Below the pieces are notes generated by a model. The model worked only from the letters and a program-made list of their open reading frames with translations, did not search any database and was not told where the DNA came from. From contig JAYYJK010000062.1 of assembly GCA_036146255.1 (NCBI GenBank), forward strand, positions 1 to 31,373: a stretch of DNA of 31,373 bases. The letters are read 5' to 3'. Origin of the DNA: Nanobdellota archaeon (GTDB lineage Archaea > Nanobdellota > Nanobdellia > Woesearchaeales > UBA583). The translations under genes and the position numbers were made by a program. Of the stretch, positions 1 through 31,373 are shown one piece after another (within the stretch, counting starts at the first letter, position 1; each line of letters starts with the position of its first letter).

Positions 1-2
1 AT

Positions 3-158
3 ACAATTGAGAGAGTTTGTGAGAGAATTCATAAAGATATGGTTGATAAGTTTAAATATGCTAAAATAAAGGGAACTAGTGCTAAATTTGATTGGCAAAG
101 AGTTGGTTTAGATCATAAAGTAGAACATAATGATATCATAGAAATCTATGCTCGTTGA
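3..158 (+). CDS. drg: C-terminal TGS domain of a DRG/Rbg1-family (OBG superfamily) GTPase, 5'-truncated by the window edge
   Basis: Not in the ORF track. Manual translation from nt 3 gives TIERVCERIHKDMVDKFKYAKIKGTSAKFDWQRVGLDHKVEHNDIIEIYAR*, matching the IHKD..FKYA..G.S.KF..QRVGLDH..D.DI.EI signature of archaeal/eukaryotic DRG TGS domains. Confidence 0.88.
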   Translation, partial: TIERVCERIHKDMVDKFKYAKIKGTSAKFDWQRVGLDHKVEHNDIIEIYAR

Positions 159-230
159 GCATTGATTTCTTGAGACAAGAACGAGTCGACGAGTGTCTAG
201 TATAATCGAGATTTATGTAAGGTAAAAAAA

Positions 231-596
231 TTAATTTTTTAATTCAACATACCAATTTTTATCTCTTCCTTGTCCTTTTATTGGAGTTGAGTTCGGTGCA
301 TAAACCAGAGGTAAAATCAAGTATTGGTGTGAATCGATATCAAATCCTGGTATTTTTCCAATATAAAAACTTTCATTTGATTTTATAATTCTACTAAATT
401 TACTATCTACTTCATACCAATTATTCTCAGGTACTATATCTGATTGTTGTCTAAGATCAATATTTAAACATTCAGATAATTTTTTAAGTCCTTTATATGT
501 TGATTTTATTAATATATTGCTATTAGGTGCTAAAGAATAATCTCCATCAATTATTTCATCAATAGACCTATTCCTTCTAATCATAACTTTTTCCAT
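231..596 (-). CDS. hypothetical protein (121 aa)
   Basis: ATG-started ORF filling the intergenic space; TATA-like TTTTAAA about 22 nt upstream; no recognisable motif. Confidence 0.6.
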   Translation of the reverse strand: MEKVMIRRNRSIDEIIDGDYSLAPNSNILIKSTYKGLKKLSECLNIDLRQQSDIVPENNWYEVDSKFSRIIKSNESFYIGKIPGFDIDSHQYLILPLVYAPNSTPIKGQGRDKNWYVELKN

Positions 597-626
597 AATA
601 GTACTAAGAAGTAGTAATTTAAAAAG

Positions 627-938
627 TTATTTTTTTTCTATCATTAAATATCTCTCATCCAAATCATAACTAACATTAAATCCTGGTAATTTATTTTGGA
701 CATATTTACAATAGTTTTCAAGACCTCCAGCTGTTTCAGATAATTCTAATATTTGTACTTTGAATCTTTTTTTATTATATTTTTCTTCCCTAGGGACACT
801 TACAAACTTTCCTTTACCTATAGTTAAAACATTTTTTATAGGGAGAACTGTATGTAAATCTAAAGTTTCTTCCTCTGTTGCATTTTGAGAATACTTTGGA
901 CCTTCAAACCAGATAGACACATTTACATTATTATTCAT
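627..938 (-). CDS. hypothetical protein (103 aa)
   Basis: ATG-started ORF; TATA-like TTTTAAA about 22 nt upstream; no recognisable motif. Confidence 0.6.
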   Translation of the reverse strand: MNNNVNVSIWFEGPKYSQNATEEETLDLHTVLPIKNVLTIGKGKFVSVPREEKYNKKRFKVQILELSETAGGLENYCKYVQNKLPGFNVSYDLDERYLMIEKK

Positions 939-1004
939 AGTATATTATTATAACTATAATTTAAAAACCTACTGTTTTTTAAACAATACTCCACTTAATT
1001 TTCT

Positions 1005-2024
1005 ATGAATTCAAATCCAATCTTTGAAAATAGAGAGTATCTAACAAAATACAATGATCCTATTGATGATTCTTTAGGGAAAAATCCCTATAGTAGAACT
1101 ATTTCTGAGTTATTAGAAACTGGTTATGTAAATATTGACAAAGATGCAGGTCCAACATCACATCAAGTTGCAGATCATCTAAAAAAACTTCTTCAAAATT
1201 CTAAAACTGGACACTCAGGTACATTAGATCCTCAAGTTACAGGAGTTTTACTTTGTGGGCTAGGAAGAGCAACTCGTTTAATGGAATATATGCTTAAAAG
1301 CAATAAAGAATATATCTGTCTTGCTTTTTTTCATAAAGAAGTAACTAAAGAGCAAGTTCTAGAGACATTTGAAAAATTTACTGGAGAAATTATGCAAATG
1401 CCTCCTGTTATCTCGGCAGTTAAAAGAGAACTTAGACCAAGGACTATTTATTCACTTGAACTCTTAGATATTGCAAAAGATAATCAACATGTTCTCTTTA
1501 GAGTTGCATGTCAACATGGAACATATATTAGAAAGTTATGTACTGATATGGGAGAGAGTTTAGGTATTAATGCTCAAATGAAAGAACTTAGAAGATCTAA
1601 AGCAGGTCCTAAAAGAGAAGAAGACCATTGTATTTCCTTAGATACACTTAGAAATCTTTGGACCCTTCACAATGACGCTGGATTTACTTCTCCTGAGAAA
1701 AAAGTATACAGAGATGAATTAAAAAAGTACATTAGACCACAAGAAGAATTACTTATTGATTTTAAATCAGTTGTAGTAAGAGATGGCGCAATTAATGCAG
1801 TTGCTCACGGATACGATCTGGCTACGCCAGGCGTGATGAGAGTAGAGAAAGGACTTGAGATAGGGGAAGAAGTTGCAATCTTTTCAGATAAGGGGGAGTT
1901 AATTGCAATGGGAGAAGCTTTGATGAAGACAGATGAAATACTTGAAAAAGAAAAAGGGTTTGCTGTGAAAACAAATAAAGTATTTATTGATAGGGATTAT
2001 TATCCCAAGTTTACAAAGGAATAA
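1005..2024 (+). CDS. cbf5: H/ACA RNA-guided pseudouridine synthase Cbf5 (archaeal TruB family) with C-terminal PUA domain
   Basis: NIDKDAGPTSHQV, catalytic GHSGTLDPQVTGVL, CQHGTYIRKLC, ELRR.KAG, and a PUA-like C-terminus (HGYDLATPGV...GELIAMG). Confidence 0.96.
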   Translation: MNSNPIFENREYLTKYNDPIDDSLGKNPYSRTISELLETGYVNIDKDAGPTSHQVADHLKKLLQNSKTGHSGTLDPQVTGVLLCGLGRATRLMEYMLKSNKEYICLAFFHKEVTKEQVLETFEKFTGEIMQMPPVISAVKRELRPRTIYSLELLDIAKDNQHVLFRVACQHGTYIRKLCTDMGESLGINAQMKELRRSKAGPKREEDHCISLDTLRNLWTLHNDAGFTSPEKKVYRDELKKYIRPQEELLIDFKSVVVRDGAINAVAHGYDLATPGVMRVEKGLEIGEEVAIFSDKGELIAMGEALMKTDEILEKEKGFAVKTNKVFIDRDYYPKFTKE

Positions 2025-2027
2025 AAA

Positions 2028-2510
2028 TTATTTATTTTTATTTTTGTACTCAATACTCTCAAAGGATTTAAGTTCTTCTAGCTCTGACATAAAGTCATTC
2101 ATTGAACCGTAATTGTTATGCACTATTGCGAATCTTAAAAATGCAATTTCATCTAAATCTTTTAGGTTTTTAAGAACAATTCTACCTACTGTTCCTGTTG
2201 GAATTGTTGTTCCTTCAACTTCTTTTAAATCTTTTAAAATAGACTCTAGACAACTCTCAATTTGTTCTAATGTAACTGGTCTTTTATCACAGGATTTAAG
2301 CACTGAATTTTTAATTTTAGGGAGTGAAAATACTTGGACTTCTCCATTTGATTTTTGAACTTCTAAATCTAATTTTAGTACTTTTTCAGCTGTTGAAAAT
2401 CTTTTCTCACATTTCTGACACTCACGTCTTCTTTTAATATTTGTTCCGTCTTTTGATTCACGTGAATCAATTACTTTTGTTTCGTTATGATTACAATATG
2501 GGCAGTTCAT
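2028..2510 (-). CDS. nrdR: transcriptional repressor NrdR (Zn-ribbon + ATP-cone)
   Basis: MNCPYCNHNETKVIDSR...IKRRRECQKCEKRFST.E, then ATP-cone VQKSNGEVQVF...KI and IAFLRFAIV; clustered with nrdAB. Confidence 0.96.
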   Translation of the reverse strand: MNCPYCNHNETKVIDSRESKDGTNIKRRRECQKCEKRFSTAEKVLKLDLEVQKSNGEVQVFSLPKIKNSVLKSCDKRPVTLEQIESCLESILKDLKEVEGTTIPTGTVGRIVLKNLKDLDEIAFLRFAIVHNNYGSMNDFMSELEELKSFESIEYKNKNK

Positions 2511-3109
2511 TTTAATTCTTCCAAATTTACTAAATATTTATCAAAAAATGTTTTAGACCAATTCTCAAGTTTATCATAAATTTCTTTAACTTGACTTTTT
2601 GACATGAATTCTCTATTATCTAATATATCAGTTTCACCCAGATTTAAATTTAGGAAATCTAAATTTAATACTGCTGCAATTCCAATATGATAAATACCTA
2701 CATTATCACTTTCATCATTAATAAATCCAACAAATTTTACTTGATCTTTTGTTACTTTAACACCAATTTCTTCTTCAATTTCTCTTAGTGTTGCATCAAC
2801 TAATAACTCCATACCAGATAAATTTTCATATTCATCAACATGTCCACCTACACCTAGAGAATATTTGTCGTGAAGTCTTGTTTCAGTTCCTTTTGGTGTT
2901 CTTCTGTATGTTAATAATTTTCCTTTGGAAATTACTGCAATGTATGGGATAAATTGCTTATATGAATCATCTTCTTCCATATCTGCTCTCCATTGTAACT
3001 CTGATTTTTCTAGAATTGAATTCAATTCTTCTTGTGAAAATTCCCAAAATGTATTGGGATTTTTAATCTCTTCTCTTGGTACAACTAGTATATTAATTTC
3101 TTTTGTCAT
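2507..3109 (-). CDS. ymaB: YmaB-like NUDIX-fold phosphoesterase (COG4112)
   Basis: ILVVPRE, EEDDSYKQFIPY, ETRLHDKYSLGVGGH, REIEEEIG, GFINDESDNVGIYHIG, LENWS recalled as closely matching B. subtilis YmaB motifs. Confidence 0.82.
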   Translation of the reverse strand: MTKEINILVVPREEIKNPNTFWEFSQEELNSILEKSELQWRADMEEDDSYKQFIPYIAVISKGKLLTYRRTPKGTETRLHDKYSLGVGGHVDEYENLSGMELLVDATLREIEEEIGVKVTKDQVKFVGFINDESDNVGIYHIGIAAVLNLDFLNLNLGETDILDNREFMSKSQVKEIYDKLENWSKTFFDKYLVNLEELK

Positions 3110-3559
3110 TTACATATCACCCATTATTTCTTTAAATTCTTTTTCATATAAAACTAATGCTTTTTTAACCCCTTGGTGGAGGGGTTCTGGTAAATTATTT
3201 AATTTAACCCATTTAATTTCATCAATACTCTCAGGTTCATTGTTTTTTGCCTCTTCTTTTTTTACTTTAACAAAAAATGGTAAAGCTAACCAATGAGTAT
3301 TTTTTCCATTATTATTTCTAAATAATGTATAGTATGGTAATTTTTTTGTAATTAAGCCAGTACACCCATATTCTTCAGAAATTTCTTTTAAAACATTTTC
3401 TTCCGGACTTAAACCAAATTCTAATTTTCCTCCACCAAAATCCCAGGTACCTTGTTCATCTCTGCAATTATTGGATCTTTTATGAATTAAAAGTTCACCA
3501 TCTTCATTGTAACAGTAAAATGGGGTTGAGATTCCTATAAAATCTTCTCCTACTTTCAT
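3110..3559 (-). CDS. NUDIX hydrolase
   Basis: Nudix box variant GGKLEFGLSPEENVLKEISEEYG; LLIHKRS upstream; EPESIDEIKW and LPEPLH downstream. Confidence 0.88.
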   Translation of the reverse strand: MKVGEDFIGISTPFYCYNEDGELLIHKRSNNCRDEQGTWDFGGGKLEFGLSPEENVLKEISEEYGCTGLITKKLPYYTLFRNNNGKNTHWLALPFFVKVKKEEAKNNEPESIDEIKWVKLNNLPEPLHQGVKKALVLYEKEFKEIMGDM

Positions 3560-3565
3560 TTTTAT

Positions 3566-4654
3566 CTAAAAATCATCCCAGTCATCTACACTTGAAGACT
3601 GTGAATAATTAGTTACAGTTGATTCGAAGAAATTTGATTTTACTCCGTCATTATTTTCATCAGCTAATTTTTCTAAGTGTGCATATGGATTAACATCATA
3701 TCCTTCATAGAGTTCATCAAATCCTAGCATTTTGATTCTCATGTTAGCTAAGAATTTTGTATATTTCTCAGTTGATTGTTCATTAATTCCTAAGATGTGA
3801 TTATCTAAAATGTGATTTGACCACTCAATTTCTTGTTGTACTGCTTCATCAAACATTTGGTGTACAAGTTCTTGAGTAATTAATCCTGGTTTTTCATCTT
3901 TTAGAGCTAAAATAATGTTTTTGAAAATTGTAACGTGAGTTAATTCATCTCTGTTAATATACCTAATTTCATCTGCTACACCCATCATTAAATGTCTTGA
4001 GGCTAAGTTATAGAAGAAGTTAAACCCATTGTAGAAATACAGACCTTCTAAAATAAAGTTAGCAACTAAAACTCTTGCAAATGTTTCATCATTTGGTGTA
4101 TCAATAAAGTTTTGAAAAATTGTTGCAATATATTTATTTCTCTCTAATAAAATTTTGTCATCTCTCCAGAAATCATAGATTTTAGCTCTCTCTGAAGCAG
4201 GTACAATTGATTCTAATATGTATGCATATGATTGTGAGTGAATTGCTTCTTGATATGTTTGAATTGCTAGAAGTGTTGAGACTTCTGGTGCTGTAATATA
4301 ATCTGCAATGTTTGGAACATTATTTGTCTGCAAAGAATCAAGGAAAACTAAAAATGAAATTGTTCCTTTGAATGCTTTGAGTTCGTGTTTAGATAATTTC
4401 TTATAATCTTTGATATCATTGGATAAATCTACTTTTTCTGGAACCCAAAAATTTCCCATCATTACACGATACATATTTTTTGCCCAAGAGTATTTCGTAT
4501 CATTTAAATTAAATAAATTAGTTGTATCTCCTCCTGTAATTTTTCTATTTTGAACTTTATCATTACCTTCTGGGTTAAATAATTTTTTTTTTGATACTTC
4601 AGTTTCATTAACTGTATTTAATCCTATTTCTTCATCACTAAATTGAATTGACAT
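3566..4654 (-). CDS. nrdB: class Ia ribonucleotide reductase beta subunit
   Basis: Ferritin-like ligands FLDSLQ (D), QEAIHSQSY (E, H and radical Tyr at E+7), LEGLYFYNGF (E), RDELTH (E, H); FWVPEKVDL and NFFE motifs. Confidence 0.95.
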   Translation of the reverse strand: MSIQFSDEEIGLNTVNETEVSKKKLFNPEGNDKVQNRKITGGDTTNLFNLNDTKYSWAKNMYRVMMGNFWVPEKVDLSNDIKDYKKLSKHELKAFKGTISFLVFLDSLQTNNVPNIADYITAPEVSTLLAIQTYQEAIHSQSYAYILESIVPASERAKIYDFWRDDKILLERNKYIATIFQNFIDTPNDETFARVLVANFILEGLYFYNGFNFFYNLASRHLMMGVADEIRYINRDELTHVTIFKNIILALKDEKPGLITQELVHQMFDEAVQQEIEWSNHILDNHILGINEQSTEKYTKFLANMRIKMLGFDELYEGYDVNPYAHLEKLADENNDGVKSNFFESTVTNYSQSSSVDDWDDF

Positions 4655-4691
4655 TTTTTATTTTATTAATTGTAATTGTTTTAAATTGCAA

Positions 4692-4740
4692 GGCAACTTA
4701 CCCCTAGTCCCTTAGGCTAAGGCTCTTGACTCTTAGTTGA
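4692..4740 (-). other. GC-rich nested inverted repeat in the nrdA-nrdB intergenic region
   Basis: Minus strand CAACT-aag-AGTC-aagag-CCTTA-gcc-TAAGG-GACT-aggggta-AGTTG: three nested complementary pairs. Confidence 0.5.
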
Positions 4741-4749
4741 TTTGAAAAA

Positions 4750-7041
4750 TCAACCTGAGCAACTTACGCATTCTTCTTTTTGAGATTCTGCTGTTTTTGT
4801 AATTGATCTAATGTAATATACAGTCTTACATCCTTTCTTCCAAGCGTTAAGGTATAACATGTAAATATCTTTAGCTTTCATTCCATTTTTCATGTTAAGT
4901 ACAAGTTCCATGGAAATTCCTTGATCTGTCCATTTTTGAATTCTTGAACATACATCAATTACTTTTTGTTGATCAACATTTTGGTTTTCTTGATATGTCC
5001 AGAATGTTGTTTTATCTAAAAACGGAGGACATACAGGAACTGCTCCATTTGATGCTTTATCTACAAAGAATTTTCTATAAATTGGAAGAACTGATGCTGT
5101 TGCTCCCATCATAAGTGATGTTGAAGTATTTGGTGCAATTGCAAAAATACCTCCATTTCTCATTCCTTGCTCTTTTACTTTTTTTCTTAATTCTTTCCAC
5201 TCTTTTGGAAGGGATGAGTGTTCATTAAACCATTTGAAATTTCTTCCAAAGAACTTACCTTTAGACCAATCTGATCCTTCAAAGTATTTGTAAGGTTTTC
5301 TAAGTTTTGCTAAATTTGCTGATTCATCAATTCCTGCAAGTGCGATATGTTCAAATACTTTATCTGCTTCTTCTGCTGCATTTGAATACGGAATTCCTCT
5401 TTTAGCCAGATAATCTGCAAACCCTAATGATCCTACTCCTAAAATTCTATATTCATCATTGTGTCTTTTAGCTTCAGGAATTGGAGGAGCTGAGACATCA
5501 ATAGTGTTATCTAAAATTCTAACTGCTAAACGAGTTGATTTTTTAGCATCTTCAATTGTATCAAATTGAGCCCAATTTAGAGAAACTAAGTTACATGTAT
5601 GTGTGTGACCTGTTTCAACTTCCTGAGTAACTCGAGTTCCATCCTTAGAGAGTGTTTTTGGACTAACTTTTGAGGGTGAAAAATTTGAAAATGACTCAGT
5701 ACATAAATTTGCATTTCCAATCATACCATTGTGTTTATTTGGATTAGTGTTATTTGTGTTTTCTTTAAAAAAGACATAAGGAAGCCCAGTCTCTACTGTT
5801 GTTTTTAAGATTTCTTTCATAATTGATTTTGCATCAACTTCTTTTTTAGATTCAATAGTTTCATTTGCTTCTAATTCAAGATAAGTCTTCTCAAATTTTT
5901 CTCCATAGAGTTCAGCTAGTTCAATATTGAATTTAGATCTTAATTCATGTGGGTCAAAGAGAGTCCATTTTTCATTGTTATCTACTCTATTCATGAAAAG
6001 ATCTGTGAGTACAACTTGAGGGAATACATCATAGGCTTTTTTCCTTTGATCTCCATTTTCATGTTGCATCGTTAAAAATTCTTCAATGTCTCTGTGCCAT
6101 ACATCTAAAGCTACAGTAATTGCTCCAGCTCTTGATCCAAGTTGATTTACAGCAACAGCAGTATCATTGATTAATTTAACCCAAGGTAATACTCCTCCTG
6201 ATGCACCTTTAATATTTTTAATTCGTGCACCTTCTGATCTTACTCTTGAAATGTTTACACCAACTCCTCCTGCGTTTTTAGAGATTTGACCTAATTGGTC
6301 AAGTGTGTAATAAATTGAATCTAGGGAATCATCCATTGCTGTAATGAAACAAGATGCTAAATTACCACCTGGTCTTCTTAAGTTTAAAATAATTGGTGTA
6401 GCGTATGAAATTTTTCTTGAAGCTGTTGCATGATAAATTGCTTTAGCAATTCTGAGTCTATCTTTTTTCTTCTCAGGTACAGCCATTAAAAGTGCAATTG
6501 TTGCATACATTTGTTGAGGGAGTTCAAATGTTTCACCATCTAATTTCATAAGATACCTTTTAGTCATAAGTGATACTGCAGCATAATCATATCCCTTATC
6601 ATACTCCATATCAATTTCTTTACCAAATTCTTTAATTTCTTCATCAGAATATTCTTCTACAACTTTTCTATCATAAATTCCTTCTTTTACAGCTTTTTTA
6701 ACAAATTTCAAATATGAACCATACCCAAATGAATCATAACCTTGTGTTCTTTTTGCTTTTTTGTAGAGGTTAAGAAGTCTAAGTCTTGCAGCTACTATCC
6801 TCCAGTCAAGATCTGAAAAATCATCATTAATTTTTGTTAGTGCAAGAGCTGAGTTAATTAACATTTCTTGAATTTGCTCAGTTGTCATTGAAGATGCCAT
6901 GTTTCCTTGAATATGACTCTCAAGAACTAAAGGATTTACTTTTGTTCCCTCACATGCCCATTCAATTACTTTTTTAATTTTCATTACATCAAAAGCAACT
7001 TTGCTTCCATCTCTTTTTGTTATTTTTATAATTGCTCCCAT
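4750..7041 (-). CDS. nrdA: class Ia ribonucleotide reductase alpha subunit with N-terminal ATP-cone
   Basis: ITKRDGSKVAFDVMKI ATP-cone; LASCF, ANLCTE (N-C-E catalytic triad), TCNLVSLN, APNTSTS, TVYYIRS (YY pair), C-terminal CVSC. Confidence 0.96.
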   Translation of the reverse strand: MGAIIKITKRDGSKVAFDVMKIKKVIEWACEGTKVNPLVLESHIQGNMASSMTTEQIQEMLINSALALTKINDDFSDLDWRIVAARLRLLNLYKKAKRTQGYDSFGYGSYLKFVKKAVKEGIYDRKVVEEYSDEEIKEFGKEIDMEYDKGYDYAAVSLMTKRYLMKLDGETFELPQQMYATIALLMAVPEKKKDRLRIAKAIYHATASRKISYATPIILNLRRPGGNLASCFITAMDDSLDSIYYTLDQLGQISKNAGGVGVNISRVRSEGARIKNIKGASGGVLPWVKLINDTAVAVNQLGSRAGAITVALDVWHRDIEEFLTMQHENGDQRKKAYDVFPQVVLTDLFMNRVDNNEKWTLFDPHELRSKFNIELAELYGEKFEKTYLELEANETIESKKEVDAKSIMKEILKTTVETGLPYVFFKENTNNTNPNKHNGMIGNANLCTESFSNFSPSKVSPKTLSKDGTRVTQEVETGHTHTCNLVSLNWAQFDTIEDAKKSTRLAVRILDNTIDVSAPPIPEAKRHNDEYRILGVGSLGFADYLAKRGIPYSNAAEEADKVFEHIALAGIDESANLAKLRKPYKYFEGSDWSKGKFFGRNFKWFNEHSSLPKEWKELRKKVKEQGMRNGGIFAIAPNTSTSLMMGATASVLPIYRKFFVDKASNGAVPVCPPFLDKTTFWTYQENQNVDQQKVIDVCSRIQKWTDQGISMELVLNMKNGMKAKDIYMLYLNAWKKGCKTVYYIRSITKTAESQKEECVSCSG

Positions 7042-7179
7042 TTTTTAATAAAATATAGTAAAAACACAAAGAGTGATTCTTTGAATTACTATAAAAGATG
7101 TGAAATTTAATTGAAAATAAATCTCATTTTTGTTTAAACTTCTCCTAGATAAGAAATTTAAAGGATTTGGTAGTATTGT

Positions 7180-7195
7180 ACACAACATTTAGTGT
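7180..7195. promoter_or_regulatory. NrdR box 1 (ACACAACATTTAGTGT)
   Basis: 16-bp imperfect palindrome fitting the NrdR consensus acaCwAtATaTwGtgt; starts 32 bp before box 2; upstream of nrdA. Confidence 0.8.
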
Positions 7196-7211
7196 TGTTT
7201 TTTTTAAAAAA

Positions 7212-7227
7212 CCACTATATCTTGTGT
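7212..7227. promoter_or_regulatory. NrdR box 2 (CCACTATATCTTGTGT)
   Basis: 2 mismatches to ACACTATATATTGTGT; contains ACTATATCTTGTG, which recurs three times in this intergenic region. Confidence 0.85.
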
Positions 7228-7253
7228 CGATAAAGAAAATATTTTGTTTTGTA

Positions 7254-7262
7254 TATATAAAA
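7254..7262 (-). promoter_or_regulatory. putative archaeal TATA box of the nrd operon (TTTTATATA on minus strand)
   Basis: Matches the TTTAWATA-type consensus; a start site about 25 nt downstream would fall at or next to NrdR box 2. Confidence 0.5.
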
Positions 7263-7281
7263 TTATTGTTTCTACAGCTGG

Positions 7282-7297
7282 GTACAACACACAGTGT
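7282..7297. promoter_or_regulatory. degenerate NrdR box 3 (GTACAACACACAGTGT)
   Basis: Weak consensus match, but lies exactly 33 bp before box 4, the same period as boxes 4-5. Confidence 0.4.
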
Positions 7298-7314
7298 TAA
7301 GAAATTTTAATCAA

Positions 7315-7330
7315 ACACAAGATATAGTAG
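7315..7330. promoter_or_regulatory. NrdR box 4 (ACACAAGATATAGTAG)
   Basis: Reverse complement CTACTATATCTTGTGT shares the 13-mer ACTATATCTTGTG with boxes 2 and 5. Confidence 0.8.
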
Positions 7331-7347
7331 GAAGTGAACCTTATTGC

Positions 7348-7363
7348 ATACTATATCTTGTGG
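7348..7363. promoter_or_regulatory. NrdR box 5 (ATACTATATCTTGTGG)
   Basis: Third copy of ACTATATCTTGTG; 33 bp after box 4 and inverted relative to it. Confidence 0.78.
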
Positions 7364-7544
7364 TTCTTTAATTTTAGAGAAATGGGGAAAGAAGAAAAAA
7401 TAGGCCTTTATTTTCATAAAAAACTTTTTATTTTATTGTATGAGTTATGTTGCTAGTTGTGGGAGTGACAAATAGCTAAGAAAAATTATATCAATATCAA
7501 ATATTTTAATCAGATTTTTAAATTCATTAAACTTAATATTTTCT

Positions 7545-8606
7545 ATGAACGATATACAACGTACTAATTTTATTGAAGAAATTAAGAATCACGCTTATCT
7601 TATCTTAAAACAACATTATAAAATCTCAGTCTCTGCTAGGGTATCAGTTATTTTTGATACAGAAACTGAACTCTCACAGATGCTAAAGGAAGGATTTGAA
7701 GGTGCAATTCAAAAGCATGCAAATTCTTATGATCTCCATGATTATGCTTCTTTTGATCATCAAGAATATTTTGATGATTTAGATTGGAATGCAAGAGAAG
7801 GAGATATTGCAATTTTAATTCAATCAACTTCATTTAGATCAACTAAATTTAGATTTAGAAATGATTTATGTACAAGAGGTCTTAAAGTAATTGAATTTGG
7901 ACACCTTCACAAAGTATTAGAAGAAGAGTATCAAACATTTATTGATTCTCTAAAACCTGATGACGAGAGGATTTTCCCTTTAGTTGATTCTTTGGTTGAA
8001 GAATTAAAAGATATCAAGTCAATTGAAATTACATCAATGAATGGCTCAGTTGCTAAATATTCAGGCCCTATGGATTTTGCAACAACAAATGATGGAAGAT
8101 ATGAGGGTCAAACTAATTATGGGTCAAGATATCCAATTGGAGAAGTTATCTCAGAAGGTTTAGATTTATCTACTTTAAATGGAGACATTGAAGTGTATGC
8201 ATATCCATCCATTGAAGGACAATTAACACAATTTGTTGATCCATTTACAGTTACTATTGAAAATGGGTTTGTAGTTAGTCATAATGGACCTAAAGAATTT
8301 GATGATTTAATTGAACTCATTAAAACAGAACACCCAGATGGTAAAGTATATGTAAGAGAATTTGGACTTGGACTTAATAGAAATATTCCTAGACATTCTA
8401 GAATTGGTGATCCTATTGCTTATGAGAGACAAGAAGGTCTGCATTTTTCTTTGGGTATGAAACATGGTATCTACCAAAAGAAACTTTGGCCAAAATATGG
8501 TAAAAAGTTTAAGCAAAAATTTCACATCGATGTTTATGTTAATGCTAAGTCAATTACATTTAATGAAAAACAAGTATATACATATCCGCAAGGATTTATA
8601 TTGTAA
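7545..8606 (+). CDS. aminopeptidase-T / peptidase M29-like metalloprotein
   Basis: YPIGEV, LNGDIEV, VTIENGFV, VREFGLGLN, ERQEGLHFSLG resemble the M29 (COG2309) C-terminal metal-binding domain. Confidence 0.6.
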   Translation: MNDIQRTNFIEEIKNHAYLILKQHYKISVSARVSVIFDTETELSQMLKEGFEGAIQKHANSYDLHDYASFDHQEYFDDLDWNAREGDIAILIQSTSFRSTKFRFRNDLCTRGLKVIEFGHLHKVLEEEYQTFIDSLKPDDERIFPLVDSLVEELKDIKSIEITSMNGSVAKYSGPMDFATTNDGRYEGQTNYGSRYPIGEVISEGLDLSTLNGDIEVYAYPSIEGQLTQFVDPFTVTIENGFVVSHNGPKEFDDLIELIKTEHPDGKVYVREFGLGLNRNIPRHSRIGDPIAYERQEGLHFSLGMKHGIYQKKLWPKYGKKFKQKFHIDVYVNAKSITFNEKQVYTYPQGFIL

Positions 8607-9683
8607 TTACTTTTCTTTTACAAGATGAAATACTGATATCTCGTTTTTGGACCCGAGTCTAATTGTTGGACCCCAAGTTCCAGTACCAGGAGATACATAA
8701 GAGTAGAAACCTTTATCTTCAAAAAGGCCTTGAACTTGTTTGAATTCTAATTTTACTAGGTAATTAAATGGAAATATTTGTCCATTATGTGTGTGTCCTG
8801 CAAGTTTTAAGTTAATTTTTCTTTTTACTGAATATTCAAAGCCCTCGGGTTTATGATAGAGTAAAAGTGTGAATTTTTTATCATTTGTTTTTATTTTAGA
8901 TAATGCTTTCTCAACAGTATCTTTTGCATGTTCATCTTCAATTCCAATAATTTCAATTTCTCCAAAATTTCTCTTCTCATTTCTTAGTACATCTACATTA
9001 TTTGCTTTTAGATTTTCATAAATTTGTTTTAAATCGACATATCTCTCATGATTTCCAGAAACATAGAAAACAGGTATGCTCAATGTTGAGAGTGCACTTA
9101 ATTGTTGTTTTGAGACATTTTTTACGTCTACTAAATCTCCAGTAATTACTAAAAAGTCAACATTTAGTGTTTTAATTTTATCTACTACTTTTTTTAAAAA
9201 CCAAGGAGTTCTTGAACCTATGTGTACATCTGTAATTTGAGCAAATTTATAATTTCTTCCTATTTTTGAAGAATTAATATAGATATGTTTTGGATAAAGT
9301 GTAAATGCATTATATGTTCCATAAAGTGTTATACCAATTGAGAGTATTAAGAGAATAATTCCTAATAATTCAAAATCAATTGGGATCATAAGATTAATTA
9401 CTTCAAAAACTACTACTATTGAAAATAAAATAAATGAATATCCAAGCCATAGCATTGAAATTGTACCAATAACTCTTGTTGTTATCGTCTCTTTTACTTT
9501 CATCATCAATGTACCAATAAATGGAAGTAATAATAAGATATATGCAATTATTTGTAATGTCATGCTATCTCTATGATCCATAAGTGCTAAAACTCTTTGA
9601 AGGGGATAATAAAACACCATTAAGTAAATAATTGTGAATAATAAAAATCGTATAATATAACTAAATGAATAATTCATAATCAT
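8607..9683 (-). CDS. membrane-anchored calcineurin-like metallophosphoesterase (YkuE-like)
   Basis: About four N-terminal hydrophobic helices, then TDVHIG, TGDLVD, GNHE, LYHKP, AGHTHNGQIFP, GTGTWGP. Confidence 0.9.
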   Translation of the reverse strand: MIMNYSFSYIIRFLLFTIIYLMVFYYPLQRVLALMDHRDSMTLQIIAYILLLLPFIGTLMMKVKETITTRVIGTISMLWLGYSFILFSIVVVFEVINLMIPIDFELLGIILLILSIGITLYGTYNAFTLYPKHIYINSSKIGRNYKFAQITDVHIGSRTPWFLKKVVDKIKTLNVDFLVITGDLVDVKNVSKQQLSALSTLSIPVFYVSGNHERYVDLKQIYENLKANNVDVLRNEKRNFGEIEIIGIEDEHAKDTVEKALSKIKTNDKKFTLLLYHKPEGFEYSVKRKINLKLAGHTHNGQIFPFNYLVKLEFKQVQGLFEDKGFYSYVSPGTGTWGPTIRLGSKNEISVFHLVKEK

Positions 9684-9789
9684 GGTTATTTAATTTACTT
9701 TAAATATCTTTTTTGTTACTCAATGATTTTTTTATCATTATTGTTCATATATGAACAAAGTTTTTAAATTTTAATAGTATTCTTTTTTT

Positions 9790-11112
9790 ATGAATATTCT
9801 AATAGTTATTACAAATACGTTTAGGTCTAAGTATAATGAATTATTCTTGGGGCTTACAAAAGATGATACAATTACAGTAGTTTCTATTATTAATGAAAAA
9901 CATTTTGATAGTATGTCAAATAAGAGAAAATTATTTCTTTTTACTCAACTCAGAGATTTTACTCAAAGTTTGAAAGCTAAAAATATTATTGTAAATGAAG
10001 TATTCTCAACTCCATCAAAGATTGCAAATCAATTACTTCTCTATAATTCATATGATGAAATTAGAGTTGAGAATCAATTTAGCTATGATGAGATCCTAGA
10101 AAATAGAAAAATTGAATCTTTAGCTAAGAAACATAACATAGAATATAGAGAATTTAATACTCAAACATCTATTGATTACAAAAAATATTTCTCATCGATT
10201 CAAAAAGTTCCTGATACTTTTACTTCATTTAGAAAAATTGTAGAAAAACAAAATTGTTATCATGTAGAGTTACCTCAAAGACAAATTCCTTCATGTAACT
10301 CAGTTGATTTGAATATGAACCTATCTCAAGAAGAATTAGCCATAGAAGATGAAAAATTACTATTTACTCCAACTGAGCAAAATGCATCTGAACATCTACA
10401 TAATTATATTTGGAAATCTGAGTATATTAAAACTTACAAGAAAACAAGAAATCAAATGATTGGGGATAACTTCTCAACTAAATTTTCTTATCTCCTAAAC
10501 TTTGGACTCCTTAATGTTAAAGAAATACTTTATGAAATTAATTCTTATGAAGAACAAAGAGTAAGTAATTCTTCTACTTACTGGGTTAAATTTGAACTTT
10601 TATGGAGAGAGTATTCTAAGCTTATTAGTTTAAAGTATGGAAAATTAATATTTTTAAAGAAAGGTATTATGGATAAACATATTTATTCAAACTACAATAA
10701 AGAATTTTATGATGCTTTTATCCAAGGAAAAACTGGATATGCTTTAGTTGATGCTGGAATTAGAGAATTAAAGAAAACTGGATTTATGTCAAATAGAGCA
10801 CGACAAAATGTTGCTAGTTTTTTTGTAAAAAATCTTCATCTTCCCTGGATTATGGGAGCTGAATTTTTTGAGAAGTATTTACTTGATTATGATCCTGCAT
10901 CTAATTATTTAAATTGGCAATATATTACTGGATGTGGTACTGATTCACGAGAATTTAGATATTTTAATATCGCTAAGCAAACTAAAGATTATGATCCAAA
11001 ACATGAATTCATTTCTTATTGGGTTCCTGAGTATAAAGATCCATCATATAATAAAATAGTTGATTTTTACAAAAGTATTGAAGTTGCAAAAAAAGAACAA
11101 GATTTACTCTGA
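9790..11112 (-). CDS. placeholder
   Basis: placeholder. Confidence 0.
9790..11112 (+). CDS. cry: cryptochrome DASH / DNA photolyase family flavoprotein
   Basis: TRNQMIG.NFSTKFS, YWVKFELLWREY, GKTGYALVDAGIREL..TGFMSNRARQNVASF, LLDYDPASNYLNWQY, FRYFNIAKQ..DYDP; these motifs best fit the DASH subclass. Confidence 0.88.
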   Translation: MNILIVITNTFRSKYNELFLGLTKDDTITVVSIINEKHFDSMSNKRKLFLFTQLRDFTQSLKAKNIIVNEVFSTPSKIANQLLLYNSYDEIRVENQFSYDEILENRKIESLAKKHNIEYREFNTQTSIDYKKYFSSIQKVPDTFTSFRKIVEKQNCYHVELPQRQIPSCNSVDLNMNLSQEELAIEDEKLLFTPTEQNASEHLHNYIWKSEYIKTYKKTRNQMIGDNFSTKFSYLLNFGLLNVKEILYEINSYEEQRVSNSSTYWVKFELLWREYSKLISLKYGKLIFLKKGIMDKHIYSNYNKEFYDAFIQGKTGYALVDAGIRELKKTGFMSNRARQNVASFFVKNLHLPWIMGAEFFEKYLLDYDPASNYLNWQYITGCGTDSREFRYFNIAKQTKDYDPKHEFISYWVPEYKDPSYNKIVDFYKSIEVAKKEQDLL

Positions 11113-11994
11113 CTTGAATTTAAGTGCTAGTTGTGTTAAAATATATGATTTTAATTCTCTTTCAATTTCTGCTGTATGTTTAACTAAAGTAATATCAAAG
11201 TTTAGAAACATATAATTTTTTTCAACTTTACTGAAATTCATTTGTATGTTTTTTTTATTAGAGAGGTGTTCTGTAAATTTATCATAAACTTCTTCGATAA
11301 AACGTTGTTTATTTCTCTCAAAATCTTTTACAGATTGCTTAAGAATTGATGCTTCAAAGCTAATACTTTTAAGTGATGTTTTAGAGAAATTAGTTACTTC
11401 CTTTGTTAAAAAAATTGAATTTGGAATATAAATAATGTCTCCTGAGTCTGTTTTTAATTGTACATTACTAAATGAAATAGATACAATTTTTCCTTTTGAG
11501 TCACCAACTTTTACAGTATCTTTTACTCTGTAATCTTTTGAAAACATTAAATTTAGACCATGTAGGAAGTTTGAGATGTATTCTTTAAATATTAACACAA
11601 AAGCTACAGCTACAATACTAATTGATGTGAGTAAGTTTTGAATTTCTATGATAAAGACATGGATAATTAACATAATATAGATAAAATGATTTAGAAAAAA
11701 TGATAATTGTAAAATCCCTAAAGTAAAATTATCTTGAGTATCTCTTGGTAAGTTATTTTTTTTAGTGTAGATATAATTAATAAGTTGAGAACCATAATTG
11801 AATATAATATTTAAAAATAAATAATTAAAGAGAAGAAAATATAGTGTTCCAATAATTATTGTTTGCTTAAGTTGTTCTTCGAAAAAGTATCCCATCCCTA
11901 CTAAAATTAAGAGTAAGAATATCCTATATGCTTGTGATGAAAGTAGAGTTGGATCTAAATAAATTTTTACTTTTTCAATAAATTGTGATGCCAT
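11104..11994 (-). CDS. mscS: small-conductance mechanosensitive channel family protein
   Basis: Several TM helices, then FKEYISNFLHGLNL...YRVKDTVKVGDSKGKIVSI.....LKTDSGDIIYIPNS. Confidence 0.82.
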   Translation of the reverse strand: MASQFIEKVKIYLDPTLLSSQAYRIFLLLILVGMGYFFEEQLKQTIIIGTLYFLLFNYLFLNIIFNYGSQLINYIYTKKNNLPRDTQDNFTLGILQLSFFLNHFIYIMLIIHVFIIEIQNLLTSISIVAVAFVLIFKEYISNFLHGLNLMFSKDYRVKDTVKVGDSKGKIVSISFSNVQLKTDSGDIIYIPNSIFLTKEVTNFSKTSLKSISFEASILKQSVKDFERNKQRFIEEVYDKFTEHLSNKKNIQMNFSKVEKNYMFLNFDITLVKHTAEIERELKSYILTQLALKFKSE

Positions 11995-12029
11995 AGATTT
12001 ATTAGTAATTCTTAGTTTATAAATTTGAT

Positions 12030-13427
12030 TTAAAGGACAATATCAGAGATAAGAAGAATAGCTGCAAGACCAATTAATGCTAAGGTGTAATAACTTTGAT
12101 TTGACTTTGATGAATGTGTTGTAGATAGTTTTTCATTGAGAATTAGTGATGTAGTGTAGGGAATTTCCTTAGAAATACTAGGATCATTTATATCTAGATT
12201 TTCAGTTTCATAGATTATCTCATAGATCTCATTAGTCGGTAATGCGGGAATATAATAAGAATTATTATTTTCATAGAGTGTAAATTCGTCACTTTTTTGA
12301 GATCCAATATTTTCAATTGAAATTTCAATAAGATATGTTGTATTTGTAAGTGGAGTTATTGTTTTTTCAATTAAGAGTTGAGGATTTGAGTTAGATGTTT
12401 TTTGATAGAGCTGAAGTGGAGGAGATTCAATTATTTTTGATCCTTGCTCAATTCTAATTCCAGGAAGCATGGATGAATTTTCATCCCCTCTATAAATTAA
12501 TGAATAAGTAATTTCTCTAGTTTCAAATGGAAGTAAGTCAATTATTTGTGTGAATTCTTTTAAGTTAGAGTTGTTTTGAATAAAAAAATCTTCAGGTATG
12601 CTGTCATAGAGCCCAATTGAAGACACTGTAAAGGGATTTGGGTTTGAGAGTAAAATGGTAATAGTTATTGGTTCGTCTTTAGTGTAGAGTATAGGGGATA
12701 GTTTTTTATCGACAATAATGTCTTTTGTAATTAATGAAAATGAACTTCCTCCTGATGATGTTTTAGATTCTGAGGGTTGATATTTCTCAATAGTTCTAAT
12801 AATATTTGGGTGGGTTATTACTTCATATTCTAAAAAGTAACTATCTCCTATCTCTGAGAGTTTATCTGTGTAGTTATAGATTTGTGATGATTTTGGTTCA
12901 AGTAGTAGTTCTTGTTTGGTTTTAAGATAGAGTTGATTTCTAAAGTCATTTATTTGATTTGGTTTAGTTTTAATTAATGTTATATAATATGTTTGCAGAT
13001 AATTTGTAGGATTTGTAAGTGCAATTTTTACTCTACGAGGAGAAAATGTTTCATTTGAGTAACGATTGTATTTTGTAAGTGTTGCTATTCTATTTGTTTG
13101 TATATCAAATTTTGATGTATACTCTAAGAATGTTTTTGCTTCTAAGAGATATTGGTTATAGAGTGCTTTTGATATTGTGGTTGTTATAGTGTAATTAAAG
13201 TTCGTCATATTTATTTTATTATACTGACTGTTTACTAAAAAAGGAGAATCTTGCTCTATGGTTATGTCATAAATTGGTGAAGAGATATTAGAAAATATTG
13301 CTTCCCCTTTTACTGTGAGTGTTACTCTATCTTCATTAATGTAGATTTCTTGATTCTCTTTTAAGTCTACATTTAGAGCATATGATACTTGTAGAGAAAT
13401 AATGAAGATAAGTAAGAGTTTATACAT
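12030..13427 (-). CDS. secreted/surface protein with two DUF11/CARDB-like Ig-fold segments and a C-terminal TM anchor
   Basis: Signal peptide; IIVDKK...ITITILLSNPN....LYDSIP and LLIEK...IEISIENIG segments; C-terminal YYTLALIGLAAILLI. Confidence 0.55.
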   Translation of the reverse strand: MYKLLLIFIISLQVSYALNVDLKENQEIYINEDRVTLTVKGEAIFSNISSPIYDITIEQDSPFLVNSQYNKINMTNFNYTITTTISKALYNQYLLEAKTFLEYTSKFDIQTNRIATLTKYNRYSNETFSPRRVKIALTNPTNYLQTYYITLIKTKPNQINDFRNQLYLKTKQELLLEPKSSQIYNYTDKLSEIGDSYFLEYEVITHPNIIRTIEKYQPSESKTSSGGSSFSLITKDIIVDKKLSPILYTKDEPITITILLSNPNPFTVSSIGLYDSIPEDFFIQNNSNLKEFTQIIDLLPFETREITYSLIYRGDENSSMLPGIRIEQGSKIIESPPLQLYQKTSNSNPQLLIEKTITPLTNTTYLIEISIENIGSQKSDEFTLYENNNSYYIPALPTNEIYEIIYETENLDINDPSISKEIPYTTSLILNEKLSTTHSSKSNQSYYTLALIGLAAILLISDIVL

Positions 13428-13496
13428 TAATGAATAAGATTTGTAATCTTATATAAATATTTTTTATCTAAAAGAAGTTAAGCTAAAAGAAAAATA

Positions 13497-14135
13497 TTAT
13501 TTTTCTTTTTGAATTGAATTATACATTACTGCTTGTGATGCTGAAATCCATGCAACAGCTGGAATTATTCCTACAATTAATAACAATAATCCTCCAATTA
13601 TAATTGGGATGTACATTAAAGTTAATCCTAATATTTTCCAAAAGTAACCTTCTGTTAGTTTCCAACTTGCTTTAATTGCTTGAATTGAATCCATTTTTTT
13701 ATCAATAATTAAAATGTTTACGAAAAACAATTTTACTGCAAAATAAATTCCTGGAATAATTAATGCAATAAATCCAATTAGAATAATAAATGTAACTAAA
13801 ATTGATGCTAAAATTGCATTAATATAGTTCCTTTCAAATAAATCAAACAAATTTGAAAATTTAACTTTCTTCCCATTGGAGATTAAATACATAACCCATA
13901 AATACCCAATTCCAATTGGTGCAGCAATTAAAAATGAATATACTAAAGAGAGAAATGATGCTGTCCATGTATTTTCAATCACTAATGAGAATAGTTCTCC
14001 ATCACCAATTGATCCTAAAATCATTGTTACAATTGTAATTCCCATTAAAAACCAAAATTTTGATTTCATTAAATCAAAACCTCTGCCTAATGTATCAAAA
14101 ACATCTGTATTTGAGATAAATTTTTCTTTACTCAT
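13497..14135 (-). CDS. integral membrane protein (DUF975 / GDPD membrane-domain-like)
   Basis: Multiple TM helices; LLIIPGI-type segment and IIDKKMDSIQAIKASWKLTEGYFWKI. Confidence 0.7.
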   Translation of the reverse strand: MSKEKFISNTDVFDTLGRGFDLMKSKFWFLMGITIVTMILGSIGDGELFSLVIENTWTASFLSLVYSFLIAAPIGIGYLWVMYLISNGKKVKFSNLFDLFERNYINAILASILVTFIILIGFIALIIPGIYFAVKLFFVNILIIDKKMDSIQAIKASWKLTEGYFWKILGLTLMYIPIIIGGLLLLIVGIIPAVAWISASQAVMYNSIQKEK

Positions 14136-14226
14136 AGTTTATAATGTATGTTTGTATTTATTAAGTTAGTTGAAAATTTTTTTGAATTTATATTTCAAAA
14201 AAGTAGATGGTTTCTAAACTAGACAA

Positions 14227-14754
14227 CTATTGAGTCCCATACCTATCTATAATATGAGTTAAAAGACAATTTTCAATACCTAAATTTTTTGAAGTGTTTA
14301 ATCTAATTATAGCTAGTGCGTCAATGTTAGGGTTTTGTCTGAATTCTTGTTTAGCTACCTGTTCTGACATTATACCATATCCGTTTATTTTTTGATACTC
14401 TTCAAAAGAGTTATCTTGAAAGGAGAATTGATACAACATTTGAGGTTTAGTGTGAGTGAAAAGGATATATGCTTGGTGAGAACCTTCTCCTGTAAATTGG
14501 TTTTTTATAGATAGTTCTAAATCTATCATTGAATGTAGAGCATCTTTTTTTTGATTGTATCTTTGTCTTAATGCATTTAGTTTATCAGATAAATCTTCTA
14601 ATCTATCTAGATCTACATCATCTCTATTAATATTGTTGCTAATTTCTTCTGTTGCAATGTCTAAATTAAATTCAACTTCACCTAAATTCCACTCTCTAAG
14701 TGTAGAATCTGTAGTGTTTAATAATATTGCTATTTTGTCCTCAATTGTTATCAT
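14227..14754 (-). CDS. hypothetical protein (175 aa) with acidic coiled-coil N-half
   Basis: Clean ATG ORF without overlap; no family recognised. Confidence 0.6.
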   Translation of the reverse strand: MITIEDKIAILLNTTDSTLREWNLGEVEFNLDIATEEISNNINRDDVDLDRLEDLSDKLNALRQRYNQKKDALHSMIDLELSIKNQFTGEGSHQAYILFTHTKPQMLYQFSFQDNSFEEYQKINGYGIMSEQVAKQEFRQNPNIDALAIIRLNTSKNLGIENCLLTHIIDRYGTQ

Positions 14755-14828
14755 AGAATTGAGAATATCTTTATATTTATATGTTAATTGTTTTATGTAT
14801 AAAATAATCCTTTGGAAAAATAAAAAAA

Positions 14829-15692
14829 TTAATTTAAATTATTTGCTAAAAATGTAATTGTTTTATTCCAAGCATCTTTAGTTTCTTCTTCAGCAAACCT
14901 TGAACCTTCAGGATTTAAAAATGCATGACCCACACCTTCATAAATTGTAATGTCATTTTCTAAATTTAACTCATCAAGTCCTGATTGAAATGTTCTTACA
15001 GTATCTGGAGTAATTCCTGTATCTAACTCTCCAAATATTCCTAAAACTGGTGCATCTACTTGTGAGATTTTTTCAAGCTCTTGAGGTAATGAACCATAAA
15101 AGATTACAGTTGCATCTAAATTAGCATCTGATACTGAGAGTTGTGCTGATTGCTCTCCACCAAAACAAAACCCTAATGATGCTACTTTGTTAACTCCTTC
15201 AAATTCTTTTAAATACTCAATACCATCTTGCATATTTTGAGTTGCAATGCTTTGATTAATAGAAGTTCTAAGTCTCATTGCTTCTTCGCTACTTTCTGCA
15301 ACTTCTCCATTATAGAGGTCAACTGCAAGTACTACATATCCTTCTTTTGCTAGAGTATTTGCTACTTCTTTAATATGATCATTTAAACCCCACCATTCAT
15401 GAATTAAAATAATTCCGGGGTATTGTTTATTATCATCAGGTCTTGCTAGATATCCTATTGTTGATTCTCTATACTCGATATCTTCTGATGTAATTAAAAT
15501 ATCTTCATTAGATCCTACAATTGAGAGAAATTGATTTGTTGTTCCAATAACACTCATGTGATCTGTTGTTTCATTATCTTGCATTTCTGGAATATTTTGG
15601 ATTTCCATGTCTACATTAGTTGATGATTCATTTGTAGAACATGCACTAAATAGTAACGTGAACAGTGATAAAATTATAATTATTTTGTTCAT
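14829..15692 (-). CDS. dienelactone hydrolase-family alpha/beta hydrolase, probably exported
   Basis: IHEWWGLN, GYVVLAVDLY, nucleophile motif GFCFGG, FYG, GVGHAF.NP; N-terminal lipobox-like LFSAC. Confidence 0.9.
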   Translation of the reverse strand: MNKIIIILSLFTLLFSACSTNESSTNVDMEIQNIPEMQDNETTDHMSVIGTTNQFLSIVGSNEDILITSEDIEYRESTIGYLARPDDNKQYPGIILIHEWWGLNDHIKEVANTLAKEGYVVLAVDLYNGEVAESSEEAMRLRTSINQSIATQNMQDGIEYLKEFEGVNKVASLGFCFGGEQSAQLSVSDANLDATVIFYGSLPQELEKISQVDAPVLGIFGELDTGITPDTVRTFQSGLDELNLENDITIYEGVGHAFLNPEGSRFAEEETKDAWNKTITFLANNLN

Positions 15693-15885
15693 ATGTAAAC
15701 AATGTAACTTTAACTATATAAAATAATGGTTTGAAAATCGAATTAATTTATGAATTTTGTGACTACAAAATGTTTTTTGTTTATTTTACTATCTTGAAAT
15801 ACTATGTCTAACCTAGATCAGAAATACAAAGAATTAAATTATATCCTTTGGAAAAATATATAAGCAACGAAACTACATATCAACT

Positions 15886-16446
15886 ATGGAATATATTGAA
15901 CAAGTAGAAAATTTAAAACAACTTTCTAAATTATATAAATCAAAATTTGAACAAAGTAAAGCGATTTTTACACAATCAAATCCATTTACTCAAAGTTTAT
16001 TTGGAGATAACAGCGGTGTTAGTATTGCAATTAATTATGCTAGAATTGGAGTGGGTGAATCAAAATATATTGATTTTTTACCTATTTGTTTTGGATCTAC
16101 ACAATGGTCAAAAGGATTAGAAATTGAAATGCTAGATACACAAAGAGAAGAACATATTAGACTAAAACAATATCTAAATAGAGATACATTTGATTTACTT
16201 GGACTATCGATACCGACAACTATGTCATGGTATCAAGCTACTTTAGAATCTATTGATTCTAATAAAAATAATATACCTCAACATAGTATCATTAGCAATG
16301 ATGTAGAGTCAACTTTAGAATTACTTCAAGCTAAGAGATTCGAGAGATTAGATACAATATTAAAAAATATTGAATCAAGTCTTGAGTTTGGACCAGATTT
16401 AGTTTTGCATGATTATTGGTCAAATATGAAAATGTATTTAGATTAG
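15886..16446 (+). CDS. hypothetical protein (186 aa)
   Basis: Clean ATG ORF; TATA-like AAATATATAA about 25 nt upstream; no family recognised. Confidence 0.6.
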   Translation: MEYIEQVENLKQLSKLYKSKFEQSKAIFTQSNPFTQSLFGDNSGVSIAINYARIGVGESKYIDFLPICFGSTQWSKGLEIEMLDTQREEHIRLKQYLNRDTFDLLGLSIPTTMSWYQATLESIDSNKNNIPQHSIISNDVESTLELLQAKRFERLDTILKNIESSLEFGPDLVLHDYWSNMKMYLD

Positions 16447-16508
16447 ATGAGTAAAATCAGAAATATTTTATCTAAGCTCAGAAATGATAGGGATTGTAAA
16501 TGAACTAA

Positions 16509-16943
16509 TTATTTTATTTCTTTCTCCATAATAAAAGAATTTTTCTCCCTACCTTCAGAAGCAATACTAAAACCAAGTTTTTCATATAACTTTAAAGTTG
16601 GATTATTTTTAAATACAGTTAAACTCACAAAATCTAAATTATTTATTTGAGCAGTTTCAATTAAATCTGTAATTAACTTACTACCATATCCTTTTCCTTG
16701 ACATTCTTTTTTAACTTGAAGATTAATGATATGCAATTTCTTCTCAATTATTTTGAAAATTGAAAAGCCAACTAGAGAATCTCCTTCAATTAATACTTTT
16801 TTTGGTAATTCTTTATACCAACCATTCCATGTATTTAATTGAACTTCTCCTGCTGACCATCCATCATATATAATCATATTTTCTTCTTCTATTTTCATAC
16901 ATTCATCTAAATACTCATCAGAGTAATCTTTTAACTTAATCAT
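16509..16943 (-). CDS. GNAT family N-acetyltransferase
   Basis: LHIINLQV...QGKGYGSKL acetyl-CoA motif A; LTVFKNNP..KLYEKLGF. Confidence 0.92.
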   Translation of the reverse strand: MIKLKDYSDEYLDECMKIEEENMIIYDGWSAGEVQLNTWNGWYKELPKKVLIEGDSLVGFSIFKIIEKKLHIINLQVKKECQGKGYGSKLITDLIETAQINNLDFVSLTVFKNNPTLKLYEKLGFSIASEGREKNSFIMEKEIK

Positions 16944-17055
16944 ACTATTATATTATAATTTCTATTTAAATAATTAATTATTATACACCCACCCGAGGTC
17001 AGAAATTTGAAGAATTTGGGGAGTATGGAGAGAATGAGAGAATTGATTATTTTAT

Positions 17056-18855
17056 TTAAATTATATCTTGATTTTCAATACTTATTGGCTTTTTTTTTAT
17101 TTTTCCTAGGATGTTTAATAATTCTTCCTCGAGTAAAATATTATCTTGTATTAAATCACATACATATAATGCAAGTTCATATTTTGTTTTATTGTAGTAA
17201 GAGCATAAAATTTCCGAAAATTTTTTTTCTTCTAAATTCAATGTTTTTTTATTAAGCTTAGAGTCAAAAATTTTATTTAGAGATTTAATAAATAAACCTT
17301 CATCGTTAATGTCTAATAATTCTTTATTCTCATAGATAGCTTCTGCAAAAACTTTAAATTTGAAATCCCTAGGATATTTTTTAAGTATTTTTAGATCATC
17401 CGGTAATTTTAATAGATGTTTTGGATAATAATCTTCTAGTTCTCCTTTTGATAGTATGTGTATATTATCATCATATAAATTATCAATTTCAATTTTATTC
17501 TCAAGGTTTAATGCATCATTATCTAAAATTATGTGATATGGTATTTCAAACTTATTTAAAATTTTTATAAAATTATTTACATTATCTTTGCTATTCATAT
17601 TTATTATTGAACAATTATTAAATGTTTCTTCGAGCTTAAGAATATGACTAAAAAAAACCTTATCAGATAGTCCCTCTACAAGTATAACATAATCAGAAAA
17701 TAAAAATTCTGAATTCTCTTCTTTCACTACTTTTTGAAATAATTTATATAAATCCTTCTCTTCTTTATTTAAAACAAAACTGCGAGTTATATTTGAATTA
17801 TAATTCTTTTTAAATATGATTAATTGATCTGGGTTTGAATTTATTACAAATTTATCCGAATGTGATGTCAAAATAAATTGATTTTTAATGTTTGATAATT
17901 TTATATTCAAATTTTTTTGGGCTATAGGATGTAAATATAATTCAACTTCATCAATGCAAATGATTGGTAGAAATTGAAAAAAATCGTTTGCTTTCAGTAT
18001 TAAACTAAATAAAAAAAGGTTTTGTAACCCACATCCTTTAAATGATAAATCTTGTTCTTTACCGTCATTAACAATAATAGTTAAATTATCTAGTAAAAAT
18101 TCAGACTTTTTATATAAAGAAGTCAAAGGGTCTGAAAAGATATCTTCTTTCAACTCTTCCTTAGGAATAAATTTTATTGATTTTATTTCTGGAAAAAAAC
18201 TTTCCAACATGCTTTTTTCTACTGAAAAAAACCAATCATTAAAAAGATTATAAAAGTTACCTGTATTTAATTTTGATTCTGTAGAAGATATAAATTTCAT
18301 AATTAAATTTGTTATAATTAATCTAAAAGAAATACTAGAACTATCTTTTTGAAAATCATCTGATTTAATAATATCAAGAGTTCTATTAGTATCAAAAACC
18401 AAAGAATTAAAATAACGATATGTAGCAATTTTAACATATTCGTTAAAGTTACAATTATCATCATAATAGAAAGTTCCTTCTTCTCCGTATTTCCTTTCAA
18501 ATTTTAAATGGAATAATATTTTTCCTCCCTCTAGTTCAGTATAAACTCTTCGTTCACTGACTGGATTTGTAAATTCTTCTATATTTTTCACCTCCTCTTC
18601 ATCAAAACTAAAAAAAAGTTCAATTTTTATTGGATAATTGATATCGTGATATAAATTTTCATCATTAAACCTTTCATCAAACACAGGATTATCCTTCCCT
18701 TTATTAAATGGATTTAGCATTAATTTAATAGCTTCTAAAAATGCAGATTTTCCAGAATTATTTTTTCCAATAATTACATTTTTATTTTCATCAAGATTTA
18801 AATCGAGCTTCACAAAAGATTTAAAGTTTTCAATTCTAATCCTAACTAACTTCAT
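17056..18855 (-). CDS. OLD-family ATP-dependent nuclease (ABC ATPase + TOPRIM)
   Basis: IENFKSF, Walker A GKNNSGKS, signature-like GCGLQ, Walker B/D-loop IDEVELYLHP, TSHS; TOPRIM VILVEGLSD and ILDND; ELEDYY. Confidence 0.9.
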   Translation of the reverse strand: MKLVRIRIENFKSFVKLDLNLDENKNVIIGKNNSGKSAFLEAIKLMLNPFNKGKDNPVFDERFNDENLYHDINYPIKIELFFSFDEEEVKNIEEFTNPVSERRVYTELEGGKILFHLKFERKYGEEGTFYYDDNCNFNEYVKIATYRYFNSLVFDTNRTLDIIKSDDFQKDSSSISFRLIITNLIMKFISSTESKLNTGNFYNLFNDWFFSVEKSMLESFFPEIKSIKFIPKEELKEDIFSDPLTSLYKKSEFLLDNLTIIVNDGKEQDLSFKGCGLQNLFLFSLILKANDFFQFLPIICIDEVELYLHPIAQKNLNIKLSNIKNQFILTSHSDKFVINSNPDQLIIFKKNYNSNITRSFVLNKEEKDLYKLFQKVVKEENSEFLFSDYVILVEGLSDKVFFSHILKLEETFNNCSIINMNSKDNVNNFIKILNKFEIPYHIILDNDALNLENKIEIDNLYDDNIHILSKGELEDYYPKHLLKLPDDLKILKKYPRDFKFKVFAEAIYENKELLDINDEGLFIKSLNKIFDSKLNKKTLNLEEKKFSEILCSYYNKTKYELALYVCDLIQDNILLEEELLNILGKIKKKPISIENQDII

Positions 18856-18885
18856 ATATTATTTGAAAAGTTCTAATTTATATAT

Positions 18886-18960
18886 CTAACTCTCTTTCAA
18901 AAATTCTCTTACTTTCTCTTCTAATTCTTTTTTATCTAGAAGATGTAGTTTATATCTTGA
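18886..18960 (-). pseudogene. yhcG: 75-bp remnant of a yhcG 3' end (SRYKLHLLDKKELEEKVREFLKES*)
   Basis: 63/75 nt identical, without gaps, to the last 75 nt of the intact yhcG (21195-21269; SRYKLYLPDKKELEEKVREVLKEG*). Confidence 0.9.
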
Positions 18961-19108
18961 TTAAAATAATTTTGAATTAATTGACTTTCAAAACAAAGGT
19001 ATTTAAATTTATTTATATAAAGTAATTATATGAAAAATAATTTTTCTGAGATAATTATTAATGTCTATGTATTAATTACTATAGCTTTTTTTCATTATAT
19101 TTAGTTAT

Positions 19109-19714
19109 TTGTCTCAGATTAGCAGTTTTTTTGAAAAAATAATTAATATAATTATAGTTTTTATATTAATTCTAATTCTTTCTTCATTATATAACAATAT
19201 TATTAGATATCATAACATATATCTCTTAAATAAATATGCTAATGACAAAAAACTAACTGTTGAATTAATGTTTGGATATGATAATATTAAAAGTTTTATT
19301 ACGATATCTATCTTTAGAATTATTGGATTATTTAATTTAATTGAATATTTTTCTAAACGTAATATAAAATTTAAAATTTATATAAATATTAAAAAGGATA
19401 AATTTAATCAAATTATAAAAAATAAGAATATCCAAATATTGTATATTATAGGACACGATAAAAAAACTAAGTTTAAATTAAATAGAAATGAGGTAATATA
19501 TTATTCTGAATATAAAGAAACAAAAAATAAGAAAGAGGAGATACATCTATATCATTGTACACCTGGTACTCGAAAATCTTTAATTGATTATTTACTTAAA
19601 AAAGAAAATAAAACAGATATATCTAAGTTTTATATTAAAAACGATTTATTCTTCTCTTTTCTTGAAGGGATAAAGTTAAAAAATAGAAAGATCATTTTTT
19701 TAAAAAAAGACTGA
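19109..19714 (+). CDS. hypothetical protein with N-terminal TM helix; possible degenerate clan-CD (caspase/CHAT-like) domain
   Basis: TTG start, hydrophobic IINIIIVFILILILSSLY, later LYIIGHD and IHLYHC strand-His / strand-Cys pattern. Confidence 0.5.
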   Translation: MSQISSFFEKIINIIIVFILILILSSLYNNIIRYHNIYLLNKYANDKKLTVELMFGYDNIKSFITISIFRIIGLFNLIEYFSKRNIKFKIYINIKKDKFNQIIKNKNIQILYIIGHDKKTKFKLNRNEVIYYSEYKETKNKKEEIHLYHCTPGTRKSLIDYLLKKENKTDISKFYIKNDLFFSFLEGIKLKNRKIIFLKKD

Positions 19715-19919
19715 TTATATATCCAATTAAACTAATTATAATAATGAATAAAGCAAAATAAGAAATATCTACCAAAAACTCGCCTATAACTTTTTCTGGA
19801 TCTAAGAAAAGTAAAACTTCCCCAATTAAAAATGAAAATAAAAAAAATGGAACTCCTAATATTAAACCTTGTTTGGAATATTCTCTTAATAATTTTTTGT
19901 ATATATATTTCTTGACCAT
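19692..19919 (-). CDS. small two-TM membrane protein (75 aa)
   Basis: Two hydrophobic helices; converges on and overlaps the 3' end of the 19109 ORF. Confidence 0.5.
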   Translation of the reverse strand: MVKKYIYKKLLREYSKQGLILGVPFFLFSFLIGEVLLFLDPEKVIGEFLVDISYFALFIIIISLIGYIISLFLKK

Positions 19920-19965
19920 ATTAAATCTAAAATTTTATTATTTAAGTAATCTTCCAATGCCTCTT

Positions 19966-20439
19966 TTATTGAGAAATTATTTTTCTACCATTTTCATACA
20001 GTTCAATTTTAGTTTTTTCTTCAGTTTTACCTAAGATTATATAATAACCAATATTATAATAGAAGTTAGAATTATTAGTTAAAATACATAAGTTCTCTCT
20101 ATCTTTATCTCTATTAGAATAATTATTATATTTTTTAATTTCAAAACAAACTAAATCATCATTACCATTCTCATTTCTTTTTGTAATAACAATATCTATA
20201 TAGTTTCCATTTAAATTTGAAACTACTTTAGGTCCTGTTTTTTTATTTAAATGTGATTTATTGTATTCACAATCGACATAATAACCTTCAAAACCTTCTC
20301 TTTCTAAACAAACTGCAAGTCTATGGACAATACATCTCTCACATAAATCATTATCAAATAAAAATTTATCATTTTGATATAATTTATTAATTGCTGAATT
20401 TACTTTTTGTTTAATTATTTCTTTATTCATTTTTCCCAA
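19966..20439 (-). CDS. small PD-(D/E)XK restriction-endonuclease-like protein; true start probably the ATG at 20430
   Basis: ER.I.HRLA..L, VDCEYN, IDIVITKR, LVCFEIKK give an E...D...ExK pattern. Confidence 0.65.
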   Translation of the reverse strand: MGKMNKEIIKQKVNSAINKLYQNDKFLFDNDLCERCIVHRLAVCLEREGFEGYYVDCEYNKSHLNKKTGPKVVSNLNGNYIDIVITKRNENGNDDLVCFEIKKYNNYSNRDKDRENLCILTNNSNFYYNIGYYIILGKTEEKTKIELYENGRKIISQ

Positions 20440-20550
20440 CCATTTTCAAAGATTATCAAAGAACTTTTTTAGAAAGCTACAATATTCAACTATTTTTTTC
20501 TTCTCTTATTTCTTAGTAATAAATTCCTCTGTCTAAAAAAAATTAATCAT

Positions 20551-21156
20551 TTATTTCCACCTTGTTTGAGCTAATAAGGTATTGTTTAACTTAGAACCTA
20601 ATTTATCTTTTAAATTTTTAATATCTTCTTCTGTTGTATAGACAAAATCAAAATTTTTATTTTTTCTACATAAATTGGAATATTTTTCTTTCTTTGATTC
20701 CATATTATGTTTGTATTTAAGATCTTCTAATCCAAAGTGCTCAATAATTACAGATTTATTTTCATCAATATCAACTATAAAATCTGGATGTAAATCAATA
20801 TTGTCTATAGTTATTTTCTCTTCATAATATGGATTTAACCCATTTTGTTTTAAAAATAAATATATGATTACTTCAGATTTTGATTTAAATTTAATATTGT
20901 TGAAATAATAAATCCCTTCATATTTTTCTCTAAAGTTTTCTTCTTGTTTCTTCTTTATTAAATCTGCTTTTTTTATTTTCTTTGAAGCTTCTTGCTTTTC
21001 TAACCAATGCTCTTTACATAAATTATGGCCTTCAGGCACTTCAATATCACATACATCACAAGTAGGTTTTTGATTTTCTTTTTCAGAACATTCCCAACAT
21101 AAAGGAAACCATGGTTTTTTATAATTACCACAAGTAGGACATTTAGTTTGACTCAT
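20551..21156 (-). CDS. double zinc-finger protein with C-terminal PD-(D/E)XK/Vsr-like nuclease domain
   Basis: CPTC..CWEC and CDVC..CKEH; then KSKSEVII..FL, YYEE, PDF, IIEHFG. Confidence 0.7.
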   Translation of the reverse strand: MSQTKCPTCGNYKKPWFPLCWECSEKENQKPTCDVCDIEVPEGHNLCKEHWLEKQEASKKIKKADLIKKKQEENFREKYEGIYYFNNIKFKSKSEVIIYLFLKQNGLNPYYEEKITIDNIDLHPDFIVDIDENKSVIIEHFGLEDLKYKHNMESKKEKYSNLCRKNKNFDFVYTTEEDIKNLKDKLGSKLNNTLLAQTRWK

Positions 21157-21194
21157 ATATAAGTCTGATTTCTTTTATTTATAAAATCTATTAT

Positions 21195-22178
21195 TCAACC
21201 CTCTTTCAAAACTTCCCTTACTTTCTCTTCTAATTCTTTCTTATCAGGCAAATATAATTTATATCTTGATGCAAAGAGTTGATCATTATCTAAGGGAAGA
21301 GAATATTCAACTACTTGTTCTTTTTTATCTAAACATAAAAGAATTCCTATGGTTTTATTTTCTTCAGGAGATTTTACTTTTCTATCATAATAATTTACAT
21401 ACATTTGTAGTTGTCCTAAATGTTCATGCTTAAGTTCTCCAACTTTGAGTTCAAATATTACAAAGCATTTTAAGAAACGATTGTAAAAAACTAAATCAAT
21501 GTAAAAATATGTTGAATCTAGGATTATTTTTTCTTGTCTCGAAACAAATGAAAATCCTTTACCTAACTCCAAAATAAACTTCTGCAAATTATCAATTAAC
21601 TTTTGTTCCAAATCACTCTCAGATAATTTCTCTATTCCATCAAGTCCTAGAAATTCAAAAATAAAAGGATCTTTGATTAAATCTTTACCTGATTCAATTA
21701 CTTGTCCTTTCTTTGACAATTCTATAACTCCTCTTCTATCTCTGGATAATGCTATTCTCTCAAATAAAGCTGAATTAATTTGTCTTTGAAGTTCACGAAC
21801 TGACCAATTCTGAGACTCAATTTCCTTGATATAAAAGTTTCTTTTTATCTTATCTTCTATCCTTAAAAGTGTGCAATAGTGTGACCATCCCAAAAGGCCA
21901 GACAGTGTCTGGCTTTTTGGAAAGAGAATATATAACTTCTTCATATCTTTCAAATTAGATAAACTAAAACCTTTCCCATACTGTTTAGTTAACTCCTTAG
22001 ATAGTTCTTTCAGTAATCCTTTCCCATACTCAGCTTTAATTTCACCTTTCTGTTCTTCTTCAACTATCTTACGACCAATCTCCCAATAAGCTTTTACCAT
22101 AATAGTATTAATTTGTGTAACTGCTTGTTTTCTAGCATTCTCTATGATTATACCTATATCTTTTGAAATTGTTTTCAT
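21195..22178 (-). CDS. yhcG: YhcG / DUF1016 PD-(D/E)XK nuclease family protein
   Basis: AYWEIGRKIVEEEQ, LGWSHY, WSVRELQRQINS.LFER, KDPFIFEFL, ELGKGFSFV.RQ, YIDLVFYNR.LKCFV.FELK, GQLQMYVNYYD, IGILLC. Confidence 0.95.
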   Translation of the reverse strand: MKTISKDIGIIIENARKQAVTQINTIMVKAYWEIGRKIVEEEQKGEIKAEYGKGLLKELSKELTKQYGKGFSLSNLKDMKKLYILFPKSQTLSGLLGWSHYCTLLRIEDKIKRNFYIKEIESQNWSVRELQRQINSALFERIALSRDRRGVIELSKKGQVIESGKDLIKDPFIFEFLGLDGIEKLSESDLEQKLIDNLQKFILELGKGFSFVSRQEKIILDSTYFYIDLVFYNRFLKCFVIFELKVGELKHEHLGQLQMYVNYYDRKVKSPEENKTIGILLCLDKKEQVVEYSLPLDNDQLFASRYKLYLPDKKELEEKVREVLKEG

Positions 22179-25141
22179 CTTTTCACCTCAAAGTATTCAG
22201 TTAATTCTACTCTTGTCACTATAGTTATTTTCAAGTCACCAAGTAATCTCTCATAATATCTTTTCATTTTAGAATTCGTTAATACAATAATTACTTTATC
22301 ATATTCTTGAGAAACTGTTAAAAACTTTTGATATATCCTCTTTTTATGATACTTGAATCTAATTCCTGTCTCTACTTCTATTGCAATTTGTTTATCTTCA
22401 TTTGTGAGAACTAATAAATCTACATCCTTGACAACATTGACTTTGACTGTTTTAACATAAGGTTTTAGAAATTCTTTGATATTATGGACAATAAATGTAT
22501 GTTCAATACTTTCTACATCATTTGTTTTAACCCAAACTTCTTCAAACTTTACTTTATTTATTGGAACTAAGTTTGCAACTTTATATCCGTTTAATCCAAG
22601 TAAATTCTTTTCTCCTCTTGATAATACTTTTCCATAATAAAATCCTTTTTCTAGATCTAGTGTAATTTTACCATTCAATACAACATTTTTCTTTGTAACT
22701 ATAGTTCCATTTAATTCGTCTGGATTTGTTGTAATTATTTTATTTTCTTTAGGTGAAGCTACAACTTCAATTTCTTGATGTTCATTCTCTAAGATTAAAA
22801 TACCTCTTCCTTTAACTGAAGTTAATAGATAATCTTTTTCAACTTGAGACAAATTGAATGTTTTAACTACACTTGATATGACTGATGGTTTTTGTCTTAG
22901 TAATAAAGTATAAGATGAGTTTGAGAGAACTGCACTTCCTGCTTTTGATGATAATAAATCTTCTACATCTTGAGTTATTAATAATAACCCTAAATTGAAT
23001 TTACGACATGTCTTTACAATTTCAAAAATATATGATGCTTCTTCAGTTTTAGATAATAAAGACCATGCTTCATCAATTACAAGTAATTTTCTCTCTTTAC
23101 TTGACTTCATTCTAGAATATACAAATTCTAATACTAAAAACATTACAAGAGGTTTTACTTGTTTAGGCATGTCACCTATATTAAAACATACAAAATTTGA
23201 TTTAAAGTTAAGATTAGTTTCTCTATTCATGAAAGAAAATACTCCATGAGTAAACATGAATAATCTATTTAAAAGTGCCTGATAAGTTGTCTTTTCAATC
23301 CTATTTGCTTTTTTAGATAAGAGTTCTAATTCTTTGTATAAATCTCCTAGAATTGGCATTGAGGTATTTTCTTTTGAATTCTTTGTAATATTCTTTCTTG
23401 CATAAGTATTTGTTAAAGCTTTATCTAAAATTGCTTTTTGAATTTCAGATAATTCACCAAACATAATTTTAAACATATCCATTAGAGATAATCTTTTTTC
23501 AATATAGTCATGTCCCATTAAATCTAGAGGATTAATAATTGTCTCTGAATTTCTAGAAATTGTAATTAATTCTCCTTTAGAATAATTTGTCAAGTTAACA
23601 TACTCTCCTTGTGGATCAATTACTATTACTTGTGTATTTTGAAGTAGATGTCTTAATATTAATAACTTTGTAAAATATGATTTACCAGAACCTGATGTTG
23701 CTAAAATTACTCCATTTGCATTAGATAAATTATAGATATCTCTAATGATTGGAATTTTATTTTTATTTAATCCTAAAAAGATTCCATTCTCTTCCATTGA
23801 TAAGAAAGGCGAAGTTAGAGGGAAAAATGCAGATAAAGCATTAGTCGTAATATTTCTAGTTTCACCTATTTTATTTTGGGCTTTAGGTATTAAGCTTTGA
23901 TATCCTATGAATTGTTTAAATAAAGGAATTTTTGGTTGTATCATAATTGAATTTAATTCAGCTTCAACTTTCTTTGTTAGATAATCTAAATTTTCTTTTG
24001 AAGTTGATTTACAATTAATTATTAAAGAGATGTTGAATAATTTCTCTTCACCTTTTTGCAAATTGTCTAATACTTTTCTTGTATCTTTAAACTTAATTTC
24101 AAGCGAAGGATTAATTGAACCTTTAAGTTCCTCTGAATATAGATCAGCTCTTTGTTTTTGTAACTCTCTATTAAGCATAAGCATAGTTGATTCAATTGAT
24201 AAAGGTTCAATGTGAATTGTAATATCAAAGTCATCATTTGTAGATATTATCTTATCTAGAAATCCTTGCTCAACAACTCTTGGATATCCTGAAGTTGTAA
24301 TTACTCTTGAGAATTTCTCATTGAGTAAAAGATGATTATATTTCTCATCAATAAAACTTGGACCAATATTAAAGTTTAAACTATTTTGAAATTTTTCTTG
24401 AGTTTTATTTGATTCATTTGAACTATTAAAAAATAGATGTATTGTATTAACTAGTTGATTTGTATTCAATCTTTTTGAAGAGATTCCCAAATTTCTAAAT
24501 CTATCAATACATATATTTGTTTGAATTTCGATATTTGATATCTCTAAAATAGAGAGGTAGAATTTTCTATTTCTGATCTCTTTTTCAGAAATAAAATTTT
24601 TGATAAATTCTGAGAAATCTTCGTATAATTCTTGCTCATCATTTTTTTGTTTTAAATTTGTAAGATAGTCTTTAATGGATAAATTCTCTGTGGTTATTAC
24701 AAATTGAACTGGAAAATCAAGGGAATTTAGAAATTTCTGAAATGATTTAATAATTGAATATTTGTCATCGTCATTTCTAATTGAAAAGTTAATTGGTTGA
24801 ATTTCAAGAATAGATACTTTTCCCTTCTTTGTATATATGACATCATTTTCAATTTTATCAATATTAATTAGATCTTCAATTTTCATTTTTTGATTTGAAA
24901 ATTTAAATTTTAAAAATTGTAGGATATTAATTAACTTCTCAGAGAAATTAAAGAACATAAATCCTAAACCTAGTATGATAAAAGGTGAAGATAGTATTGA
25001 GAAGATATAGATATTAGAATTATTTTTAAATAATATCAATACTGGAATTAAAAAGATAAATGCATAAAATAACTGTGTTAATGTTAAATTAAATATGATT
25101 TTTTCTTTATGTTTAAGTTCTTGTGGTATTTCATAGGACAT
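22175..25141 (-). CDS. virB4: VirB4-like conjugation ATPase with N-terminal PrgI/VirB3-like membrane domain and C-terminal nuclease-like extension
   Basis: N-terminal YEIPQELKHKEKIIFNLTLTQL + 2 TM (PrgI-like); Walker A ATSGSGKS; IDPQGEY, INPLD; Walker B VIDEAW; RKFNLGL..ITQDVED; GRGIL; about 180-aa tail with EH..V, D and IAIEVETG. Confidence 0.85.
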   Translation of the reverse strand: MSYEIPQELKHKEKIIFNLTLTQLFYAFIFLIPVLILFKNNSNIYIFSILSSPFIILGLGFMFFNFSEKLINILQFLKFKFSNQKMKIEDLINIDKIENDVIYTKKGKVSILEIQPINFSIRNDDDKYSIIKSFQKFLNSLDFPVQFVITTENLSIKDYLTNLKQKNDEQELYEDFSEFIKNFISEKEIRNRKFYLSILEISNIEIQTNICIDRFRNLGISSKRLNTNQLVNTIHLFFNSSNESNKTQEKFQNSLNFNIGPSFIDEKYNHLLLNEKFSRVITTSGYPRVVEQGFLDKIISTNDDFDITIHIEPLSIESTMLMLNRELQKQRADLYSEELKGSINPSLEIKFKDTRKVLDNLQKGEEKLFNISLIINCKSTSKENLDYLTKKVEAELNSIMIQPKIPLFKQFIGYQSLIPKAQNKIGETRNITTNALSAFFPLTSPFLSMEENGIFLGLNKNKIPIIRDIYNLSNANGVILATSGSGKSYFTKLLILRHLLQNTQVIVIDPQGEYVNLTNYSKGELITISRNSETIINPLDLMGHDYIEKRLSLMDMFKIMFGELSEIQKAILDKALTNTYARKNITKNSKENTSMPILGDLYKELELLSKKANRIEKTTYQALLNRLFMFTHGVFSFMNRETNLNFKSNFVCFNIGDMPKQVKPLVMFLVLEFVYSRMKSSKERKLLVIDEAWSLLSKTEEASYIFEIVKTCRKFNLGLLLITQDVEDLLSSKAGSAVLSNSSYTLLLRQKPSVISSVVKTFNLSQVEKDYLLTSVKGRGILILENEHQEIEVVASPKENKIITTNPDELNGTIVTKKNVVLNGKITLDLEKGFYYGKVLSRGEKNLLGLNGYKVANLVPINKVKFEEVWVKTNDVESIEHTFIVHNIKEFLKPYVKTVKVNVVKDVDLLVLTNEDKQIAIEVETGIRFKYHKKRIYQKFLTVSQEYDKVIIVLTNSKMKRYYERLLGDLKITIVTRVELTEYFEVKR

Positions 25142-25142
25142 T

Positions 25143-26078
25143 TTATTTTACCCCCTTTGATCTCACTACTTTAGTGATTGTTTTGTAATACTTGATTATA
25201 CTCTTTGAAGATGTTGATTTATAAGAGGATACTGATAATGTAAATTTTCCTAAGAATATAAAAAGAAATATTACAAGTAAGTATGCACAAATCATAAACA
25301 TTGTTTTAGTAATTCCGCTATATTGTACAACTAATTGAGATACAACAAGAAGTATTAATGATGCAAAGAATGTTGAGAAAATAAATACCATTAATATATT
25401 TAGAAATAATTTCCCGTATGATCTCAGTGGAGGAATAAAATAGAGGAAAATACCTAATGGAAAAAGTATTAGGCCTAAGAAGATAATAATAATTCTAATT
25501 GCTAAAAAAACTGCTGTAATTAAAAGGATTATCATATATATCAACAATAATGTTGTTTGAGTTCCTTGGTTGAAGAGTCCTAAGTTTTGAAGTTGGTAAA
25601 ATGATTCAGGAATCCTTGATAAAATACTTTGAACTAAAGTTGAATTTAATTCTAGAATTAGGTTATAGATAAAATAAGATCCTTGAATTAATATTAACAT
25701 AAATAATGTATTTTTTAACCATTCCTTAGCTAATTCTCTTTTTACAACATCATGTCCTGATATAATAAAAAGAAAACCAGCATAAGCTATAATTAATACA
25801 TAAAAAAAAGATAATATGTACGTAATTATTTTCCAATTATAATAATTATTTGATATATCTGGATTTTCTTCCATAAACTCTCTAATTAAATTATTGAAAG
25901 GTTCTAATGCTTGATTCATTAAATATAAAATATAATCAAATAATTTCTCAGGAATATAAAAAATAGCATCTGAGAGTTCTTCAAATAAATCATCAAAAAA
26001 TGAAAAGTCATTATCATCATCTTGAGCAAATACTGAAGGAATTAGTAGAAGTATTGTTAAAAAAATAAATAGTTTCAT
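25143..26078 (-). CDS. VirB6/TrbL-like polytopic membrane protein
   Basis: Signal peptide, amphipathic region, then 6-7 TM helices including ILFPLGIFLYFIP.LRSYG; located between the pilin-like gene and virB4. Confidence 0.65.
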   Translation of the reverse strand: MKLFIFLTILLLIPSVFAQDDDNDFSFFDDLFEELSDAIFYIPEKLFDYILYLMNQALEPFNNLIREFMEENPDISNNYYNWKIITYILSFFYVLIIAYAGFLFIISGHDVVKRELAKEWLKNTLFMLILIQGSYFIYNLILELNSTLVQSILSRIPESFYQLQNLGLFNQGTQTTLLLIYMIILLITAVFLAIRIIIIFLGLILFPLGIFLYFIPPLRSYGKLFLNILMVFIFSTFFASLILLVVSQLVVQYSGITKTMFMICAYLLVIFLFIFLGKFTLSVSSYKSTSSKSIIKYYKTITKVVRSKGVK

Positions 26079-26389
26079 GATATAACATAGTTAATCACAA
26101 TTGGTGCAACCCATATAACAAATAAACCAATGATAACGTAACCTCCCGTAGTTTTAGCATCATCTCTTTTCTTTTGTTCTGAACCTGATGTCATAAATTG
26201 AACTCCAACAAATACTAAAGCAAGAACTGCAATGACTGTTGCTGCATATTTAATGAAGTTATATATCTTCATAATTGGAGTAAGCATAGTGTCAAATGTT
26301 TCCTTATCTTCATCACTTAGTTCTTGATTAAAATCAAGACTAAACACGCTTGGAAGTAAAAGGAAAAGTAAAAATATGATAGATTTCAT
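26075..26389 (-). CDS. TrbC/VirB2-like pilin
   Basis: Signal peptide + two hydrophobic helices separated by GVQFMTSG....RDDAK; 104 aa; first gene of the virB-like operon. Confidence 0.75.
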   Translation of the reverse strand: MKSIIFLLFLLLPSVFSLDFNQELSDEDKETFDTMLTPIMKIYNFIKYAATVIAVLALVFVGVQFMTSGSEQKKRDDAKTTGGYVIIGLFVIWVAPIVINYVIS

Positions 26390-26523
26390 GTATTTTTGAT
26401 ATGAATTGAGAGAATATAAAAAATGAGTTGAAAAAATGGAGAAAATCTACTGAAGAGTTGAAAATGTTGTTTTAATTTATAAAAAAATGAACATTTAAAA
26501 TTTGATTTGTATAAAGAAGATAA

Positions 26524-29397
26524 TTACTTTAAGTAAATTTCTTGGATTAGGTTTAATATTTTCTTTTTTACATATTGTGTTTCAAATTTAATTTCAATTT
26601 CTGAATTAAAAAGTTTTTCTGCATGTTTAATTTTTCTTTTTTCTTCTTCTCTTAAACTATCATCATCAGTATTTTTGGTTTCAACAACTAAATTTAATTT
26701 TTTATTTCCATTTTTAAAATTTAGAACATACGCAAAATCAGGAGAATAGGTTTTTCCTCCAGCTACTGGAATTTTAATTGAATTCTTTGGGATTTTAGTA
26801 AAAACAACAACTTCAGTTAAATTTTGTTGAATATTCTCTTTTTCTAATTCAGAATCATAAAATAATTCATCAAAAATATAATTTTCTGCTACTTTCTCTT
26901 CAGAATATGAAATACCTACATTTGAGGAATCAATTTCAGTTAAAACATCTCCTTTTCCGTCAGTAATCTTTGTTGGGTGAATTGAATTTGTAACTTTTTG
27001 ATATTCAATACTAAATTTTTCTATTGCATTATATAGTAAATAGTTGTCAAATTTTTGCTTAAAAATTCTGATTGTATTTTGATTCAAATACTTATTAATT
27101 TCAGTTTTAGTATCAATAAAACTTTGGTGTATTGTTTTCAGATTAATATTTAATATATTTGATAGTTGAATTAAAAAATCATCATATTTCATTGTTGAAA
27201 TTGGAGTTATCTCATTTTCAGAAATATTATATTCTTCGTGACTTTGGGCAGAGTTGTTTTCAATTTCAAGTTTAACTATTTTCTCTTGTACTCCTTCAAT
27301 AGAAAAAAATGTGTTATTATTTAGAAAATCTATGAATAATTCTTTAAATTTAGATTCATTTTCAATTTTATATTCTAAAATTACTTTTTCATTTAATTTC
27401 TCCCACAATTCTTTTAATTCAGAATATTTTTCAGCTCTAATTTTAACTTTTTTTTTCAAATTTGAGGATTTTCTAATTTTATTTGAATCAATTCCTTCAA
27501 AAATCAAAGGAAAATTAGATTTAATATAGTCAAATCCATTTTCTTTAAAATCATTATTTCTTTTAATAATATCTTTTTCATCTAATTGATCTAAAAGTGC
27601 ATCTTCTGTTAAATTATATTTTTCAATAATTTGTTTTATCATATTATTATCTAATTTAATTGGAATATTCTCTCTTGAAATTGCACCTGACTTCTCATTA
27701 ATTTCATTAACTAACCTTTCTACAAAGTCATTTTCTGTAAAGTCAACAAAATAGTTTAAATAAAATTGCTCTTCTTTGACTCTGTTGAAAAATTCATTTA
27801 CAGGAAGTCTTAAACCTCTACCAACTTCTTGTAATTTGGAAGTTTCAGAACCACTACTTCTTAATTTACAGATTTGAAAAATATTTGGATTGTCCCAACC
27901 TTCTCTAAGTGTCCATTTTGAAAAAATAAATCTTCTGGGATTATTTAAATTTAATATTGATTTTTTATCATGTAAAATTTCAGTAACTTCTTTTTCAATA
28001 GATTCTTCACTATTTTTATTATCTTCTGAAAAATAACCTCCATGTGTTTTAGGAATATCTTCTAATGTTTTTTTTAAATAATTTTTATAAAATTCATTAT
28101 TTTCAGTTTTTAACAAATTTTCAACTTCTGATTTGATATATTTTTCAACAATTAATCTAATTGAACCATTCTCATTTCTATATTCTTCAATGTTATCAAT
28201 AAAAAAAAGAGATAGTGGTTTAATTTTAACTTCCCTAGTAAGGTATTTTTTTTCTTGTTGAAAATGATTTTTAATAGTTTTTTTAATCATAGTTTCTTGA
28301 AGTGTTTGGGAATAAGAATAAGGATTTATTTTATCTCCTTTTTTTAATTCTAATCCATTTGATAAAATAATTGTATTTTTATTTAAATTTTCAATATATA
28401 AATCACTCATTGCCGGATGAACTTTTTCTAAACTATCTTTTTTTATTAATTTAAATGTTTTCTTTTTAATATCCTCATTGAGTTCTAAGGTTGCTTCTTT
28501 ACCATCAGAATTATTAAATTTAACTAAAATATTTTCTCCATTCTCAAATTCAGTAATATGTGCTGTAACTCCTTTAACAAGATTCCTATTAAATGAATCT
28601 ACAGCTGTTAATGTATATACTAAATTTTCATAAGCATTATCTTTAAATGTTGCTCCATATCTTAAAATAAACTGAGGTTTGATATGTTCTGTAATATTTT
28701 TCCAAGATTTTCCTGTGTCCCCAAATTTATGTGGTTCATCAATAATCATAAATGGCTTTGTTGAAGAAATTGCTTCAAATGGTATTGAATATTTATCTAA
28801 TAAAGATTTATCATAACTCTCCAACATTTTTTTAGAATTAATCATCCCACTATTAATAATTAAAACCTGAATTTTATTCTTTTCAAATTTACCTGAATTT
28901 ACAAAACTAGTCACAGCAGTTGGCATATATGATTTTTGGTTTTTTCTAACTTTTTGACTTTCAATAATATGTAAATTAATTGTTTTCCCATATTGTTCTT
29001 TAAAATGTTCTTTAGTACTATCAGAAGTTAAAAAATCTATAGTTCCTGCTTTAATTGGAAGAGTTGGGACAACAATAATAAATTTATTAATTCCATGAAT
29101 TTTATTTAATTCAAATATTGTTTTTGTATAAGTATAAGTTTTTCCGGTTCCAGTTTCCATCATAATATCAATAATATTACTTTTTCCTTTTACATTTCTT
29201 TCAATATTATTTTGTTCTTGAATATTCCCAATATTATTTACATATGTGAAATTTGATTCTGTGTCAAAAATTGGATTTGTGAAATCTTTATATAAATTTT
29301 GCGAATTCTTGATATCAAGAGAATTAAAAACACCTATTGTTGATTTAACAGCTTGTGTTTGATGATCTAAATTTTTTTCGAAGTTAAAATTTGACAT
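26524..29397 (-). CDS. res: type III restriction-modification endonuclease/helicase subunit Res
   Basis: METGTGKT, IIDEPH, LREGWDNPN, QEVGRGLR, C-terminal nuclease SPDF...VVETK. Confidence 0.95.
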   Translation of the reverse strand: MSNFNFEKNLDHQTQAVKSTIGVFNSLDIKNSQNLYKDFTNPIFDTESNFTYVNNIGNIQEQNNIERNVKGKSNIIDIMMETGTGKTYTYTKTIFELNKIHGINKFIIVVPTLPIKAGTIDFLTSDSTKEHFKEQYGKTINLHIIESQKVRKNQKSYMPTAVTSFVNSGKFEKNKIQVLIINSGMINSKKMLESYDKSLLDKYSIPFEAISSTKPFMIIDEPHKFGDTGKSWKNITEHIKPQFILRYGATFKDNAYENLVYTLTAVDSFNRNLVKGVTAHITEFENGENILVKFNNSDGKEATLELNEDIKKKTFKLIKKDSLEKVHPAMSDLYIENLNKNTIILSNGLELKKGDKINPYSYSQTLQETMIKKTIKNHFQQEKKYLTREVKIKPLSLFFIDNIEEYRNENGSIRLIVEKYIKSEVENLLKTENNEFYKNYLKKTLEDIPKTHGGYFSEDNKNSEESIEKEVTEILHDKKSILNLNNPRRFIFSKWTLREGWDNPNIFQICKLRSSGSETSKLQEVGRGLRLPVNEFFNRVKEEQFYLNYFVDFTENDFVERLVNEINEKSGAISRENIPIKLDNNMIKQIIEKYNLTEDALLDQLDEKDIIKRNNDFKENGFDYIKSNFPLIFEGIDSNKIRKSSNLKKKVKIRAEKYSELKELWEKLNEKVILEYKIENESKFKELFIDFLNNNTFFSIEGVQEKIVKLEIENNSAQSHEEYNISENEITPISTMKYDDFLIQLSNILNINLKTIHQSFIDTKTEINKYLNQNTIRIFKQKFDNYLLYNAIEKFSIEYQKVTNSIHPTKITDGKGDVLTEIDSSNVGISYSEEKVAENYIFDELFYDSELEKENIQQNLTEVVVFTKIPKNSIKIPVAGGKTYSPDFAYVLNFKNGNKKLNLVVETKNTDDDSLREEEKRKIKHAEKLFNSEIEIKFETQYVKKKILNLIQEIYLK

Positions 29398-29398
29398 T

Positions 29399-31315
29399 TT
29401 AATACCTCTTTACAAAATCAATTTCACTTCCTTTTTTATTGTTATAATTTTTAACATTCTCAGAAATTTCTCTTAACATTTTACTTTCAAAATTATATCC
29501 AAAACATATAATTGATGTTGGATTAAACTCTGAATCTTCATCAATTTTATTTAATAATTCTTTTAAATTTTTAGTTTTAAAATTAATATCCATTAAATAT
29601 AACTTATTTCCAAAATAGTATCCTGTATAGTCATTTAAGTCAACTTCAACTAAGTCTTTTGTTAATGGAATATTATCATAAGTTTTCCATGTAGTTAATA
29701 ATGTTTGAATATCTTCAGAATTTAATTTACTTTCATTAAACAGTTTAGTTTGGGGATTAAATTCATCTAAATCTAAATTATAATTTTTCCAAATTGGAAT
29801 TGTTTCAAAAATTTTAAATCCAAAATCAATATTTGTTAAATCTTTATTATTTTCTTTTATTTTATTTGCAGCTCTAACTAATCTTTCTTTAGTAATATGA
29901 AATATTGTTGGGTTTTCTTCTTTTAATTCATTTTTAACAAAATCATAGGCAACCTTATCTTTTTTCTTATCAATTTCCTGAGGTATTTGAACTAAAATAA
30001 ATTTTCTATTCCCCAAATTATTTGTATTTAATTGCATAATTGCATCTGCTGTCGGCCCAGACCCTGCAAAGAAATCTAAAATAATTTCATTCTCATTTGA
30101 ATTCGTTGCTAAAATTAAAAATCTTTTTATTAAATCAATAGGTTTAGGATATCCAAACACACTTTTTCCTTCAAATAGTTCTGTCAATTTTTTTCTAGCT
30201 CCATCGGTATGCCCAACTTCATCATAACTTAAAATTGTTTTGGTTATAATTCCATCCATATCAGCTAAATAAGTTTTCATCCTTGGTCTTTTTGAAGTAT
30301 CATCCGGCAAATAAATTCTATTCTCTAAAATCAAAGATTTCATTCTTTCCTCAGTAAATTGCCATTGTTTTCCATCAGGTAATTTATATATTTTATTACC
30401 TGATTTAATATCGTAAGTATAACCTTTACCCTGATCAATAGTTAAATCTGATTTAGTATATCTTCCCCTACCATCATTATCATCACAATTATAATGTTTA
30501 TTAGTTTTCTCTGTTCTTTCTAATCTATTAAATTTTTCAATTTTTTCTAAAGCTTTAGCATAACATAATATATATTCATGATCAGTTGTTGTATATTTAT
30601 TTTGATTTTTTGGACTATATATTTTTTGCCAAATAAATTCTGAAATAAAATTCTCTTCACCAAAGATTTCATCCATTAAAAATCTCAATTGAGCAACTTC
30701 ATTATCATCAATAGAAATGAAAATAACTCCATCATCTTTTAATAATTGTTTAGCAATATATAACCTTGGATACATGAAAGTAAGCCATGCACTATGAGAA
30801 TTACTTTTACTTTCTGTAAATTTTAATATTTTTTCAGCTTTATCTTTATCAACTCCTGCTAACTCTGATAATTCTTCAGAAGTGAATTTTCTATCATCTT
30901 CATAAACAAATCCATCTGATCCCGTATTATATGGTGGGTCAATATAAATCATCTTAATTTTCTCTTCATAATTATTAGATAAATGTTTTAAAACTTCTAG
31001 ATTGTCTCCTTTTAAAAGTAGATTCTCCGAATTTTTATTTTCATCTCTAGAATTCCATTCTTTATCTTCTTTTAACAAAGTAGTTGCAGAATCTGTTGCT
31101 AGAAGTCTAGCATAACTTTTTCCTAACCAATCTAACCCATAACTTTCTTTAGAAAAGTCAATTTCACTTTTCAAAAGGATTTTTTTAAACTTTTCAATAT
31201 CAAAATTGCTTTCTTTGTCAAAACAATGCGAAAAATGTTTTTGTAGAATTTCTAATTCCTTATTTGGAACTTTAATGTCATTTGTAATAGTTTCTTTAAC
31301 TATATCCTTGCTCAT
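29399..31315 (-). CDS. mod: type III restriction-modification DNA methyltransferase Mod (beta class, probably m6A)
   Basis: KGDNLEVLK, motif IV IDPPYNTG, HSAWLTFMYPRL, PKP, motif I LDFFAGSG; directly upstream of res. Confidence 0.95.
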   Translation of the reverse strand: MSKDIVKETITNDIKVPNKELEILQKHFSHCFDKESNFDIEKFKKILLKSEIDFSKESYGLDWLGKSYARLLATDSATTLLKEDKEWNSRDENKNSENLLLKGDNLEVLKHLSNNYEEKIKMIYIDPPYNTGSDGFVYEDDRKFTSEELSELAGVDKDKAEKILKFTESKSNSHSAWLTFMYPRLYIAKQLLKDDGVIFISIDDNEVAQLRFLMDEIFGEENFISEFIWQKIYSPKNQNKYTTTDHEYILCYAKALEKIEKFNRLERTEKTNKHYNCDDNDGRGRYTKSDLTIDQGKGYTYDIKSGNKIYKLPDGKQWQFTEERMKSLILENRIYLPDDTSKRPRMKTYLADMDGIITKTILSYDEVGHTDGARKKLTELFEGKSVFGYPKPIDLIKRFLILATNSNENEIILDFFAGSGPTADAIMQLNTNNLGNRKFILVQIPQEIDKKKDKVAYDFVKNELKEENPTIFHITKERLVRAANKIKENNKDLTNIDFGFKIFETIPIWKNYNLDLDEFNPQTKLFNESKLNSEDIQTLLTTWKTYDNIPLTKDLVEVDLNDYTGYYFGNKLYLMDINFKTKNLKELLNKIDEDSEFNPTSIICFGYNFESKMLREISENVKNYNNKKGSEIDFVKRY

Positions 31316-31336
31316 ACAAATTTTGATTATTTAGCA

Positions 31337-31344
31337 TTTATAAA
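31337..31344 (-). promoter_or_regulatory. putative TATA box (TTTATAAA) of mod-res
   Basis: Archaeal TATA consensus about 22 nt upstream of the mod ATG, consistent with a leaderless transcript. Confidence 0.45.
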
Positions 31345-31373
31345 TTCTTCTCAAAATATTAAATAGTAAATAT

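What the first reader, a model, noticed from the sequence alone, without database searches (positions are those of the whole stretch)
7180..7363. Array of 4-5 NrdR boxes surrounding an archaeal TATA promoter
Seen: boxes start at 7180, 7212, 7282 (weak), 7315 and 7348, spaced 32, 70, 33, 33; ACTATATCTTGTG occurs three times. Established: NrdR binds tandem 16-bp boxes about 3 helical turns apart, usually as one pair. Here one pair covers the predicted start site downstream of TATA (7254-7262) and a trio lies upstream. Inference: a bacterial nucleotide-sensing repressor wired onto TBP/TFB transcription, possibly by DNA wrapping or looping; I know of no characterised archaeal example.
Basis: partly seen in the sequence, partly recalled or inferred. 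Interest (0 to 1): 0.68.

Follow-up and report, generated by a model that had tools for sequence, protein, structure and literature searches.

The report
Five-site NrdR operator, small archaeon
In one genus of tiny uncultured archaea, the genes that make DNA building blocks have four strong and one weak binding site for the repressor NrdR at fixed distances on both sides of the TATA box, and that NrdR has a changed sensor residue: a known switch in a layout I found no description of.

Summary
The boxes are real: 7180/7212 and 7315/7348 are the two best NrdR-box pairs in the genome (35.7 and 35.2 bits; simulated genomes reach 23). They precede nrdA-nrdB-nudix-nudix-like-nrdR of a Woesearchaeales archaeon. 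The TATA box is 7261-7254 (minus strand); the inferred start (~7231) lies about 5 bp before the downstream pair, so that pair blocks polymerase rather than centring on the start. NrdR in archaea is known (22% of genomes; this scan found ordinary two-box archaeal operators on other DNA), and Listeria nrdAB has two pairs. What is new here is the layout. A-B-weak C / TATA / D-E is kept with near-fixed spacing (B to TATA 66-70 bp, A to D 132-136 bp) in 23 promoters of this genus, before class I, II and III enzymes, while other Woesearchaeales mostly have one pair after TATA. The genus' NrdR is a long-branch clade with His at the ATP/dATP switch tyrosine. Best reading: two NrdR tetramers clamp one promoter. 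Looping is unsupported, activation from the upstream trio is not excluded, and nothing is tested biochemically.

The parts
7348..7363 (.). NrdR box A (strong; upstream pair)
   Evidence: 17.6 bits, all six conserved positions; 11/16 positions identical across three lineages whose flank is 6/30 identical
7315..7330 (.). NrdR box B (strong; 33 bp from A; 69 bp before TATA)
   Evidence: 17.6 bits; 14/16 identical in three lineages; B-to-TATA 66-70 bp in 25 promoters
7282..7297 (.). Box C: weak third box in register (33 bp from B), conserved right half-site; ends about 20 bp before TATA
   Evidence: 5.6 bits, chance-level alone; half-site starts at B+41/42 in 19 of 25 promoters; 11/16 identical in three lineages
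7254..7268 (-). BRE (7268-7262) and TATA box (7261-7254) of the nrdA operon promoter
   Evidence: best hit, 10.0 bits, of a matrix trained on this genome's own promoters; no comparable plus-strand or upstream TATA
7231..7232 (-). Predicted transcription start (inferred)
   Evidence: TATA-to-ATG peak at 29 nt in leaderless genes of this genome; pyrimidine-purine step at 7232-7231
7212..7227 (.). NrdR box D (strongest in genome; about +5 to +20)
   Evidence: 19.0 bits, rank 1 of 944,756 positions; TATA-to-D 31-36 bp in 21 promoters
7180..7195 (.). NrdR box E (strong; 32 bp from D)
   Evidence: 16.7 bits; D-to-E 31-33 bp
7042..7179 (-). About 140-nt leader after box E with three predicted hairpins; role unknown
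   Evidence: z = -4.3 against shuffles; 60 other intergenic stretches reach -3.9 at best; no Rfam family above its gathering score
4750..7041 (-). nrdA, class I ribonucleotide reductase alpha subunit with N-terminal ATP-cone
   Evidence: TIGR02506 above cut-off, PF02867, PF00317, PF03477; best plasmid-collection hits are Cetobacterium and Fusobacterium at 47-49%
3566..4654 (-). nrdB, beta subunit
   Evidence: NF007184 above cut-off, PF00268
3110..3559 (-). NUDIX hydrolase
   Evidence: PF00293
2507..3109 (-). NUDIX-like protein
   Evidence: weak PF00293
2028..2510 (-). nrdR, the cognate regulator, last gene of the operon; His131 at the Tyr128/131 switch position
   Evidence: TIGR00244 above cut-off; only copy in the genome; alignment to 7P37 and 9FVR; fold match; residue survey

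Best explanation
This is the operator of an autoregulated ribonucleotide reductase operon. NrdR, made from the operon's last gene, binds as tetramers to pairs of boxes three helical turns apart and kinks the DNA. One tetramer on D-E (about +5 to +52) blocks RNA polymerase recruitment or escape downstream of TBP/TFB, as other archaeal repressors do. A second tetramer on the upstream module (A-B, or B-C in the alternative register, ending about 20 bp before TATA) adds cooperative or independent repression at the same promoter, tightening shut-off when the dATP-type signal is high. Shown: sites, spacing, conservation, gene content, residue changes. Inferred: start site, binding, sign of regulation, role of the upstream module, and the effector (His131 may change it).
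For: Top two box pairs in the genome lie at the only RNR operon found. DNA-reading residues are kept (both CxxC, D15, R17, R27-R29, R37). Spacers of 16-17 bp are in the range that represses in vivo (PMC12051234). In other Woesearchaeales and Thermoplasmata the pair follows TATA by 14-36 bp; sites after BRE/TATA repress in archaea (PMC4158304). The upstream boxes are under selection in this lineage although no TATA precedes them (score -8.2). The layout is kept in 23 promoters before class I, II and III enzymes. A distal second pair is known at Listeria nrdAB and proposed to tighten repression (PMC12051234). E. coli Y131A still represses in vivo (bioRxiv 2025.03.28.645925).
Against: No binding or transcription data. 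Upstream-of-BRE sites are usually activating in archaea (PMC4158304). Box C is weak by the published rules (A6G lowers affinity 4-10 fold; 63% AT is the lower limit; PMC13584703). A and B are 52-102 bp from TATA, too far for simple occlusion. The switch helix is remodelled (F124, I129, H131, Y134), so dATP dependence cannot be assumed. The conserved promoters are kin and the layout has one origin.
Confidence: 0.6

Rival explanations
1. Dual regulator: NrdR on the upstream A-B-C module stimulates TBP/TFB loading (like Ptr2, TFB-RF1 or TrmBL1 upstream of BRE), while D-E represses at higher occupancy or in another nucleotide state.
For: B-to-TATA is 66-70 bp in all 25 promoters, including four without D-E (68, 69, 70, 70). 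Two leaderless or near-leaderless nrdD promoters (G013, G017 second copy) have boxes only upstream of the proximal TATA. A, B, C and TATA centres fall roughly on one helical face (3.1, 6.2, 9.2 turns). The repressor's switch tyrosine is replaced in 19/19 genus proteins against 118/119 Tyr elsewhere.
Against: No NrdR is known to activate. Activation by the dATP-bound form would be maladaptive. Three of the four D-E-less promoters have another TATA 28 bp before A, the ordinary repressing geometry, and weak downstream TATAs, so only two promoters really lack a downstream site. An independent His-type NrdR (G173) has an ordinary single pair.
Confidence: 0.15
2. Tandem-promoter legacy: the array began as two promoter-plus-pair units; A-B is the operator of an upstream promoter that is weak, unrecognised or lost in this lineage.
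For: Four other Woesearchaeales families carry TATA-pair-TATA-pair units (pair offset 87-89 bp in four genomes). About a third of the genus promoters have a forward TATA of 7-14 bits 28-44 bp before A.
Against: In this window and in at least seven relatives no forward TATA precedes A (scores below 0), yet A and B remain strong and conserved. Many of those upstream TATAs are palindromic and sit 27-30 bp from a divergent leaderless gene. This can explain the origin, not the present retention.
Confidence: 0.12
3. Loop or wrap: one higher NrdR oligomer bridges A-B and D-E, or wraps the whole array, trapping the TATA box.
For: A-to-D is 132-136 bp (mean 133.9, SD 1.15) in 21 promoters; NrdR forms octamers with dATP (PMC9110341); T-tract/A-tract linkers are enriched (16/25, 20/25, 7/21 against 11% background); Ss-LrpB wraps three spaced boxes (PMC1802622).
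Against: Octamers dissociate into DNA-binding tetramers and higher oligomers bury the DNA-binding faces. 133.9 bp is 12.75 turns at 10.5 bp. The fixed distance follows from B-to-TATA plus TATA-to-D, and either module occurs without the other (G011; G012, G013, G017).
Confidence: 0.1
4. The conserved C half-site (and the TGTGA-N3/4-(T/G)CACA palindrome beside A in many relatives) belongs to another, unidentified factor; NrdR on A-B acts by excluding it.
For: C is conserved in a form that deviates consistently from the NrdR consensus; the second palindrome abuts A in about half of the promoters.
Against: C is in exact 33-bp register with B, has an NrdR-type right half and, in this lineage, canonical C4/G13; no conserved regulator gene was seen nearby; the second palindrome is absent from this window.
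Confidence: 0.08

Closest known systems
NrdR and NrdR-box pairs of Streptomyces coelicolor nrdRJ/nrdAB and E. coli (PDB 7P37, 7P3F, 7P3Q, 9FVR; PMC9110341, PMC12176259, PMC13584703)
   Same: Zn-ribbon plus ATP-cone regulator, 16-bp boxes with C4/A6/T11/G13, three-turn pairs, RNR target, autoregulation.
   Different: TBP/TFB promoter; five sites on both sides of TATA; spacers 16-17 bp; His131, Phe124, Ile129, Tyr134 in the switch helix; nrdR at the operon's end.
Listeria monocytogenes nrdAB promoter (two pairs 113 bp apart; PMC12051234, PMC13584703); also T. maritima nrdJ (three boxes) and P. aeruginosa nrdAB (third and fourth distal boxes; bioRxiv 2025.03.28.645925)
   Same: More than one pair at one RNR promoter; role of the distal sites unresolved.
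   Different: There the distal pair is weaker and a single-promoter oddity; here both pairs are equally strong and the spacing to the core promoter is fixed genus-wide and across RNR classes.
Ordinary archaeal NrdR operators (halophile nrdR-nrdAB, PMC3019208; other Woesearchaeales and Thermoplasmata)
   Same: nrdR linked to RNR genes; a pair shortly after TATA.
   Different: One pair only (50 of 54 with a pair), Tyr switch kept; none had a pair whose second box lies 66-70 bp before a good TATA.
Archaeal position-dependent regulators: TrmBL1/Tgr, Ptr2, TFB-RF1, MDR1, Phr (PMC4158304); Ss-LrpB three-box wrapping (PMC1802622)
   Same: Sites after TATA repress by blocking RNAP, sites before BRE can activate; regularly spaced trios can be wrapped.
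   Different: Unrelated protein families (HTH, not Zn-ribbon); analogy of layout only.

Membership tests
NrdR operator (pair of NrdR boxes) | 16-bp partial palindrome with C4, A6, T11, G13 and at least 63% AT core | tested here: met
   A, B, D, E meet all; C meets only C4/G13 with 62.5% AT (rules from PMC13584703)
NrdR operator (pair of NrdR boxes) | Two boxes with a 15-17 bp (or about 26 bp) spacer | tested here: met
   D-E 16 bp, A-B 17 bp, B-C 17 bp (range from PMC12051234)
NrdR operator (pair of NrdR boxes) | Upstream of RNR genes and overlapping the polymerase-bound region | tested here: inconclusive
   Upstream of nrdA; D-E at about +5 to +52 of an inferred start; A-B-C lie upstream of BRE, outside the core promoter
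NrdR operator (pair of NrdR boxes) | Pairs confined to RNR operons in the genome | tested here: met
   No other pair exceeds the simulated background in G000 (assembly 85% complete)
NrdR operator (pair of NrdR boxes) | Bound by NrdR only with dATP plus ATP/ADP; represses | not testable with these tools
   Needs binding and transcription assays
NrdR protein (TIGR00244) | N-terminal Zn-ribbon with two CxxC and Arg cluster, then ATP-cone | tested here: met
   147.7 bits against cut-off 124.65; PF22811 + PF03477; model matches NrdR structures
NrdR protein (TIGR00244) | Base-reading D15 and R17 | tested here: met
   Both kept in 19/19 genus proteins
NrdR protein (TIGR00244) | Nucleotide-site residues equal to S. 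coelicolor K50, E56, K62, K69, F124, V127 | tested here: met
   K53, K65, K72, F127, V130 kept; E56 is Gln59 here, as in 28/119 other NrdRs
NrdR protein (TIGR00244) | Switch tyrosine (S. coelicolor Y128, E. coli Y131) that tells ATP from dATP at the outer site | tested here: not met
   His131 in 19/19 genus proteins and 111/120 closest database homologues; Tyr in 118/119 other loci and 127 of 135 scorable distant representatives
Archaeal BRE/TATA promoter | TATA about 29-30 bp before the start, preceded by an A-rich BRE; TBP and TFB encoded | tested here: inconclusive
   Motif met; TBP found, TFB not found in this incomplete assembly but in 5/5 relatives; start not mapped

The most novel reading that the evidence does not exclude
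A His-switch NrdR subfamily of one Woesearchaeales genus has been rewired to act on the TBP/TFB complex from a phased A-B-C module upstream of the BRE, possibly as an activator or with altered nucleotide logic, in addition to blocking polymerase from D-E; the whole promoter module was kept while class II, class I and class III enzymes were swapped in behind it.
Probability: 0.2. Interest if true: 0.78.

Novelty: new variant of a known kind. Interest (0 to 1): 0.5.

Why it matters
No archaeal NrdR has been studied experimentally as far as my searches reached, and the role of extra NrdR boxes is open even in bacteria. This locus gives a compact test case: two equally strong pairs in fixed positions around a TATA box, natural variants lacking either module, and a natural substitution of the residue thought to read the 2'-OH of ATP. 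It would show how a nucleotide-sensing, DNA-kinking tetramer acts on TBP/TFB/RNAP and whether the switch tyrosine is dispensable. If the upstream module only adds repression, the gain is modest.

Tried and rejected
Repeat or RNA family: no Rfam match above gathering scores; BLAST of the operator and leader against the genome showed only short AT-rich matches (first 20 rows, all for the leader). Operator of the divergent gene 7545-8606: that gene has its own TATA at 7515 (leaderless geometry) and the 7254-7261 TATA has no plus-strand BRE. Second nrdA promoter before box A, or at -55/-29: no good TATA. Internal promoter before nrdB or nrdR: best 3.0 bits. Wider regulon in this genome: none above background. 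Three-box pattern across 301 genomes of the order: outside the genus, hits were about as many as for the reversed control and the three inspected were chance or ordinary single pairs. Link between His switch and array: one origin only, and an independent His-type NrdR (G173) has an ordinary pair, so no causal link is claimed. A TATA-like run in the A-B linker of relatives was considered as a promoter and set aside: it lacks a BRE, is absent here, and matches a general T-tract/A-tract linker signature. The NrdR tree is a quick tree; it shows a long-branch genus clade (SH-aLRT 100) but not its donor. No complex prediction was run.

Full report
Setting. The window is contig C62 of a 0.95-Mb, 28% GC, 85%-complete assembly. 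Close relatives of its NrdR come from records named Woesearchaeota or Nanoarchaeota, the neighbouring cbf5 gene is archaeal, and the genome encodes TBP. On the minus strand lie nrdA (4750-7041), nrdB (3566-4654), two NUDIX-type genes and nrdR (2028-2510). No internal promoter scores above 3 bits, so nrdR is probably transcribed with the operon (inference). No other RNR was found in the assembly.

The observation. I name them in the direction of nrdA transcription: A 7363-7348, B 7330-7315, C 7297-7282, D 7227-7212, E 7195-7180. A, B, D and E keep all six conserved NrdR-box positions; C keeps C4 and G13 only. With a matrix built from relatives and excluding this lineage, D-E and A-B are the two best pairs in the genome (35.7 and 35.2 bits), far above 12 simulated genomes (best 16-23). 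C alone is not above chance.

The promoter. A motif learned from 572 upstream regions of this genome shows a sharp TATA peak 29 nt before ATG, so most genes are leaderless, and gives a BRE/TATA matrix. The best site in the intergenic region starts at 7261 on the minus strand (10.0 bits; 0.15% of intergenic positions reach this). The start is therefore inferred at 7231-7232. D begins about 5 nt later and E ends about +52. No TATA precedes A (best -8.2 bits), and the divergent gene has its own TATA at 7515.

Conservation. The same order, A-B-C-TATA-D-E, was found in 15 genomes of the genus and 8 metagenome contigs: before nrdA (8), before nrdR-nrdJ (14) and before nrdD (1). For 21 non-redundant promoters: A-B 32-33, B-TATA 66-70 (SD 0.8), TATA-D 31-36, D-E 31-33, A-D 132-136 (SD 1.15), while E-to-ATG ranges from 18 to 168. 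Caveats: I anchored on B by eye and searched fixed windows (TATA B+62 to +75, D B+96 to +107); the observed ranges are narrower than the windows; some A and E boxes are degenerate; one TATA call (L229) is poor; the promoters are kin. C is a conserved half-site starting at B+41/42 in 19 of 25 promoters, usually with 9 bp between C and G, a form tolerated in one box of a pair (PMC13584703). Among three lineages closest to the window, boxes are 11-14/16 identical and outer flanks 5-6/30. Exceptions exist: G011 has D-E only; G012, G013 and G017 have A-B-C without D-E; a second G017 nrdD has one strong pair ending 22 bp before TATA; G006 is degenerate.

History. Some relatives have nrdR-nrdJ next to cbf5 (L235), others nrdA-nrdB-...-nrdR next to cbf5 (window, L228-L230), with homologous promoters. 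The simplest reading is that a bacterial-type class I operon (47-49% to Fusobacteriota proteins in the plasmid collection) replaced nrdJ behind a retained promoter; direction and donor were not tested with a tree.

Outgroup. NrdR is common in the order (108 of 131 genomes). Of 101 nrdR loci outside the genus, 50 have one pair, 4 have two and 47 have none directly before nrdR; the best TATA lies 14-36 bp before the first box. The two-pair cases, with two related ones, form a different design in four families: TATA-pair-TATA-pair, offset 87-89 bp, with a strong box 40 bp before the second TATA. None had the 66-70 bp geometry. Only nrdR-led promoters were surveyed.

The protein. NrdR of this genus is a long-branch clade (quick tree, SH-aLRT 100). 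Zinc ligands, D15, R17, R27-R29, R37 and most nucleotide-site residues are kept, and the model matches solved NrdR. The last ATP-cone helix is remodelled: F124, K/R126, I129, H131, Y134, where other NrdRs have Y, R, S, Y, F. H131 is S. coelicolor Y128, which flips to bind the 2'- and 3'-OH of ATP in the off state; Y128A co-purifies with two dATP (PMC9110341). E. coli Y131A is mostly dimeric in vitro but still represses in vivo (bioRxiv 2025.03.28.645925). So repression is likely kept, while the effector response and oligomer state may differ. Extra boxes could compensate for weaker tetramers, but this is speculation: the array and the His arose once together, and an independent His-type NrdR has an ordinary pair.

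Mechanism. Established: a dATP/ATP-loaded tetramer binds two boxes three turns apart and bends DNA by 180 degrees (PMC9110341); spacers of 15-17 bp repress (PMC12051234); archaeal sites after TATA block polymerase, sites before BRE often activate (PMC4158304). Inferred: D-E represses (about 85% likely). The upstream module is functional, since it is conserved without its own promoter, and most likely adds repression through a second tetramer (overall model 0.6). Activation or dual action (0.15), tandem-promoter legacy (0.12), looping or wrapping (0.10) and a second factor (0.08) remain; they are not fully exclusive.

Novelty. NrdR in archaea is reported (22% of genomes, PMC13584703; halophile nrdR-nrdAB, PMC3019208), extra boxes are known in Listeria, Thermotoga and Pseudomonas, and earlier notes of this scan describe ordinary archaeal two-box operators. 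I found no experimental archaeal study and no description of this five-site layout or of the His-switch clade (open-access library only). Verdict: real, a new variant of a known kind, interest 0.5.

Noticed in passing
window 7042-7179 (minus strand): About 140-nt leader after box E folds into three hairpins (z -4.3). Leaders of 140-155 nt after box E, mostly structured (z -2.9 to -4.9; one -0.7), also occur in G016, G018, L227 and independently in nrdR-nrdJ promoters of G001, G002, G011, in a genome where most genes are leaderless. Function unknown.
   Followed up: partly
promoters in L104, L108, L109, L111, L113, L141, L228, L231, L232, L235, directly 5' of box A: A second palindrome, TGTGA-N3/4-(T/G)CACA, abuts box A in about half of the genus promoters and is absent from this window; possible site of another regulator.
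   Followed up: no
L140, L028, L029 (G017, G012): A palindromic TATA with a strong reverse-orientation BRE (12-14 bits) lies 20 bp outside box A, mirroring the 19-20 bp gap between C and the forward TATA; in many other promoters this gap is 30-31 bp, one turn more. Some of these point at no nearby gene.
   Followed up: partly
L318:1998-2045 and L317 near 2058-2103 (G011); L319:2054-2101 (G012): NrdR-box-like pairs in intergenic DNA far from RNR genes; the two in G011 resemble each other and one lies near an integrase-like fragment.
   Followed up: partly
L290, L292, L296, L314, L286, L295 (four other Woesearchaeales families): A separate tandem design: TATA-pair-TATA-pair, with a strong box 40 bp before the second TATA and 57 bp before the next box.
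   Followed up: partly
G098:C11, G084:C8, G108:C1 (open frames 838-875 aa); G147, G140, G116 (partial matches): NrdR-family matches inside long open frames, suggesting NrdR or its zinc ribbon fused to an RNR in several Woesearchaeales.
   Followed up: no
window 17056-18855, 22175-25141, 26524-31315: OLD-like ATPase/TOPRIM nuclease, a PrgI/VirB4-like ATPase and a type III restriction-modification pair in a low-GC stretch (18-25% GC), suggesting an integrated mobile or defence island.
   Followed up: no
window 7545-8606 (+): 353-aa divergent gene without Pfam/NCBIfam match, homologues of similar length sit opposite nrdA in several relatives (L025, L027, L228, L229); aminopeptidase-like by eye only.
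   Followed up: no
G000 whole genome: TFB (PF00382) not found in this 85%-complete assembly but present in 5/5 relatives, so probably an assembly gap.
   Followed up: yes

Follow-up and report, generated by a model that had tools for sequence, protein, structure and literature searches.

A 31,373-nt stretch of archaeal DNA (hereafter the window) carries, 2.3 kb from an intact yhcG gene, an orphan yhcG 3′ end that is the remnant of a distinct, once-functional allele. With a probability of roughly 0.6, we consider this orphan tail an ordinary recombination/deletion scar of gene turnover in a variable defence island, nearest to the 3′-end displacement of the Rhs/T6SS type. The window comprises positions 1–31,373 of contig JAYYJK010000062.1 from the Nanobdellota archaeon assembly GCA_036146255.1 (947 kb), a DPANN-type archaeal MAG of 0.95 Mb with a genomic G+C content of 26%. 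The features are listed in Table 1.

Table 1. Features at and around the two yhcG tails, in positions of the window
Feature	Position	Strand	Basis
Remaining variable segment, OLD to conserved 175-aa gene	14799..17055	.	Pfam, synteny
Dienelactone hydrolase	14829-15692	-	Pfam
186-aa ORF in the variable segment	15886-16446	+	
GNAT	16509-16943	-	Pfam
OLD-family ATPase-nuclease, 599 aa	17056..18855	-	Pfam, PADLOC
Spacer, 30 nt, TATATAAA about 22-29 nt before the OLD ATG	18856..18885	-	sequence reading
Orphan yhcG tail (core 18886-18960, weak similarity to about 18981)	18886..18981	-	similarity searches
Cargo 4, 201-aa membrane-type ORF, divergent from orphan tail and OLD	19109..19714	+	ORF list, homologue
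Cargo 3, putative 75-aa hydrophobic ORF	19692..19919	-	ORF list
Cargo 2, 157 aa, PD-Lambda-3_A-like	19966..20439	-	PADLOC PDLC03986, 5.2e-11, residues 5-144
Cargo 1, 201 aa, N-terminal Cys-rich zinc-ribbon-like, C-terminal PD-(D/E)XK-like	20551..21156	-	PADLOC
Spacer, 38 nt, TATA-like run about 20-28 nt before the next ATG	21157..21194	-	sequence reading
Repeat copy A, final 24 codons and TGA of intact yhcG	21195..21269	-	63/75 nt to 18886-18960
Intact yhcG, 327 aa, PD-(D/E)XK nuclease, DUF1016/YhcG family	21195..22178	-	Pfam, PADLOC
VirB4/TraG-like ATPase	22175-25141	-	Pfam P-loop_TraG 3.8e-27, DUF87
Upstream context: ATPase, 311-aa membrane protein, VirB2-like pilin	22175..26389	-	Pfam, ORF list

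The two tails, 18886–18960 and 21195–21269, are equal at 63 of 75 nt without gaps, and their minus-strand readings, SRYKLHLLDKKELEEKVREFLKES and SRYKLYLPDKKELEEKVREVLKEG, each closed by a stop codon, share 20 of 24 residues, exactly as the initial annotation had described. Its count of silent changes was also borne out: seven of the 12 nucleotide differences lie in codons whose meaning is kept, two of them in the stop codon (TAG in the orphan, TGA in the intact gene). The copies have identical blocks of 12, 23 and 11 nt in common, the longest being 23 nt, and they form the largest direct repeat within 15000–26000 (family D1, 89 nt, 82%).

When the whole 947-kb assembly was searched with YhcG, only the intact gene and the orphan tail were matched (E 5e-7 for the tail), the latter over residues 297–326 with one TAA within. 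BLASTN with 111 nt of the intact tail as query recovered 18888–18961 at a per-genome E of 1e-19. The orphan scored 28.2 bits against the tail HMM, compared with 9.1 bits for the best reversed-sequence control, reached 39.6 bits (E 6.4e-10) as a per-genome profile score, and aligned to family-HMM positions 308–337. We conclude that it is a fragment of a YhcG/DUF1016 gene, in frame with the C-terminal end of the family. Neither similarity nor HMM searches found a further orphan tail on the contig or in the assembly; there is a single orphan and no array. A sharp homology edge had been placed at the SRYKL codons. This holds against the resident allele, to which only 12 of 31 nt upstream are identical, but not at the protein level, where a weak N-x-x-L-F similarity runs about six codons beyond the edge.

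Seven synonymous-codon differences out of 12 compare with 1.4 expected (simulated mean 1.43; P = 0.0003). For another orphan, G016:C37 from the closest relative, 13 of the 17 differences from the G016 gene are synonymous, a level reached in none of 20,000 simulations. Because of this synonymous excess we conclude that the window orphan comes from a distinct yhcG allele that was once functional and under coding constraint. The tail has decayed since it was orphaned: it has no start codon, a TAA stands directly before its Ser codon, and Pro311, invariant among 36 sequences, has become Leu both here and in G016:C37. Indels are found in the G016 orphans as well (a 1-nt insertion in G016:C37, a 2-nt deletion in G016:C16). 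The view of the tail as that of a different functional allele is supported. Coding capacity is lost, invariant positions are changed and comparable relics of other genes lie nearby, as in a deletion relic.

The assembly was checked against Logan contigs from four runs of a single study, which may have sequenced the source sample. The orphan junction was spanned without differences by contigs X1 (17203–19036), X2 (16800–19017) and X3 (18559–19009), and the intact-tail junction by X1 (19436–22400), X2 (19369–22400) and X3 (20279–21876), which counts against the repeat being an assembly artefact. Tail-to-tail junctions were absent among the Logan contigs of the four runs, and such contigs lose rare forms; the initial annotation had suggested read mapping for excised or variant junctions. 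Between the two junctions, 19018–19374 is covered by short, low-depth contigs only, with alternative continuations in all four runs; we counted this weakly assembled link against the scar.

The intact gene is a member of the YhcG/DUF1016 PD-(D/E)XK nuclease family: DUF1016_N (9.7e-46) and YhcG_C (1.6e-56) both exceed the curated cut-off, the two domain scores being 155.7 bits (cut-off 32.8) and 191 bits (cut-off 32.5). It also matches the PADLOC candidate defence family PDC-S02 (5.1e-137). The tail is the best-conserved stretch of the family, with F302, Y306, L310 and P311 invariant in the 36 sequences. The start of yhcG is overlapped by the stop of the VirB4/TraG-like ATPase gene, and the VirB2-like pilin of the upstream context matches T4SS_pilin (9.7e-13) and TrbC (9e-9). 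Compared with a 94% relative, 17 of the 20 differences fall in residues 69–114. The yhcG alleles are therefore mosaic, which shows only that recombination occurs inside yhcG.

Four cargo ORFs between the tails had been claimed, and the ORF list agrees. Cargo 1 matched PDC-S68 (5.7e-13, residues 89–164), PDC-S69 (2.2e-5) and HEAT_CxxC_PD-DEXK (0.0027) in PADLOC, and in Pfam zinc-ribbon families only, all sub-threshold; its homologue in G374:C6 (52%) does not adjoin yhcG. No Pfam family matched cargo 2, and neither Pfam nor PADLOC matched cargo 3 or cargo 4, the latter having a 43% identical homologue in G013:C1 amid housekeeping-type genes. The gene behind the orphan tail belongs to the OLD family, with an N-terminal ABC-type ATPase and then TOPRIM (Pfam AAA_15, 2.1e-27, 97.2 bits, and OLD-like_TOPRIM, 7.7e-16, 58.8 bits; PADLOC Old, 1.4e-36, plus GajA models). 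The PADLOC matches of defence type are PDC-S02, Old/GajA, PD-Lambda-3_A, PDC-S68/S69, PD-T4-3 and a Cas4-like one with DUF2779, and the genes that separate or follow the tails are of defence type. In archaeal promoters, the TATA element has an expected position. In accord with the initial annotation, each tail is followed by a co-oriented nuclease-type gene, its ATG lying 30 nt (orphan) or 38 nt (intact) past the tail, with a TATA-like run about 20–29 nt ahead of that ATG.

The setting of the yhcG locus is a variable defence island in a small DPANN-type archaeon. Synteny with both haplotypes of the closest relative, G016, ends at 14798. From yhcG to the conserved 175-aa gene there are 1.4 kb in G016, against 6.4 kb in the window, and the intervening genes differ. 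In G016:C16, a toxin-antitoxin-like pair comes after the orthologue (89% identical), and neither the window cargo nor OLD does, in keeping with the expectation that content downstream of yhcG varies in relatives. For 10 G016 island proteins, G000 has no homologue, and cassette-sized indels separate the two G016 haplotypes in the same island interval. Relatives with yhcG directly before OLD, also expected, were not found among those searched, nor was any cargo common to different yhcG loci.

The expected orphan tails elsewhere do exist. G016 has two (G016:C37 and G016:C16), each before a different gene, and other families contributed a tail in G346:C8 and a larger relic in G086:C17. In all five relics, including that of the window, a co-oriented gene begins 30–68 nt after the tail, and the 5′ ends lie within nine family-HMM positions (308–316 of 338), a spread of up to about 24 nt. 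Three of the four relics outside the window are unpaired with an intact gene on the DNA examined; the fourth, G016:C16, follows immediately on an hsdM fragment and stands upstream of its intact gene. Near the G346 and G086 relics there is no intact yhcG, and one of these two genomes yielded the relic only. At 80 diverse yhcG loci, no orphan tail was seen. An unrelated 492-aa gene, intact in G016:C95, has kept its last 21 codons in G016:C16 (62 of 63 nt identical). Because an unrelated gene leaves an equivalent tail, we regard short tails as a general by-product of indel turnover in the island.

No recombinase, integrase or transposase was matched among the 29 ORFs of the contig (Pfam, PADLOC), DNA folds of four tails gave no hairpin (z-scores 0.53, 0.35, −0.61 and 1.71), and there was no Rfam match. 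We rejected an integron-type cassette array, the tails being not hairpin-forming and without an integrase. With the 0 of 80 diverse loci and the tail of the unrelated gene, these results do not support a dedicated capture site or mechanism at the yhcG tail; the initial annotation had proposed the tail as a cassette-capture site.

In rhs, CDI and T6SS effector-immunity loci, C-terminal (3′-end) displacement has been proposed to proceed via homology-facilitated illegitimate recombination, according to Kirchberger et al. 2017 (PMC5361080), where Jackson 2009, Poole 2011 and Koskiniemi 2014 are cited on the subject. As described there, a gene with a conserved part gains a new 3′ end and downstream genes, and the former 3′ end, together with the gene behind it, is displaced further along, persisting as orphans that come from other functional alleles and retain a short conserved piece at the 5′ edge. 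The window orphan likewise derives from a different functional allele and is separated by newer cargo from the intact gene upstream of it; G016:C16 (orphan upstream) and G346 and G086 (no intact copy nearby) do not have that order, and successive orphan arrays are absent from the contig and the assembly. The systems in that account also differ from yhcG in that their displaced ends are variable toxin domains in long arrays, whereas here a single, conserved gene end was displaced, the variable parts are separate genes past the stop codon, the host is archaeal, two of five relics are away from any intact gene, and the mechanism is putative. The variable segment of the window resembles the hotspots of an E. 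coli defence-island survey (PMC10121019), with mixed defence-type genes clustered beside conserved flanks in a segment that differs between close relatives and variable cargo beside conserved genes; the cases described come from bacteria and are for the most part linked to mobile elements, whereas no mobility gene was found in the yhcG island and its marker is a gene-fragment scar. Pseudogene deletion remnants share the missing start, the upstream stop, the changes at invariant residues, the indels and an unrelated-gene tail relic in the same island, but an intact copy of another allele stands just 2.3 kb from the yhcG relic, and the relic ends are clustered.

As an ordinary scar, the 75-nt copy (some 96 nt if the faint 5′ extension is counted) would be the dead 3′ end of a second, formerly working yhcG allele, the remainder of which would have been lost in gene turnover of the defence island. 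Incoming DNA may have recombined inside yhcG, bringing the present 3′ end and the four cargo genes and shifting the old tail and OLD downstream; one end would have joined by homology, the other illegitimately. Alternatively, a tandem second yhcG copy may have been mostly deleted. We infer both the route and the reason for the persistence of the tail. The orphan would have no function of its own; probably it survives because it is short and abuts the promoter of OLD, so that further deletion would be harmful. Three further observations count against a scar. The clustered 5′ ends look non-random, although erosion towards a protected downstream promoter and a detection floor of about 20 residues could also cause this. 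The two closest genomes together have three orphan tails and the 80 diverse loci none, a lineage-specific excess that generic decay does not predict. The co-oriented gene behind all five relics fits a functional or a cassette reading too.

Among the alternatives to a scar, exchange of cassettes by homology arms, the strongest version of what the initial annotation proposed, is rather unlikely in our view. It holds that the conserved yhcG tail is a portable landing pad, so that yhcG-bounded blocks move between genomes and stack defence genes, and tail-to-tail recombination could further put a stored gene such as OLD directly behind yhcG, like Rhs/CDI orphan modules. Displacement as modelled for Rhs and T6SS loci is closely analogous (PMC5361080). 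Five different genes stand behind tails of this allele clade in two genomes (zinc-ribbon nuclease-like, OLD, toxin-antitoxin-like pair, 488-aa ORF and 119+-aa ORF), the relic 5′ ends cluster at HMM 308–316, conservation within the family is highest in the tail, the window copies have the 23-nt identical block in common, and yhcG alleles are mosaic. However, the window has one orphan and no array, the G016:C16 orphan precedes the intact gene, the G346 and G086 relics stand without a nearby intact yhcG, orphans are absent from the 80 diverse loci, the loci have no cargo in common, the contigs, which lose rare forms, contain no tail-to-tail joint, and the unrelated gene left the same kind of tail. 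In addition, 84% identity over 75 nt is a poor substrate for homologous recombination. The proposal that in this lineage the last ~30 yhcG codons act as a portable homology arm, defence genes being stored behind tail copies and inter-tail recombination shuffling the gene behind yhcG within and between genomes without a dedicated recombinase, we hold to be unlikely.

The tail could instead be kept as functional DNA, an extra promoter, 5′ leader or regulator-binding site for OLD and other downstream genes, since its SRYKLY codons, AGATATAAATTATAT, resemble an archaeal BRE/TATA. Apart from the co-oriented gene 30–68 nt on in five of five relics, three relics (window, G016:C37 and G346) lie in divergent intergenic regions and three have their start only a few codons from the TATA-like run inside the tail. 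We nevertheless find this quite improbable: the downstream genes have their own TATA-like run about 20–29 nt before the ATG, past the tail's stop; the orphans bear indels and substitutions, the internal run being changed in the window orphan and G016:C37; TATA-like strings are common at 26% G+C; and none of the 6 listed runs with the locus is on record as an RNA run. Site-specific integration classically restores the target gene and leaves copies of its 3′ end as direct repeats, and here such repeats, with three identical blocks, bracket a block beside an intact target. A small element could have inserted at the yhcG 3′ end with a replacement tail, the tails being attL/attR and the integrase since lost or acting in trans. 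This seems very improbable, as the contig encodes no matched integrase or transposase, the cargo is limited to genes of defence and membrane type, and the repeats differ by 16%, mostly synonymously, which points to old allelic divergence and not to a duplicated core. Besides, the relic edges vary between cases by up to about 24 nt (HMM 308–316), and three of the four other relics are unpaired and the fourth is upstream. Chance similarity or an assembly artefact might be suspected from the A+T-rich, low-complexity sequence dominated by Lys and Glu codons, from a 26-nt core motif that alone matches unrelated genes (chaperones, kinases) at 20 of 24 metagenome loci, and from the weakly assembled middle of the bracket. 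This is largely refuted and has next to no likelihood: the DNA match has an E of 1e-19, the repeat is in frame from stop to stop, the synonymous excess is significant, homologous orphans exist in other genomes, and contigs of several runs bridge both junctions without differences.

If the tail is no more than a scar, it gives a date and an orientation to a gene replacement in a defence island of the DPANN type, and little has been described of defence-gene turnover in that archaeal group; it also shows that yhcG (PADLOC PDC-S02) alleles recombine and get replaced in these compact genomes. If it were a recurrent landing pad, defence islands could expand in the absence of integrases, with the conserved end of a resident gene used over again, and the Rhs/T6SS displacement model would then also apply in archaea and to downstream genes that are separate; a homology arm would do for defence genes what orphan-module switching does for Rhs/CDI.

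Relics of the other end of the gene also occur. N-terminal yhcG relics were observed in G015 and G057, and the one in G057:C7 lies 7 nt before an intact copy, to which it is 39.5% identical.

The window is the complete contig G000:C62 (31,373 nt, G+C 26%) of an assembly of 947 kb in 155 contigs that is rated 85% complete. An archaeal-type Cbf5 (TruB_N, PUA and DKCLD domains) is encoded on it and, together with the small genome, suggests an archaeon of DPANN type. The nearest YhcG homologues in the protein database carry the source labels Nanoarchaeota or Woesearchaeota. Its YhcG matches the PADLOC candidate defence family PDC-S02 (5.1e-137), and no further YhcG match besides this gene and the orphan tail, a start-less copy of its 3′ end, was present in the whole assembly.

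We observed that the orphan tail and the last 75 nt of yhcG (21195–21269) align without gaps at 63 of 75 bases, the two copies being translated as SRYKLYLPDKKELEEKVREVLKEG* and SRYKLHLLDKKELEEKVREFLKES*. No longer direct repeat occurs within 15–26 kb, and BLASTN of the yhcG tail recovered the orphan copy at E 1e-19. The feature is real and was accurately described in the initial annotation: on re-counting, its figures (12 differences including 7 silent ones, 20 identical residues out of 24, four intervening ORFs) were all correct. The sharp edge ascribed to the homology holds at the nucleotide level, where identity in the flanks drops to 4–7 of 15 per 15-nt block; against the family profile, however, faint similarity of the orphan extends for about six more codons upstream (NSKLF* versus NDQLFA).

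Features around yhcG and the orphan tail, in minus-strand order
Feature	Coordinates	Strand	Remark
Type III restriction-modification pair	26524–31315		directly upstream of pilin/ATPase operon
VirB2-like pilin, membrane protein, VirB4/TraG-like ATPase	22175–26389		compact operon
YhcG/DUF1016 protein, 327 aa	21195–22178	-	family domain search
201-aa Cys-rich protein, PD-(D/E)XK-like end			after yhcG; PADLOC PDC-S68, 5.7e-13
157-aa PD-Lambda-3_A-like protein			after 201-aa Cys-rich gene; 5.2e-11
75-aa hydrophobic ORF			after 157-aa gene
201-aa membrane ORF	19109–19714	+	between 75-aa ORF and orphan tail
Orphan yhcG tail	18886–18960	-	
OLD-family nuclease gene	17056–18855		after orphan tail
GNAT, ORF without assigned function, dienelactone hydrolase			after OLD, in that order

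The stop codon of the ATPase gene overlaps the start of yhcG; DUF1016 genes within conjugative T4SS clusters are on record for Rickettsia elements (PMC4316617). The ATPase (988 aa) has a weak, below-cut-off PrgI-like N-terminus and a C-terminal extension of ∼200 residues without a family match. Among 401 genomes, four others carry homologues of the Cys-rich (zinc-ribbon) gene; one of these four is unpublished and was left aside. We also looked for a donor-like order of yhcG and the zinc-ribbon gene; the best match (G374:C6, 52% identical, frameshifted) adjoins neither yhcG nor the 157-aa gene. For the plus-strand cargo ORF, a homologue of 43% identity sits among housekeeping-type genes of a genus relative (L036, G013:C1, 5374–6027). 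The ORF may have been copied from a chromosomal membrane-protein gene rather than being a defence gene.

Next, we considered the origin of the orphan tail. When 12 random substitutions were simulated with the base bias of the genome in 20,000 trials, on average 1.43 fell in codons keeping their meaning, against the 7 observed (P = 0.0003). As judged from this silent excess, the orphan therefore belonged to a working gene while most of the divergence accumulated and did not arise by recent duplication of the resident tail, in agreement with the proposal that it derives from a different functional allele. Decay followed: a TAA directly precedes its first codon, a start codon is absent, and Leu replaces Pro311, a residue that never varies among 36 aligned family members. 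Its core is nearest to the resident clade, and P0001, a 94%-identical YhcG relative, ends in KES like the orphan; the 10 residues upstream were uninformative as to the type of the parent allele (best 5 of 10). Between P0001 and the YhcG of the window, 17 of 20 differing residues fall within residues 69–114 (21837–21974), and because of this clustering we concluded that recombination inside yhcG occurs. The gene looks mosaic, or else these residues are hypervariable.

YhcG matches were obtained in 9 of 61 related genomes, G000 included. The nearest of these genomes, G016, is of the same genus, with flanks ∼90% identical and a yhcG on contig C16 that is 89% identical. The variable content anticipated near yhcG in relatives was found here: a toxin-antitoxin-like pair lies between yhcG and the orthologue of the 175-aa gene (window 14227–14754), and the distance between these two genes is 1.4 kb as compared with 6.4 kb in the window. 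Synteny of the window with both G016 haplotypes ends at 14798, and a search of G000 with 10 G016 island proteins gave no homologue. Two G016 contigs, whose 175-aa genes are 94.8% identical, differ alongside by cassette-sized indels. From the end of synteny, the differences from G016 and the lack of shared island proteins, we therefore concluded that the segment is a variable, defence-rich island. The contigs sharing the 175-aa gene region are C16 and C95 (loci L019 and L035), and the G016 assembly (1.8 Mb, 4% contamination) seems to mix two strains.

Orphan tails elsewhere, which the initial annotation had expected, were met in G016 and as relics (leftover fragments) in two more distant genomes, G346 and G086, but not among diverse loci. 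One of the two G016 orphans, on contig C37, reads NF*LFASRYKLYLL(+1 nt)DKKELEEKVKEVLRNK* and stands 54 nt before an ORF of at least 119 aa, with PD-T4-3-like (2.9e-57) and DUF2779/Cas4-like genes upstream on the opposite strand. Of its 17 differences from the G016 gene, 13 fall in synonymous codons, which is more than any simulation produced. The other, on C16, carries a 2-nt deletion. An hsdM C-terminal fragment precedes it by 20 nt and a 488-aa ORF follows it at 31 nt; this ORF in turn stands before the intact yhcG.

Wider searches used a profile of the yhcG tail, which returned no further orphan in 20 genomes of the genus. In the order sample 40 of 401 genomes matched, and all eight matches with short open frames were inspected: three were full-length genes with frameshifts or stops, three were cut by contig ends and two were relics. 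In G346:C8 the relic, (M)SKYKLYLPNKKELE..., is followed after 32 nt by an 87-aa ORF; the intact yhcG of this genome is a distant copy, on another contig only. In G086:C17, family-HMM positions 199–271 are fused to the tail, and a triose-phosphate-isomerase-like gene follows after 68 nt; this relic is the only yhcG sequence found in the genome. Apart from three short-frame matches (G609:C60, G646:C32 and G731:C27, the last at the start of its contig), the matches of the class sample (15 of 401 genomes) gave no further clear orphan. No orphan tail scored above the reversed-sequence control in 80 diverse yhcG loci from species-representative genomes, with at most 8 kb of flank each; of the hits, four proved to be genes with frameshifts and three scored marginally. 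The marginal tail-HMM hits (L121, L105 and L167; 10.0–11.7 bits versus 9.1 for the reversed control) were treated as noise, that of L121 being antisense within its own gene.

Motif searches were less specific. A YKLYLP match in G000:C50 is a chance one inside a 997-aa ORF of the opposite strand. A 23-nt IUPAC core motif with at most two mismatches hit 67 of 401 genomes of the order and was uninformative, since the matches are low-complexity Lys/Glu coding sequence and a reversed-pattern control matched too. The exact 26-nt motif gave 24 loci in metagenome contigs: one intact yhcG, 20 unrelated coding genes and three non-coding. L067, L082 and L090, identical metagenome stretches of 10 kb (33% G+C), hold the motif in non-coding sequence at ∼5001, with some added similarity upstream (YKQLHLFDKKELEEKV in one frame) and no yhcG within 5 kb.

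The orphan is likely a scar left when a second yhcG allele of this fast-changing defence island was replaced or lost. Two routes fit. In the one put forward in the initial annotation, recombination in yhcG would have brought in a new 3′ end plus cargo and moved the old tail and OLD downstream; in the other, most of a tandem second yhcG copy would have been deleted. The displacement route has a counterpart in the 3′-end displacement at rhs, CDI and T6SS effector loci, for which homology-facilitated illegitimate recombination is proposed (PMC5361080). No paper found on DUF1016/YhcG defence islands, integration hotspots or homology-facilitated illegitimate recombination describes orphan yhcG tails; the orphan adds a new case to a known class of scars, and the organism is an unusual one.

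The initial annotation had proposed the yhcG tail as a capture site for defence cargo. A dedicated capture site is possible but lacks support. The best argument for a preferred breakpoint is that the 5′ ends of five relic tails cluster at family-HMM positions 308, 308, 314, 314 and 316 of 338. This argument is weakened because a detection floor (tails shorter than ∼20 residues would escape detection) and a promoter boundary could together produce the clustering. Each of the five relics borders directly on the promoter region of a gene in the same orientation, with a TATA-like run ∼20–29 nt before the ATG of that gene in 4 of 4 relics checked, and 5′ erosion towards such a protected boundary would heap relics just above the floor. 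It is weakened also because an unrelated gene leaves a like scar in the same island: L019 (G016:C16) 1637–1699, between the toxin-antitoxin-like pair and the conserved 175-aa gene, holds the last 21 codons of a 492-aa gene at 62 of 63 identical nt, and the parent is intact in G016:C95 (L035, 2961–4439). That the orphan acts as a functional promoter element is likewise conceivable though unsupported. The same grade applies to an att pair made by an integrase: none of 29 ORFs scanned matched an integrase or transposase family. An attC-like reading of the tails was rejected, as they fold into no hairpin, and they had no Rfam match at E up to 0.1. The feature is of modest interest unless the clustering of breakpoints turns out to be site-specific. 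N-terminal yhcG relics occur as well, in G015 and G057, all ending near residues 94–114; one (L021, G057:C7, 7768–8064) spans 99 residues and is followed after 7 nt by an intact yhcG, to which it is 39.5% identical.

An assembly artefact at the repeat was checked with Logan contigs from four runs, all of a single study that possibly covers the source sample. Both tail junctions were spanned without differences. Contigs of all four runs break at 19017 and 19375. No direct tail-to-tail joint was present among these contigs, which lose rare variants and thus say nothing on the absence of a cargo-less form; the candidate cargo-less joints listed have a shorter side of just 21–22 nt and look spurious. 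Short strings from the continuations at 19017, 19375 and three other positions had no match in the sequences compared. At the two breaks contigs end or branch into the same alternative continuations in every run, and the window version of 19044–19230 has a depth of 5.7, 6.2, 0 and 1.2 in the four runs against ∼8–16 alongside, i.e. roughly half of the flanks or below. Therefore, a second haplotype probably differs over the 357-nt stretch 19018–19374. This stretch adjoins the orphan tail and includes the 5′ end of the plus-strand ORF (201 aa).

Follow-up and report, generated by a model that had tools for sequence, protein, structure and literature searches.

What might genes for a conjugation-type pilin, a VirB6-like channel protein and a VirB4 ATPase be doing in a DPANN-like archaeon, and does the nuclease gene yhcG at the end of their operon belong to the same machinery? 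These questions are raised by a 31,373-nt stretch of DNA (hereafter, the window), whose operon had been interpreted in a first-pass annotation as a stripped-down archaeal DNA-transfer machine resembling the Ced system, with YhcG as its dedicated partner nuclease. The reading that we favour, with confidence slightly above even, is that the pilin, the VirB6-like protein and a VirB3-like/VirB4/PD-(D/E)xK ATPase form the core of an accessory module of DPANN archaea derived from type IV secretion systems (T4SSs), that yhcG is not one of its components, and that the module may be used for DNA transfer. The earlier assignment to an archaeal, DPANN-like cell was upheld: the window encodes Cbf5 with DKCLD and PUA domains, and the nearest relatives of its VirB4 are labelled Woesearchaeota, Pacearchaeota or Nanoarchaeota.

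The four genes are tightly packed (Table 1), and the junction sequences confirmed the intervals reported previously: overlaps of 4 nt (ATGA) at both the pilin/VirB6-like and VirB4/yhcG junctions, and a 1-nt gap (TAA-a-ATG), with an AGGGGG motif upstream, between the VirB6-like gene and VirB4. A GAGGTGA motif precedes the yhcG ATG by 5 nt. Such 4-nt overlaps are commonplace in a genome as compact as this one (for instance, 2028..2510 with 2507..3109). Judging from its sequence, the spacer that separates res from the pilin gene may be the operon promoter, and yhcG is probably co-transcribed with the operon.

Table 1. Features of the operon and the surrounding island (window positions; the four operon ORFs are read from the higher to the lower coordinate)
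Feature	Position	Strand	Basis or details
VirB2/TrbC-type T4SS pilin, 104 aa	26075..26389	-	PF18895 and PF04956
VirB6-like polytopic channel protein, 311 aa	25143..26078	-	structure match and position
VirB3-like/VirB4/nuclease-like fusion ATPase, 988 aa	22175..25141	-	P-loop_TraG, DUF87, AAA_10
VirB3/PrgI-like N-terminal membrane hairpin of VirB4, residues 5-64	24950..25129	-	PrgI PF12666
PD-(D/E)xK-fold nuclease-like C-terminal domain of VirB4, residues ~820-988	22178..22684	-	AF2 and fold matches
yhcG, DUF1016_N and YhcG_C PD-(D/E)xK nuclease, 327 aa	21195..22178	-	Pfam and PADLOC
A/T-rich spacer between res and pilin gene	26390..26523	-	TATA-like runs 25-100 nt upstream of pilin ATG
Type III R-M genes directly upstream of operon	26524..31315 (res 26524-29397, mod 29399-31315)	-	NCBIfam PRK15483, PADLOC
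Remaining low-GC island	17056..21156	.	OLD/GajA-like nuclease, yhcG 3' remnant, four small ORFs
OLD/GajA-like nuclease	17056-18855	-	OLD TOPRIM and AAA_15; PADLOC Old 1.4e-36
yhcG 3' remnant beside OLD gene	18883-18971		89-nt direct repeat, 82% identity

The pilin matched PF18895 (9.7e-13) and the TrbC/VirB2 family PF04956 (9e-9), both over the cut-off, and its hydrophobic segments (residues 3-21, 45-63 and 85-103) correspond to a signal-like N-terminal segment followed by two hydrophobic helices. Homologues with 40-58% identity precede VirB4 in most of the related loci. The VirB6-like protein has six hydrophobic segments, and its gene is kept directly upstream of VirB4 in relatives. When its AF2 model (pLDDT 85) was compared with PDB by Foldseek, the top five matches were all TrwI/VirB6 of R388 (E 3.5e-3, prob 1.0), and the VIA Z of 10.1 over 223 residues barely exceeded that of a designed helical repeat. 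In addition, residues 83-131 weakly matched PF18895, and the N-terminal part resembles the pilin (BLASTP between the two, 6e-4), as has been reported for CedA and CedA1 of the Ced system (PMC9905601).

The ATPase matched P-loop_TraG (3.8e-27) and the NCBIfam model CD1110 (331 bits, cut-off 325), as well as a Mycoplasma ICE model at 347 bits, which is under the cut-off of that model; the sole solved homologue found by sequence was the VirB4 structure 4AG5 in PDB (2.8e-35). Its Walker A (G484, G486, K487 and S488) and Walker B (D690 and E691) residues were invariant in 32 homologues. The N-terminal hairpin, consisting of two hydrophobic helices (residues 19-37 and 46-64), matched PrgI PF12666 (1.8e-5) with 25.6 bits, slightly below the cut-off of 27. 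For the C-terminal domain (AF2 pLDDT 88), nearly all of the best fold matches were PD-(D/E)xK nucleases (Z up to 8.2), including NucS, Can2/Card1, BspD6I, VC1899 and Hjc. Six of its residues (H881, D908, E922, E924, K939 and Y963) are invariant among homologues, and a weak CoiA_nuc match was observed in 6 of 26 members. Because it carries E-x-E in place of the classic E-x-K and its fold scores are middling, its catalytic activity is putative. The conserved nuclease candidate of the module is this fused domain rather than YhcG, and the presence of a conserved domain of DNA-nuclease type on the motor suggests that DNA is the substrate.

The absence of a coupling protein, relaxase and integrase from the window, as noted in the first-pass annotation, held, since none of these families was matched by its ORFs. 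In the whole assembly (0.95 Mb, 85% complete), nothing exceeded the cut-offs of T4SS-DNA_transf, TraG-D_C and FtsK_SpoIIIE, or of Relaxase, Rep_trans and Mob_Pre, and as the relaxase search covered some MOB families in a genome of this completeness, a relaxase or type IV coupling protein (T4CP) could be missed. The description of a stripped-down, Ced-like archaeal machine was thus borne out with respect to its three-part composition without relaxase or T4CP, but the term minimal overstated the case. The module is not truly minimal: VirB4 itself is a three-part fusion, and a fourth conserved gene (X), which is not at the operon locus, lies intact together with a second pilin elsewhere in the genome, on contig C5. 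Gene X is also missing from the locus in three other relatives (L011, L012 and L105).

No published description of this module family was found. The module is widespread but patchy in DPANN archaea, including Woesearchaeota, Pacearchaeota, Nanoarchaeota and Altiarchaeota, and the gene order pilin-(X)-VirB6-VirB4 is kept in approximately 45 loci. It was detected in 22 of 151 genomes of the same order, with up to three copies in one genome, and was absent from the one genome of the same genus that was searched. Related modules often adjoin restriction-modification (R-M) genes, integrases or tRNA genes; tyrosine recombinases, Shedu, reverse transcriptase, Schlafen/SMC and Mrr are among their neighbours, and tRNA-integrase junctions are located upstream of the module in two loci (L010 and L023). 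R-M or methylase markers were present in 24 of 45 DPANN loci versus 1 of 32 Patescibacteria loci, a comparison that is biased against the bacterial loci because the markers were drawn from the DPANN ones. In the window, the module sits in a foreign-looking defence island: the GC content of positions 16951-31373 is 23.8%, versus 28.4% for the genome, and falls under the 5th percentile of 5-kb windows genome-wide. The type III res and mod genes (PRK15483, 5.6e-302; PADLOC REase_III and MTase_III) are the sole R-M marker match in the whole genome, and two of the four small island ORFs matched the PADLOC defence candidates PD-Lambda-3_A (5e-11) and PDC-S68 (6e-13). No integrase, tRNA gene or att repeat was found in the window, and the contig stops 58 nt past mod. 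A distribution that is patchy, multi-copy, low in GC and often next to integrases and tRNA genes is more in keeping with the apparatus of a mobile element than with a function of the host.

One such host function could be DNA import. [quoted passage not shown] 2023, PMC9905601), and, compared by description, both share with the present module an archaeal VirB2-like pilin, a VirB6-like polytopic protein and a VirB4-like ATPase, again without relaxase or coupling protein; the signal-peptide-like N-terminus of the pilin is also similar to that of TedC (PMC9905601). An importer of this kind, with which the DPANN cell would take up DNA of its kin or host for use in repair or as a nucleotide source while the VirB4 tail processes incoming strands, has a much smaller share of our confidence. 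Import would suit the weak resemblance between the tail and CoiA, a competence nuclease that resolves D-loops during natural transformation (PMC13663708), and the adjoining R-M systems could police imported DNA. However, the CoiA match could reflect the shared fold alone, and Ced and Ted are fixed features of their orders in Thermoproteota, whereas the DPANN module is patchy, island-borne and multi-copy. Moreover, Ced and Ted were reported as recognisable by profile or structure comparison only (PMC9905601), whereas the pilin and VirB4 described here match bacterial Pfam and NCBIfam models directly, and this VirB4 differs in that VirB3 and a nuclease-like domain are fused to it.

In sequence, the module most resembles the monoderm MPF-FATA systems and the T4SSs of Patescibacteria. 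The MPF-FATA/FA systems of Firmicutes and Mollicutes possess a relaxase, a T4CP, VirB8/PrgL-like parts and cell-wall hydrolases and lack conjugative pilins. The likeness lies in VirB4 (CD1110 family, the ICE ATPase Mbov_0397 and T. pseudethanolicus VirB4, 4AG5), whereas the DPANN module has a VirB2 pilin, and relaxase, T4CP, VirB8/PrgL-like parts and hydrolases were not found. Among the matches listed, the best non-archaeal VirB4 matches were those of Patescibacteria (29-38% identity, E ~1e-100 to 1e-112), which, like DPANN archaea, are ultra-small episymbionts with relaxase-poor VirB2/VirB6/VirB3/VirB4 sets derived from monoderm MPF-FATA. Their T4SSs, mostly without relaxases, are essential for epibiotic growth and are believed to function in host interaction, not in conjugation (PMC12102498), and T4SS genes are essential in Southlakia epibionticum (PMC10633639). 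It is conceivable, but in our view improbable, that the DPANN module likewise mediates host attachment or the uptake or injection of macromolecules instead of DNA transfer. The DPANN proteins fall into a clade of their own, supported at 100%, and VirB4 is present in 2,417 of 3,035 Patescibacteria genomes (PMC12102498), i.e., a T4SS in approximately 80%, whereas the DPANN module is found in approximately 15% and is missing even from the same-genus genome. The nuclease-like domain on the motor, which also argues for DNA, is missing from Patescibacteria VirB4, alignments to which end near residue 810. Other differences include the VirB3-VirB4 fusion, of which there were none in that study (PMC12102498), the TrsD-like gene, none being seen here, and the abundance of R-M genes and integrases in DPANN loci.

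A similarly small chance is left to the proposal that, in this lineage at least, YhcG is a dedicated partner nuclease whose translation is coupled to that of VirB4 and which acts on transferred DNA. The overlap at its start codon, the strong GAGGTGA motif within the 3' end of VirB4 and the lack of an obvious TATA before yhcG would suit such a partnership, and the linkage probably recurs, in very close kin only, to judge indirectly from contigs of matching length: for a strain-level relative, a partial VirB4 and a YhcG with 94% identity are both recorded with a Logan contig of 4,189 nt, and a YhcG with 79% identity and a VirB4 with 74% identity are each recorded on a JGI contig of 19,236 nt. 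By contrast, for VirB4 relatives at 70% identity (contigs of 25,898 and 12,624 nt), no YhcG is listed on contigs of these lengths, and the overlap is weak evidence of partnership because such overlaps are ordinary in this genome. When conservation of the coupling was checked, yhcG was near VirB4 in none of 50 DPANN VirB4 loci with at least 1.2 kb downstream, and a yhcG start codon overlapping the VirB4 stop was seen in no other examined locus. Among the 151 same-order genomes, VirB4 was present in 22, yhcG in 25 and both in 4 (3.6 expected by chance), and the two never shared a contig outside this genome. YhcG is a full two-domain protein (DUF1016_N, 1e-45; YhcG_C, 1.6e-56) that matched the PADLOC defence-island candidate family PDC-S02 (5e-137); DUF1016 is reportedly enriched beside R-M and BREX loci (PMC9881135), in agreement with the R-M-adjoining island here, and in one same-order genome (L120) yhcG lies between type III mod and res. 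The diverged second yhcG 3' end beside the OLD gene likewise associates yhcG with the island, not with the T4SS, and the module already has a conserved nuclease candidate fused to VirB4. The proposed partnership was therefore not sustained, and we read yhcG as a defence-island gene that joined the operon at its 3' end recently, within this shallow lineage.

It is very doubtful that the operon is a decaying, non-functional remnant of an integrated element, as the absence of gene X from the locus and of an integrase and a tRNA gene from the window, together with the island rearrangement marked by the yhcG remnant, might suggest. None of the three core ORFs is disrupted or shortened, and they retain all family-invariant residues; contig C5 carries gene X and a second pilin in intact form, and three relatives likewise lack X at the locus.

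Under the favoured reading of an accessory, T4SS-derived module, the pilin would form a conjugative-type pilus on a VirB6 pore powered by a VirB4 hexamer, and the substrate would be DNA, moved either into or out of the cell. The cytoplasmic, putatively catalytic nuclease-like tail of VirB4 may carry out the DNA processing that is performed by relaxase and T4CP in bacterial conjugation. The likeliest use of the module in these DPANN archaea would be the transfer of the island or element that bears it.

The pilin, VirB6-like, VirB4 and yhcG genes form a run of four co-directional open reading frames on the minus strand (see the table below), and the gene set described in the first-pass annotation is correct, with its overlaps and single-nucleotide gap confirmed by the junction sequences: an ATGA overlap joins the pilin and VirB6-like genes, one base separates the latter from VirB4, and a second ATGA overlap joins VirB4 to yhcG. 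Purine-rich Shine-Dalgarno-like motifs precede the starts of VirB4 (AGGGGG) and yhcG (GAGGTGA), and yhcG is probably co-transcribed with the module here. Because 4-nt overlaps are routine in this genome, as in one further gene pair, such coupling alone tells little about function. The genome of the uncultured source organism (0.95 Mb, 85% complete, GC 28.4%) is represented here by one entire contig of 31,373 nt, whose archaeal origin is supported by a TruB-family protein with the domains of Cbf5.

Features of the window, of the source genome and of related loci discussed in the text
Feature	Location	Coordinates	Strand	Remarks
TruB-family protein	window	1005-2024		DKCLD and PUA domains of Cbf5
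Gene pair with 4-nt overlap	window	2028..2510 / 2507..3109
Low-GC block	window	16951-31373		OLD/GajA-like nuclease; four small ORFs; yhcG and T4SS genes; type III R-M system
Direct repeat, first copy	window	18883-18971		89 nt, 82% identity to second copy
Small ORF	window	19966-20439		no Pfam family
Small ORF	window	20551-21156		no Pfam family; weak double zinc-ribbon match
Direct repeat, second copy	window	21192-21280
yhcG	window	22178..21195	minus	327 aa
VirB4	window	25141..22175	minus	988 aa
VirB6-like	window	26078..25143	minus	311 aa
VirB2-type pilin	window	26389..26075	minus	104 aa
Second pilin, then X	L088, contig C5 of source genome (G000)	5801-7203	minus	pilin 59% identical, PF18895 7.6e-17
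Large secreted beta-propeller-type protein	L088	4133-5659	minus	downstream of X
Large secreted beta-propeller-type protein	L088	911-2773	minus	downstream of X
Stand-alone tail homologue	G110:C49, same-order genome	1660-2088
Stand-alone tail homologue	G087:C52, same-order genome	53305-53787
tRNA-integrase junction	L023, related locus	5838-7150		tRNA-Asp
tRNA-Leu abutting integrase	L010, related locus	3396-4841		upstream of module
yhcG between type III mod and res	L120 (G114:C23), same-order genome	2-4366		all on one strand

The motor of the module is clearly recognizable. The VirB4 protein exceeds the cut-offs for P-loop_TraG (95 bits against 25.8) and NCBIfam CD1110 (331 bits against 325) and also passes those for DUF87 and AAA_10, while PF26593 is a precomputed assignment on its homologues; the only solved relative found by sequence is 4AG5 (2.8e-35). 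Its Walker A (GSGKS) and Walker B (DE) motifs are intact and invariant among homologues. Fused to the N-terminus is a two-helix hairpin resembling PrgI/VirB3, and the C-terminus carries approximately 170 additional residues. This tail of the window's VirB4 has no Pfam match even at E values up to 10, and it is well conserved: H, D, E-x-E-T-G and Y are invariant in an alignment of 26 tails, in which a lysine occurs in more than 90%, and this lysine (K939) is invariant in a separate full-length alignment (n=32). D908, E922 and E924 are likewise invariant, with a glutamate in place of the usual lysine of the D...(D/E)-x-K motif and K939 as the invariant lysine further downstream. Modeled on its own (pLDDT 88), the tail matches almost exclusively PD-(D/E)xK nucleases, including NucS/EndoMS, the nuclease domains of Can2, Card1 and Cdn1, BspD6I, VC1899, Hjc and XPF; the Z scores (up to 8.2) are middling, yet the list is consistent. 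On the basis of this model, the tail is predicted to adopt a restriction-endonuclease-like fold and is a candidate nuclease.

The same domain is found in the ESM Atlas as stand-alone Nanobdellota proteins of 175-181 aa and at the C-terminus of HerA-type ATPases of Planctomycetota, and stand-alone homologues of about 175-179 aa are encoded in two genomes of the same order. The VirB4 proteins of Patescibacteria lack it, and their matches end near residue 810. Two family assignments were considered. The CoiA nuclease-like family (CoiA_nuc) is weakly matched by 6 of the 26 tails (best E 7.6e-5), CoiA itself being a D-loop resolvase of natural transformation (PMC13663708), and the MOB-C-like family Replic_Relax occurs in 12-16% of the members of matching Atlas clusters (TM 0.62). 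We do not accept membership of either family, the Replic_Relax lead being the weaker of the two, and both may reflect a shared fold only.

The pilin is assigned to the VirB2/TrbC type by PF18895 (48 bits, cut-off 26.6) and PF04956 (35.9 bits, cut-off 27.9), and it has a signal-like N-terminus followed by two hydrophobic helices. Searches of PDB sequences with the pilin and VirB6 homologue profile (21 sequences, E up to 1) returned no match. The protein encoded beside VirB4 is polytopic with six hydrophobic segments and, save for a weak pilin match, has no Pfam family at E values up to 10. In its AlphaFold model (pLDDT 85), the five best Foldseek matches across the whole PDB are all TrwI/VirB6 of plasmid R388 (probability 1.0, E 3.5e-3), and VIA-align scored the comparison at Z 10.1 (223 residues), with a designed helical repeat protein scarcely lower; the model thus lends modest support to its description as VirB6-like. 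Its N-terminal third resembles the pilin (the weak match is to PF18895; BLASTP 6e-4), and the same relation between a channel protein and its pilin was described for CedA/CedA1 and VirB6/VirB2 (PMC9905601).

Far from being confined to this genome, the module belongs to a large family. Hundreds of VirB4 proteins of approximately 990 aa, 47-74% identical and with the same precomputed domain set, are found in assemblies of Woesearchaeota, Pacearchaeota and Nanoarchaeota. In the loci examined (47 from species genomes and 20 from metagenomes), a pilin gene and a VirB6-like gene lie upstream of VirB4 nearly wherever the flank is long enough. What is conserved is a unit of the pilin, the VirB6-like pore protein and a VirB4 that is anchored in the membrane, retains its ATPase site and carries, fused to the motor, a nuclease-fold domain whose acidic residues are invariant. 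An unrooted FastTree analysis separated archaeal VirB4 proteins (50 of Nanoarchaeota type and 6 of Altiarchaeota type) from 17 Patescibacteria sequences at 100% support and placed that of the window among rows labelled Woesearchaeota. Several loci with bacterial or methanogen titles (L004, L007, L030, L035 and several 'Methanosarcinales' loci) also have VirB4 proteins nested among Woesearchaeota, L007 ('Bacteroidota') being almost identical to the woesearchaeal L015, and these titles are probably binning or labelling errors.

In most loci a fourth gene, designated X, lies between the pilin and VirB6-like genes. It encodes a protein of 380-465 aa that starts with a signal or anchor segment, continues with a long polar stretch and has a membrane segment at its C-terminus, and in many loci it is fused to the N-terminus of VirB6 to give proteins of 660-740 aa. 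X has no Pfam family, and the ESM Atlas was uninformative (pLDDT 0.36, scores 0.76). The window does not contain X, but the same genome encodes a second VirB2-type pilin immediately followed by X on contig C5, which indicates that the module is split over two places and that the earlier description of the operon as 'minimal' was an overstatement. C5 does not join the contig of the window; instead, it overlaps C126 (locus L121), a metal-resistance region, by 127 nt. Upstream of the second pilin, L121 encodes two cation-efflux proteins, a multicopper oxidase, a DUF411 protein and DsbA, as well as a signal peptidase II (Peptidase_A8), which is unusual in an archaeon. Two large secreted beta-propeller-type proteins are encoded downstream of X, the first of which has a hydrophobic N-terminus that looks like a putative archaeal type IV pilin signal.

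The absence of further conjugation genes from the window, as stated at first reading, was borne out: none of its ORFs matched a coupling protein, relaxase or integrase. Nothing in the 85%-complete genome scored above the cut-offs for the coupling protein families T4SS-DNA_transf (PF02534), TraG-D_C (PF12696) and FtsK_SpoIIIE (PF01580), nor were there matches to Relaxase (PF03432), Rep_trans (PF02486) or Mob_Pre (PF01076), three families that cover part of relaxase diversity. CONJscan defines a conjugative element by a relaxase, a T4CP, a VirB4 and an accessory T4SS gene, and the first two were not found in this incomplete genome with the three relaxase families searched.

The genomic setting of the module looks like that of an accessory region. 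The right 14.4 kb of the contig, which runs from the OLD gene to where the contig stops just upstream of mod, has a GC content of 23.8%, below the 5th percentile of 5-kb windows in the genome, whereas the left part (28.2%) is typical of the genome. Its type III R-M system is the only R-M marker match in the whole genome, and two of its small ORFs (19966-20439 and 20551-21156) match PD-Lambda-3_A (5e-11) and part of PDC-S68 (6e-13), respectively. The window has no tRNA gene or integrase; the two tyrosine recombinases/integrases of the genome are on other contigs. Apart from the duplication of the yhcG 3' end, no plausible att pair was present among direct and inverted repeats in 15500-31373, and DNA comparison with a genome of the same genus (G040) gave only short matches of 66-84% and no synteny by which to delimit the island. 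Relatives provide a clearer picture. R-M or methylase markers were present in the fetched flanks of 24 of 45 DPANN loci and 1 of 32 Patescibacteria VirB4 loci, a comparison biased by the choice of markers from the DPANN loci. Other recurrent neighbours include three tyrosine recombinase families, Shedu, a reverse transcriptase, a Schlafen/SMC pair, Mrr and TFB. In L010 and L023, a tRNA gene lies immediately beside a tyrosine recombinase gene, a few kb upstream of the module, like the edge of an integrated element, and L023 continues in the order tRNA-Asp, integrase, methylase, module and type I R-M. The module was detected in 22 of 151 genomes of the same order, with up to three copies per genome, and was absent from the one same-genus genome searched. 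Taken together, patchiness, copy number, low GC and the company of R-M, integrase and tRNA genes are more in keeping with an accessory unit that moves horizontally than with a fixed organelle of the cell.

The same surveys speak against the proposal that YhcG is a dedicated partner nuclease of a DNA-transfer machine. The protein is a complete YhcG, with DUF1016_N (155.7 bits) and the PD-(D/E)xK domain YhcG_C (191 bits) far above their cut-offs (about 32.5-32.8), and it matches the PADLOC defence candidate PDC-S02 (5e-137). Of the DPANN loci, 50 have 1.2 kb or more of sequence downstream of VirB4, and none of these contains a yhcG homologue. Among the 151 same-order genomes, VirB4 was present in 22, yhcG in 25 and both in 4, against 3.6 expected, and in the other three genomes with both, the genes are on separate contigs. 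At the level of the family, partnership is thus not upheld, nor is the coupling conserved beyond a probable recurrence in very close kin: a partial VirB4 and a YhcG of 94% identity are each listed on a Logan contig of 4,189 nt, and a VirB4 of 74% and a YhcG of 79% identity on a JGI contig of 19,236 nt, so that the linkage, as judged from matching contig sizes, is probably common to these kin. Relatives at 70% VirB4 identity gave no such YhcG match. DUF1016 genes were reported to be strongly enriched beside R-M and BREX loci, at times between R-M core genes (PMC9881135), and in another genome of the same order (G114) yhcG is flanked by type III mod and res. Within the window, a second and diverged YhcG is represented by its last ~30 residues, which the first copy of the direct repeat encodes together with a separate stop codon. 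This fragment lies 34 nt before the OLD-family gene and has the appearance of a remnant of a former yhcG allele at the island edge; this suggests that yhcG belonged to the island independently of the T4SS genes. YhcG may contribute to defence together with the R-M and OLD genes beside it, and we read the VirB4-yhcG coupling as a local accident of island architecture rather than a new two-nuclease machine.

With regard to function, the module most likely serves the transfer of the island that carries it, and two other readings remain live. The first is a Ced-like import system. The archaeal DNA-import systems Ced and Ted also consist of pilin, VirB6-like and VirB4-like proteins without relaxase or T4CP, and the module matches them in this architecture; PDB sequence searches with the module proteins gave no Ced or Ted protein. 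Ced and Ted are fixed, chromosomal and order-wide, unlike the patchy, sometimes multicopy module. The second is a host-interaction system like that of Patescibacteria. By sequence, the module seems nearest to monoderm MPF-FATA systems and the Patescibacteria T4SS, but the DPANN VirB4 proteins fall outside the Patescibacteria clade, and VirB3 is encoded separately in Patescibacteria, whereas its counterpart is fused to VirB4 in the module. The VirB3-VirB4-nuclease fusion, the X gene, a VirB2 pilin that is unaccompanied by the other monoderm parts, and the island-borne, patchy distribution set the module apart from all four systems. Literature on DPANN, Nanoarchaeota or Woesearchaeota with VirB4, T4SS or type IV secretion yielded no description of such a module; the nearest published work is PMC9905601 and PMC12102498, and the single DPANN case found was the VirB4-like domain of the giant nanohaloarchaeal SPEARE proteins.

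If the module does transfer its island, VirB4 hexamers at the VirB6 pore would assemble a VirB2 pilus and move DNA, while the cytoplasmic VirB4 tail would take the place of relaxase and T4CP by nicking or trimming DNA at the channel base. More speculatively, X might form a cap or extension on the pore, as VirB5 does on VirB6 in R388. In many relatives X is fused to the N-terminus of VirB6, which faces outward; a VirB5-like role for X would be a guess drawn from this fusion. The full proposal, that the VirB4-fused PD-(D/E)xK domain replaces both relaxase and coupling protein and that DPANN integrative islands with R-M and defence cargo transfer themselves between cells by relaxase-free conjugation through a VirB2 pilus, is put forward as a possibility that we ourselves consider rather doubtful. 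The family bears on two questions, namely how DNA is exchanged among DPANN archaea and how it is prepared without a relaxase in archaeal T4SS-derived machines, for which it offers a concrete candidate in the form of a single motor protein with its own nuclease-type domain. In addition, the R-M, methylase and integrase genes that habitually accompany it point to a vehicle by which defence islands may spread from one ultra-small archaeon to another.
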